Program-made: the position numbers and the translations under genes
Origin: Octopus sinensis
Lineage: Eukaryota
Direction of reading: 5' to 3'
Length of the DNA: 64,000 bases
Assembly (NCBI RefSeq): GCF_006345805.1
Contig: NC_042999.1
Span: 56,110,001-56,174,000, forward strand
Shown: positions 1 through 64,000 of the stretch, one piece after another
Layout of the letters: every line of letters starts with the position of its first letter
Position numbering within the stretch: the stretch's first letter is position 1
Notes under the pieces: generated by a model
What the model saw: only the letters and a program-made list of their open reading frames with translations
Database searches by the model: none
Told to the model about the DNA's origin: nothing

Positions 1-97
1 ATATATGTGTATATATATGTGTATATATATATGTGTATATATATATATGTATATATATGTGTATATATATATGTGTATATATATATGTATATATATG

Positions 98-130
<33 letters not shown>

Positions 131-161
131 GTATATATATATATATATGTATATATATATG

Positions 162-192
<31 letters not shown>

Positions 193-207
193 GTGTATAT
201 ATATATG

Positions 208-239
<32 letters not shown>

Positions 240-430
240 ATATATATGTATATATATATGTATATATATATTATGTATATATATATATGTATATATATGT
301 ATATATATATATATGTATATGTTATATATATATGTATATTATATATGTATATATATATATGTATATATATATATGTATATATATATGTATATATATATGT
401 ATATATATATATGTATATATATATGTATAT
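1..430. repeat. (TA)n microsatellite with interspersed G (TATATG variants)
   Basis: Direct reading; the overlapping ORFs are Y/I/M/C low-complexity artefacts. Confidence 0.97.
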
Positions 431-3400
431 GATTGATTGATTGATTGATTGATTGATTCTAGTTTCAGCTTATGAGCTGTGGCCATGCTGGGGCACCGCC
501 ATTTGGTGTTGCTACTTGGTTTCACTTCATGGAGGCTTTTTAGCAACTGCTATTTGGTGCATGAGAGAGTTCGATGCAGCTGCCCTCATCTGCCCCTCCT
601 GCCGTGAAGTTGGTTCATCTGGGACACCTGACAGGAAGAGATCCAGCTTCATTTTAAAGACATCCTTATCCACCCCATGCAGGTCTCTCAGGTTCTTCGG
701 GAGGATATTGAAGAGCTGTGGGCCTCGGAAGCCCAGGCTATCACAGTATCTTGTCCTACATCTTGATGGCAGGTTTGGAGTCCTAGGCACCACGCAGTGG
801 CGCCCAGTTCTGGCATTTGCGTAACTCTCGATGCCAAAGTTCAGGACACTTCCCTCCAGGATCTTCCAGATGTATATTATGGCATATCTTTCCCGCCTAC
901 GCTCCAGGGAATATAATTTTAATCTCTTGAGTCTTTCCCAGTAGCTTACATTCTGCATAGAGGCTATCTTCTTTGTGTAGCTTCGTTGGATCGCCTCAAG
1001 TTCTGTGATCAACTTGACACTGGATGGTGACCATAGCTGAGAGCAATAGTCAAAGTGGCTTAGGACAAGTGTCTTCCAGAGGACCATCATGGTTTCTTGT
1101 TCTCTTGTTCTAAAGGTTCTAAGAATCCATCCAGCCAGCCGTCTACATTTCATTGTCAGTTTAGCAACATGTACATGAAAGGTCGCGTCATCACTCATGT
1201 GAATACCCAGGTCACGCACTGATTGTGCCTCTGGGATTGCAATCCCTCCGGGTCCAGTGTATTCATTGGGTATTGCATTCAGTTTTGCATGCTGATAGTA
1301 TAAAGCTTGAAACTTTCCAGCATTGAACTGCATGCTATTCTTTTCAGCCCACTTGTATATTTCGTCCAGCTCACATTGCAGGTGTTTAGTGTCCTCAGGG
1401 TTCTGTATTGCCTGTGAAACTTTTGTATCATCTGCATAACTTGTGATCGTGGCTCTCTGCGTGGCTGAGGGCATGTCTGAGAGGGCCATTATGAACAGTA
1501 GTGGTCCCAGAACAGTGCCCTGCGGAACACCGCTCACTATTTGTGTGTTAATGGAGGTGGCCCATTGGCTACTACCACCTGACTTCTATCCTTCAGAAAG
1601 TCATGAAGCCATTCTCCCAGTTTTCCAACTATGTTGAGATCACGCAGTTTGTGACATATCATTCCATGATCGACTTTATCAAAGGCCTTTGCAAAGTCGA
1701 GATATATCACTTCCACATTTGAGTGGTTGAGCAGCCGTTTCAGCACCCAGTCATAGTGTTGTAGGAGCTGAGTTAAACAGCTTCTCTTGGTCGGAAACCA
1801 TGTTGGGTGTGGGGCAGCAAGTCATTCTCTTCAAGGAAGGTGATCAGCTTCCTTCTGACTATTCGTTCCATGACCTTGCTGATGTGTGAGGTCAGAGAGA
1901 TAGGACTATAGTTCTTGGCTTCCGCTCTGCTACCTCCTTTATGAATGGGGCATATTTTCCCTTCCTTCAGTTTTCCTGGAAGTTTGCCAGCTGCAAGGAA
2001 GCTCTGAAAGAGGAACTGCAGTGGTCTTGCTAGGACTCTCTTACATGCTTTTAGGAGGATTGCGGGAATCCATCGGGGCCAGTAGCTGAGTCTGTTTTCA
2101 TTTTCATCTATAGCCTTGGTACATCGTCTTCCTTATATCGATGTAATCTATCGTCGCCGCCTCTGATTTTATATCTGCAGTGGTAAAAAAGTTAGTTGGA
2201 TTGGTGATTTGGAGATGCCCAAGGGGTGGAGTGAAAACACTCTTGAATTGCTCATTCAGTATTTCACTTACCCTCATTGGTTTTCCTGTAAGTGTGCCAT
2301 CCTTTTCGAGGAGTGGCCCTATTCTACAGTGCACTGTAGCTGTTTCTTTGGCATACCTGTAGAAAGCTCTGGGGTTAGATTTTATGTTTTCTATAGCCAG
2401 GCTTCTTTGTCTGCTCTTTCTTTTTCATGGAGAGTTGCAGACATTTTTCGATTTCAACAGTTTTATTTTTAGGCGGGACTTTTCACTGCTTTCAATCTGT
2501 GTTGTTTAGGCGATTTGAAAATTTCGTACGCCGTCTCATTAAAATTTCCTTCTCTGGGGATTTTGTTCTTGTGTACAGTGGCCTTTCTATCTGGGACACA
2601 TTTGTAGCATATGGCTTGCATTACAGACATGAATGTGAAGTTTCACGTCGATGTCTGGCGAGGAGAGACATTTAGGCCAGTTTTGTTTGAGGATCTCTTT
2701 CTCAATTGTTCCAGTTTGATTGTATGGTAGTTAGCTGGAAAGATTTTGAGGGTTTCTTGTAGGCTGCATGTCCGGCTCTCTTTTGGCCCGTACATGGTCA
2801 GCTCTATCATGTGTGATCCGAGAGTAGTGTCGGTGTCACTTTCACATTATGGATGAGATCCATGTCATTTGTGAAGCAGAGATCCAGTGTGTTACCTGCC
2901 TGGTTGGTTGGAGTATTACCTGCTCCATGTACAGGGTGTTGATGAGGTTCAGGAGGGACCTCGCCTGTCCTCGTTCACATTGTCATTCCTGGGAGAGAAA
3001 GGCCCTCGGGCCATCTGACATTGGGCAGATTGAAGTCTCCCATAAGAAGCACACCTATGTGTTGCTCTAATGTGGTTAGAATTTCTTCTATTTTTATTAA
3101 GGCAGTCTTCAAACTTGCCCACATGGCGGGGGCATCTGGAGGGGCGATATGTAGCACACACAACTACATCAAGTTGCCTAATATGTACAATTAGTGTGTC
3201 ACACACCGAGAGTTTGAGTATGAAGAGGACCTGGGGGTGTGAGGTCCTCACGGATGTAATAGCAACACCTCCATGACTCCTTTCTATCCTGTCGGTCCGT
3301 AGTACAGCATACTGTGGTATGTGTAACTCCGCATCTGCTATGTCGGTTTCAGGTGCGTTTCTGTAAGTGCTATGCATAAGGCTTGATTGCATGCAACAAA

Positions 3401-3848
3401 GTCTCTCAGGAACGGGATCTTTGTCCTGTTACTGAGTGTTTGCAGTCCTCTGATGTTCAGTAGGAGTATCGAGGGTGAGGTGTACGTTGTTGCCGGCGGT
3501 TGTCAATCCTGTGTCTGTTTGCTGTGGTGGTCTGGTATATAGTGGGTAGTCCCACCTGCGGGCTTGGGTTTGATGAAGCCAGGTCAGCTGCTGTACAATC
3601 TTTTGTGCCATGCACAAAAAGATTATTGCTCAGCAGCTGCTCTCGACATCATGTTGGCTGTTTGTGGCGCGCACAAAGATGCGTACCTCCGTTTGGGGGC
3701 AGGTGGTGCGTGGTCCATCCCTTTTCTTTGGTTGATGGTTTGTCCATCTGCCTCGTGTCTCTGGGGCAGGGTCCCCGATGTGCAAAGCGGCAGCCTGCAC
3801 CTTCCTTTCCATGCCAGCAGAACCGCTCAAGGAGAACAGTATCTATAG
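431..3848 (-). mobile_element. Degraded CR1/L2-group non-LTR retrotransposon with intact 3' end (ORF1 CCCH remnant, APE, RT)
   Basis: RT motifs GVPQGTVLGPLLF, YADDTK, DFAKAFDKVDH and SLERRRERY (527..1746). APE motifs in 2949..3392, including LLMGDFNLP. CWHG..GAGCRFAH near 3760-3830. 3' stem-loop CAGCT-cata-AGCTG at 466-479 and an (AATC)n tail at 431-457. Confidence 0.93.
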
Positions 3849-3948
3849 NNNNNNNNNNNNNNNNNNNNNNNNNNNNNNNNNNNNNNNNNNNNNNNNNNNN
3901 NNNNNNNNNNNNNNNNNNNNNNNNNNNNNNNNNNNNNNNNNNNNNNNN
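3849..3948. other. Assembly gap (100 N)
   Basis: Run of N; true size unknown. Confidence 0.99.
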
Positions 3949-3987
3949 TAATCCAAACATATATATATATACATATATATATATATC

Positions 3988-4018
<31 letters not shown>

Positions 4019-4038
4019 ATGTTAATCCAAACATATAT

Positions 4039-4069
<31 letters not shown>

Positions 4070-4111
4070 TATATATATAATTTTAATCCAAACATATATA
4101 TATATATATAC
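3949..4111. repeat. Compound repeat: three TAATCCAAACA units, each followed by (TA)n
   Basis: Units at 3949, 4023 and 4084. Confidence 0.85.
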
Positions 4112-4339
4112 ACTTTATAATTAGGGTTCAGCAAAGATTTGCTTCACCACATAGCGAAGTTTAGAAATAGCAGTCAAAAAATCTTAGCTATTCCTTCTAC
4201 TTTAAAAGGGGCTCCCAGAAAAACCAAAGTACTTGAGCCCCTTTTAAAGTAGAAGGAATAGCTAAGATTTTTTTTGACTGCTATTTCTAAACTTTGGTAT
4301 GTGGTGAAGCAAATCTTTGCTGAACTCTAATTATAAAGT
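4112..4339. repeat. Long fold-back palindrome / MITE-like element (about 103-bp arms, 20-nt loop)
   Basis: 4112-4214 is the reverse complement of 4235-4339, with 3 substitutions and a 2-nt indel by eye. Confidence 0.9.
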
Positions 4340-4488
4340 ATTACTTAAGCTTACCATGAAATGGTCTTTTTCATGCCAAATTCTACTTGGTGAAATTACT
4401 GATTACTTCGTAATTAATTAATTTTACCCTTTGTTATTATATATATATATATATATATATATGAATATGTAGATATGAGTATGTAATA

Positions 4489-4538
<50 letters not shown>

Positions 4539-4541
4539 ATA

Positions 4542-5056
4542 TACTAGCAGTATCGCCCGGCGTTGCTCGGGTTGTAAGGGAAATAACTATATAAGCATTT
4601 TTAGAGAGTTACTTCCCTTATAGATGCCAATTCGGGCTTTCTTCGCCATTTCTGTTTTGGTGTCTTCAAGCCACGAAGTCGTTGTTCTAAAAGAACGCTG
4701 GTCTCCTTGACAACGCTTTACGGCGTTGATTTCCTTACACTCCCTTCCCCACAGCTTCACAAGGGAGGGAAGAAGGGGGAGAAGCAAACAGGTGCAGGTG
4801 TGACCATGGACGCCAACTCCGCCGCCATCGACACATGAAAAATTATGCATTAAAATGGAATAAAAAATTATGTTAAATTATTATTAAAATCGTAGACTCA
4901 TCGTAGACGCGCGCTAATACTCAGACGGGCTCAATATGAATCACGACTATAAGATACCCGAATTTGGTTAAACTGCACAGCAAAATGTGGGAGTAGTTAG
5001 GAATCTAAATCGAAGGGGACAGACACTCACACAACTACAGTTTTATATATATAGAT
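4542..5056 (+). mobile_element. Helentron/DINE-1-type non-autonomous element
   Basis: 5' TACTAGCAGTATCGCCCGGCGTTGCTCGGG with a CCCG/CGGG stem; 3' ACAG-type repeat and TTTTATATATATAGAT; inserted in a TA run. Confidence 0.65.
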
Positions 5057-5162
5057 ATATTGGTAAAAATGGTAAGATAACAAAAGAAATGAAAATATAT
5101 ATATATTCACGTTGCTGCAAAAACGAGGGGTATGTATATTTCAAACGGTATATATATTTCAA

Positions 5163-5350
5163 ACGTTTTCCATGCTAGCGTGGGTTGGACTGTTCAACCA
5201 GGGTCTGGAAAGCCAGGAGACTGCACCAGGCTCCAGTCTGATCTGGCAGTGTTTCTATAGCTGGATGCCCTTCCTAATGCCAACCACTCCGTGAGTGTAG
5301 GGGGTTTTTTTACATGCCACCGGCACAGAAGCCAGTCAAGGTGGCGCTGA
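5163..5350 (-). mobile_element. RTE LINE 3'-UTR fragment
   Basis: Reverse complement of the 3' UTR at 33620-33828. Confidence 0.75.
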
Positions 5351-5414
5351 CACATATTTATATCAGTATATATATACCACACACACACATATATATAGAG
5401 AATATATATATACA

Positions 5415-5445
<31 letters not shown>

Positions 5446-5569
5446 ATGTATATATATATATATATAACGGGAAATAGACAAAAATGAAAATAGACAAAAG
5501 ACGAAGGCAGGTGGAAAACAAACGAACAATTGTATTAGTATGGCGCTCAGGAAATATAAATAAAACTAG

Positions 5570-5607
5570 TCTTTAACGTTTCGAGTCTACGCTCTTCAAC
5601 AGAAAGA
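5570..5607 (-). ncRNA. Minimal type I hammerhead-ribozyme-like motif with variant core
   Basis: Minus strand reads TCTTT-CTGTTGA-A-GAGC-gtag-ACTC-GAAA-CG-TT-AAAGA. Stem I is TCTTT/AAAGA, with a palindromic AACGTT. The core has U in place of A6. Confidence 0.55.
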
Positions 5608-5628
5608 TATATATATACACATACATAT

Positions 5629-5876
5629 GTGGAGGTGCGTGGCTTAGTGGTTAGGGTGTCAGCATCATGATCGTAAGATTGTGGTTTCGATTCCTGGACC
5701 AGGTGATGCGTTGTGTTCTTGAGCAAAACACTTCATTTCACGTTGCTCCAGTCCACCCAGCTGGCAAAAGTGAGTAACGCTGCGATGGATTGGCTTCCTG
5801 TCCAGCTGGGGAACACATACGCCATTGAAACCAGGAAACAGGGCCAATGAACCTGGCTAGGCTTTAAATGGACGTA
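5629..5876 (+). mobile_element. tRNA-derived SINE with V-SINE-like central domain
   Basis: A-box TGGCTTAGTGG at 5640-5650; B-box GGTTTCGATTCC at 5683-5694; CTGCGATGGATTGGC...CTGTCCAG central motif. Confidence 0.8.
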
Positions 5877-5891
5877 TTTATTTTATATATG

Positions 5892-6272
5892 TACTAGCAG
5901 TATCGCCCGGCGTTGCTCAGGTTTGTAAGGGAAATAACTATAAAGCATTTTTAGAGAGTTATAGGCAAAAAATAGCAAAAAAATGGAAAAAAATGATGGT
6001 AAATTTTTTGAGAGTAAAAAAAGGTGGAGTTGCGTCCCTTAGTTTGCGGTTTGTGTTTCTGATTCTCGACCCCCATGTCGAATTTATCGGTTTTTTCAGA
6101 ACTGGGGGAACTTTTCTAAATTTTCGCTGCGTTAGTTTTGAATTATGACATTGGGCTATGTGTGTGTCAAGTTTCATCAGAATCGGTTGAAAGCCGTGGT
6201 CAGGGTGAGGGTACAAGCAAACAGACACACAGAAACACGCACAGACAAACTGCCGTTTATATAGAGAGAGAT
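5892..6272 (+). mobile_element. Second Helentron/DINE-1-type non-autonomous element
   Basis: Same roughly 70-bp 5' end as the 4542 copy; ends CAGACAAACTGCCGTTTATATAGAGAGAGAT. Confidence 0.65.
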
Positions 6273-6289
6273 ATAGTCCACACCTCTTC

Positions 6290-7383
6290 TACTCTACAGT
6301 AGATATGTAGATGACATTAATATCATACTTAGGACCAACTCTAGTGATGGTAATGTAGAAACTGAGAAGAACGTAATGGAGAGCACCCAGCAAATAGCTA
6401 ACTCCATCCACCAAAGTATCGAGATAACTATAGATTACCCCACTAAGCAACCCAACAATAAACTCCCTGTACTTGATACTGAACTTTGGTTAGAGACTGT
6501 GAACTATAGAGTGCAGCGACTCCACTTCAATTACATGAAACCCATAACTTCAAAATATGTTGTTCACAAGAACTGAGCTTTGTCACACAATATGAAAATT
6601 AACATACTGATAGCAGACTTAGAATAATGAACAATGTGTCCCCATTATGCGAACCCTATGAAACAAAAAAACATATACAGAACTGCATGCAGTTCTCTAG
6701 ATATGATCAGAAAGACAGGGTTCGAGTATACGGGGGGGGGGGGGGGGGGGCTAGAAAGAAATTAAACATTATACGTAATGATACCAGTGGTACCTGCCCT
6801 AGATATAGAAACAAAGAATGGAATAGGATACAAAGAACTTGTGACAAAGCAAACAGGGCGAACACGTGGTATAAAACCGACAAATATCAAGGAGTGATGT
6901 TTGTAGAGGCCACAGCCCATGATGAACTAGCCCATAGATTTAGAAAAGATCTGAAGGAGACCAAACTTGATTGCTGGAAACCCAGGGAACTCGGTCAGAT
7001 CACAACTAAATAGGACGTACCCCTTTCAGAATACCGAATGCACCGATGATAACTGCATGGTATGTAGGATTAGCCCTGGCATTAACTGTAGAACTCAAAA
7101 TGTAGTTTACAGCATAAGATGCACAGAAGGTGCTTGTAAAGACATGAACATGACATACATAGGGGAGACATCTAGGAGCATTGCGGAACAACTAAATGAA
7201 CATCTGAGACAATATGACAACAAAAAACAGTCCTCCATACTCTACCACATGCCAAAGACCAACTTGGGTCAACTTGATATCCGCATCTTATCCAAGCACC
7301 CAAAAGACCCAACACTCAGACAAATACGGGAGTACATCCTTATAAACGAAACTTCCCCAATACTAAATAGGAAATATACATAG
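6290..7383 (+). mobile_element. Degraded Penelope-like element (RT C-terminus and GIY-YIG endonuclease)
   Basis: RYVDDI at about 6300; LPVLD; YMKP; CRTQNVVYSIRC...YIGETSRSIAEQLNEH (ORF 6967..7383). Confidence 0.88.
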
Positions 7384-7439
7384 TAGATATCATACCTCCA
7401 TACCCACAGTTTACACAGGTAGAGTAGAATAGTTAGTAG

Positions 7440-7980
7440 GCTGTTATGTAGATAGATGTATGTATGTGTGTGAGGGTATGTATGTGTATATGCACATGTA
7501 TGTAAGCATGTGGATATGAAAATAAACAGATCAACATACAGTCAGATAGATACATAGGTTATATGAACAGACAAGCACACATACACAAATGGAGACTGAA
7601 ACACATGAGCATATATACACAAACACTTTTTCTTCACACAAGGACACATATGGAGACATGTGTCCACACATATGGAGATACACATCCATACATACAAACA
7701 TGGTACATAGTTGCAAAAAAAACACACACAGACATGCACACACAAGGAGACATAGGTGGATACATATACAAACACACGCTCACACACACACACACATACA
7801 TAAAAAACACACAAACACGGACATGCAAGCACATTAATATGCAGAATACATACATACAGATGCACACACATACATACATATGCATACATACACATATATA
7901 CATATACACACATGCATACACATATACATACATACATACATAGGCATACACACACTGACCCACACACATGCACACAAACA
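7440..7980. repeat. CA/TA-rich low-complexity tract
   Basis: Direct reading. Confidence 0.85.
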
Positions 7981-8230
7981 AAAAGGAAGGCAGTGCAAAT
8001 AATGGGCAAAGTAAAGACTACTGAAAAGGTTGCAAGATGCAACGAAAAATTTAGGAAAAAAAAATAAGGAATAAGTGGAAATTTTACTGGTGAGTATGTT
8101 AAATTATAAGGCACAAAAAGAAAATTACTCTCCCCAGACACAACAGAATATGCTTCAACACACGAACTCACATAAAGAATCTTGCAAACCAAATCCCCAA
8201 ACGAAACATATATATAAATATATATATATA

Positions 8231-8845
8231 CATCATCATCGTTTAACATCCATTTTCCATGCTAGCATGGGGTGGATGGTTCGACCGGGGTCTGGGAAGC
8301 CAGGCGGCTGCACCAGGCTCCAGTCTGATCTGGCAGTGTTTCTACAGCTGGATGTCCTTCTTAATGCCAACCACTGCATGAGTGTAGTGGGTGCTTTTTA
8401 CGTGCCACCGGCACAGAAGCTAGTCAGGGCGGCGTTGGTATCGGCCACATTCAGATGGTGCTTTTTATGTGCCACGGGCACGGGTATCACAAATACTATT
8501 TCCATTTGATTTTTATTTTGATGTACTTGACTCAATAGGTATCCTCATGCACAGCAGGTTGCCCTAAGATCCAAGGTAAGCACAGCAGGCCGTCCTGCGA
8601 TCCAAGGTACTGTAGATAGGCTGGGGCTGTTAGGTGAAGCTGGTGCAGGAAACAGCCATGAACTCACGTTATTTGTCGGGTCTTCACAGTCACAGCGTAT
8701 CTCCAGGTCCCGGTCTTTCGTCATTGCCTCTGTGAGGCCCAACATTCAAAGGTCATGCTTGACCACCTCATCCCATGTCTTCCTGGGTCTACTCTACCTC
8801 TACCCCAGATTCCTTCAACTGTTTGGAAGTGGCACTTCTTCACAC
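8231..8845 (-). mobile_element. RTE LINE 3' fragment (ORF end, 3' UTR, (GAT)n tail)
   Basis: LGLTEAMT peptide shared with 32838..33500; catcatcatc tail at 8231. Confidence 0.82.
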
Positions 8846-9690
8846 ATCTCTCCTCATGTATGTATATATATATATATATATGTGTGTGCATGTACTTGTA
8901 TGTGCATGTTTGGTTACGTGTGTGTATGTATATATGTGTGTATATGTATGCATATATGTGTATGACTGTATACCCTTATCTGTTAAGAGTATACGCTTTT
9001 TCTATCACTTGTAAATTTATAATATACTCCTTCATATATTCGTTTGTTTCTACTTTTTTCTGATTGCCTCCCCTACTTCGGGCTACTTTCTGAGTAAGGT
9101 AACTCTCTTGAACATACCTGCTGGTCTTGTCTGTGATAGATGTTTTTTCCTTAAGCTCTCTTTGTTTTTTCTCTGCTTGTATGTACATTTTTACTTAAAT
9201 ATTGTAACTTTTTTCAAACACAGTCTTGCCTATCACTTTTAACCTCGTGTAATAAATATATTTTTTTCATTCTTCAATTTTAATATGCATAACTCTCTAT
9301 GGTTTTTCTCTGCCAGTGCACTTGTTACGTTATATTCTACTATACACGTGGCCCTGTTTACATTATACTTCGTCTCGACCTGTTACCATTTTTTTAAGCA
9401 TATCCATTAGATTTTTATTCTTATTTTTACGTTATAGTTTACTGCACATATAGACGTGCATACACATTGATGTATCTTGTCTTTTTTTCTCTTTCGTCTC
9501 TCTCACTATTATTATTGCTGTTATTTTTTCCCTTTTACAGGTTGCTTGTAAATATCCAATTTTTCCCTATTAGCACTTTTGTGTTCTCCCTTATTGTATC
9601 TTTATTTTATTAAACCTTTTTTGATGTCCTTCCAAAAATTCTTGACACTGATGAGAATGACAATGCATAAATTTAATTATAATTACTATA

Positions 9691-11454
9691 GTCGGACAAA
9701 AAAGGGGGAAGAAGAAAGCAAAAAACTCAAATTTGACCGCACCACAGCATGATTTTGAAAATACACATAACCATCGTTTGTTGAGATCGCATTCAGCCTG
9801 AGGTTGAATTGCTCGCCATCTACATAGCAGGTGACAAGGGTACTCAGGTTATTACTTATGGTGCGTGAAATCTTAATTTGATTAGAGTATGCCCATAATA
9901 ATCCCTTACGGGCTTCCCCATTTAAAATTGAATTACAGCCGCTTTCTCTTAGCCTTAACTTCCAGATAATAAGCTCTGTTTTCTACCGCAAATTGATTGG
10001 GTTATCCCCACTTCACAAATGCCCTATGTTTTGCTAACTTGAATCCACTTTCCACTAATTAATCAGCCCGTGCACCAAACACCACAAAAAGCGTTTTCCC
10101 ACGTAGGCACTTAGTCATCCTGTGCATGTATGTGCATGAGCGTGGCACTGTGTATGACCTTGAACGTATGCGTGCATGCTTTGGCACCCAGACTCAAACG
10201 CCTTTCTCAATTACACTTCGTGTTTCCATTACTGACCGCCAGTTTTTCTCATAAAATTCCACTTTACCTATCACTTTTACTTGGGTTGCCTGGCCATATT
10301 TTTGCCTAGCAACTCATCAATTAACACTTAATTAAAGCATCTGCTGCAGTTTGACGACAATTTTTTTGAGTAAAAATAGCCTTTTTGTGCTCGATATCAG
10401 TTCATATTCTGATTATTGCTTCTTTTGATTAACCAAAGTATTAATAAGATACCCTCATTTACACCTCTTGTGTATACAAGTCAATTGACAGAATCCCAGG
10501 CCCACAGGATGCTGCCCAATACCTGGTTGAGTTTTTGAACGCTTTGATGCCATTGGTGCTTCCACCTCACACTCTGCGGCTGAATTTGCGTCCGCCCGCA
10601 CAGTGCAACAGCACATGTTTGGTCGTCAAGTCATTGTCCACTGACTTGATTGAGGCGACATATTTTCTGCACCATCAGACATTCCCTTCACTTTCTGTCG
10701 GACACAATTTCTGGTGAAGCCTTGCTTTGTGATGTCAACAAATCGCAGGGACAGATACTCTCAATCACAGGAATACAACTGGGCAAGCCCTGCTTTGCGT
10801 ATGGGCAACTTTATGTTGCCTGCTTCCGCATTGGAAGTAGGAATGCCCTGTTTGCATATGCCCCTGAGGGTAAAACCTGCAATATTGTTAACGAGATTTT
10901 GGTTAAGCATTTATAAATGCATTGGTATACCAATTCTATCCTCACCGAAAAGAATTCTCACTTTGTCAGATGTTTATTAAGTTAGGTTAAAGGGCTAGGT
11001 CCCTTTTTGTGAAGGCTGTCGGTAAGTTTTGGTAAGTTTCGCCAATGCAGATCTCCAAGGCTACATTCTTCAATGGTCCTTAATGAACTTATAACTATTG
11101 ACCTTACTGTGTTACTTGCTTCAATGCGTCATACTCATAAAATCACTCTGAATGCTGTTTTTTGTACTCTAATTGCTCTGCCTTTTCACCGGAATCAGCA
11201 CTTTTCTTCCCACCTTTGCAGTTCACTTATAGGACGACGGGGTTAGGTGTCAAAAGGCTAGCATGTGCAACTTGATAACCTCTGCCAATCAAACTCCCAG
11301 CCCATGCGTTCCCGTCGCGACACTGACTGCGTACAACTGGGTTGGGTGTGAAACCAAAACTCGACAAATGAGATTTATGTGTATTTTCAAAATCATGCTA
11401 TTTTGTGGCCAAATTCGAGTTTTTCGCTTTCTTCTGCCTCCTTTTTTGTCCAAC
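9691..11454. mobile_element. Non-autonomous TIR DNA transposon (about 95-bp TIRs, TA flanks)
   Basis: 9691-9785 (GTCGGACAAAAAAGG...GATTTTGAAAATACACATAA) is the reverse complement of about 11360-11454; TA at 9689-9690 and 11455-11456. Confidence 0.75.
10470..10916 (+). pseudogene. Helitron PIF1-like helicase C-terminal fragment
   Basis: YKSID...EFLNALMPLVLPPHTLRL, NKSQGQ, PCFAYGQLYVAC.RIGS and NIV..IL motifs; internally deleted. Confidence 0.82.
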
Positions 11455-11774
11455 TAATAGCATGTGCACAGTCCTGCTAATTTTCCATGATTATGCCATT
11501 CCAGGTGTGAAAACAGAAGTCCAACGAATATTAATTACTCTCATTAAAAGCGCCAACTAGCTCATAAACAACAAAACTGGCTCAGGCTGAAATGTGATAA
11601 GAAATTTAGCTCTTGATTTAGTGAGAAATTTTCACTGCGATCTGGCAATGAACAACAAGCACTAGCCGGCTCATAGTACTAGTATATATATATATGTATA
11701 TGTGTGTGTATATATATATATATGTGTGTGAATATATATGTGTGTGTGTGTGTGCATGTGTGTGTGAATATTTA

Positions 11775-12170
11775 TTGAGATTATCAACCATCGCACAAAC
11801 AGTAACTCTGAGCACCTCTTCAAACTCTACCCATTTAACACCCGTGGACATATTTACAAAGTAAGAAAACAGCACAGCTCCCATGACTTCAGGAAACATT
11901 TTTTCACGCTGAGAGTTGCTGAAGCATGGAACAAACTGCCGGCATCGGTTGTTAGTTGTCGGAGCACTGCATCCTTCAAAACTTCCATGCTTCCTGAGAT
12001 TCGCCAACACTACACTTGATTTTCTCCCCTCCATACACACACAAGGATGTATCTGACTCATACATTGTACGCTTTCCAGACATTTCTACATTACTGCATG
12101 TACTTTATATGCACTTTCTGACAAGTTGTGGGGCACCTGAGCACTGTATACAATAATTTCATTATTATTA
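11775..12170 (+). mobile_element. CR1 LINE 3' end fragment
   Basis: TRGHIYK...RKHFFTLRVAEAWNKLPASVV...FK, then a 3' UTR and (ATT)n tail. Confidence 0.85.
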
Positions 12171-12199
12171 TATATATACTCTGTGTAGATTAATTATAA

Positions 12200-12512
12200 A
12201 CTTAGAGCACTCAGCGCAAAACTCCACCAAATGAGAATATCTGAAATGAACTTGACTGCTCTCACAAACCAGAATACTAAAAGTGAACTTGACCGCTCTC
12301 AATAATTAAGTAAAACAACCAGAAAAATAATGCAGAATCCCCTTCCTCTACTGGACCGATCCTAGAATCTAATCAGTTTGTGCCAGTCTCAAGGCCAAAC
12401 ATCCTTGAAAGTTTCATCTGAATCCACCCAGCCCTTCTTGAAATATCTTTTCCACAGACAGACAAACAAACATGACTGAAAACAATATCTCCATCTTCGC
12501 TAAGGCGGAGTC
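12200..12512 (+). mobile_element. Probable Helentron/DINE-like non-autonomous element (another family)
   Basis: TAGAGCACTCAG...CTCC 5' end, ACAG/ACAA repeats, 3' CTCC..GGCGGAG end. Confidence 0.45.
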
Positions 12513-14253
12513 AACTAGACAACAATAATTAATTCATATATCATTTGGATTAGATGTCACTTTACAATCTCAGTATTCGAAGTTATTGAACACCTTAAAT
12601 ACTATTACAAGGAAAATATAACAGTTATATATCACAAGTAGCAAATGTATGACTACCAATGATACATGATCTATCATAATTTGCTATAGTTCAAAATAGT
12701 GCAATTAATTAGAATTACTTTGAAATTAAATGTTTAATATTGTAATTTGAGCATCTTAAGAATCATACCTATGTGCATATCCTAGACTCATACATATATT
12801 AAGTACCTTACTCTGTAATGGGTGCAAGTATTTGTTTTATTTTATTTTTTTATTTATCTTTAACCAATAGCAGATAACTATATGTGCAATGTGTGTGTGT
12901 GTGTGCGCGCGTCCGCGCGTGCGCATTTCTAACATACAAATACACACACTGATAGAGACCCATACACATACATGTCTCAAAGCATTCAGCAGCAAAATAG
13001 CCCTATTCTTCTCACAATGCTTAATACAGCAATCTCAAAATGTTTGGACAAACCATAATGAAAAGAACTGCATAAAAATGAAGTGTTTGTGTTGTCTTGA
13101 AGAATAGAATATAGGATTTGGGCAAACACATGAAAATTTCTACATTATCAATTCTGTAATAAATTTTAAAAGATAATCACTGATCTAATGGCAGAGATAT
13201 CACTTAAATATTAATCAAATGGTGTTTCAAAAGAACTCAGTTGCTTTGTTCACTGTTTCTTGTCTGATCTTTTTATCAAGCTACTCTGTTGATTTGTATA
13301 CTGGAGATACACTTAACCAATCTCTCATTCATACACATACTTCTGAGTATGACATTCACGCATCCAATTTTGTTTTCATTGTTACTTAAAAAGGCATAGG
13401 CAAGGCAAAAAATGTGGTTAGAAAGTTCATTTCTTAATCCTGTGGTTTAATGTTTGGTGTGTATGACCCTTTAGCAAGTGCCAACCAATACACTAATTAA
13501 TGCTTTATGAGTGAAATTGGTAGACAGAAACTGAACAAAGCCAGTCAGGTGGCAAGGGATGCATTTGCATGTGTGTGTGTTTTCGTGTTTTCATCATGAC
13601 ACCGCAAGAGTAAAACATGAGCAGCATTTACACCTTCTGTAAATATGTTCCATAGCTTGACAAGTTTCATCAATTTCAACAAGTGATAACCGGTGAAAAG
13701 AACGCCATACTGGAAAACAAAGGTTTTTAACACAAAGAACATCCATCCAGACAATATTGTCTCATTAAGTTTCATCCAATGCATGCCAGCATGGAAAAAA
13801 ACAGCTGTGGCAATGACAACAACAATGACAGTAACTCAGTTCATCCCTAATTTTGTTTCTATTGTCATTCAGATCATATATAACACATCGTTTTTCATAC
13901 ATTTTTATCCAATAACAGCCTGACTCATTTTTTCAGAGCCACAATTCGTTTGATGAAGATACATCTAGATCACGAACTACACTAGACCTATTAAGTACAA
14001 TACTATTATATAATTTTGTTTTCAATCTGCATTTTGAAGAAACTAATGTAATGTACCTTGAAGATCATTGTTTATTTTAAAACAAAGAAATCAGTTTCTT
14101 CAAAACAAAAAAATAAATTTATAAAATTGTTTCCAAGAAAATTTAGAATAATCCTCCTTAATGTATGTGAATTTCAGTATCTAAATAAAGAAAACTCGTT
14201 AAGCAAAACTGACTGGATATATATGAAAAAAAGAAATTTTAATTATCACTTAC

Positions 14254-14464
14254 CAACAATAGGCTGCATTTCTTCTGACTGTTCAGAGACATTAGTTCCT
14301 GGTGCAGGTGATGATGAACCAATGGGAGTTTCTTCGCACAAATCTTTTATGTCTGCATTTGCATATTTATGAGAGAAACCTGCAGATTCCCCTTCACTAT
14401 CACTATCCAGTTTTTCTTTAGAGTCTTTACATTTATCAAGAAGTATTTTACCGAAAAAGGCTTC
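14254..14464 (-). CDS. KMT2C: KMT2C/D exon (EAFFGKILLDKCK...EEMQPIV); last exon recognised
   Basis: ttttag acceptor, gtaagt donor, 211 nt, phase 0-1; EAFFGK.LLD motif. Confidence 0.92.
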
Positions 14465-15869
14465 CTAAAATTAAAAAATAAAAGAATTATATTAAGAACG
14501 AATAATTCATAATTTGTTTTACTGAAAAAATAGCAATTCAATCAGAGAACAGAGTTATGCCTCAATACAAAAGAGAAAACATACACATTTTTTTTTCAAA
14601 AATACATATACTTTATATACCTTAAAATGTATGCATTTTGTTTTTCAATATATACCAGATGCTCTGGGTATTAGTGAAGAAAATTTCGTAAGACAAATAG
14701 ATGACCTAATATAATGTTATGAAGCATGCAAATTTTAACTTTCCTTCTTCGAGGTTAGACAACAGTTGGAAGTCTCGACCTTGATGCATCATCCATGGCC
14801 AAGAGAAAGAAAAATATTTCCTATGATCAAGCATTATCAGGATGATTAAGTTAAGTTCATCTAGCAGGTTCAGGACATCAACAACAACAACAACCCAATG
14901 GAGACCACCAATGAGCACTTTAAGGGTGGCAGAATCCTTCATCAGATGTGGTGAATGAGGACATCTGGTACATGATGAAGAGAGGGCAGTTGATGACTGA
15001 CAAGATCTGGGAGAACTATGTAATCATGTCTTTTGACCACAAGGCCATTTAGTAACTTCAAAGTAAGGACTCAGATCATGACGACCTGTCCAGCTCATGT
15101 CAGAAGAGAAAGCATACATAGAATGATGAACAAGTGAGAAGTTATTATTCCAAGATTATGCAGTATTTTATTTCTCAGATGCAAACAGAAATACGAAAGA
15201 GGAGTTGGATTTAATTAAAGAGAAATTTATTAAGACTAAGATCCCTAAAGAGTAATAAACTAAAATGAGAAAATTAGCAAAAATCTTGAAAATGCTTATC
15301 AATATGATTTTAATAGATAAGGTAAAAAGTAATAAATTAAATAGCATTTTAAAATAACTAAGGAACTTCCTAGACTTTTAAAGTCTAGTACTGCAAGTAA
15401 CCACAACCATTGTGTCCTGAAGCACACATAACGCCAATTCAAATAGTGCTATTGTTTGAAGCCAAAAAAAACAGGAACTAAGCACTGTCTATAAAAAAAA
15501 AAAAAACATCCTCTTCACACCATATATATTCATATTTTGAACTTGTTAAGTAAATTTCTTTGGATTTTTCAATTTTTGAGCATCACAACAGATAGTTAGA
15601 AATCTGTGATACTATTTATTAATTTATTTATCATTATTATTTGTGAATGACTTAATTAGAGAAATACAGCTTGAACTTGGAAAAAATAAAATATTTCAGT
15701 GTTATCGACACACACCAACATTTAAGAATTCTGAGCAGAAGTGGAATTATTATGTAGGGATTATTGCAGCAATGCTTTCATTAGTGAATGGTACACATTA
15801 AAAGAAAATTCATAAATTTACTGATATATGTAAAATGTAGGATACTGGTGGGTTTCATCATAATCATTT

Positions 15870-16480
15870 AATCCTAATCATCCACATTCCAGGCTGGCAT
15901 ATGTCAGATGGTTCAATAGGATATGACAAACCATGGGACTGCATCAACGAATCAAATTTACAGTGTAATGGGCATTTCTTTTATAGTACCAGCACTAATG
16001 AGATCACCAAGTAACTCACAGAGCAAAACATCCTCTTGACTGAGAGGTGGTATAATAGAGAGAGGGGTAACTTTATGCCTAGTGTTGAAAGGCTAAAATA
16101 TGCTAAGACAAGAACAGGTGCGTTGCTGTAAAGGAAATACATGATTACCCCCACATTAAAGATGAGTAGGAATTACTGTCAAGAGAGGTAATGGTGTTGA
16201 TGAGGTAACAGGGTACCAAAAGGTGAGTAGAAGAGAGAATAGGAACAAAGCATTAGGAAGGGCAAGTTCATAAGAGTGAGGAGAACAACAGAACATAGTG
16301 AATGGTAAAGTGTAGTTTTCAGTAAATATGTGATGGAGAAGATAGAAGAAAAAGAAGTGACTCGGGAAGGAAGAGGTGATAAGTGGCAGCACAGTAATGT
16401 GAGTAGTGTAGCTTTCAAGTTACAGAGACTACTGGAGTATAAATTCAGCTTGGAGACAAGAAGTTGATGTCAAGGGATTA
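15870..16480 (-). mobile_element. Old RTE-tailed non-coding element with pyrimidine-rich body
   Basis: Shares motifs with 18440-19400 and 63400-63970. Confidence 0.5.
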
Positions 16481-17107
16481 ATATTTTGAAATATATACGA
16501 AAACCGGTGTAATCAACTTGTCTGTATTTAACTTACCTCAACAGGTGAAAGTGATATCACAGGAGGTAAAAATAACATTTACAATATACACCAACATTCA
16601 TTACATCCTATCACTAAATTTTTTCTTAATTTATGAAATCTTTTTATAATTTTTATACTGGATTAAGAGTATTTCATCGAAATCTTTAGTTTTCAACAGG
16701 AAAAGGAAATTTATAAGAGTGAAAATAGAGGAATTTAAGAGTTAAACGTTCTACATTGTATAAGATGTGGTTCAAAGTGTAACTGAGCTGAATGTTTTTG
16801 CAAAACCTGTTTTTTATCTATATTAACTCAAAAAGGGGTGTTCACAGTATTTATAGATTCTCTTACATTGGTGTAGAAGTATAATTGCATGATGTTTATA
16901 TAATTAATGTTTAGTTTCGATGCTGACACTTAACAGAGTATAAAAGAATTTCTAGAGATACAAACATATATATGCTGACAAGAGCATTTCAATGCTTATA
17001 ACCTACTTTAAAAATAATTCATCATTTCACATAATTTTATGTAATTTTTAATAAAATATTTTTCATACTAAAATCAATTTTCCAAAAGTAAAAATTCAAT
17101 ATTTTAC

Positions 17108-17247
17108 CTGAAGATAAGATGGGAAACTATCTTCTAGTTGACTTTTCCTTTTCTGTCGGCGACGTTTCTTTATTTTGTCTGACATCAGTCCACTGATTGA
17201 TGAATCTGTGATTGAAGACGGTCCTTCATCAATGCAGCTACCCTCAA
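17108..17247 (-). CDS. KMT2C: KMT2C/D exon (...KKRRRQKRKSQLEDSFPSYLQ)
   Basis: ttttag acceptor, gtaaaa donor, 140 nt, phase 1-0; LE..FP.YLQ motif. Confidence 0.92.
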
Positions 17248-17480
17248 CTAAAATTGAAGAAAATAAGTTTATGTAAATATTAAATCATAAAAACAATACT
17301 ATATCAGACTACATAATACACTCATCACTCACACAATTATAAAAGTCCGTAACTAAAGAAGTTAATTCATTAAAATATCTTTTCAAATGTTTGAAATTAA
17401 ATAGTTTGTCTAACTACCTAACGGTAAATGCTTTTTTTATATAATTAAGAACTTGAAATTAACAATCCTTTTGTACTAAC

Positions 17481-17597
17481 TTGTATTTCCTATTTCTGAT
17501 TTCAATAGATCTTCATTAACATCAACCTGACGAGATGGTGACTGACGGCTTGCGGTCAGGCGTACATTTCTTTGCCGAACTATAAAACCACCCACTC
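17481..17597 (-). CDS. KMT2C: KMT2C/D exon (GVGGFIVRQRNVRL...)
   Basis: ttacag acceptor, gttagt donor, 117 nt, phase 1-1; conserved GIGGFMVRQR-like motif. Confidence 0.92.
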
Positions 17598-17725
17598 CTG
17601 TAATCAAAACATTTATAGACGGAATGTTAATAAACCAATTCCAACTAAGAATTATTTAATGCTGAAGATAAAATTCCATCAACGAAATGATGAAAATCTA
17701 ATCAAGACCCAACACCTTAACTTAC

Positions 17726-17890
17726 CAAGACCTAATTGCTTTCTTTGTCTCTTTTTCTTAATCATTTCTTCACCATTTCCTTCTTCCATTTTAATTTCAT
17801 CATATTGAGAAATAACTGTTGACTGAGATGATCTGAAGACTGAATCAGAATCCATATCAGATCCTTTTATGTCAGTCGAAATCTCCATAT
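17726..17890 (-). CDS. KMT2C: KMT2C/D exon (DMEISTDIK...KKKRQRKQLGL)
   Basis: ttttag acceptor, gtaagt donor, 165 nt, phase 1-1. Confidence 0.85.
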
Positions 17891-18439
17891 CTAAAATAAA
17901 TTAATTTAAAAGAACACATCATTCTTAAATTAATCTTACATTAAGAAAAAATTTCTTAATTGGAGTTCTTTAAGAGAAGCCATGAAAATGAAGCAAAACC
18001 TACTCCCATATACTAAAAAAACTCAGTATCAGTGGTACAAAATATAAAAAAGAATATACTTTTGCACTGCTGTATAGCTAACCTCTCATTACTTATTACA
18101 TCACTTATGTTCATCACACTCTCTAGAAAAATGACGGGGTGTCATTTAAAGCAGAAATTATAAATATATACACAACAGTGAGTAGATTTGGCAGATGGAA
18201 ACTGAAAATAGCCCATCATTCATGTGTGTGAGTGTGTGTGTGTGTTTGTGTGTGTATGTATATATATATATATATGGTACATGTACAATATATATATACA
18301 CACATACAAATTTATACACAGAAACATATACATAAATGCACATATACATACATATACACACATACAAGACACACATAAACACATAATAAATGTATATATG
18401 CATATATATCATATACAACAACAGACAACTTCCATGTTC

Positions 18440-19400
18440 CATACAGGTCGGACAATCTGACAGGGCACAAACGATTCAAGAACTGTATCACACTCTTGTG
18501 TCTGCTTTGGCATGGCTTTTAAGATCGGATGCCCTTCCTAACTCAAACCACTTTACACTGTAATAGGTACTTTTTTTCATACCACCAGTATAAGTGAGAT
18601 CACTGTGCAGTTTGCAAGACTACAAGCAATGAGTGGGGAGGAGATGAAGGCTGAAAGTATGAAAGAAGGGGCCAGATCAGAACAGGTTTCTTGTTGTAGA
18701 GGAGCTACATGACTACACATTTTAAAGGAGATGATGGGAGTGATGAGGTGAGACTAGAATGAGATAAAAATAGTGGTGATAAAGAGTATAGGTGGACTCT
18801 CAAAATACAAGATGAGTAGAAGTGAGAGGGGAAAGAGGAACCAGGAGTGTGGTTGGTGGAAGTTGCAAGAGTATATGGGAAGGTGAGAGCTGAGAGAAGT
18901 GACGGTAGGTGATAACTGTAAAGATTGAGGCGGGTTGATGAGTGGGTGTAGTTAGCAGTGGCTAAAGGGTGGAGAATGAGTTTAGAGAGGTAAAAGTAAG
19001 TAGAAGATAGATGACTGTGTAGAAAAAAAGGAAAGTACAGCAGAATGGTAACGATTATACAGCAGATAAGGTAAGTACAAGAGATGACAGGTTTTTGGGT
19101 AGGTTATGAGTTGGGGGAGAGGAACAATGTAGTGCACAAGGCATGAGAGACATTGGTGAAGGAGAGACAATTTAGTGTCTCAGTGGGGAGTGTGTGATGA
19201 TAAATGTAAAGTGTGACTGGAGAGAACAGTATTAATGGATGAAGGATGGATAGCAAGCGAAATGGTTCTAAGTAACATGGAAGAGCCACAGTTAGAGATG
19301 ATGGGTAGCAATAGGGGTTTGGAGGAGGAAATTGAGCAAAGGGCCCAGTTGCACATATATAACACTGCACTTAGCTGTTTTGCCAAGCTGGCTAGTCTTC
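18440..19400 (-). mobile_element. Old RTE-tailed non-coding element with pyrimidine-rich body
   Basis: GGATGCCCTTCCTAAC tail motif and GAACAGGT.TCTTG.TGTAGAGGAGCTACATG body motif. Confidence 0.55.
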
Positions 19401-19431
19401 TCAAGGACCCCTACATATATAATCAAACACA

Positions 19432-19465
<34 letters not shown>

Positions 19466-19789
19466 ATCAAAAGTAAGCAACAAGAATAACTTCGGTAATT
19501 TGGTACGATCGTTTCATGCTACATCATTTTATCAAATATTGTAAGTATTACAACAGTTTTAAAATGTTCAGCAATCATCAGCCATTAATAGGGGTTTTCC
19601 ATTAATACATAATTTTCATATCAATTGATAACATTATAGAGAAGGTAGGTATACAGACAAAGATGTCGATTTATATGGATAACGCCATACAACATTCTGG
19701 TGCATCTAACTTAAGTACCATATTCATTTGAATCTAAATTTTGCTGAACTTATATATATTTATATATGTATAAATATATATATACACAT

Positions 19790-20780
19790 ACAAAATGATA
19801 CACAGCACTAATGATGTCCACAAGATTAAGAGTGTCATTCAACTCAGTAAGACTACAGGAGCTTTATGCTAGGTAGTGAAAGAGAAGATTAAGAATGCAT
19901 GGCTGCCCAAATTACACATCAATGGGAGGGAGTAATTGGTATGTGTCTACAAAGAGAGATAAAGATAGTAGTGATGAGTTGTTAGGGTAGATCTTGAGGG
20001 GTATGATCAGGAAGATTGGGTGATTAAATTTTGTAAGAGTGTATGGTGAGAGTGATGCATTGTTTGAGATGAGGTAAAAGTGCAAACACACTGAATGAAA
20101 CGCACAGACTGAGGTAGGGGGTGGGTGGTCAACGTTAAATATGAGTCAGCTGGAAGATAGTGGAGAGCAGATAAGTAAAGATAGGGTACAATTACAGGGT
20201 CAATGTAGTGACCCACAAGTAGTGGTCAGTGAGTTAGGCAAAAAGGTCAAAAGAAAGTTGGTGCTGACTTGCAGGACAGAAAGGATGAACCACAGCAGAA
20301 CAGTAACAATATAGCTTACAAGAGGAGAAGAGAAAGGCAGATGGTGCATAGATAGGTAGATTGCAATTGTGTGAAGAAAATGACACAGTGTATAGAGAGT
20401 AAGAAATGTGTGGTGATTTGGGCAAATCAACAGGAAGTGGTTCAATGGAGACTAGAGAAACAGAGATGGTGATAGGATCAAGTCAACAGGATTCAGTGGA
20501 AACAGACAGATAATTTGGTCGCACAGAATGATAAGGTGATCAATGTAAAGTGTGAATGGAAAGGAACATTATTTAAGAACAAAATGCTACTGGGTAGAGA
20601 AAAAAGTAACTGGTATCCCTGAAATGATGATAAGTAATTCCACTTTCATTTACTAATTGCAGATACTGCACTAAAGTAAGCGATGGAGAGAACAGCAATA
20701 TAGACATGAGGGGGGAGTGGAGTGAAAAGTTTGATGAAAAAATTGGAGGGGCCAAATGTAGAGTACAGAACCTCAGTTTT
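19790..20780 (-). mobile_element. Further degraded copy of the pyrimidine-rich non-coding element
   Basis: AG-rich on the + strand; partial motif sharing with the other copies. Confidence 0.4.
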
Positions 20781-22010
20781 GCCATGATGAGCAGGTCTTG
20801 TCAAGCACTGAATATCATTAGTTGTCCCTTAGTAAGTTTCAAAGTCCCTAGATCAACCTTCACCACTGTGTCCCATATCTTCCTGGATCTCCCTCTTCCA
20901 CAAGTTCAACCAACCTTTAGTAATCAGCACATTCTCTATCATAAGCATTACATGACCATACTAGCAGTCTTCTCTCTTACATACAACTGATTCCTTTTAT
21001 GCCCTATTTTTCTATTAACACATCTGTCCAAAAACAAACATCATACAAACTGCCTTTCACACAGAGAGAAACCTTTTGCTGCCAACAAAAGAAATGGCTC
21101 TCTGAACTTTCTCCAGCAGGTTCTTATGCTAGAAACTATACTTTTGAAACAAACTCTTCCGCCTAGGTAACAGGAGCTATCTACCACATCTGGAGATAAC
21201 CCTGAGCATTTGAGAAAGTCTTTTCCTCATGCATTCTTAAATTTTATTGCTCTTGCACATCTGCCACATCTAAAAATTTACTTTCTCTGATACCACTACA
21301 CTTTGCGTATCCACCACTTGTATTGGGTACTCCATTTGGAATGTCTACCAACACCTTTTCTACATATTGAGCAAGGTCAGTTCCATGACAATAGCAAAGT
21401 TCTGTCTTTCCCTGCTTACTAAAACTTTGGTTTTTGCGAAGTTAACTTTGAGGCCTTTTGATTCCATGTCTTGCTTCCACACAAAGAGTTTTTCTAATCC
21501 CACTACAGACTCAGCTATAAGAAAAAAATTTAGCATAAAGCAGTTCCCATAAGCAACCAGTCTTAAACTCGTTTGTTTTAGCCAGAAGGAAGGGGATATG
21601 ACAAGACTGAGAATCAAAGCCTTGGTGAATGCTTACAAGTACACTAAATTTGTTGCTCTATTCATTAACTCTCATCTTATGAAGATCAAATCTGTAAATG
21701 ACTTCCACAGCACTCACAAGTCATTCATCTACCCACTAGCTTCTTCAGTGACAACCTGATCAGAAAACAAGGGATCCTATTGAAGACTTTCACCAGGTCA
21801 ATGAAAGCTATGTACAGTTGCCTACTTTAAAGTCAAGTATTTCTCCTGCAGTTGCCTCACTAGGAAGATGGCATCTGTAATACTTTGCCCTGGCACAAAC
21901 CAAACTACATCCCACCTAGTCTACCTCTTTAATTAATCGAGCCATAATGTTCCCACAAATACTAAGACCAAACCAGCAATTTAATACAGCAACAATTCTT
22001 CTAAGATACT
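20780..22010 (-). mobile_element. Degraded RTE LINE (family of 32838)
   Basis: KLFVWKQDMESKGLKVNFAKTKVLVS in ORF 21360..21617. Confidence 0.75.
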
Positions 22011-22384
22011 TTCTTCAGACTTATACCAATCGAGTAGTTTACATAATGAATATTTTAGAAATAGATGTTACTATCTCTAACTGATGAATGCAAAGCATGT
22101 TTTCTCATGCACAGCATGAAATCAGCTGATATTGGGGTATGTAAACTATCTCCAAATTCCATCCTGAAGCTAGGCCTATTTTTTAAAATATTCACTGCAT
22201 TATTCATGTGTGTATTTATCGTAGTATTGCTGGTTTTTGAAGCTTTCATCTTTGGAAAGGGGTATTTTTACCCTTTTTTTATTCAAATATTTCATATTAT
22301 ATCTGTTTAGGTAGAAGTTTTGCTAACAACCTCATTATTACTGTTTTTAACAGTAATAATGCCTTATATATATACGCGTGTGTA

Positions 22385-24000
22385 TATCACTTTGATCACT
22401 TTGACCGACCAGTCCATCAGGCATCCATTTGACACCGCTGGTCACAGCACGCTGTTCACTCCTCTCTGGATCACGCCTTTCTCATCCACGTAATCCCAAT
22501 CATCCTCTTGAAATCGTCACTCCACCGTCGTGGAGGTCTTCCGGGTAGTCTTTTCTGCTTACGCAGGTACCACTCAACAACTGCGTGCGTCCACCGATTA
22601 TCGGTGAGCCAGGCGACGTGTCCAGCCCATCTATACTTGCTGCAAGTATACTCTGCGATGACATCTCTCACGCCGGACTTCTTTCTGATGATGTTGCTAT
22701 TTATGTGCTCTCTCAACGAGATACCAAGCATTGACCTTTCCATGGCTCTTTGAGCCGTTATCAGTCTTTGCTCTTCTCTTTTGTGGTAGCCCATGATTCA
22801 CTACCATATAACATTGCAGGCAGATCTGCACTGTTAATGAGGTTGGCGCGGGTGGTCCTGTCCAACCTTCCCTTGAGCACATCCCTTATGCCATTGAACG
22901 CCTTCCATCCGGCCCTTACTCTCTTTTGAGATCTCCTTTTTGATATCCCAGCACATATTTACTTCCTGTCCCAGGTAGACATATTCTCTCACCTCCTCTA
23001 TTTCATCACTGCCGATCACCATTCGACCTGTTGGTACGTTGTCTGACCGCATGAACTTTGTTTTCATGCGGTTCATCTTGAGACCTACTGCAGAACTTTT
23101 GATGTCGAGCTCCGTCAGCATGGTCTGAAGCTGATCCATGTTTTCAGCGATGAGTACGATGTTGTCAGCGAAACAGAGGTGAGTGAGGAGCTCGCCATTG
23201 ATGTTCGAGACATGCAGTGAAAAGTTTTGGGGAGATTGTATCTCTTTGCTTCACTCCCTTCTCGACCGGCACTCGTATGGGTGATGACAGTAGAGCTATG
23301 TCGGTGGTGCATCCGGAATTTGCCTCTCTGAGCAGCTGCACATATTGCCCTTCGATTCCTTGCCTCTGCAGCGAGTTCAGCACTGCGTTGGTTTCGACAC
23401 TATCGAAGGCCTTCTCATAATCTATAAACGCAACGCAAAGAGGCAGCTTGTACTCATTTGCTTGCTCAAGCAGTTGCATTAGAGCAAATATATGGTCCAT
23501 TGTGCTGTAGTTCTTCCGGAAGCCTGCTTGCTCCCTCGGTTGTTGTTCGTCGAGACAACGTGACAACCTGTTCAGAATGATCTTCGTGAACAGCTTGTAC
23601 ACGTGAGACAGCAGGCATATGGGTCGGTAGTTCTTTAGATCTTCTCTGTCGCCCTTCTTATACAGCAGGATGGTATTTGACTCTTTCCACTGCGAGGGAA
23701 TTCTTCCCTCGTCTAGATAGTGCGTAAATCGCTCAGCGAGGATTTTCCAGAGCTGCTCTCAAAGTCATTCTTTAGTTGCTGACGAATCACTCTGCTGAGA
23801 AGGGAATATTCAAAGTGATCTTCAATAGTCCTCATCATATTTTTCCTCTTCTCGAGCAACTTCATAGTTTCTTCCGAGATTCTTCCCTTCTTTTCTCTTG
23901 GGCATACACCCTTAGCCTTCCTCAAACACTCCTTCAATTTCCCTATCAGTGAGTTGTAGTCATCGTCTATGTCATCTCCTTGGCACCAGTCTTCCTGCAT
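22385..24000 (-). mobile_element. RTE-clade LINE, second family (5'-truncated, internal deletion in RT)
   Basis: EQQPREQAGFRKNYSTMDHI, FIDYEKAFDSV, GVKQRDTISPKLF, FADN and KYRWAGHVA...GRPPRRWSDD motifs; (CAAAGTGAT)n tail at about 22387-22404. Confidence 0.9.
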
Positions 24001-24019
24001 GATGGCTTCCTATATATAC

Positions 24020-24021
24020 AA

Positions 24022-24052
<31 letters not shown>

Positions 24053-24354
24053 CGTATATATATATGTATATATATACGTATATATATGTATATATACGTA
24101 TATATATATATATGTATATATACGTATATATATGTATATATACGTATATATATATATATGTATATATACGTATATATATATATGTATATATACGTATATA
24201 TATACGTATATATACGTATATATATATATGTATATATACGTATATATATACGTATATACGTATATATATATATGTATATATACGTATATATATATGTATA
24301 TATACGTATATATATACGTATATATACGTATATATATACGTATATATATATATA
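24020..24354. repeat. (TA)n microsatellite with TACG/TATG interruptions
   Basis: Direct reading. Confidence 0.95.
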
Positions 24355-24723
24355 TATTGTTATATTTCGGAATGGTCATATTGCCAGTTTAGCCAATAAA
24401 AACACACGCACTATATATTTGGTGTTATTTTGCTTCAGTGATATTTATTTTTTACATTAATCTTAATCTTATTTCGGCCAAAGTTCTTTCGTCACACTCC
24501 TGTGACCGCATCAGTGGTCCTTTGTTTTCTTCTCACTTATTTGTGTCTCTCCTTACTAACCGTCAGCCATTTTGTATTTCTATTGTATGTCTTCATACAA
24601 TAGAAATAAGATTAAGATTAATGTAAAAAATAAATATCACTGAAGCAAAATAACACCAAATATATAGTGCATGTGCTTTTATTGGCTAAACTGGCAATAT
24701 GACCATTCCGAAATATAACAATA
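24355..24723. repeat. Fold-back element: 121-bp inverted arms around a 127-bp loop
   Basis: 24355-24475 is the reverse complement of 24603-24723, with 2 substitutions by eye. Confidence 0.92.
24476..24520 (-). ncRNA. Hammerhead-like motif in the fold-back loop
   Basis: Minus strand reads CCA-CTGATGC-G-GTCAC-aggagt-GTGAC-GAAA-GAAC-TT-TGG; A9 is replaced by C. Confidence 0.5.
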
Positions 24724-24809
24724 TCTGTTTCAACACACGACTTCACATAAAAAATCTTGCACAACAAATATTTAAACGTATATATATATATATATGTGTA
24801 TATATACGT

Positions 24810-25082
24810 AGTGTAGTGTGGTGTGATGTTGTGGGGAGGTGGGGAAGGCGAGAGTGGGGAAAGCACAGGTGGGGAGGTGAGAGTGGGGAAAGCACAGGCG
24901 GGGTGTGGGTTCGGCTGGGGGGTGGGGTAGAGTGGGGGTTGTGGGTAGATGGAGGGTGGGTTTAGAGGTGAGATGTGTGGGGAGGGGTGTGGGATAGGGG
25001 TGAGGTATGTGGGGGAGAGGTGTGGGATAGGGGTGAGGTATGCGGGGGGAGATGGGAAGGCTAGGGAAGATGGAGTAGGGGT
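24810..25082 (+). repeat. G-rich tract with many GGG/GGGG runs (G-quadruplex-prone)
   Basis: Direct reading; includes internal duplications such as GGTGTGGGATAGGGGTGAGGTATG twice. Confidence 0.7.
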
Positions 25083-25129
25083 ATTCATTTTACAAGATTC
25101 TTGAGTATGTCAAAAGCGTTAACCAGGTA

Positions 25130-26675
25130 AAATCCCTGCCAAAGCAGATGACCGTCATGGTTTCCTTTTCTCTGGCTCTGAACGTTCTCAGGATTCACCC
25201 AGCCAGTCCTCTGAACTTTGTTGCCTTCCTGGTAATGTGCACATGGAAAGAACTATCATCACTCATGTTGATACCCAGGTCCCTCACAGATTTAGGCACT
25301 GGGATTGTAATCCCTGGTGAACCAGTGTACCCTGTAAGTTTTATATTCAGTTTTGGACACTGGTGGCGCAGGGTTTGGAATTTTTCAGCATTAAACTGCA
25401 TATTATTATCCTCAACCCATCTGTAAATTGAGTCCAACTCCTGCTGCAGGTATGCAACATCACTGCGGTTCTGTATTTTCAGCCAGACTTTCATATCGTC
25501 TGCGTAGCTAGCAAGGGTAGCTATCCGGGCAGTTGAGGGCCACTATGAAAAGCAGTGGTCCCAAGACAGTGCGCTGTGGAACACCACTCACTATTTATGT
25601 TTTCATTGAGGTGGTTACATTGGCCAATAGTGCTTGACTTCTAGCTTTCAGAAAGTCATATAACCACTCTCCAAGTTTTCTAGGTATGCCAAGATCACAC
25701 GGTTTCTGGCATATCATACCGTGATTCACTTTATCAAAAGCTTTTGCAAAATCAAAGTATATTATGTCCACATTTGAGTTGCTGAGTAACTGACTCAACA
25801 CCCAGTCATAGTGCTGTAATAGCTGGGTCAGACAGCTCCTACCTGGTCAAAAGTTGTGCTGTGTATCACTCAACAAGTTATTTTCTTCAAGGAATGCGAT
25901 TAGTTTCCCTCTGACTATCCTTTCCATGACTTTGCTGATGTGTGAAGTCAGAGAGATAGGCCTATAGTTTTTGACATCTGCTCTGCTTCCCACTTTATGG
26001 ATTGAGCATAGTATTCCCTCCTTCAGCTTGCTTGGCAGCCTGCCATTTCCAAGAAAGCTCTGGAAGAGAATCTGCAAAGGTTTTGCCGGGGCACACTTAC
26101 ATGATTTGAGAAAGATTGCTGGGGAAACCATCAGGACCCACAGTTGAGTTTGCATCCACCTCATCTATGGCTAGTAGTATATCTTCTTCGCCAATGTCAA
26201 TGTTATTCTTCGTAACTGCCCCACTGATTATAGGTGAGGTGGCAAAGAAATCCACTGGTTTGTTCACATGTCTGTGTTCCAAGGGAATGGTAGAGGAACT
26301 TTTGAACTGATCATTTAGTACCTCACTGATCCTCGTTAGACTATCAGTGAAGGAGCCATCCTTTTGGAAGAGGGGTCCTATCTTGCAGCATACTGAGGCT
26401 GTTTCTTTCACATAATGAAAGAAGGCCTTTGGGTTTGACTCAGGTTTCTTTGTCTGATCTCTCAATCTCTCTCTCGCATAGGATTGTTGCAGGCTTTTTT
26501 CAATCTCCATCAGTATTGGTTTTAGGCAGGACTTTTCACTACTTTTGGAATGTTGATTGAAGCGATTTGCAAACTTTATCTGTCATTGAATGAGAGCCTA
26601 CCTCTCCCTAGGAATCTTGTGCTTTTCTGTGTTGGCCTTGTATTTTGAGACATATTTCTGCATAACTTCCTCTCT
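25130..26675 (-). mobile_element. CR1/L2-group LINE internal fragment (diverged subfamily of the 431-3848 element)
   Basis: ESNPKAFFHYVK, NYRPISLTSHISKVMERIV, DFAKAFDKVNH, YADD and QFNAEKFQ motifs in ORFs 25195..26510. Confidence 0.88.
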
Positions 26676-26942
26676 CTGTCTCTTCACTTCTCTCCATTAC
26701 GCCTCTTTCTCTGTCTCTTCACTTCTCTCTGTCACATCACACCATCTTTCCTATCTCAGCCTCTTAATCTTCCTAAATATATAGACGCAAACTTTCTCCT
26801 CTCACTCTCTCTTATTCTCTCAACCACTCAATCTCTCTAAATACATAGACACTTTCTTTCTCTATTTCTTCTCTACCCTCTATCATACTGTTAAATTTTA
26901 AATATAATTAGATAAATACATAAATAAAATATCAAAAAAAAA

Positions 26943-29665
26943 ATGTCCAGAACCTGGAGGAGCATGGAATTGGCATTGTTTTTGAGAGCCTGGTACTATG
27001 CTGATGGAGATAATCCAAACAACATAATTACAGCTGCGCTGAAGAGCAATGGTTACACAAAGACGTTAGCACAGATAGAGCGAAAGAAGCAGGAGTTTAT
27101 ATGCTCCTATGCACTCATAAGATCCCATATCAAGACTCTTGATGCCATCTTTGACAACGAACAAAGCAAAGATGACAAGGATGGAGGCATGGATGCAGAT
27201 GAAAGATGTCACCCCCACTTGGTAGACACCCAGGACAACAAAGAAGATTCAAGTGAGAAACCTGCTCAGGAAGTAAACCCAAGTGCAAGTGCCCCTACCA
27301 GCATCAAATGGCAAAACTACGGAGATGAAAGAGCCCAAAAAGAAGGAAAAACTAAAAGAAAAACAGCCACAGAAGGAAAAACTAAAACTCAAACAAAACC
27401 AAAAGATGAAACAGCCAAAGAAAGAAGCAAACCTGACTATCCATATACCAAAAAGGATAGAAAGAGACAGCACACATGAATGTGTAAATTCTACCTGAAA
27501 GGTGTCTGCTGGCATGGAGAGGAAGGTGCAAGCTGCCGTTTTGTACACCAAAGACCCTGCCACATAAACATGAAACAGAGCGGAAACCACCTACCAAAAG
27601 GAAAAGGAAAGGACTACGCATCACCTGCCCCAAAACGGAGGTATACAGATGTAGTGCATTACAAACCATCAACATGTTATTGAAAGGGCAGCTGCTGAAC
27701 AGGAATCTTTTTTGTGTATGGCGCAAAAGATTGTACAGCAGCTAACCTGGCTCCATCAAATTCAAACTCACAGATGGGACTATCCACAATACACAAGACC
27801 ACCACATCAAATAGACCCAAGGTGGACACCACTGGCAACAACACACACATCACCTTGATGCTCCTACTGAACATCAGAGGACTGCTAACACTCAGTAACA
27901 GGACAAAAATCCCTTTCTTGAGAGACTTTGTTGCATGCAATCAAGTCTTATGCATAGCACTTACAGAAACACACCTGAAACCGGATATAGCAGATGCGGA
28001 AATACACATACCACAGTATTACGGACCGACAGAAAAGAAAGGAGTCATGGTGGAGTTGCTATGTACATCCGCGAGGACCTCACACCCCAGGTCCTATTGT
28101 CATACTCAAATTCGGTTTGTGACACACTAATTGTACATATAAGGCAACTCAGCGTAGTTATTTGTGCTACATATCGCCCTCCAGATGCTCCAAGTCATAT
28201 AGGCAAGTTTGAAGACTGCCTTACAAAAATAGAAGAAGTTCTAGTCACATCAGAACAACACATAAGTGTACTTCTTATGGGAGACTTCAATCTGCCCAAT
28301 GTCAGATGGCCCGAGGGCCTTTCTCTCCCAGGAATGACATGATGCGAACAAGGACAGGCTAAGTCCCTCCTGAACTTCATCAACACTCTGTACATGGAGC
28401 AAATAATACTCCAACCAAGGCAGGTAACATACTGGATCTCTGCTTCACAAATAATATGGGTATCATCCATAATGTGAAAGTGACACCGACACTTCTCTCG
28501 GTTCACAACATGGTAGAGTTGACCATGTACGGGCCAAAGGAAAACATGGACACGCAGCCTACAAGAAACTCTCAGAATCTTTCCAGCTTGAACTTCCATA
28601 AGGCAAACTGGAAACAAATTGAGAAAGAGATCCTCAAACAAAACTGGCCTAAATGTCTCTCCTCATCAGACATCGACATGAAACTTCAAAAATTCATGTC
28701 TGTAATGCAAACCATATGCTACAAATGTGTCCCAGAGAGAAAGGCCACTGTACACAAGAACAAAATCCCCAGAGAGAGGAAAATTCTTAGACGGCGTACA
28801 AAAGTTTCAAATCGCCTAAACAAACAAATTGAAAGCAGTGAAAAGTCCTGCCGGAAAATAAAACTGCTGGAAATTGAAAAATGTCTGCAACTTTCCCATG
28901 AAAAAGAAAGAGCAGACAAAAAAGCCTGGGCTATAGACAACATAAAATCTAACCCCAGAGCTTTCTACAAGTTTGCTAAAGAAACAGCTACGGTACACTG
29001 TAGGATAGGGCCACTCCTTGAAAAAGATGGTGCACTCACAGGAAATCCAATGAGGATAAGTGAAATACTAAATGAGCAATTCAAAAGTATTTTCACTCCA
29101 CCCCTAGGGCATTTTCAAGTTAGCAATCCAACTGACTTCTTTACCATTGCAGATATAAAATCAGAGGCAGCAATGAGTGATTACATCAATATAAAGGAAG
29201 ACGATGTAATAAGGGCTATAGATGAAATGAACCCAAATTCAGCTACTAGCCCCGATGGATTCCCAGCAATCCTTCTAAAAGTATGTAAAAGTATGTAAAA
29301 GAGTCCTAGCAAGACCACTTTCAGAGCTTCCTTGCAACTGGCAAACTTCCAAGAAAACTGAAGGAGGGTAAAATACGCCCTATTCATAAAGGAGGTAGCA
29401 GAGTGGAGACCAAGAACTACAGACCCATCTCTCTGACCTCACACATCAGTATGGTCATGGAACGAATAGTCAGAAGGAAACTAATCGCCTTCCTTGAAGA
29501 AAATAACTTGCTGCCTGACACCCAACATGGTTTCCGACCAGGAAGAAGCTGCCCAACTCAGCTCCTACAACAATATAACTGGGTGCTGAAACAACTGCTC
29601 AACCAGTCAAATGTGGAAGTGATATATCTCGACTTTGCAAAGGCCTTTGATAAAGTCGAAAATGG
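26943..29665 (+). mobile_element. CR1/L2-group LINE, 5' portion (ORF1, APE, N-terminal half of RT), 3'-truncated
   Basis: CKFYLKGVCWHG..SCRFVH (CCCH); LLNIRGL, ALTETHL and LLMGDFNLP (APE); NYRPISLTSHI, QHGFRPGRSC and DFAKAFDKV (RT). Confidence 0.92.
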
Positions 29666-29933
29666 CATTATCTTGTGGCATTACTGGAGCCTTTAGTCGA
29701 ACGAATTGACCCCAAGTATTCATTCTATCAGTCTCTTTTTGTGAAGTTGCTAATTTATGAAGATGTAAACATACCAACATTAGCTGGCAAGCACCCGTAG
29801 ATATAGACATATATATGTGTGTGTGTATAGTGATACACACACACACATGTATATCACTATAAATACATAAGTGTACATGACATTTGGTAAAAAAAAAAAG
29901 GTGATCGTGTAACATACTTCCTGGCTGTTGTTA

Positions 29934-32290
29934 TTATAACACCTCGTTGTAAACAATGTTCTTTGTTTTTCTTTGTGGAGTGTATGCAAAGAGGTTTCTT
30001 ATGCTTCCCACTCTTGAGCAGCTAACATACAGTTGTCCATGAGAGAAGCAGGGCTCTTCCAAGAGAAAAGCAGCCACAGAGAGGGTTTGACCCTGAGATT
30101 TGTTAATGGATATGGCAAAACTGACACGATGGTGGAATTGCAGTCTTCTGAACGTAAATGGAATTTCTGCTCCTGATGGAGTAAGAGGAACTCTTGGAAT
30201 GAAGACGTCATCACCTTTTCCACATCCAGAAAGAATGGTAGCCTCGTTACCCTGTGGCATCATTTTCTTTATCACCAGTCGTGTTCCATTGCAAAGCCTT
30301 GGTGGTTCCAGACTGCGGAGTAGCATTACAGGAGTTCCAACTTTAAGTGCTAATATGTGGGAAGGTAATCCAGGAGGCTCCAATGAATTGAGAAATTCAG
30401 GAGGATAGTTCACCACTTCATTTTTATCTGGAATTGTATCAACAGACTTGTGCGAAAAGTTCTGGGAAGAGAATGCATTAGCTGTTGATATATTTTTTTA
30501 ACAGTGACGTTTTTTGGAGCTAATATTGCTCTTTCACACAACCAATTGTGATTTACATAGTTTTCTGTGAAGTTGGGAAATACTTTGTTTGAGCTCATCC
30601 ACAGAATTTGACAACAGAGGAAAATGGCCACACTTCCATTTCCCCTGCAGTGTTGAGAGGCACATTGCCATCACCAAGTGTCAAAATGTTCTGTGCAAAT
30701 ATTGCAGACATTTGTTCGCCATGTAACTGAGCTCTCATGTTAATGATAAGACTGAGGATTGTGACATGACGCCACAGGGTAGAGGACTTTAGGCATGCTT
30801 GAACCTCATGTGCTCTAGTGCCTTTTGAAATGACAGAAAGAGTTTGCCTGAAAGTACCTGACAACAGAAGTGTTACACCTTGCATTGGAGCCTGACAGTC
30901 TCAGATGTCTTTCAGGACTCTATCTAATGCTTCCAAGGCTCCCTTGCGAGCCATAGTGCAATCATCCCAGACAATTAGACGACACCTTTTAAGTACCTGT
31001 TCCTGATCTGAGCTTTGGATGCTACTAAATTGAGAAGGAGTTTAAAAGTCAAGTGTGCTGTCCTGCCACCGGGTAACAAAGTAGCTGCAATCCCAGAGGA
31101 AGCAACAGCTACTGCAATGTCCTGGTGCTGCCTAACTTCTACAAGGAGAAGCTTCGTAATAAATGTTTTCCCTGTCCATCCAGGAGCATCTCTCACATTG
31201 GCACACACTGTTAAGAATAGTTCTGTAAGTCTGCAGCTGGTCTGGAAGTAATTTAGACTCCTTTTCAATAATGTACTTTCAAAGCACTTGAGTGTCATAT
31301 GATGTTTCACGAATGACAGCAGTGGGAAGGCTATTTGACTCTGACTTGAATGTTTATGGCAAGCCATATGTGGACAATTCATTTCCAACCAGTGTAGCAA
31401 TTTTGTCTTCGAAGTCAAGAGTTTTGTTGTAGACTTCATTGCTGATACCCTCCATGTCAGGATAGAGCAGTTGAGCATGCCACTTAAAGTTTTCAGCCAG
31501 GTTGTCTCTGTATTTGAGCTATAGAGTGACAAGATCACATGGTTCGCATGTCTGTAGTAACACTGCAAATAGTGCCCTGAAACTTTTAGGTGATTCTGAT
31601 TAAAGCAGCCTCTCCCAAAGTTGCATCCCATTGTGCACCATCTTCTAACAGACCTTGTTGATAGTAGGCTTGCTGTATGTTATGCAGACATGTCTATGAA
31701 TGGTTTTTAGGGCCTGGAAACCCGTTGGCCTTCTGAACTCATGCAATAGTAGACGGAGGTAGATGCACTGTGTATACTCGCCCAAGGCAAGTGTAAAAGT
31801 TAATGCCAGGGTATCCATGAACATTTTGACCTGCTTTCCTTGGGGCCCATTTTTTACCATTCCAAGTGTAGTACAATGGAATCTGTGAACACAGAAAGGT
31901 CTGAGCGAATGGATCAACTTGACAAAGCTTGAAGAATGCAGTGAGCGTGCTATCCCTTGGTTCTTCTGCCAACAGAGAAGCATTAGCATCAGTGAAGTAA
32001 CCATTTGACCATTTTCCAGGTGCACTGCAAGCTGTTGAATGGCAGGGCGTCGTTGGTGAAATGGAAAGCCAAAAATGCACCAGAAAGCCTCGTTGCTACT
32101 TATGTACCAACCCACCTGATAGTGTGTCGCCACATCCTGGCAGTATTCCTGTTGAAGTCCAAACAGTGCAGCATCAGAGCCCTTGTTCACATACTTACAA
32201 ACGTGCTTTACGAACTTTTGGTTGGTATTTGTAGCACGTTGTGCTACCACTAAAAATGGTATTTGCGAAAAGCTGTTACGTGGAAGCAAA
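29934..32290 (-). mobile_element. Degraded Helitron RepHel coding fragment
   Basis: KYVNKGSD, YISSNEAFW.IFGFP.H, LAVHLENGQ; DAPGWTGKT (Walker A), ASSGIAATLLPGGRTAH; INKSQGQTL, PCFSHGQLYVSCSRVG. Confidence 0.92.
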
Positions 32291-32799
32291 GTATGCTAGA
32301 AATGTTCCTTTACCCCAATATTCCTTCATTAATACCAGTATATACCAATTAATCGATATTCACAGATACCATCTGATGAGTTAATATTTAAGTATACAAT
32401 ATGTATAAATATTAAACTATTTCTGGATAGTTTCTTTTCCTCCCTCTATTGTGGTAAAAGTTTGGTATATACTCAAAAAATATTCATAAATTTCTGTCCT
32501 TTTGTCATAATATTCTTCTTAATAATCCTTTGAATAACCCTAATCTTTAACTGTAGTACCACATAGGACTTCCCGTTTCATTATCAATAGCCTGCTAGTG
32601 GGCAATCCCCTTAATTACCAGCTAACATCTTTTAAGTTTTCCCTTACTAAACATCATGATATTGCTTATAATAAATCTTGATTTTTTAATGACTATACCA
32701 AATAGAATGTCTGTCTACTCCCTCAGCCCTACTCCTAACAGATACTGCCCACATATGTATATATACATATACATATGTGTATGTATGTATATATATATG

Positions 32800-32831
<32 letters not shown>

Positions 32832-32834
32832 CAG

Positions 32835-33827
32835 TTTTTGTGTGTGGCAGGAGCAATAGACACTGAAAATGCACAGAGACCAACTTCCGCCACATTCCAG
32901 GAAGAAAAACTAGAAGTAGATGATAGTTTCCGTTACCTAGGTGACAAAGTCAGTAGCAGGGGCGGGTGTGCTGAAAGTGTAACTGCTAGAGTAAGAATAG
33001 CCTGGGCAAAGTTCAGAGAGCTCTTACCTCTGCTGGTGACAAAAGGCCTCTCGCTCAGAGTAAAAGGCAGACTGTATGATGCATGTGTACGAACAGCCGT
33101 GCTACATAGCAGTGAAACATGGGCCGTGGCTGCTGAGGATATGCGTAAGCTTGCAATAAATGAAGCCAGTATGCTCCGATGGATGTGTAATGTCAGTGTT
33201 CATACTCAACAGAGTGTAAGTACCTTGAGAGAAAAGTTGAACCTAAGAAGCATCAGTTGTGGTGTGCAAGAGAGACATTTGCGCTGGTATGGTCACGTGG
33301 CGAGAATGGATGAAGATAGTTGTGTGAAAAAGTGCCACACCCTAGCGGTTGAGGGAACCTGTGGAAGAGGTAGACCCAGGAACACCTGGGACGAGGTCGT
33401 AAAGCACGACCTTCGAACATTAGGTCTCACCGAGGCTATGACTAGTGAGCGAGACCTTTGGAAGTATGCTGTGCATGAGAAGACCCGGCAGGACAAGTGA
33501 GACCATAACCTGTGGCCTCTACCTGGGATGCAGCCAGTCCACTTAAGCATACCTTTCCTTCCTGGGACACAAAACTCTTGCAAAGACCTGTTAAGGCAAG
33601 TGAAATCGAAATCGATCAAAATCAATGGAAATTCTGGCACCTGTGCCAGTGGCACGTAAAAAGCACCCACTACACTCACGGAGTGGTTGGCGTTAGGAAG
33701 GGCATCCAGCTGTAGAAACACTGCCAGATCAGATTGGGCCTGGTGCAGCCTTCTGGCTTCCCAGACCCCAGTTGAACTGTCCAACCCATGCTAGCATGGA
33801 AAGCGGATGTTAAACGATGATGATGAT

Positions 33828-33828
<1 letters not shown>
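32835..33828 (+). mobile_element. RTE LINE 3' portion with 3' UTR and (GAT)n tail
   Basis: ORF 32838..33500: YLGD, RVRIAWAKF, KGRLYDACVR, NEASMLRWMC, LRWYGHVARM, GRGRPRNTW. Confidence 0.92.
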
Positions 33829-33876
<48 letters not shown>

Positions 33877-33887
33877 ATAGATATACA

Positions 33888-35070
33888 CATCATCATCATT
33901 ATCGTTTAACATCCGCTTTCATGCTGGCATGGGTTGGACATTTTGACTGAGGACTGGTAAGCCAGAGGTTGCTCCAGGCTCAATGTGATCTGGCAAAGTT
34001 TCTAAAGCTGGATGTCTTTCCTAACGCCAATCACTCCGAGTGTGTAGTGGGTGCTTTTACATGACACTGGTACGAGGGCCAGTCAGGTGGTTCTGGCAAT
34101 GACCAAACTCAAAAGGTGTTTTCTACGTACTACCTGTACAGGAGCCAGTCCGGCAGCACTGGCAACAACTACACTCGTATGTTGTCAGGTCTTCTGAAGT
34201 ACAGCATATCTCCAAAGGCCTCAGTAAGGCTCTATGTTCAAAGGTCGTGCTTCACCACCTCATACCAGGTTTTCCAGGGTCTACCTCTTCCACAGGTTCC
34301 CTCAACTGCTAGGATATGACACTTTATCACACAGCTGTCCTCATTCATTTGCAACACATGACCATACCAGCACAGTCATCTCTCTTGCACACCACATCTG
34401 ATGCTTCTTAAATCCAACTTTTCTCTCAGGTCACTTACACTCTGTTGTGTATGCACACTGACCTTACACATCCAGCGGAGCATACTCGCTTCATTCCTTA
34501 TAAGCTTACACATGTCCTCAGCAGTCATAGCCCACGTTTCACTGTTGTATAGCATGTCTGTTCGTACACATGCATCATACAGTCTACCTTTTACTCTGCG
34601 CAAGAGACCCTTTGTCACCAGCAGAGGTAGGAGCCCTCTGAACTTTGTCCAGGCTATTCTTATTCTAGCAGCTACACTTTCAGAGCATCCACTTCCTGCT
34701 ACTGACTTAGTCACCTAGGTAACGGAAGCTATCAACTACTTCTAGTTTTTCTCCCTGGAATGTAACAGAAACTGTTCTCTGCACATTTTCTGTGTTTATA
34801 GCACCTGAGCACTTACCACACACAAAAACTATCTTCCCAGTTAGCCTCCCTTTGATATTGCTGCACTTCTTATGTGTCCATAGCTTACACTGGGTACATC
34901 TTATGGAGTTTCTACCTACGCCTTTTCTACAGATCGAGCAGGGCCATCTACCTGAAGGGATTTGTGGTTTGTCTGCCTTCCCACTTATTAAGACTTTGGT
35001 TTTAGCTAGGTTGACTCTAAGGCCCTTCGATTCTAATCCTTGATTCCATACCTGAAACTTTTCCTCCAAC
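33888..35070 (-). mobile_element. RTE LINE of the same family, inverted relative to the 32835 copy
   Basis: ORFs 34376..34714 and 34707..35072 (ESKGLRVNLAKTKV, WPCSICRKGVG.NSIRC); tail at 33888. Confidence 0.92.
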
Positions 35071-35414
35071 AACTCATTATATTACCAACACAATATTGAA
35101 TTTCTACAAAGCAAGCCAAATTTTTTTTTCTATTGCACATAATCAGTTGTAATATTCCTTCCAGATCATTGTTTGAAACCTTTCCTATCAGATTTCAAAC
35201 TTAATTCAATGATTCAATCAATACACATTAGATAACTATTTTGTGACTGTGCAGTTGTTGCTGCTGATGGATATGGTGGTAGTGGCAGTAGTTGTACAAC
35301 AGCAGCGCTGATGATGATAATGTTATTCCTGTTAAGCTACAAAAAGCAAAAAGTAAGTAACACAATTTCTTTAGCAGCTCCAAAATGTGAATGTATTAAA
35401 TAAATTTCAAATAC

Positions 35415-35630
35415 CTTTTTCGCAGGTATCTTCGTTCTCAAGAGATGAGTCTGATTTCTGCCCTAGAGCTAATAAACGAGCAACACTTGGATGTTTTATC
35501 TGAGGGTCAGTCTTCTTAGGTCGGGATCGTTGTTTCTTTTTCATCGCCATGCTAGCAGTTATATTTTGAATATGTTGCAATCCCAATGCTGATAATGTTA
35601 CACCTTCATAAATATATTGCCTTGGCAATT
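35415..35630 (-). CDS. KMT2C: KMT2C/D exon (ELPRQYIYEGVTLSALGLQHIQNIT...KKKQRSRPKK...)
   Basis: tttacag acceptor, gtattt donor, 216 nt, phase 1-1; resembles the GV.L..SG..(Q/H)...KR motif after the second PHD cluster. Confidence 0.88.
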
Positions 35631-36102
35631 CTGTAAATACATTCAATATCATTACAGGACTTCACATTTATACAATCATACAATCATTAAATATAATTTT
35701 AACCAAATCAATGTTTTCGCCCCCTACCCCACCCAAGTGAAAAATCTTATGTTTTTCATTCACATTTTAAAACATTTCTTCAAAGTCATTACAATAACAT
35801 GTTCTTAAGAAATGGAAGCTAAATTCACTTTGTTTTTGCATTTCATTATCTGACATCAAAACAAGTTGACATAAGATAATACAAACCATGAACATTAAAA
35901 TAAGTGGATGCTCCAAGATATAGAAGAGAAACATAAACACTAGTTTTGTAAACATTCTCAGAAATCTTAACAAAATATGTATCTTGCAAATAGCTGTCTC
36001 TACACTCATACACAAAAGTAGTAATAGTAGCAGCAGCTGCAAATGGAAGAGTTACTAAGTTATAATTAAGCAGTCTACAAAGCAAACAATATAATTTCAT
36101 AA

Positions 36103-36224
<122 letters not shown>

Positions 36225-37145
36225 TCAGGCAAAGCATCCTGACTAATTTTGTCTACCTTTCTAAATAACAAATATTCGAAGAATTTATATGGTTAAACTA
36301 ATAGTCAATGTTTTAAATTTTTCAAAAAAAATAATTCACTTGTCATATAAATTACAGAATAATTTTCAACATCCATTTATATTCAAAATGTTCTACATGA
36401 ATATTCAATAAATGAAATGAGATATCATGTAATTTTTATAAGTTTTGTACATACATAATGCTGAATATACATTAGTCAATATATGTAACACATAACTACA
36501 TTTAAACAGGCATGTTAAGAATATTTCTGGAAGCTATCTTACCTTGAAGCTAGTGTGCATGTGTGTTTGTTAATATGTATGTGTGTACATGTGCTGATAT
36601 GCCTGTATACATGTATATAGACATACCAGAAGCAAGAGGTATGTGTATATGTGATGTGAATGTTATGCGCATTTTTATAGTATGTACTTCCTAAGTATAT
36701 GCACATAGTACCAGGATTGTGTTTATGTGTTTGCATATATAACTTGTGTATACACATGTAGTGAGCAACATTGAATCTTTATGCGTATGTGTGTCTTATG
36801 CATATATAGACCGTCTTGAACCTACAAGTTCATGAGGTCAATGCTTATTTGTATTTTCAAATTTAGGCTGCAAATACAAAATTCTTTGTTAAATGGGATG
36901 CCAGTCTGTTGCAAAATTAACAACTAAATTAGTTATAAAAAGCTAAATTTTAAAGGTCAGTTTTGTAGTACATTATAACATAAATATCAGTAGTTCACAA
37001 AGATACACTTAGATGTTCAGATTCTGATAACACATGAGCAAAAGTATCATATTAAATTATAGAATAATTGTATAGTTCTAAATTGCATAATTTGATTTTA
37101 AAGCAAATTAATGTCCTTTGAATCGTATTTCAGAATTTTTAAAAA

Positions 37146-37361
37146 CCCTTTTGTTACCATATTTCTGTTCCAATATACTGTTTCAATTAATTTTGAAATT
37201 AATTAATTTTCAAAAATAATGAAAAATTTAAGAAAATAACTTTAGGCTACTGAACATAAGTTAACATGAAATTTTGATGGATTTTAATGTAGATCACTTT
37301 TAAGTATGAAGTTTTTATCAGAGAACCAGGGGCAGTCAAATGCAGGTTGGTATTAGAAGGG
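37146..37361. mobile_element. Possible piggyBac-like MITE
   Basis: CCCTTTTGTTACC at the left end and GGTATTAGAAGGG at the right end, followed by TTAA; left TSD imperfect. Confidence 0.4.
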
Positions 37362-37449
37362 TTAAACTTGAACACCCTCTGAGTATCTTTTCACTGAAGG
37401 AAAAAAGAAAATCAGCATTATACAAATGAAAGTTTTTAGTGTTTCATAC

Positions 37450-37650
37450 CTGGAATAGGCTGGGGCCATTTTTTAGGTTCAACCTTTTTTTCTTCAACTT
37501 CCTTAGGTATAACAACTGGTGAGGGACATCTGACTTTTTCCTCTTCTGGCTCAGGAGGTGGTGGTGGAGGAGGAAGTGCTGGAGGTGGTGGCGGTGGTGG
37601 TGGTGGTGGAGGTGGTGGTGGTGGCGGCGGTGGTGGTGGAGTAGGGGGTA
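37450..37650 (-). CDS. KMT2C: KMT2C/D polyproline exon (PPT-P20-AL-P7-EPEEEKVRCPSP...)
   Basis: tttttcag acceptor, gtatga donor, 201 nt, phase 1-1; open frame with mixed Pro codons. Confidence 0.82.
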
Positions 37651-37715
37651 CTGAAAAATAGTTTACATCATAAAAAAGAAAATTTTCTTAATTCACTCAA
37701 CTTATGAAATATTAA

Positions 37716-37935
37716 CCCCTTATAGACAGATTTAGTACTGACAATCTGTGCTGTGTACCAGTATTAAGCTGTTTACTAACTACACAATTTTTCATACAAG
37801 GAATTTTACAGTATAGTTACAGATTCTTCTCAGCATGGTATATTTGGAAATACAGTGCTGCACCAAGTGAGACATCACACTGCTCACACACCAAGTGTTT
37901 TGATGTGGTCAGTACCACTTCATGTCTGCAAGGGG
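37716..37935. mobile_element. Possible piggyBac-like MITE
   Basis: TTAA then CCCCTTATAGACA at the left end; TGTCTGCAAGGGG at the right end; right TSD imperfect. Confidence 0.4.
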
Positions 37936-38529
37936 TTTTGTCAAAACAAAAACAAAAAATAAAAAATTTTTAATTAGTACTTAAAAATTGATGAAATGTT
38001 TTATTTACACTAGCCAGACTCCTAATTAAGGTTATGCCTTATTTCTTTTCATACTCTTTACAAAACCAAAAACTGCATATTAAAGATGATTCTTTTGATA
38101 ATACCTTCAAAGCTGTTAATTCAATATGAAGTGCATATATCTCATTATTGCAGTTCAGCATAAACATTTGGGACTGTGCATGCCTTACACACACACACAT
38201 ACACACTCCTCAGACATACTTCTGGAACAATAAAGACCCTGTATGCATCATTAATCAAAGTAAAATGGCTTCCCAGCTGATAGGCAAGCATTCATTCAGA
38301 TACACTTTGACAGCTTTAGCCTACCATTCAGCTATAGCTTCCTTGCAATACTTCTAGTTTCTTCAATGGTCTCTGCTTACTTTAACTTCAAGATTGCATA
38401 CACCCTGCACTTAAATGCCTTTGACGTATCTCTCTCTATTGCTATCATTTCTGCATAATATCCCACTTTCTACATCCATATAAAACATTCCTTCTGCTTA
38501 ACTCTGAATGTTTAAATCAAACAACAAGT

Positions 38530-39165
38530 ATCATTTCAGAATAAATATTGGTTTCAAATTTTGGCACAAGGCCAGCAAATTCGGGGTGGGGTGGGGAGTC
38601 CATTGCATTGACCCCAGTGCTCAACAGCTACTTTACTTTATTGACCCCAAAAGGTTGAAAGGCAAAGTGGAAGCACTCCGTCGGTTACGACGACGAGGGT
38701 TCCGGTTGATCCGAATCAACGGAACAGCCTGCTCGTGAAATTAACGTGTAAGTGGTTGAGCACTCCACAGACACGTGTACCCTTAACGTAGTTCTCGGGG
38801 ATATTCAGCGTGACACAGAGAGTGACAAGGCTGGCCCTTTGAAATACAGGTACAACAGAAACAGGAAGTAAGAGTGAGGGAAAGTTGTGGTGAAAGAGTA
38901 CAGCAGGGATCACCACCATCCCCTGCCGGAGACTCGTGGAGCTTTAGGTGTTTTCGCTCAATAAACACTCACAACGCCCGGTCTGGGAATCGAAACCGCG
39001 ATCCTATGACCGCGAGTCCGCTGCCCTAACCACTGGGCCATTGCGCCTCCACAAAAGGCAAAGTAAACCACAGCAGAATTTGCACTCAGAATGTAAAAAC
39101 AGATGAAATGCTGCTAAGCATTTTGCCCTGATTGCTAACAATTCTGTCAGCTCACTGCCTTACTT
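38530..39165 (-). mobile_element. tRNA-derived SINE with Meta-like central domain, interrupted by a nested SINE
   Basis: Minus strand GGCAGTGAGCTGACAGAATTGTTAGCA head and CTTTGCCTTTCAACCTTTTGGGGTCAATAAA core; same family as 62110-62335. Confidence 0.7.
38669..39053 (-). mobile_element. Young tRNA-derived SINE nested in the SINE above
   Basis: Head GTGGAGGCGCAATGGCCCAGTGG...GGTTTCGATTCCC; 11-bp TSD AAAGGCAAAGT at 38658-38668 and 39054-39064; CpG-rich. Confidence 0.88.
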
Positions 39166-39271
39166 CAAGATAAATATTGACAATTTAATCTCATCTACAA
39201 GGAATAAAAAAATTACAGACATGCACATTGCTCTTCTGAATAACAAAATAAATTTATATATTTCAACTTAC

Positions 39272-39384
39272 AAGGTCCTGGTTGTCCAGTCTTAGGACGA
39301 CAGAATAAACAGTGATAGCCAGCATCAGCTGCTCGTTCTGCTTCATCCTCATTCTTTAGGCCATCACAACTAGCATGGAGCCAT
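39272..39384 (-). CDS. KMT2C: KMT2C/D exon, end of PHD (WLHASCDGL...GYHCLFCRPK)
   Basis: ttttttag acceptor, gtaagt donor, 113 nt, phase 2-1. Confidence 0.94.
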
Positions 39385-41299
39385 CTAAAAAAAAATCAGA
39401 TTTTGATAATATACATTTACTGTATCTGCACAAGAGAATAATCACAATAATGAAATCAGTTGAATTTAATTAGTTTTTCCTACTTGTGATTTCTACATAC
39501 CAGATAAGAAAACTGGTTTGCTCACTTCTTCCCTGAAATGGCAATTTGAATCATTCACATTACCCTTTTCTTCTCACCTTAAGTAGGGGGAGGGGGTCAA
39601 TTACAAAAATTTCAGCAATGTCAATTAACATCCAAACTTCAAAACAAACCATTAATGCCAAAATTAGTGAATATGTCATCACTGGAACTTTTTGAATGTT
39701 TTACAGTCTGCATATACATTTTCTTCAAATCATGTCTTATTTTTACCTCATAGTTTTGGGGAGCTAACATATTCTGTCTCTTTAAGTGATCTATGCCTCA
39801 GAGCAGCATGATGTACTTTTATACATGTTGTGTTAAAAGCAAATGTGTCATTGGTCTCTGTCTTAATTCAGAATCCACATTCATTTAGTGTGAAGTGACC
39901 ATTACAACTTTAAGACATGAGTTCTCAGTTATGATTCCTTCAGGTAGATTTCAAACTACAGCAAAAATAAGCAGCTTTTAATTCAAATTGAGAGATACCA
40001 TCCTCCACTCATCAAAAGCCCTTCTTCATTTGTCTCTTGTGATCACTGAATGCTTTCTTCTACAGGAGATCAGCAAAGCAACCCAATTGGTTCCACAATA
40101 TTCACACTGGATATTGTTGATATCACAAGGCCAGACATACACCTGAATGCTTTGATGATGCAGACTTAGGGGTCTCCTAGATGGGGTTCTCACAATGATG
40201 AAATTGATGGTGGAGGAACTACGTGATAAGAGTTTTGAATCGGGTGATGTTAAATAGGAATTCTGGATGCCTTCATTTTCACATAAAGATACAGTAGATC
40301 CTATTTACTGAATCTTTCCCTTTCAACTGCCAATCCATGGCAATTCCAATTTCCAATCATATCTTCCAACACACATTTCTCTCTCTGATTCAAAGCCTCA
40401 AATAACTACTTAAAAACTGTGATTTAATTCAACCTTATCAATGATTTTTTTAATTTCAAGAACTATTTTATCAATTTCAAACATAATGTATATGCCTAGG
40501 TACAATCCCTCAGATGTTTACCAACTCTGCAACTTCTGAAGACTTAACCTGTAAGAAACTTGCAAGTTTGGCCAAAATAGAATTTTTTTGGAACCCTTCT
40601 ACCAAGCTGCATTACCCACAAGTGATTCAGAGATCTAGGTTTACACAAGTGCAGTTTATTCCTCCTAACTGCTGTTTCCCTTCTCCTGGCCACACTTGTT
40701 CTTTGGTGGGGCAACACCAACTTAACTGGACATAAGTTTAACAGGGAGGAAGATAAGCTCTATAACTGACAGGACCCTAGTTTGTCAGCCCCAAGGCAGT
40801 TTGCTTGAACAGAATGAACTCTACAAAGTTCTCCAGAATCAGAATCAACGTTTGTGAAGTAGTAAGATGCTTGTGTTCCTGATGAACCTCCTAGACTGTT
40901 ATACTAACTGAATGTTACTTGCTTCACTCAACATTTAAGATACATTTAAGTGAGCCTTAGCAAAAAATACCAATCCCTAGTTTTGAAACTTAAGGATTAT
41001 CCAAGGATGATAAAAAGAAGCCTAAGAGGCTTACCAGTTGTCCCTCAAGGGATATACCCTATATGAAACCCTAGTGATTCTTTCATTCCCTTACATAGTC
41101 TAAACAGTGTGATAAGGTAAGGGCTACTGCATCCATGGCTGAAGAGTAAATTGCTGATGTATCACTAATTGTACATTTTTCTATCCAAAATATTTGAGAT
41201 GTTTAGATAAGCTGATCATTAACCACAAAATTCTTTACTTCTTTGATAACTCATCTAACTGAAGTGTTAAGAGAGACCTGTGAGAGTGCATGGCTGTTC

Positions 41300-41530
41300 T
41301 TGTATCTCAACTACAGTGATTATATGGTAAACAATACAGCTCCCATGACTTTCGGAAACATTTTTTCACGCTCAGAGTTGCTGAAGCATGGAATAAACTG
41401 CCTGCGTCAGTTGTTGACTGCCATGACACTGCATCTTTTAAGGCCCTCATGCTTTCCGAAATCCGCCGAAACTACACCTGATTATATATACACTTTAGAT
41501 GAGTTGTAGTGCACCTGAGCACTGTACACA

Positions 41531-41563
<33 letters not shown>
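41300..41563 (+). mobile_element. CR1 LINE 3' end fragment (same family as 11775)
   Basis: RKHFFTLRVAEAWNKLPASVV; (ATT)n tail at 41533-41563. Confidence 0.85.
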
Positions 41564-41567
<4 letters not shown>

Positions 41568-41968
41568 CAAATATCTTGGAGTGATGATTTGATAAAATTC
41601 CACAAATTTTATTGTTTTTTCTCTTTGTTCTTTATCTTACATAAGGCAAACTCTAGTTCATTTCTTTAAAATCTAATTGAAAAATGAAAGAATTGAATAA
41701 CAAAAGTTTATTTTATCTAATTATATCTCTTCAACTTTGTATACATTCAATGAATTCCCTGCAATATCAATGACATTGTCTTGATCATTCAATCCAGACA
41801 TGTCAGATACAATAAAATTAGATATAAACTAGAAGAGAAGATGTGCAAAAGAATATTCCAAGATAAATGAATTTTACAATACTTAAAAGTGAAGATGCAT
41901 CTATAGAATTATTGATCAATAATGAATTAACAATTTCTAAATAAATTTTAAAATGTCACAGAACTTAC

Positions 41969-42133
41969 CTATCACACTGTACACACTGTATGACTACTTC
42001 TTCTTCTTTATAGGCTTTATAACAACAACAACAAGTTGTCCTGCTGGAACACGGTCCACATAAAGTGTAATTATTTTGCCACTGGGACAAAAATCCAGGT
42101 GATGTAGCACCACAGTTAACACACCATACACAC
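41969..42133 (-). CDS. KMT2C: KMT2C/D exon (WCVWCVNCGATSPG...WQNNYTLCGPC...IQCVQCDR)
   Basis: ttttatag acceptor, gtaagt donor, 165 nt, phase 2-2. Confidence 0.95.
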
Positions 42134-42284
42134 CTATAAAAGAATTTTCCATAATTAAAAACAGTTCAATCCAACAATTAAAAATTATTAAAAATGTAAG
42201 GCTTGATTTAAAAAAACATTTAATTATCTAACTTTTTTTTAAAAGTCAAAATAGCACGGAAACTATATTTTTAATTAAACATAC

Positions 42285-42466
42285 CATTTACACTTCCATG
42301 GTCCTTTAGGTACTTGATCCAATGGTGGATCAAGGCAATATATATGATAGCTAATATCACATTCATCGCATAACAGTAAGCGGCCTTCATCATGAGGTTT
42401 ACCACAGCCTTCACACACAGTACAATCCAGGCAACGCCATCCCTTCTGAAGAACAACTTTGGTAAC
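42285..42466 (-). CDS. KMT2C: KMT2C/D exon, PHD (VTKVVLQKGWRCLDCTVCEGCG...LLLCDECDISYHIYCLDPPL...WKCK)
   Basis: ttttag acceptor, gtatgt donor, 182 nt, phase 0-2. Confidence 0.96.
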
Positions 42467-42723
42467 CTAAAATTTATGGAAGTATATTTAGTTTTTTTAG
42501 ATAAAACAACAAAAAACCATGAATTTAAAACATGAAAACATGAACAAACATTTTTTTCAAGAGAGAGGTGGGGATCCTTGCTGTTACTCTTCAAATAGGA
42601 ATTTTTTTGTTTGCGACTTTTCCAAGTTTTTGGTTCTGGATTTAAGTCATTTAGTGAATGGAATATTTTTGGATTGATCCTTTTCTCTTGATTAAGGAAT
42701 AAAGATTTCTTTCTAGTCTTGTG

Positions 42724-44330
42724 ATCATCATCATTTAACATCAGTTCTCCAAACTAGCATGGGTTGGACAGTTTGACAGGAGTTGGTCAGCTGGAGAGCT
42801 GCCAGAGCTCCATTTGTCTGTTTGGCATGGTTTCTATGGCTGGATGCCCTTCCTGACACCAACCACTTTACTGAGTGTACTGGGCACTTTAAACATGGCA
42901 TCAGCATGGGTGCTTTTATGTGGAACCAGCATCTCTAAGCCCACAAGACTGGGATCTCTTGGCTGAGAGAGGGATGTAGAGGACATGCCAGTATGCATGG
43001 ACAGCCGCAATTTTACTTAGCTTGACGAGTCTTCTCAAGCACAGCAAACTACCAGAAGTCTTGGTCCCTTGTCATCTCCAGTCAGGCCCAACATCTAAAG
43101 ATCCTTTCTACCTATGTGTACTACATCTTCCTGGGCTTACTCCTTCCACACACTCCCTCCACCAGTAGAGATTTGCACTTTTTGATGCAGCTGTCCTCAT
43201 CCATACACATCACGATACTAATGTGCTCTTCTCTCTCACACACTACATTTATACCAATTTTTTCTCTAAAATCACTTACACTCTATCATACATACACACT
43301 GACATTACCCATCCAGCAAAACATGCTAGCTTTGTTTCTTTCAAGCCTCATGTCCTCAGTAGTCACAGCCCATGTCTCACTGCCATGTAACATAGCTTTC
43401 ATACACAGGCAGCATACAATCTGCCTTTCACTCAGAGGCCCTTTGTCAGTAAAAATAGTAGTAGTAGTTCTCTGAACTTTGCCCAGCCCATTTGTATTTC
43501 AGAACTACATCCTAAGTAACAGAAACTATCTACTACTTCTAAGGATCCACTCTAACCTGACATTTGAGGAAGTCTTCCTGAACATTCCTCGTGTTGAATG
43601 TACTTGCATGTCTTCTACATACAAAAACTACTTTCTCTGTTAACCTAAATGTGATACAGCTGCACCTCTTATGTGTACATAGATGTGTACATGGATACAC
43701 CATATGGAGTTTCTACAAACACTTTTTCTATATATTGAGTAGGGCCATCTCTCTGAAAGGATCAGTGTTTTCCTACTTACAAGGATTTTGGTTTTTGCTA
43801 AATTAACTCCAAGGCCCTCTGATTCCAGACCTTGCTTTCACACCTGAAATTTCTTCTCTAGTTCTGGTAGTTATTCAGCAATAAGAACAAGGTCATCAGC
43901 ATACAGGAGCTCCCAAGGGCAGCTGCTCTTAAATTCCTTTATTATGGCTTGGAGAACTATGATAAACAACGAGCTGAAATCTGATTCTTGATGATGAACT
44001 ACCTGTGCACTAAATTTCTTGCTATATTCATAGCTGACTTCCACCTTATCGACATGGCTTGCACAGCTCTCACCAACCACTCATCTATACCTAGCTTCTG
44101 CATTACCTACTAGATACGGGGGCGGGAGACCCTGTCAAAACTTTCACCTGTCAACAAAAGCCAAATGCAGTGGTTTATTTTTAGTTAAGTACTTCTCTTG
44201 AAGTTGCCTTACTAAAAAGGTAGCATCAGTAGTGCTTCTTCTTGGCACAAAACCAAACTGCCTCTTGTCTTGACTAATTCTCCTCATTAATTAAGCTATG
44301 GCATTTTTTGTAACTTTCATCACCTCATTT
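42724..44330 (-). mobile_element. Degraded RTE LINE
   Basis: (GAT)n tail at 42724; FKSSCPWELLYADDLVLIAE in ORF 43871..44080. Confidence 0.85.
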
Positions 44331-45089
44331 ATTTTTTTTAATACAGTTTTTCTTTTTAAATTCAACACAGCATGCCAGCATGAAATTAGTTAGCATAAAA
44401 ATTACTCATGCCTAGCCAGTTCTTGAAAATTTGATACAATTTCAAAGTAATTCAATAATCTTTATAACAATTCTTTTGATCACCAGTTTGCTTATCTGGT
44501 ATCTTAGCTCTATGGTATGTGTGTGTATGTGTGTGTATATATATATATATATATCAGCAATTTAATCCATCTAAGACTACTGAGTTTGATATGGCTGATA
44601 ACTTTAATGTGACAGCTGTATCAGCTGGATACTACAGTATACATGGTGACTATGGTAATAGTACCAGGTATGAAGAAGGATCATGATTCTTAGGAGAGTT
44701 TATAGTAGTACATAAGTTGTTCAATGTCTGTTTTCTGTATCTGATAAAAAGAGACTTAGTCATATTCAACATGCCAAAATGGAGGAAGCACGCATTCCAT
44801 ATGGTGCACCAAATCTAGGCTATGAGTGCATAAATGGTGTAGTGGGATAACAGAAAGGCTCTAAGGATAGATACTTCATATGTAGTAGATGCACATGATT
44901 AGTTAGCAATGACAGCACACACAAAATAAATTCTCTCCAGTGTTCAGAATGATCCACAGAAATGGTTGGTAGTTTTATCAAATAGGTGACCAAATTTATA
45001 GTTGAGTAGGTACACTCTAAAAGCACACTTGTGAAGAGTAAAAAGAGGATGTAAAAAATCTAGGAAGTTACTTCTATTAGCAACAACAC

Positions 45090-45310
45090 TATGAGTAAAG
45101 GGAAGATTGCATGACTCTTATGTACCAAGTACAATGCTGCAAGGCAATGAAATATGGGCACTGAATGTAAATGTGTGAAAACTAAAAAGGAATGAGGCAA
45201 ACATTCTCTACTGGATGTATCATGTTAGTGCAACATGAAAGATGGTAAACTAATTTGCTGAGAGAAAAAAACTAGGTGTAAGAGGAGGAATCAAATGAAG
45301 TGAAGATGTT
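45090..45310 (+). mobile_element. Highly degraded RTE fragment
   Basis: Resembles the AML.G.ETWA...NEA..L.WM region. Confidence 0.45.
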
Positions 45311-45813
45311 TCATAGGAAACATTCTATGACATGTTTACAAGCTATTATCAAATTTACAATGTGAATTTAAATGGATCTTCACCGCGCATGACTGCTTAT
45401 AGAGAAAAAGACATGCTATGTGTGCATCTCAGAGAGAGTTGCATGCACTACACTAAATATAGCATCAACTCTGACAGGAATAAGCTGTGAAATAAAAAGA
45501 ATAGAAAAGCTATGGCAAGACACTTTCACTCTGTACAAAGCCAAATGCATCAATGTATCTATGTCTCCCCTATGATACTGAATAACTCTATACAACAGAG
45601 TTAGAGAACAAAGATCTACAAGATCTGATGAAACTGAATTTGTTATCCTGAAGATAGAAAACCAAAAACAGCTGAACACAGAACTCTTGAAGAACTAGGA
45701 ATAGTTCTATACAAATACTAAATAGGATGGTTTAGTAAAATGCTAGACAAGTATATAAAAAGGAAATATTTCTAAGAATTATTTTTTTGAATTTAAAAAA
45801 AATGTTCACTTAC

Positions 45814-45918
45814 CTTTATATTTACACAATATGGATGATAACACTGACCACATTGAGAGCAAATGATTACTCGGCTCTCTTCTCCAATTCCAATACTCCC
45901 ACAAGTTTTACAAATATC
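45814..45918 (-). CDS. KMT2C: KMT2C/D exon, PHD (DICKTCGSIGIGEESRVIICSQCGQCYHPYCVNIK)
   Basis: tttgctag acceptor, gtaagt donor, 105 nt, phase 0-0. Confidence 0.95.
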
Positions 45919-47139
45919 CTAGCAAAAGAACATTTTAAAATATCATCTAGATTTATTATGTAAAGTATTTTGAAATTAGAAATAAAGTTAGATAGACAGA
46001 AGGAAACCTAAATTTTTTATTTTAATTCATGACACACAATAAAACTAATTCTGATAATTTACCAATCATATAGAAATAATTTTTTACATGAACAGTTTAA
46101 ATTATTTGAAAAGAATAATGAAGGCTATCAACAGAAAAAGGTGATGGTTGAAAAAAGAGAGTGCTGTGGATGTAGACAGATAAAGGAAAATTCTTAATGG
46201 ACAATCAACTGAAACACCTTTCCAAAGATTGCATTATGTAGAGTAAGATACTTTACAAGTTTCCATGGCAAGAATATTTATGTATATATCTTATTTGATT
46301 TTCATAAAATGCATTTCAAATTTACCTTGTTTTATTTATTTAATTTGCTTGTAATTTTAATTAACCTGTATGAGGAGTGCCAAATTTTATGGATCATTAC
46401 TGTGTTTGTATGTATATTTATTTCATTGTGTAGTTTCTGCAAACACTGTTCAAGTATTTTTGTTCTATTTTACCGTTATGATGCATCTGTTTTATGTGCA
46501 TTTTAGTTCAACTGAAAATTCGATCATGCAGCTATATAATCAGTTGTGCATTAGCTAATAATTCATTTTCTATTTAATTAGATTTGCTTTGAGAGAAAGA
46601 CTAAGCAACAGATTTAAGAAATATTTGTTGTTCCAAAAACTAAAAAAGTTACAGTCACTTTATCAAATTAATCTAAATTCATGATTATTTTAGGATTTAA
46701 CTGAAGCAATTTGGGTGTGCTAGGAAAGGGTTAAATCAGACAATTCTTTTTGTTTTCCATTCTTTAATTTTTAGTTTCCAAAACGTTAATCTCTATAATT
46801 TCTCTTCTCTATTGAATGTTTATATTATTGTTAAGTAAACTTTTATTACTTCTGCTTAGTCATGCAGAAGTAATAAACTTAACAATATAACCATTTAACA
46901 AGGTATGTTGTTTACTATGAGTCCACAACCAATTTTTTATTTTCTTTTAAAACACAATGCAATGACTATGTATAAATTAGTTTACAAAATTAAAAGTATT
47001 AAAAATGTTATAAGAAGATTGAAAATAAATAATAAATATTCAATAAAAAGCTGAAACAGAAGTTAGATAAAACTGAATAACGAAAATTATACTTTACAAG
47101 AAAAATTAACTGAGAGCAAAAAAAATTATTTTTGTTTAC

Positions 47140-47235
47140 CTGCTCTAATACATATTCATCTTTAGAATTGGCAATAACTACAGTAGATGGATGATCATCA
47201 ATTTCTCCATTATCCACTGCTGTAGGATAGAGTGA
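47140..47235 (-). CDS. KMT2C: KMT2C/D exon (SLYPTAVDNGEIDDHPSTVVIANSKDEYVLEQ)
   Basis: ctttgcag acceptor, gtaaac donor, 96 nt; TVV..S.D.(F/Y).L.Q motif that precedes the second PHD cluster. Confidence 0.87.
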
Positions 47236-47494
47236 CTGCAAAGGAAAGAATGTTAATTATGTCACCAAAGTAATATGTATAAATAAATACATTTCTCAAA
47301 AGATTGCACCACAAAAAAGTTGCAATATATTTATATTATTTAGTAATAAAACAAACTTCACATTTAAACCACTTTTTTTATAATGAAAAATTGAAATGTT
47401 AAAAATGTTTAAATCATTACAAATGTCTTAAATTATTATACTCAATAGCATTGTGACATGATAATTTTAGTGAGTAAAATACAAAAGCAATAAT

Positions 47495-47884
47495 GGGAAC
47501 TTTTCAGTTTGAACGGCAGTTTTTTAAAATAATTTCCACGTAACTAAACACTTTTAAACTTCATATACTGGTAGAATGTGTTTATAAAACGTCTTTTTGA
47601 GAAAATTTTATAGTTTGTAAGCTATTTGTTGTTGTTTTTTCAACCAATCAATGGTGTCTATTGAGGTAAAAACATTCTGTGCCTCATGAATATGTTCCTC
47701 ATTTAAGAAACAGATTGGGTTTATTTACATTTCTGAAGAAAAAAGATACCCTTCCCCCACCCCTAACTAACCCTAACCCTAAAACAGATCGAAATGCAAT
47801 AGATCGATACTAGGGTCATAATTATGGGTGATAATTTCATATGACACCGCTAGAGAAACCTGCCGTTCAAACCGAAAAGATCCC
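47495..47884. mobile_element. MITE-like element with 25-bp TIRs and a 7-8 bp direct flank
   Basis: GGGAACTTTTCAGTTTGAACGGCAG versus CTGCCGTTCAAACCGAAAAGATCCC (2 mismatches); CAATAAT(G) at 47488 and 47885. Confidence 0.8.
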
Positions 47885-48104
47885 CAATAATGTAATAACA
47901 CGGCATGGTTGTGATAGAATTTTAAGTCACAACTTATAATCAATTATATTTGTCACACGGAAATTAAATTTACACAGATAAAACTAAATAGTAAAATATG
48001 AACCTAAAGCAACTAATAAATTACTATAACACTTTAAATAAAGTGAATTTTTCTTTACAAAATATGAACGTTTTAAGTTGTGTTAAAGAAAAGACATTTA
48101 TCAT

Positions 48105-48182
48105 TATTATCCAAAATAAAATTGCTTTCTTCTCTTGGTCAATTATTATCCAAAATAAAATTGCTTTCTTCTCTTGGTCAAT
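48105..48182. repeat. Perfect 39-bp tandem duplication
   Basis: TATTATCCAAAATAAAATTGCTTTCTTCTCTTGGTCAAT twice. Confidence 0.95.
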
Positions 48183-48770
48183 ATCTGAAGTACCATTAAT
48201 TTTTTTCATACTAGTCATCTCTCTCTCACATACATCTGTCAATGTCTTCAATACCCAACTGCTTCCATAAGTAACTATGGCCAAACTTTCTCGTAAGTTC
48301 ATACTGCAACTTCAACACACACCCTGTACTTAATTCGTTCCTCTTTCAATCATTATTTACTGAAAACCACTATTATATCTTTCAAAGATATAATAAATAC
48401 ACTCTATCATTTTATGAAACATATTTTTAATGAAAAATATGTTTAACTAAATTATAATTGAGTGACTACTTTTTAAATATATTGTTGGAAAGATCATGAA
48501 TGTATTAATTTTTACAATTTATCTCTATGTGTAGATTTTCTTTTATTTACATATGCATTATTAAATAACAATTTGCTTAACAATAGAAAGAAATTCCTGT
48601 TGCGAACTGTAAAGTTAACTGCTGAGTATTTCAAGTGATCTTATTTAAGTTATGGCTTTTAAAAAGCATATTTCTCAACACATACCTAAACCTTAAAAAA
48701 AGTTAATCAAAAGAGAAAATAGCAAAAATTCTGCATTTATCAAATCATGAAACATTTTAGTTGTATTTAC

Positions 48771-48878
48771 TTGATTCCCAACATTTTGACCAGTCTTCAC
48801 TTTTGTTCTTGGACCTCGCCTTCTATCTCCAAGAGATGTAGGACGTTGACGTCGTCTTTCAGCAGCAATTGGACGTCC
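48771..48878 (-). CDS. KMT2C: KMT2C/D exon (GRPIAAERRRQRPTSLGDRRRGPRTKVKTGQNVGNQ)
   Basis: ttattcag acceptor, gtaaat donor, 108 nt, phase 0-0. Confidence 0.83.
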
Positions 48879-50085
48879 CTGAATAAAATATGTAAAGTAT
48901 CATATTAGAATACAATTTTTTTAATATACTCTACTAATTCAAAACAGATTAAGAAAAAAATACAAGTCATTTATAAATCAAAGAATATTAATGTTTTTAT
49001 TTTAAAATAAAAAATTTGTATACTAGAAGTGGACTTTCAAACATATTTAACTTCAACTCCAAGCTTGACATTGACAAGAAATTCCACTAAGTAGCCATTG
49101 CTATTAAGATATTCTAGTTACACATAGAGAACCCATGTTAAAATTTATTAAGCCTATTTAGATGATATAGTATACATATGTATTGACCAAACACATCTTG
49201 TAAGAATCATAAAAAAAAATGTGGGGTTTCAATTTGTTCAAATAATTTCATCTTAACATCAATAAGGATGAACAGAGTTAATTTTATAAATTGCAAGAAT
49301 GAAGGTGAAGACATACAATGGTGTGAATCAGATGAATGTTTAAGATAAAGATTAGCAGAATGCGAAGAATAAATAAAGTATGAAAACAAAATCCAAAATT
49401 TACAAGAGTCAGTATAATGTGTGTATTTGTAAATGCTTCTTCATAGACAAAAAATTAGAAGGTTGGCAGTTTTGTAAAAAGTAGCCTAGTTGAGCTAATA
49501 AATTAATGAACTGAAGAATAAGAAAATAAAAAGTATATAACATAATTATTGGATGACTAATTACTAATTGAGTATTACATAAATAAACTAAATTTCCAGT
49601 ATGAAATAGATTAGACATAACAAAAGTTAGTTTCAACAATTATTTTAAGAAATACAATATTACACAAGATGTTTTATATATATATATATATAAATCTCAT
49701 CAGTTAAGGTCTAGATCTATTTTTGTATGCTACCATGGATTGGAGAGGTCTGCAATATAACATTTTGCTATGAATCTCAATCTTGCATCATTTCATTAAG
49801 ACTGTTCAAACTAAGCATATTTCTACATATCACTGCTTTCAACATATCACTGCTTTTAAACCCAACATACATCATCCATTTGCATTACCTGTCTCTGATC
49901 CCCAAATAATATTGCATCAACTCTACTATTTTAACTCATACTCTAATTTTCACAAACCAAAAGTTCTCTAAAGCTTTAATTACAAAACAAATAATCCAAA
50001 AATGAGATAATAATAACTTGTTTTTCCTTTCATAGTCGAAATCAAATTCATAATATACTTTTATTGTAATTTAAAGAAAACATAC

Positions 50086-50226
50086 TTTTGGCCTTCCAGC
50101 ACCAATTTTCTTCCTGCCAACAGGATGCATCTTAATTCCTTTTGGTAAAATGTCAGGCTGCATTTTAGATGCTGTTTTAGTCCATGTTGACCCACTAGTC
50201 AAGGAAGTTAATTGCAGTGGAGATCC
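50086..50226 (-). CDS. KMT2C: KMT2C/D exon (GSPLQLTS...HPVGRKKIGAGRPK)
   Basis: ttatag acceptor, gtatgt donor, 141 nt, phase 0-0; basic GRP motif. Confidence 0.83.
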
Positions 50227-51323
50227 CTATAATCAATGATTAAAAGAAATTTATATATACATAGACACACGAAGCCTTAAAAGAAAAGCTTTCTGGAGAT
50301 CAGCAGAGCATTATGTACAACAATGCTGCCTGGAAGTCTGAGAGCAACATTAATAAGCAGAGCAGTCTATTGTAAACATGACATTTGTGTCGCCTCTCAT
50401 TTTAACGAGAGTATACCTTTCTAATTCAGGAGTAAGAAATAGCTACCAAATATCTCATGTATAAAAAAAGTAGAGATAATAAGTAATGCATCCAGGCACA
50501 ATAGATGTTGGCAATGTGTTATTAGTCTGGAAGATGTGATCCACATCTAGTACCTAGCCAAAAATGCCACTGAAGTAATATATCATAGTAAAAACACTAT
50601 ACAATATATTTCAAGGAAGGATAGTTCAAGAGACCAACACAAAATACTGATGGAATAAATTCAACACCAAATCTACAAAATACAAACATAAATACAGTGG
50701 CAATGAAGAGCGACCAAATGCCCTATTATGAAATTTAGTTCTCCAGCAAATATATATTTCAAAACAAAAAGAGTGTCTGTAGACTATATATATATATAGC
50801 CCAATTACTGAACTATAAGAAGGTTTTGTGAACATGAGATGAAAATAATTGACTTACAAATTACTAATTCAATACATCAAATACAGTAATAAATTATGCT
50901 AAATGTTGCAGAAATTTAGCTTATAATTTTTAGAAGTTATTTACTATACAGCTAAGTGACTGACAACACACACTTATACATATCCACACATACTTTTCTA
51001 ATCTTTCCATAGAATATACTCTGATATCATGCTTTAAAAAGAACAGCTTACTTGTGTTGCTAATACCTTACTGTTATGCTGAAGGGAGATTACATGAAAG
51101 TTAGAAAAGCCAAGAAAACCCAAACAAGAGGTACATAGGAAAATGTTTAATAAATTTATAAATTAAGAGAAGGGACAGAGAGAGGTAGGACTTAAGATTA
51201 TTAAACAGTTAGCAAATAACATATGAAAAGGTGTTAATGTGAAGAACTAGATGGCTCTAGTACCAGCAAAGGAAATAAATGAGAAAGTACAAAGGAAAAG
51301 ATAACACCCTAGAATGTAGCACA

Positions 51324-51440
51324 CATCATCATCATCATCATCATTTAATGTCCACCTTCCATACTAGCATGGGTTGGACAGTTTGAGAGGAATTGGCCAG
51401 GCAGAAACCTGTACCAGACTTCTGTGTCAGTTTTGGCAGG
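51324..51440 (-). mobile_element. RTE 3' tail fragment
   Basis: (CAT)n followed by TTTAATGTCCACCTTCCATACTAGCATGGGTTGGACAG. Confidence 0.7.
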
Positions 51441-51685
51441 ATTACAGAAATAGAGACATGAGGAAGAAGGTATGTGCAATGTATGTTGAATGGGTTCAAA
51501 CATGCACTGGTGAGAGAGGATTATTAATTTATGTAGCAGCTACATTTAAGTGTAAAGTGTCTATAGAGGAAGTGTTGAACTGGATGTAAAAATGGCATAA
51601 AGATGAAAGTACAGTTCTATATTTAAGAGATGAGGAATTATGCACATTATTTACATTTGACGGATATTTGTCCTCGTTTGTTGTT

Positions 51686-51729
51686 ACAACATTTCGGCTG
51701 ATGTGCCCTCCAGCCTTCATCAGGTGACT
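51686..51729 (-). ncRNA. Hammerhead-like motif (dimer 1, left arm)
   Basis: Minus strand CAC-CTGATGA-A-GGCTG-gagggcacat-CAGCC-GAAA-TGTTGT; degenerate stems I and III. Confidence 0.55.
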
Positions 51730-51965
51730 TGGGGAAATTTCAAACCTGGGTTCTCAATCCTAAAGTATTTTTCGATGTTGTTGTTATTATTATTATTATT
51801 CAGGTCACTGCCTGGAATCAAACTCAGAGTCTTGGGGTTAGTAGCCCACACTCTTAACCACTACGTCATATGCCCACGGGCATATGGTCTAGTGGTTAAG
51901 AGCACAGGCTACTAACTCCGAGATTCCGAGTTCAATTCCAGGCAGTGACCTGAATAATAATAATA

Positions 51966-52429
51966 AAAGATGGGCTACAGCAAATATTCTGCTCAATACC
52001 ACAGATTTGCTTGTCAGTTGTTTGACCTTAACCAGTTGAGCATGTCCCTTAGTGGCTGACGATATGTGCATCTCTGATCACGAGCAGAAGTAGTGGGGGA
52101 GCATCATAGCCATGTGTTGAGAGGGATTCTTTGGGGTTTGAATAATTCACCTCTGGAAACATGGGTGGTTCTTTCAACATCCTTAAACAACCCTTATTCA
52201 GGGACCTTTTGAGCGGGATGGGCTACTCAACCTGAAGAAAATTCTAATTGGGCCCCACCTGCAAGGTCATGCGCTGTTTATCTTGATATGAGATCACCAT
52301 GTCGCGCACATATGGTTGTGATGCATGTGTCTGGTGTACCCTTATCAGACGGGTAGTCATGATGGGTATATTGGGCTTCGTATATTTTACCCCAGTGTCA
52401 CTTTGATGGCATGCACTGCTCTCTCACTC
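51966..52429 (+). mobile_element. Roughly 460-bp insert in the (AAT)n linker of the right arm, probably a retro-element 3' end
   Basis: Absent from the other three arms; followed by (AAT)n. Confidence 0.6.
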
Positions 52430-52504
52430 AATAATAATAATAATAACAACAACAACATCGTAAAATACCTTAGGAATGAAAACCCAGGTTCGAAATTTCC
52501 CCAA

Positions 52505-52547
52505 GACACCTGATGAAGGCTGGAGGGTATATCAGCCGAAACGTATT
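52505..52547 (+). ncRNA. Hammerhead-like motif (dimer 1, right arm)
   Basis: CTGATGA at 52510-52516, GGCTG/CAGCC stem II, GAAA at 52538-52541; the 3' strand of stem I is shortened. Confidence 0.55.
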
Positions 52548-53169
52548 AACAACAAACAAGATGAGGACAAATATCCATCAAATGTAAATAATGAAGATGA
52601 AAGTAGTAAAATGTTTTGATACCAAGAAGATATATTAAATGGAGAAGACTGATTAGCCTTAACATCAATGGCTAGAGTATAAGCAGTTGGAAAAAGTTCA
52701 GAGAACTGAATGTCATTCAAATGAATGAAGAGTATTACTGAAAGGAAAGGAATATGCTGCATATGTAAGAAGGGTCATGATTTATGACATTTCTTACATA
52801 TGAATAATGAATGTAGAGTGCATAATAAGTTGGGAAAGAGGGAAGAGAATATTTCAGTAAATGATCAAAGTATTGATGAGAAAGCAGAAGACAAAATATT
52901 ACAAAAAATGGGGATAGAGTGAATGAAGACTATTATGGAGAGAAACAGGATAAGATGAATGTGTTATGTACTGAAAAGTATGATAGTAACTACAGGAGAG
53001 GAGTGAGAGAAATGAATGTGGAAAGAAGTAGCAAAAGAAAACAAAAAGACGAAGGAAATGGGGACAACAGGATTGATGAAAGAGGATGTAGAAGATAGGG
53101 AACCCACAAAACTAAAATCTGCTTGAGCAGGAAAAATTATACCTTCATCTCCCTCTTCTGATTTTTCTT

Positions 53170-54340
53170 ATGCCTAATTTTTCTTTCAACTTTCTCATAT
53201 GCAATACTGACTTTGCATATCCAGTGGAGCATGCTAGCTTCATTTCCTTCTAACCTTTTACATGTCCTCTACATTCACATTTCACTAACATGTAGCATTG
53301 CTATTTGTACACAAGCATCATACAATCTACCTTTCTCCCAGAGAGAGGAGCCTTTTGTTACCAACAACAGTAATATCTCTCTCAACTCTATCTACCCTGT
53401 TCATATTTAGTAACTATACTTTTAAAACCTTCTCCTCCACTGCTAATTAGGTCACTTAGGTAACAGAAACTTTCTACTACGTCTAAAGGATCCTCTTGGG
53501 CATTTGAGAAAATCTAATTCCAGTGTGTTCTTAGTGTTTATTGCTCCTGTACATCTACCATGAACATAGTCTACTATCTCAGTTAATCTTCCAGTGATTT
53601 TACTGCACCTTTCATGTGTCCATAGTTTGCACTGGATACATCATAAGGAATTACTATCTTTACTTTTTCTACCTATCAACCAGGATTATTTTCTTGAAGG
53701 GATGAGCAGACTGTTTTCCGACTCACTAGGATTTTGAGCTTTCTGAGTTAACTCTAAGGCCCTTTGTTTCAAGGTTTTGCTTCCACACCAGCAATTTCTT
53801 TTCTAATTTTACAACAAATTCAGTTATAAGAGCAAGGTCATCAGCAGAGAGGAGTTCTCACAGGCAACCAATCTTAAACTCTTTTGTTACAGCCTGAAGG
53901 ACACTAATAAATAGGAGGAGTCCAAGAGACAAGAACTCTCATCTTGCTGACAACACCCTTGAACATGTCTTGGAAGGCTAACAACATTCATTCATCTACT
54001 GCTAGCTTCTGCAGCAATCACTAGATCAAAGAGTGGAGAACCTTGTCCAAAGCTTTCTCCTGGTCAACAAAAACCAAATACGACAGTTCACTTTTGCCTG
54101 GAATTGCCTTACTAGGAAGAGAATATTAGTGGAATTTATCTCTGGTATGAAACTGAACTGCATCCCATCTAGTCAAGTCCTTTTCCTTGAAGTTGAACAT
54201 TAACTCTTTCTGTAAGTTTCAAGACCTGGTCCAGCAATTTGATACAACTCTAATTACTCGTCTCTAAGGCATTACCTTTAACTTTGTAGCAGTTGACTAT
54301 AATGTTGCTTTACCAGTCATTAACTATACAGGTGACTGGT
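53170..54340 (-). mobile_element. Old degraded RTE LINE
   Basis: Similar to 34376-35070 and 43100-44300; includes a WELL.ADDL-like segment near 53830-53870. Confidence 0.7.
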
Positions 54341-55346
54341 AAGAGTCACTAATATACTAATTATCCCTGGCAGCATATGTGCTTCTCCCTTAACTTATCA
54401 GAAATTACTGGGCTGGTGACAATCCTTTTAGGCCTGTCCCTCTACCTTTCATACCTCCCTAATTTTCTAAACTCGGCCATTTTTCAAATGCACCCTAGAC
54501 ACCTCACACCAAATCTGTACTGAAACTGTGAGCAGAAACTTTGAAAATATTCTACAATGGAGTCGTGTCAGTTTTGTCACCTTCAACAATAAAAAAAACA
54601 CAATCACTGCACTTATCAAGAAAACATTACCGCATCTCATACTCTTTAAATATGAACAGCAACTAAAACCCATATAATCAACTTGAAATGCTAGATCTTA
54701 CTATTACAGGAGAGATCTCTGCAAAAGGACATTCTCAACCTAGCAAAAACTACATTTCAAAAACTGGCCATTATCTTCAGAGCTAGAAAAATACTTCAGA
54801 CCCAAACAACCACTGGTTCTTTACAAAACTCATAAGACTTATATTAGAATATTGTCCCCATATCTGGTTCAAACCACTACACACACAAAGAAAAGTTACT
54901 CATTTACAAACCCACTCCAATCTTTGGCCCTCTTTTTACCTTTGCTATTAATAGTACACCAGTCTCTGTTCCTGATAACTAGCTAACCTTGTGCCACATC
55001 TACCCAGGGACTCCTGATTCACACATTTCTTTCTCCTCATTCATATTGTATCTAATCAACTAATATTGCCTGTCCATCCTGAGAACATCAACCATTCAGA
55101 ACTCCCTTCATGCACATGTGTTAACCACAGCCATACACTTGTGGCAGTTTAAGTGGAACATTACAAACATCAATCTCACTAGTCTCAAAAGTTTGAAAAT
55201 CAATGTGTGCTGCACCTAACTCCAGAGCAAAATAATGATAAAAAGTGCCATATGTAGTGAGAAGTACAACTGCTTTATACAGAAGATCTGAGAAGATAAT
55301 GCATAAAAATAAATACTGAAGTTCAATAAGTTTACTGTTAACATAC

Positions 55347-55474
55347 TTTTTCCAATGAGCTCATATCAATATCCATGCTTGAAGTTGAATCATCATTCAA
55401 ATAGAAAGAATCTTGTGAACTTTGCACTGTATTTTCTCCAGCTATGTCTTCTTTCAAAGAAGAAGAATCTCCAT
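55347..55474 (-). CDS. KMT2C: KMT2C/D acidic linker exon (DGDSSSLKEDIAGEN...MDIDMSSLEK)
   Basis: tttttcag acceptor, gtatgt donor, 128 nt, phase 1-0; restores the frame into the next exon. Confidence 0.8.
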
Positions 55475-56179
55475 CTGAAAAATCGTATTTTTCATACAAA
55501 CAAAATACACATTTTTACAATCATTTTTGCAAAGAAATTTACTGGAAAAGAAACATGCACTAATATTTCAGATAAAATATATAATTCACTCTGGTTCAAC
55601 AAATCTTCAGGTGTATACAATGAACTTTTTTTACAGTGACTAAATAGAAAACCATGCAATAAAACTTGACTGGCATGCCTGAATACAACAATTATGGCAA
55701 GAACATACTTAGGCTGTAAGACCTGAGGATTTTCTTTTTACTGTTCAGACCACCAACTATTATAATCAGCATCACTGATTTTACTTTTTCTCATGCTGCT
55801 TTAAAGTTGGCTGAAACTCAAATACTATAACCAGGTTCTTCAGATAATGTCTAACTACATAATTGTAGCTATAGTCAAGAATGTGTATGTGTGTTATGAA
55901 TAAATCAGTCAATAAAAAGATAAAACGGAACAGAGAAGTAAGTCAAGCAAGCAGTTGAAATATCACAAGAATCTGTCCAAAATTTTTGCAACATGCCAGT
56001 TCACTGTATTAGTCTAAATATAATCAACTTCACTAATTATAAGTTCATTTCTTGCCTGATACTGAAAGTACTAAATAAAGAATGAAGTGTAATATTTTAT
56101 TTCATTCAGTCTTTCAAACAATTTATGCAATAAATTAGATTTATAGATTGATAAGGAAAATATGTAAGTAAATATATAC

Positions 56180-56237
56180 CTTTAGTCGATAATTCTTCAA
56201 ACATTTCATCCTGACTTCGTATACCAATGCTGCACAG
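56180..56237 (-). CDS. KMT2C: KMT2C/D linker exon (LCSIGIRSQDEMFEELSTK)
   Basis: tttttacag acceptor, gtatat donor, 58 nt, phase 0-1; needed to keep the frame. Confidence 0.75.
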
Positions 56238-56330
56238 CTGTAAAAAGCAAATTAATATTATTTTTTGGGAATTAGTAATAATAATTAGAGTGATTAAAAG
56301 TCAAACCATGATCAAGCAAATGAAAAGTAC

Positions 56331-56445
56331 CTCAGAATCTCGATTTCGACATACTGTGCATACATAGTCTGTCTGGCATTCATTGTCTTTAAAATGTAGT
56401 GAAAATGTACTATCTACAGTTTCAACACATTCTACATGAACATAC
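56331..56445 (-). CDS. KMT2C: KMT2C/D exon, end of PHD (YVHVECVE...DYVCTVCRNRDSE)
   Basis: ctttttag acceptor, gtactt donor, 115 nt, phase 2-0. Confidence 0.9.
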
Positions 56446-56741
56446 CTAAAAAGAAAAAAAATGACATATTAAAACAACTTGTAAACAATTATAATGTAAA
56501 AATACACAAGTAATAACAAATAAATTAAAATGTTAATCAAATATCCAAAAAATTCATTCATAATATAAAATTAGCTTAAACAAAGTGAACTGAATTTTTG
56601 AATGTTAACACACAAATCTAATTTAAAATGCTAACACTGACCATTGAAAAAGGTAATTTGTTCAGTTCTATATTTAAGAGATGAGGAATAATGTACATTA
56701 TTTACATTTGACAGATATTTGTCCTTATCTTGTTTGTTGTT

Positions 56742-56787
56742 AACAGAGCGTTTCAACTGATATACCCTCCAGCCTTCATCAGGTGTC
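56742..56787 (-). ncRNA. Hammerhead-like motif (dimer 2, left arm)
   Basis: Minus strand GACAC-CTGATGA-A-GGCTG-gagggtatat-CAGTT-GAAA-CG-CT-CTGTT. Confidence 0.55.
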
Positions 56788-57032
56788 TTGGGAAAATTTC
56801 GAACCCGGGTTCTCATTCCTAAGGTATTTTTCGATATTCGTCTTCTTATTATTATTATTCAGGTCACTGCCTGGAATCAAACTCGGAATCTTGGGGTTAG
56901 TAGCATATGGCATAGTGGTTAAGAGCGCAGGCTATTAACCCCAAGATTCCAAGTCCGATTCCAGGCAGTGACCTTAACAACAACATCAAAAAATACCGTA
57001 GGAATGAAAACCCAGATTCGAAATTTCCCCAA

Positions 57033-57075
57033 GACACCTGATGAAGGCTGGAGGTATATCAGCCAAAACGTGTTA
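57033..57075 (+). ncRNA. Hammerhead-like motif (dimer 2, right arm), G12 mutated to A
   Basis: GACAC-CTGATGA-A-GGCTG-gaggtatat-CAGCC-AAAA-CGTGTT. Confidence 0.45.
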
Positions 57076-57182
57076 ACAACAAACAAGATGAGGACAAATA
57101 CCCATCAAATGTAAATAATGTAAATAAAGGTAATTTGTTCACTAAAATTCTGGAAATTCAAATATTACAAAATTTTACTCAC

Positions 57183-57373
57183 TTCTGACATATTTTACAC
57201 TGCAGCATTGTCTTTTGAGTAAAATGCCTATAAGCTTTTCCACAGAGAGGACAAGATAATCCTTTATTACGCTGTTGATAACAACTGTCACAAACGGAAT
57301 AATTTAGGTGCCATCGAGAACTTGGTCCACTACCAGGTGTTCGTGAACCACAATCTCCACAAACTCGACAATG
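57183..57373 (-). CDS. KMT2C: KMT2C/D exon (HCRVCGDCGSRTPG...CDSCYQQRNKGLSCPLCGKAY...CKICQ)
   Basis: ttttcag acceptor, gtgagt donor, 191 nt, phase 0-2. Confidence 0.94.
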
Positions 57374-57589
57374 CTGAAAACAATATAATATTAAATGAGA
57401 ATTTCTTTTTGTCTTAATTTTATTAATTTAGATCCATTTTCCATGCTAAAATGTGTGGTGGTTTTCCACATACTTAGATGTTTTGGGTCTTTCAAGAGGT
57501 TTATGTGTGTAATAGAAAAAAATGCTGTTAAACATACTTAAAGTTCTACTTTCCAAGTACATGTCATTAAAACATCTTTTCCATTGTGT

Positions 57590-58280
57590 GCAGGTGTATC
57601 AAGATGGAAGCAAAAAGAATTGAGATCTCCGCTTGAGGTGCATAGAAAGGCTTCTGCTCCCTGACTGTATGCAAGAACAATGTTGGGAGTGCTGTCATCA
57701 ACTTCTCAACAACTTGAAGTGTCATGGCAATCAAATTCTCGTGTTTGCTGCTGAGAAACCTTCATAATCAATCCAGTCATCAACAGGCAGAACTACCACA
57801 TGATCAGCTTTAGCTGATCATGCTATGTGTCCATGACCAAGCACCTGGCTCAGTATCATGGCTTCGAATGGCGAGAAGATACTGCCAGTGTGATTTGCGG
57901 CCAGTTACAGGCTCACCACAGCTGACGACAGGGACATCTTGGCCACAGAAGTCCTGCCCTGGGTGAGAAAGATCATGAAGAAGGCAGACATCTTTCAGCA
58001 GGATGGTACTCTGGCCCACATGGCCAAGGCCATGCAAGATTGGTTGGGGTCAAACATGAACTTCTGGTCAAGTCGCCAGACCTCAACCCACTCAACTACA
58101 GCGTTTGGGTGCATGTCAAGGGCAAGGCCTGCAAGGTCCGCCACAACAATGTTGACAAGCTTAAATCCTCCATCAACCATATGTAGGCCAGCATGAGGAA
58201 GGACGCTGTCCACATTGTACATGACATTCAGGTCTCACCTGGAGCACGTGCTCACCGCTGAGGGCAGCCACATTAATTAA
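57590..58280 (+). pseudogene. Tc1/mariner-superfamily (maT/DD37D-like) transposase remnant
   Basis: EVLPWV, FQQDG..AH and DLNPL.YSVW motifs; stops and deletions. Confidence 0.75.
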
Positions 58281-58501
58281 CATTAACATTTAAAAACACA
58301 TTTATATGTTAAAACAATAAAAGCATGTCTAACTGCAACTTCCTTATATTTTTATCCGGCCCTCATTTTTCCTACAAGCAGCCAGATTATCAATTGCATT
58401 AATTTCCTCACACCACAAACATACAAAGATCATAGGCACTTTCCCACTTCTAATTAAATAATAAAAATAGGAAAGATTAAAAAATTATATACGATACATA
58501 C

Positions 58502-58616
58502 TTTGCATTTCCATCCATTCTTTGGTGCTGCTGTCATCACAGGTTTTAAGCAAAATGTATGGTATCCTTTATCACAATTATCACAAAACAGCATTTTACT
58601 TTCCTCACCAGATTGT
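58502..58616 (-). CDS. KMT2C: KMT2C/D exon, PHD (QSGEESKMLFCDNCDKGYHTFCLKPVMTAAPKNGWKCK)
   Basis: tttctag acceptor, gtatgt donor, 115 nt, phase 2-0; lies within ORF 58454..58672. Confidence 0.95.
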
Positions 58617-60956
58617 CTAGAAAAATACAATGAAAAAAAAAAAAAACAAACATTTAATATAACTTCAAGCAATAGTCTGCACTCATTTTTAAAGCAATAT
58701 AAATTTGTTGAGTATTCCCTATAAAAACATTACTTTTCAATTAATACAAAGGACGTCAACAACGTAGTACTTTGTATGAACAGCTATGGTGAAATTTCCA
58801 ATTAATTTTTTTTTTTAATTCTTTACAGTTTTAATTGCAAAGAAATGGAAAATAAATTAAATTTTCTCTGTCAGCCATTCATTTACATATCATGGCACTA
58901 GAAAGAGGGAGGAATAAATGTTAAAATCATGAAAATAATAAAGAAACATCAAGAGTTGAAAAGTGGTGAGATATAGAGAAACATTCTAAATTATCTTGTC
59001 ACTAGACCGACTAGAAATAGACGTACTAACGTTTGAGTGATACCATACTGTTTTTTTCTCCTCCAGTCTTGCATTTAATCTCTCTCTCTCTCTCATTCAT
59101 ACTCATTTCTCCTTGTCTCCTGTTTGCAACTCCTCCTCAATACATATTGAAGAGAGATACTTTTTCTTTTTCATTCCATTTTGCTCTATTCTCTCTCAGT
59201 CTTTTAAAGTCATCTCTCTTAGTTTTCCTGTTTGTGAGTTTCTGTTACAGAATCTCTCTCTGTTTCTCTCTTTGTCCTCTTTGCCAGTCCTTTACTTTAG
59301 TCTCCTCTCTGTCTCCCCCCATACAGTTATGTCAGTCACTCAAAATTAAAGCCAAAACTATCCAGAAATAACTGAGGAAGTCCCAACTTTCCATTTCTGG
59401 TCAGACTTTAGTAAGAGAGTTAAGCGAGAATATTGTTGTTGATTGAGTTGAATGAGTGATCAGCAGTTTAGTGAGAGAGCAAATTAATCCAGAATGCATA
59501 TATAAACAGATGACTGAGTCTTAGTAATTTAAACAACTCTTAACATTTTATTACAAATGTGTTCAAAGCAGCAAATTGAATAGACTCTTAAAATAGTGAA
59601 ACAAAAAGGAGTTTGCAGTTTTCCACCTTTGAAGGTACACAGGAAGATGCCTGCAAAAAATATATGTAAAGACTTACTGACATTTTTGTGTAGTATCACA
59701 AAAGGATTAGCTGAATACATAAGGCTAAACATGATGGCTGTACTTAAGTGGAGTTGCCATGCTAGTGATTGAATGTAGAAGAGATGTGCGTTGCCATCAC
59801 ATTGGTTGAAAAATCAACACAGACAGCACAGCAAGGACTTGTTAACAGATCAAATTCGAAGCACCAACTCCCATGAGGCAGTTAAATTTTAGGCATGCAG
59901 AAACAGGCAAATCAGAACAAGGCTAACACAAATAATGCGCCCACAACTATGTGAGGGCTGCATTGCTCAATATGGTGTCCAACTACGCCAAAGGGAAAAT
60001 AATCCCAACATGTGGCTACATAGTGCTCCTAGAAGACTAACTTTTAAGAAAATAAACAGTAATTGTCACTTTTGTCTGGTAATAATATCAATCCCTCTCC
60101 TCAAAGAAGCTATCAGGAGTATATACAAAACATATGTACCTATTAAATTCATAGAAAAATATTCAACAAAATCAAAATTTATATGTTTCTTCAACAGATA
60201 CCATTTAAAACTATAACAAGTGACATAATTGTGTCTTTGGAACTTTATCACTCACACTTGATGACAATACCTGTACTTTTCGTGAAGAAGCCACACTGCA
60301 CATACGCAACAGGTGGAGTATTTTCATTATTTTATTCCTAGCACCACAATACGGGAACATTAAAAGAGTATCCCAACTAACTGGATCCCATTAATGAAAT
60401 GTAAATTCAGGTCCATCACAAAAACAATAATGAAATTATTGTTCTTCTATCCACCATAAGTACATCTCATAACTACATCACACATTTCTACCAGCATGTT
60501 AGCACATACACAACAGAAAGGCAAAAAAGAAAAAAAAGGAAGCCATATGTTAATCTGATTTTTTAACAAAATTCACTCATGTGTCTAACAGCAAAACTTT
60601 GAAGGGTTGAATTTCACAAAGGAAATGTAGAGACAGGATAGAACTTAAATGTAAATATTACTAAATGCATCTGTATATGTAGCAGTACTGTACCCAATGC
60701 AGAAACAAGAGTAAATACTCTATTGTGATCCTCACTTGAGCTTTGTTGAGTATCACAAATTGATGGAAGCAATTTTCAGGATGCAGTCCTAGCTAAATAC
60801 AGCATGTGCTTTTGCTAGAAGGAATCCTCAATGACAGCAAGGTTTAACACTGAACAACTGATTGCTCTAGTTTGAATGCAGCTCATATTTAATGGAGTGC
60901 AGTGGGGTTTTATTAATAGGGGGCATTATTAGAAGTCACAGCAAGTATAATGATTA

Positions 60957-61084
60957 ATGTAGAGGCTTTCTTGTTGGCTCATGCTCGTAGTGTGTAGATT
61001 GTTGTTGTGGCAGTTCTCATAGAATTAAGAGCATATGTATTGTAATTTCTGTGTAGTGATTGAATCTTGAATTGAAAAATAAAG
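60957..61084 (+). repeat. Left arm of a 128-bp near-perfect inverted repeat
   Basis: Reverse complement of 62654-62781 with 1 mismatch. Confidence 0.95.
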
Positions 61085-61435
61085 GAGGGAATGGAAGACA
61101 ATAAGCCCAAAAGCATGACAGAGTTTACTGAAAGTGGAATGGAAAGAAACTTTGTCAACACATCACAATGGTGCAATCTGATAGGAAGCTACTGATTCAA
61201 GAAATAAGAGATGAAGGGAGACATAAATGTGAAATTTCAATAAAAGATTCACAAACCAGATACAGTTGAAAACTTTGCTCATGTCTAGAGCAACAACACT
61301 GTTTTTACCAAATAGGTGACATAATTAATGTATGGCAAATTGGGACTCAACATTTTCTCTTAACCAATGAAACACTCAATTTTTCATTCCACATATATTA
61401 AAGAAATAGAAAAGATTTGAAAAGTATTAACTTAC

Positions 61436-61613
61436 TTGCAAGTAAGACATATTTTACATCTTGGACACTGCCACCCTGCTCGCACAGCAGGTTGAACTGC
61501 TACTGCTGGTTGTAAACAGTGGCCATGATAATGACCACCACAAGTAGTGCAAAATAGCAAAGAACAATTGCCAGACCATTTGCTACATGCAATACAGAGA
61601 GCCTGTTGACCAG
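61436..61613 (-). CDS. KMT2C: KMT2C/D exon, PHD (ALCIACSKW...FCTTCGGHYHGHCLQP...RAGWQCPRCKICLTC)
   Basis: tttacag acceptor, gtaagt donor, 178 nt, phase 1-2. Confidence 0.95.
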
Positions 61614-61749
61614 CTGTAAATGAAATATATGTATAATATCTGAATAATTTGTCGAGCTAATAGAAATAAAATTAAAATTTACGAACTCAGTATCAAACAT
61701 TTAGTTGTGAATAAACAAGAAAACTGAAAAAATCTTATGAAATTCTTAC

Positions 61750-61807
61750 CAATGGTCTCTGCTTGGTCAGTGTGTTCTGGGCAGAGCAAAGACGGCCCTT
61801 TGATATC
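61750..61807 (-). CDS. KMT2C: KMT2C/D exon, end of ePHD (DIKGPSLLCPEHTDQAETI)
   Basis: ttttag acceptor, gtaaga donor, 58 nt, phase 0-1; CPEH motif. Confidence 0.9.
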
Positions 61808-62109
61808 CTAAAATTTTGAAAGTACATACAATAACACTTTTATGAGAATTTGACCATACAAAATATCTACATGATCAGATATTTAAGTTCAATAATTAAT
61901 TAAATCAAACATTACAAAATGAACATTTAATCACAAATGCCACTATATTCAAAATACCTTCACTTAATATTATGTTACCAGTTGAAAACTAAAATATAAC
62001 CTTAAATAACAAGAAAAACATTTCATATTAGATTAGCCTATTTTAAAAAAGGAATTCAAAATTAATCTTAAGTATGCAAAACATTTAATTGAATTTAACA
62101 ATATTTTTA

Positions 62110-62335
62110 AATATTGGTCTTAAATTTTGCACAAGGCCAGCAATTTTGGGGGTGGGAGTAAGTCAATTATATCAACCCCAGTGCTCAACTGGTACTTATT
62201 TTATCAATCCCAAAAGAGTGAAAGGTAAAAGCTGACCTTGGCAGAATTTGAAGTTAGAATATAAAGCTAGACAAAATACTGCTAAGCATTTTGCCTGGCA
62301 TGGTAATAATTATACGAGCTCACCACCTTGTCTCA
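62110..62335 (-). mobile_element. tRNA-derived SINE (same family as the 38530 outer element)
   Basis: GCACAAGGCCAGCAATTT and CCCCAGTGCTCAAC motifs; GCTAAGCATTTTGCC head segment. Confidence 0.7.
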
Positions 62336-62362
62336 AAAGATATATTCAAATAATTGACTTAC

Positions 62363-62467
62363 TTGGAAACATCCACTGCTAGCTGCACATGGATAATGAT
62401 ATTTTTTCGTACAACGAGGAATTCTGCAAGTTATTGTTGCGCCGTATCGATGACAGTAACTGCATTT
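62363..62467 (-). CDS. KMT2C: KMT2C/D exon, ePHD (KCSYCHRYGATITCRIPRCTKKYHYPCAASSGCFQ)
   Basis: tttacag acceptor, gtaagt donor, 105 nt, phase 0-0. Confidence 0.93.
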
Positions 62468-62653
62468 CTGTAAAATTTGTTTTTAAAATGAACATTTGCT
62501 GTAAATTGTCTAAATAATATTCACAAATTAGTTTCAACATCTAGTTTTCCCACTCTAACTCTTCAAAAAACTAAATAAACTCAGAAGCTGGAAATGTTGC
62601 CATTTTTAAGTCTAAATCAAGAAATCTGCCCTTCTGTTCATGTCTAACTTATT

Positions 62654-62781
62654 CTTTATTTTTCAATTCAAGATTCAATCACTACACAGAAATTACAATA
62701 CATATGCTCATAATTCTATGAGAACTGCCACAACAACAATCTACACACTACGAGCATGAGCCAACAAGAAAGCCTCTACAT
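62654..62781 (-). repeat. Right arm of the 128-bp near-perfect inverted repeat
   Basis: Reverse complement of 60957-61084 with 1 mismatch. Confidence 0.95.
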
Positions 62782-63399
62782 ATTCACTTGACCTTGTAGA
62801 AATAGAAGCCAAATTTTCCTCAAACAATATTCTATATCTTAACAAAAAGGACACATTTCCCATAAAAGATCATCATGAATGGAATGCCTTTGTTCATATG
62901 TCTACTCAATCAGAGCTGACATTAGGTTAAAAACAATAACAATTAATTACCAACAACCATTAAATAACTTACAAGAGGGTTTGCTAAATAAAAACATACT
63001 GCAAACAGAACACTTTCAACCAAAACCGGTATATCTTCTACTTCTTACTCTTCTCTCTGTATACTCCAGACTTTCCTTAGTTTAGACACATGGCCACCAG
63101 TTACAATAATTCCTTTAGTAGCTAAGGTCCCACAAATCAATGGATCCTGGCAGTATTTCAGCCATTATGAAATAGTATACTCCCAAGTTGACTCTTAAAC
63201 TCACTATGCTTTTTTTAGAATTTCTTTCTCTTAAGAATTTAATGTAAAATATGAAAGCATATTCATTAGAAAATCTAATAAAGCTGCCTACTCTCAGTTT
63301 CCATCTAAATTGTGAACTATTTGTCAAGTTGTTCAATTGCAGCATGTGCTGATGAAAATCTGACTACACTTCATTTACTTCAGTTCCATCATTTCTTTA

Positions 63400-63970
63400 T
63401 CATTCCTAAAACAGATACCAACACACTATATAACCTCTAGCTATACACATACATAAATATCCACATGCTACAGCTCACTTTCAGCCAACCCCTACCACCG
63501 TCATCATGCACTATTTTCACCCCTATATATTTCTGATATCACCCTGTCACTATGCCTTCCCCTCACACCATCCCAAATTATCTGTACTGCCATCTACCAT
63601 CTCCCCAACCCACCCTATTTCCTCCACCTACATTCACCTGTATTCCCATCTCTATCAATGTGCTACTCTCCTTTCATATTCTCACAACCTTACCTACCCA
63701 GCCACTATTCAAACCTGTTCTACATCTCTCTTACACTCACCTTCTTTTCTCTCTTTCCAGCTGGAGTAGCCATGTATCTCCTCTACAGCAAGACACCCGT
63801 TCCTGGTAATCTTACTTTAGCCTTTCATCACCAGGCATAAAGCCACCACTTCTCAATACTACAGCTCAATTCAGTAATGGGATCTTGTCTTGCAAGTTAC
63901 TTGGTGGCTTCACTAATGCCACGGTCACAAAAAAGCACCCAGTATACCTTGTAAAGTGGTTGGAATTAAA
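63400..63970 (+). mobile_element. Pyrimidine-rich non-coding element with RTE-type tail (opposite orientation to the 18440 copy)
   Basis: Reverse complement of motifs in 16000-16150 and 18540-18720. Confidence 0.55.
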
Positions 63971-64000
63971 AACCACACTAAAGTATATATATTAGATCCC

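What the first reader, a model, noticed from the sequence alone, without database searches (positions are those of the whole stretch)
60957..62781. 127/128-identical inverted repeat bracketing three ePHD/PHD exons
Seen: 60957-61084 and 62654-62781 are reverse complements with one mismatch. They do not resemble any repeat elsewhere in this window and enclose exons 62363-62467, 61750-61807 and 61436-61613 (341 nt in total), which remain correctly oriented. Known: reverse-complementary intronic pairs promote back-splicing or loop-out skipping, and are ADAR targets. Inference: a recent templated inverted duplication that could yield a 341-nt circRNA, or a frameshifting skip (phase 0 to phase 2) that lowers KMT2C/D dose.
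Basis: partly seen in the sequence, partly recalled or inferred. Interest (0 to 1): 0.75.

Follow-up and report, generated by a model that had tools for sequence, protein, structure and literature searches.

The report
Young intronic inverted repeat in octopod KMT2C/D
Two near-identical 128-base copies in opposite orientation sit in the introns either side of three PHD-finger exons of an octopus-like KMT2C/D gene; the repeat is real, is absent from the one related species I could fetch, and could loop those exons out of the transcript, but nothing here shows that it has any effect.

Summary
Bases 60957-61084 and 62654-62781 are reverse complements at 127/128, with abrupt ends. They are the most similar repeat pair in the 64-kb window and have no third copy there.

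The arms lie in two different introns of a minus-strand KMT2C/D (MLL3/4) orthologue from an octopod cephalopod. They bracket three AG/GT-bounded exons (341 nt) that encode the C-terminal half of an ePHD finger plus a PHD finger. A spliced transcript from another animal and the Argonauta hians orthologue both validate the exon model.

The arms carry no transposon hallmarks: no target-site duplication, terminal repeats, Rfam match or intrinsic fold. In Argonauta the same three exons have no flanking inverted repeat and no arm homologue, so the feature is not conserved across octopods.

In silico, the arms form a 127-bp stem (-222 kcal/mol) that closes a 1.57-kb loop, 186 nt from the acceptor and 351 nt from the donor. 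That geometry favours back-splicing, frameshifting exon skipping and ADAR hyper-editing. Skipping would give a stop after three codons.

None of these outcomes could be tested. Genome-wide copy number, read support and which arm is the original could not be tested either. This is a plausible new instance of a well-known kind of element, and interest is modest.

The parts
62654..62781 (-). Upstream-intron arm of the inverted repeat (the 5' arm in the pre-mRNA). It ends 186 nt before the acceptor of exon 62363-62467.
   Evidence: It pairs with the other arm in the minimum-free-energy fold of the 2025-nt pre-mRNA segment.
60957..61084 (-). Downstream-intron arm of the inverted repeat (the 3' arm in the pre-mRNA). 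It starts 351 nt after the donor of exon 61436-61613. The single mismatch is at 61028.
62363..62467 (-). Exon of 105 nt, phase 0: KCSYCHRYGATITCRIPRCTKKYHYPCAASSGCFQ, the C-terminal half of the ePHD finger. Its acceptor would be the back-splice acceptor.
   Evidence: AG/GT flanks. Pfam PF13771. The same exon boundary is seen in other invertebrate contigs L002-L004. 89% aa identity to Argonauta P0128.
61750..61807 (-). Exon of 58 nt: DIKGPSLLCPEHTDQAETI.
61436..61613 (-). Exon of 178 nt: AGQQALC...GWQCPRCKICLTC plus 2 nt, a PHD finger. Its donor (CAA|GTAAGT) would be the back-splice donor.
   Evidence: One search matches it to the MLL3 PHD structure 2ysm. One search gives 88% identity to Argonauta.
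58502..58616 (-). Next downstream exon: (K)QSGEESKMLFCDNCDKGYHTFCLKPVMTAAPKNGWKCK. It shows that the bracketed exons belong to the host gene. If the three exons are skipped, its first bases read ACA ATC TGG TGA.
   Evidence: Colinear with spliced transcript L001 and with Argonauta L005 17489-17643.

Best explanation
This is a genuine 128-bp inverted duplication. It is either evolutionarily young or recently homogenised, it is absent from the one other octopod I could examine, and it lies in two introns of an octopod KMT2C/D orthologue.

Origin (inferred): most likely a single local event copied one intronic segment in reverse orientation about 1.7 kb away. Candidate routes are a replication template switch, or capture of a locally derived fragment during break repair. 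Two insertions of a mobile element are less likely.

Mechanism (predicted, not observed): in the pre-mRNA the arms form a 127-bp duplex that closes a 1.57-kb loop holding three PHD/ePHD exons. This brings the donor at 61436 next to the acceptor at 62467. Three outcomes are expected at some level:
- back-splicing to a 341-nt circRNA;
- an exon-skipped linear mRNA with a stop codon after three codons, and so probably degraded by nonsense-mediated decay;
- ADAR hyper-editing of the stem.

The feature is absent from Argonauta hians and nothing indicates selection on it, so the most probable status is a neutral or slightly deleterious by-product rather than an evolved regulator.
For: Shown:
- The repeat is real, has sharp ends and is unique in the window.
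- The arms lie in different introns of one gene whose exon chain is validated by a spliced transcript and by the Argonauta orthologue.
- No target-site duplication or terminal repeats are visible at the arm ends printed. Rfam and ARAGORN find nothing. The arms alone fold no better than shuffles, z about 0.
- Every other repeat in this transposon-rich window is at most 95% identical.
- The duplex energy is -222.5 kcal/mol. 127 arm-arm pairs appear in the minimum-free-energy fold, with mean pair probability 0.99.
- No competing complementarity of 50 nt or more exists in 57-64 kb.
- In Argonauta the same three exons have no flanking inverted repeat and no arm homologue in 27.5 kb.

From the literature:
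- 30-40 nt inverted repeats near splice sites suffice for circularisation (PMC4201285).
- Replication template switching creates reverse-complement copies of nearby sequence (PMC5453318, PMC8794818).

Inference: two independent insertions of one element within 1.8 kb of each other, with none in the other 62 kb, is improbable for any plausible copy number.
Against: - There is no microhomology at either junction, which classical template switching or theta-mediated repair would usually leave.
- Described short-range template switches and inverted templated insertions are mostly tens of bases and much closer to their source (PMC5453318; PMC11724301 reports about 5-34 bp).
- Genome-wide copy number of the arm is unknown. 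The only collections I could scan hold no genome of this species.
- Read-level support for the assembly is unavailable.
- Octopus circRNAs are reported as generally low (PMC9699675).
- Over-stable hairpins sometimes inhibit circularisation (PMC4201285).
Confidence: 0.55

Rival explanations
1. The arms are two copies of an unrecognised short interspersed repeat (a 128-bp SINE, MITE or transposon fragment) that is young and multi-copy elsewhere in the genome. They would then have landed by chance in opposite orientation in neighbouring introns.
For: Both copies share exactly the same two ends. The unit ends in an A-rich stretch (GAAAAATAAAG). The window is rich in transposons, with RT, PIF1-helicase and GIY-YIG ORFs and SINE-like repeats. 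Genome-wide copy number could not be checked.
Against: Neither copy has a target-site duplication, although at 99% identity one should still be intact. There are no terminal inverted repeats, no tRNA-like or Rfam match, and no other copy, even a diverged one, in 64 kb or in the 27.5-kb Argonauta locus. All recognisable repeat families in the window are much older, at most 95% identical.
Confidence: 0.2
2. Assembly artefact: only one arm exists in the animal, and the second was created by mis-assembly or polishing.
For: The assembly is scaffolded (a 100-N gap at 3849-3948). The arm length of 128 nt is close to common maximum k-mer sizes. No independent assembly or reads could be consulted.
Against: No gap lies within 57 kb. 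The copies differ at one base, unlike an exact graph overlap. The sequence between them is unique, correctly ordered and colinear with Argonauta. A wrongly flipped contig would leave the exons inverted, and they are not.
Confidence: 0.1
3. An evolved regulatory element. The stem would be maintained, for example by gene conversion, because circRNA output, regulated frameshifting skips, or ADAR recruitment (an 'editing inducer element' for the enclosed PHD exons) tunes KMT2C/D dose or recoding.
For: The arms pair almost perfectly, lie at favourable distances from the splice sites and have no competing pairs. Long intronic stems can induce editing at nearby sites (PMC5654063, PMC3479170). Cephalopods edit RNA heavily (PMC9699675).
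Against: The repeat is not present around the orthologous exons of Argonauta hians. There is no covariation or other sign of selection to assess. No expression data were available. Octopus circRNAs are generally low (PMC9699675).
Confidence: 0.08
4. It is the footprint of an inversion made by staggered breaks. That mechanism leaves inverted duplications at the ends of the inverted segment.
For: The architecture (arm, unique segment, reverse-complement arm) is the one that mechanism produces.
Against: The enclosed exons have the same order and orientation as the rest of the gene and as in Argonauta. An inverted state would destroy the gene.
Confidence: 0.02

Closest known systems
Reverse-complementary intronic matches that drive exon circularisation (inverted Alu pairs at ZKSCAN1 and HIPK3; DNAREP1 repeats at Drosophila laccase2)
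   Same: The arms lie in the two introns flanking the exons, within a few hundred nt of canonical splice sites. They are longer than the 30-40 nt shown to suffice (PMC4201285, PMC4617980).
   Different: The arms here show no transposon features and have no other copy in view. The pairing is near perfect (127/128), whereas Alu pairs are diverged. No back-splice junction has been observed.
Mouse Sry circular RNA, flanked by a non-transposon inverted duplication
   Same: A locus-specific inverted duplication, rather than a dispersed repeat, brackets the circularised exon (as summarised in PMC4201285).
   Different: The Sry arms are over 15 kb long and the circle is demonstrated. Here the arms are 128 nt, three exons are enclosed, and the circle is only predicted.
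Replication template-switch mutations and inverted templated insertions at breaks
   Same: Both create a reverse-complement copy of nearby sequence in one step and can produce new RNA hairpins (PMC5453318, PMC8794818, PMC11724301).
   Different: Described events are mostly tens of bases and close to the source, often with microhomology. Here the copy is 128 nt, about 1.7 kb away, with 0-nt microhomology at both junctions.
ADAR editing inducer elements (long intronic stems that raise editing at nearby sites)
   Same: It is a long, nearly perfect intronic duplex within a few hundred nt of coding exons (PMC5654063, PMC3479170).
   Different: Known inducer elements are local hairpins rather than stems closing a 1.6-kb exon-bearing loop. 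Editing at this locus is untested.

Membership tests
circRNA-promoting intronic inverted repeat | The arms lie in the two different introns that flank the candidate circular exons. | tested here: met
   The arm 62654-62781 is upstream of acceptor 62467. The arm 60957-61084 is downstream of donor 61436.
circRNA-promoting intronic inverted repeat | The arms base-pair with each other in the pre-mRNA, in preference to alternative pairings. | tested here: met
   In silico only. The duplex is -222.5 kcal/mol, against -23 and -7 for the arms alone. 127 pairs appear in the minimum-free-energy fold, with mean probability 0.99. No competing inverted repeat of 50 nt or more exists in 57-64 kb. The upstream intron extends beyond the window and was not seen in full.
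circRNA-promoting intronic inverted repeat | Canonical splice sites at the back-splice donor and acceptor. | tested here: met
   AG before 62467 and GTAAGT after 61436.
circRNA-promoting intronic inverted repeat | An observed back-splice junction, or RNase R-resistant product. | not testable with these tools
   No RNA-seq is available. The expected junction is ...TGTCTTACTTGCAA|AAATGCAGTTACTGTC...
Transposable element copies (SINE, MITE or DNA transposon) | Target-site duplications flanking each copy. | tested here: not met
   Flanks are ATGATTA / GAGGGAA for one copy and AGTGAAT / AATAAGT for the other. No duplication longer than a 3-nt chance match is present.
Transposable element copies (SINE, MITE or DNA transposon) | Structural hallmarks: terminal inverted repeats, a tRNA-, 7SL- or 5S-derived head, or a poly(A) or simple-repeat tail. 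| tested here: not met
   No terminal repeats are visible in the unit. Rfam and ARAGORN find nothing. The fold z-score is about 0. The 3' end is only short and A-rich.
Transposable element copies (SINE, MITE or DNA transposon) | Many dispersed copies in the genome. | tested here: inconclusive
   No other copy is found in 64 kb, in the Argonauta locus, or in the metagenome and viral collections. The genome of the species itself could not be searched.
Template-switch or templated inverted insertion | A reverse-complement copy of nearby sequence, with a single-copy ancestral state. | tested here: inconclusive
   The reverse-complement copy is present. The ancestral state cannot be determined because Argonauta introns are unalignable.
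Template-switch or templated inverted insertion | Microhomology at the switch points. | tested here: not met
   There are 0 nt of shared sequence at either boundary, and no flank homology.
Staggered-break inversion footprint | The segment between the duplicated arms is inverted relative to the ancestral order. | tested here: not met
   The exons are colinear and co-oriented with the rest of the gene, with transcript L001 and with Argonauta L005.
KMT2C/KMT2D (MLL3/4, Trr/Lpt) gene | A clustered PHD/ePHD finger array orthologous to MLL3/4. | tested here: met
   Pfam PF00628 and PF13771. The best PDB hits are 2ysm (MLL3) and 9atn (KMT2D). Named hits are MLL3, KMT2C or KMT2D across animals, and identity to the Argonauta protein is 88-90%. 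Further PHD exons lie at 58502-58616, 57185-57365, 42278-42466 and 41968-42140.
KMT2C/KMT2D (MLL3/4, Trr/Lpt) gene | C-terminal FYR and SET domains. | not tested
   They were not looked for. Only part of the gene lies in the window.

The most novel reading that the evidence does not exclude
A recently born inverted micro-duplication of non-transposon origin has created a new RNA switch in an octopod KMT2C/D gene. The 127-bp stem would divert a substantial share of transcripts into a 341-nt circRNA or a frameshifted skip. ADAR hyper-editing of the stem, which depends on tissue and temperature in cephalopods, would set that share, coupling RNA editing to the dose of a major enhancer methyltransferase.
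Probability: 0.06. Interest if true: 0.65.

Novelty: new member of a known kind. Interest (0 to 1): 0.3.

Why it matters
If the stem forms in vivo, this locus would be a clean natural test of how one perfect, non-repetitive intronic duplex divides a pre-mRNA between linear, circular and skipped products. The animal in question has exceptionally active ADAR, and KMT2C/D dose matters in other animals. It would also be an unusually large example of a hairpin made in one step by inverted duplication. As things stand it is a hypothesis that public octopus RNA-seq and long reads could settle quickly, not a demonstrated mechanism.

Tried and rejected
- Third copy of the arm in the window. A weak gapped alignment to 60404-60520 (score 58) looked promising. 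It is not significant under stricter scoring or after allowing for about 730 tiles. The 25-nt match at 35203-35227 is within background.
- Longer, older repeat with a gene-converted core. Rejected, because the flanks align at chance level.
- Structured RNA or miRNA-like arm. Rejected: fold z-scores of about -0.03 to +1.1 and no Rfam hit.
- Independent assemblies of the same species. Exact look-ups of 20 ORFs from the window found nothing.
- Arm 24-mer in JGI metagenomes and IMG/VR: no hits.
- First protein search with the 113-aa exon product. It returned only a frog fragment. A longer concatenated query was needed to recover the Argonauta orthologue.
- Deciding which arm is ancestral by aligning Argonauta introns. 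Only exons align, and the intron hits have E-values of about 4e-4 to 0.9.
- Metagenome relatives L001-L004. These are distant animals (62-77% aa). They helped with exon boundaries only, and they contain no comparable inverted repeats.
- Staggered-break inversion. Rejected on colinearity.

Full report
**1. Observation**

Arms 60957-61084 and 62654-62781 are 128 nt long, 127/128 complementary, and separated by 1569 nt. The single difference is at 61028. BLAST gives E of about 1e-61.

The homology ends abruptly on all four sides. Outer and inner flanks of 60, 150 and 400 nt align no better than shuffled sequence. The pair is therefore not the conserved core of a longer, older repeat.

An all-against-all comparison of the window shows this to be the most identical repeat pair present. 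It is 99.2% identical, against 94.9% for the next pair and 65-92% for the many transposon copies. No further copy of the arm exists in the window. The best candidate, 60404-60520, is not significant once scoring scheme and multiple testing are considered. The only run of N is at 3849-3948, which is 57 kb away.

**2. Genomic setting**

Joined, they give an open 341-nt reading frame with Pfam PHD and zf-HC5HC2H matches. The best solved-structure matches are the PHD fingers of MLL3 (2ysm) and KMT2D (9atn).

The next exon downstream is 58502-58616. It completes the split codon and continues KQSGEESKMLFCDNCDKGYHTFCL..., as in human MLL3. Further PHD exons lie at 57185-57365, 42278-42466 and 41968-42140.

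Three lines of comparison validate the exon model:
- A spliced metatranscriptome contig from another animal (L001) is colinear across all these joins.
- Genomic contigs from other invertebrates (L002-L004) share the first exon boundary.
- A protein of Argonauta hians (P0128) is 88-90% identical over the three exons.

A retrotransposon ORF in the window also has its best named relative in Argonauta. The window therefore comes from an octopod cephalopod. The genus was not determined. A SINE-like repeat resembles octopus SINEs, but I am judging that from memory only.

The exon for the N-terminal half of the ePHD finger is not in the window. The upstream intron is therefore longer than 1533 nt. 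The enclosed exons are an integral, correctly oriented part of the host gene and not a captured copy.

**3. What the arms are**

They show none of the marks of a mobile element:
- No target-site duplication flanks either copy, although at 99% identity one should be intact.
- No terminal inverted repeats are visible.
- Rfam and ARAGORN find no match.
- Each arm alone folds no better than shuffled sequence.

The rest of the window is rich in old transposon debris, including RT, PIF1-helicase and GIY-YIG ORFs and several SINE-like families. None of it is related to the arm.

By inference, two independent insertions of one family within 1.8 kb, with none in the other 62 kb, would be unlikely for any plausible copy number. 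A single local event that copied one intronic segment in reverse orientation fits better.

The precise route is open. Replication template switching is known to create reverse-complement copies and new hairpins (PMC5453318, PMC8794818), and inverted templated insertions occur at breaks (PMC11724301). Those events, however, are mostly tens of bases and close to the source. Here there is also no microhomology at either junction, which fits blunt capture of a fragment at least as well.

An inversion made by staggered breaks would give the same arm-segment-arm layout. It is excluded because the enclosed exons are colinear with the gene and with Argonauta.

**4. Comparison with a relative**

I fetched the orthologous Argonauta hians locus (L005, 27.5 kb). 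All exons align at 85-90% nucleotide identity in the same order. The introns do not align.

In Argonauta no inverted repeat flanks the three exons. The only inverted pairs in 8.5 kb are 25-43 nt local hairpins elsewhere. Nothing in the locus resembles the arm.

The feature is therefore not an ancient, conserved element of octopod KMT2C/D. Because the introns are saturated with change, Argonauta cannot show which arm is the original. It also cannot show whether the repeat is truly recent or is kept identical by gene conversion within the lineage of the window's species.

**5. Likely mechanism (predicted, not observed)**

In the pre-mRNA the two arms form a 127-bp duplex of -222.5 kcal/mol, interrupted by one U-U mismatch. 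All 127 pairs appear in the minimum-free-energy structure of a 2025-nt segment, with mean pair probability 0.99.

The stem closes a 1569-nt loop. It lies 186 nt upstream of the acceptor at 62467 and 351 nt downstream of the donor at 61436. No competing complementarity of note exists in 57-64 kb.

Experimental work shows that 30-40 nt of intronic inverted repeat near the splice sites is enough to circularise the intervening exons. The same work shows that not all repeats succeed and that over-stable hairpins can inhibit (PMC4201285; see also PMC4617980, PMC8516420). Three outcomes are predicted:
- A 341-nt circRNA with junction ...TGTCTTACTTGCAA|AAATGCAGTTACTGTC...
- A skipped linear mRNA in which the phase-0 upstream exon meets ACA ATC TGG TGA, a stop at the fourth codon. 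This product would probably be removed by nonsense-mediated decay.
- Promiscuous A-to-I editing of the long duplex, which has 33 and 50 adenosines in the two arms. Editing would weaken the stem.

Long intronic stems can also raise editing at nearby sites (PMC5654063, PMC3479170). In Octopus vulgaris, circRNAs were reported to be low overall, which the authors linked to ADAR (PMC9699675). This tempers expectations about yield.

**6. Verdict**

Structure and geometry fit a circRNA or skipping element. Origin, age, copy number, read support and every RNA-level consequence remain untested, and the element is not conserved in the one relative available.

It is a new instance of a well-known kind of cis-element, unusual mainly in being near perfect and not obviously transposon-derived. 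I rate interest at about 0.3. The tests that would settle it are listed under next steps: long reads, a whole-genome and congener BLAST of the arm, and junction and editing searches in public octopus RNA-seq.

Noticed in passing
window 62108-62346 and 38542-39178: A SINE-like repeat lies inside the loop, in the intron between exons 62363-62467 and 61750-61807, with a diverged copy (73-79%) 23 kb away. From memory, the motif (…ccccagtgctcaactggtacttattttatc…) resembles octopus SINEs.
   Followed up: partly
window 61022-61037 and 62701-62716: The only mismatch between the arms falls inside a small internal palindrome. One arm reads CTCATAgaatTATGAG (a perfect 6-bp stem) and the other CTCATAgaatTAAGAG. 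This may be coincidence or a quasi-palindrome correction.
   Followed up: no
window 51600-52605 and 56660-57132: Several copies of a roughly 160-330-nt repeat family (73-92% identical), in both orientations, sit in the intron downstream of exon 57185-57365. These are older, transposon-type inverted pairs in the same gene.
   Followed up: no
window 56318-56462 and 56177-56222: Two blocks are conserved with the Argonauta locus at 88-89% nucleotide identity (L005 21385-21529 and 22117-22162). They are probably further KMT2C/D exons, but have no Pfam match.
   Followed up: partly
window 1-36000: This half of the window is dense with transposon debris. It holds RT ORFs (527-1537, 23165-23602), PIF1-like helicase ORFs suggestive of a Helitron (29934-31631), a GIY-YIG ORF as in Penelope-like elements (6967-7383), a 2.2-kb inverted pair at 86% (1658-3836 against 27489-29671), and long (TA/CA)n microsatellites. 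The 100-N assembly gap at 3849-3948 abuts one transposon copy.
   Followed up: partly
window 34707-35072 (minus strand): An ORF inside a repeated element (copies at about 32.8-33.5, 43.1-43.9 and 53.2-53.9 kb) carries a PHD-finger match. It appears to be a transposon-borne PHD domain unrelated to the KMT2C/D exons.
   Followed up: no
L005 18827-19392 and 19517-20083: In Argonauta hians, the intron after the exon orthologous to 58502-58616 contains a 570-bp direct duplication at 93% identity.
   Followed up: no
L005 15044-15877 against window 61614-61749: The intron between the second and third bracketed exons is 136 nt in the window species but about 830 nt in Argonauta. Intron sizes at this locus are labile while the exon boundaries stay fixed.
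   Followed up: no
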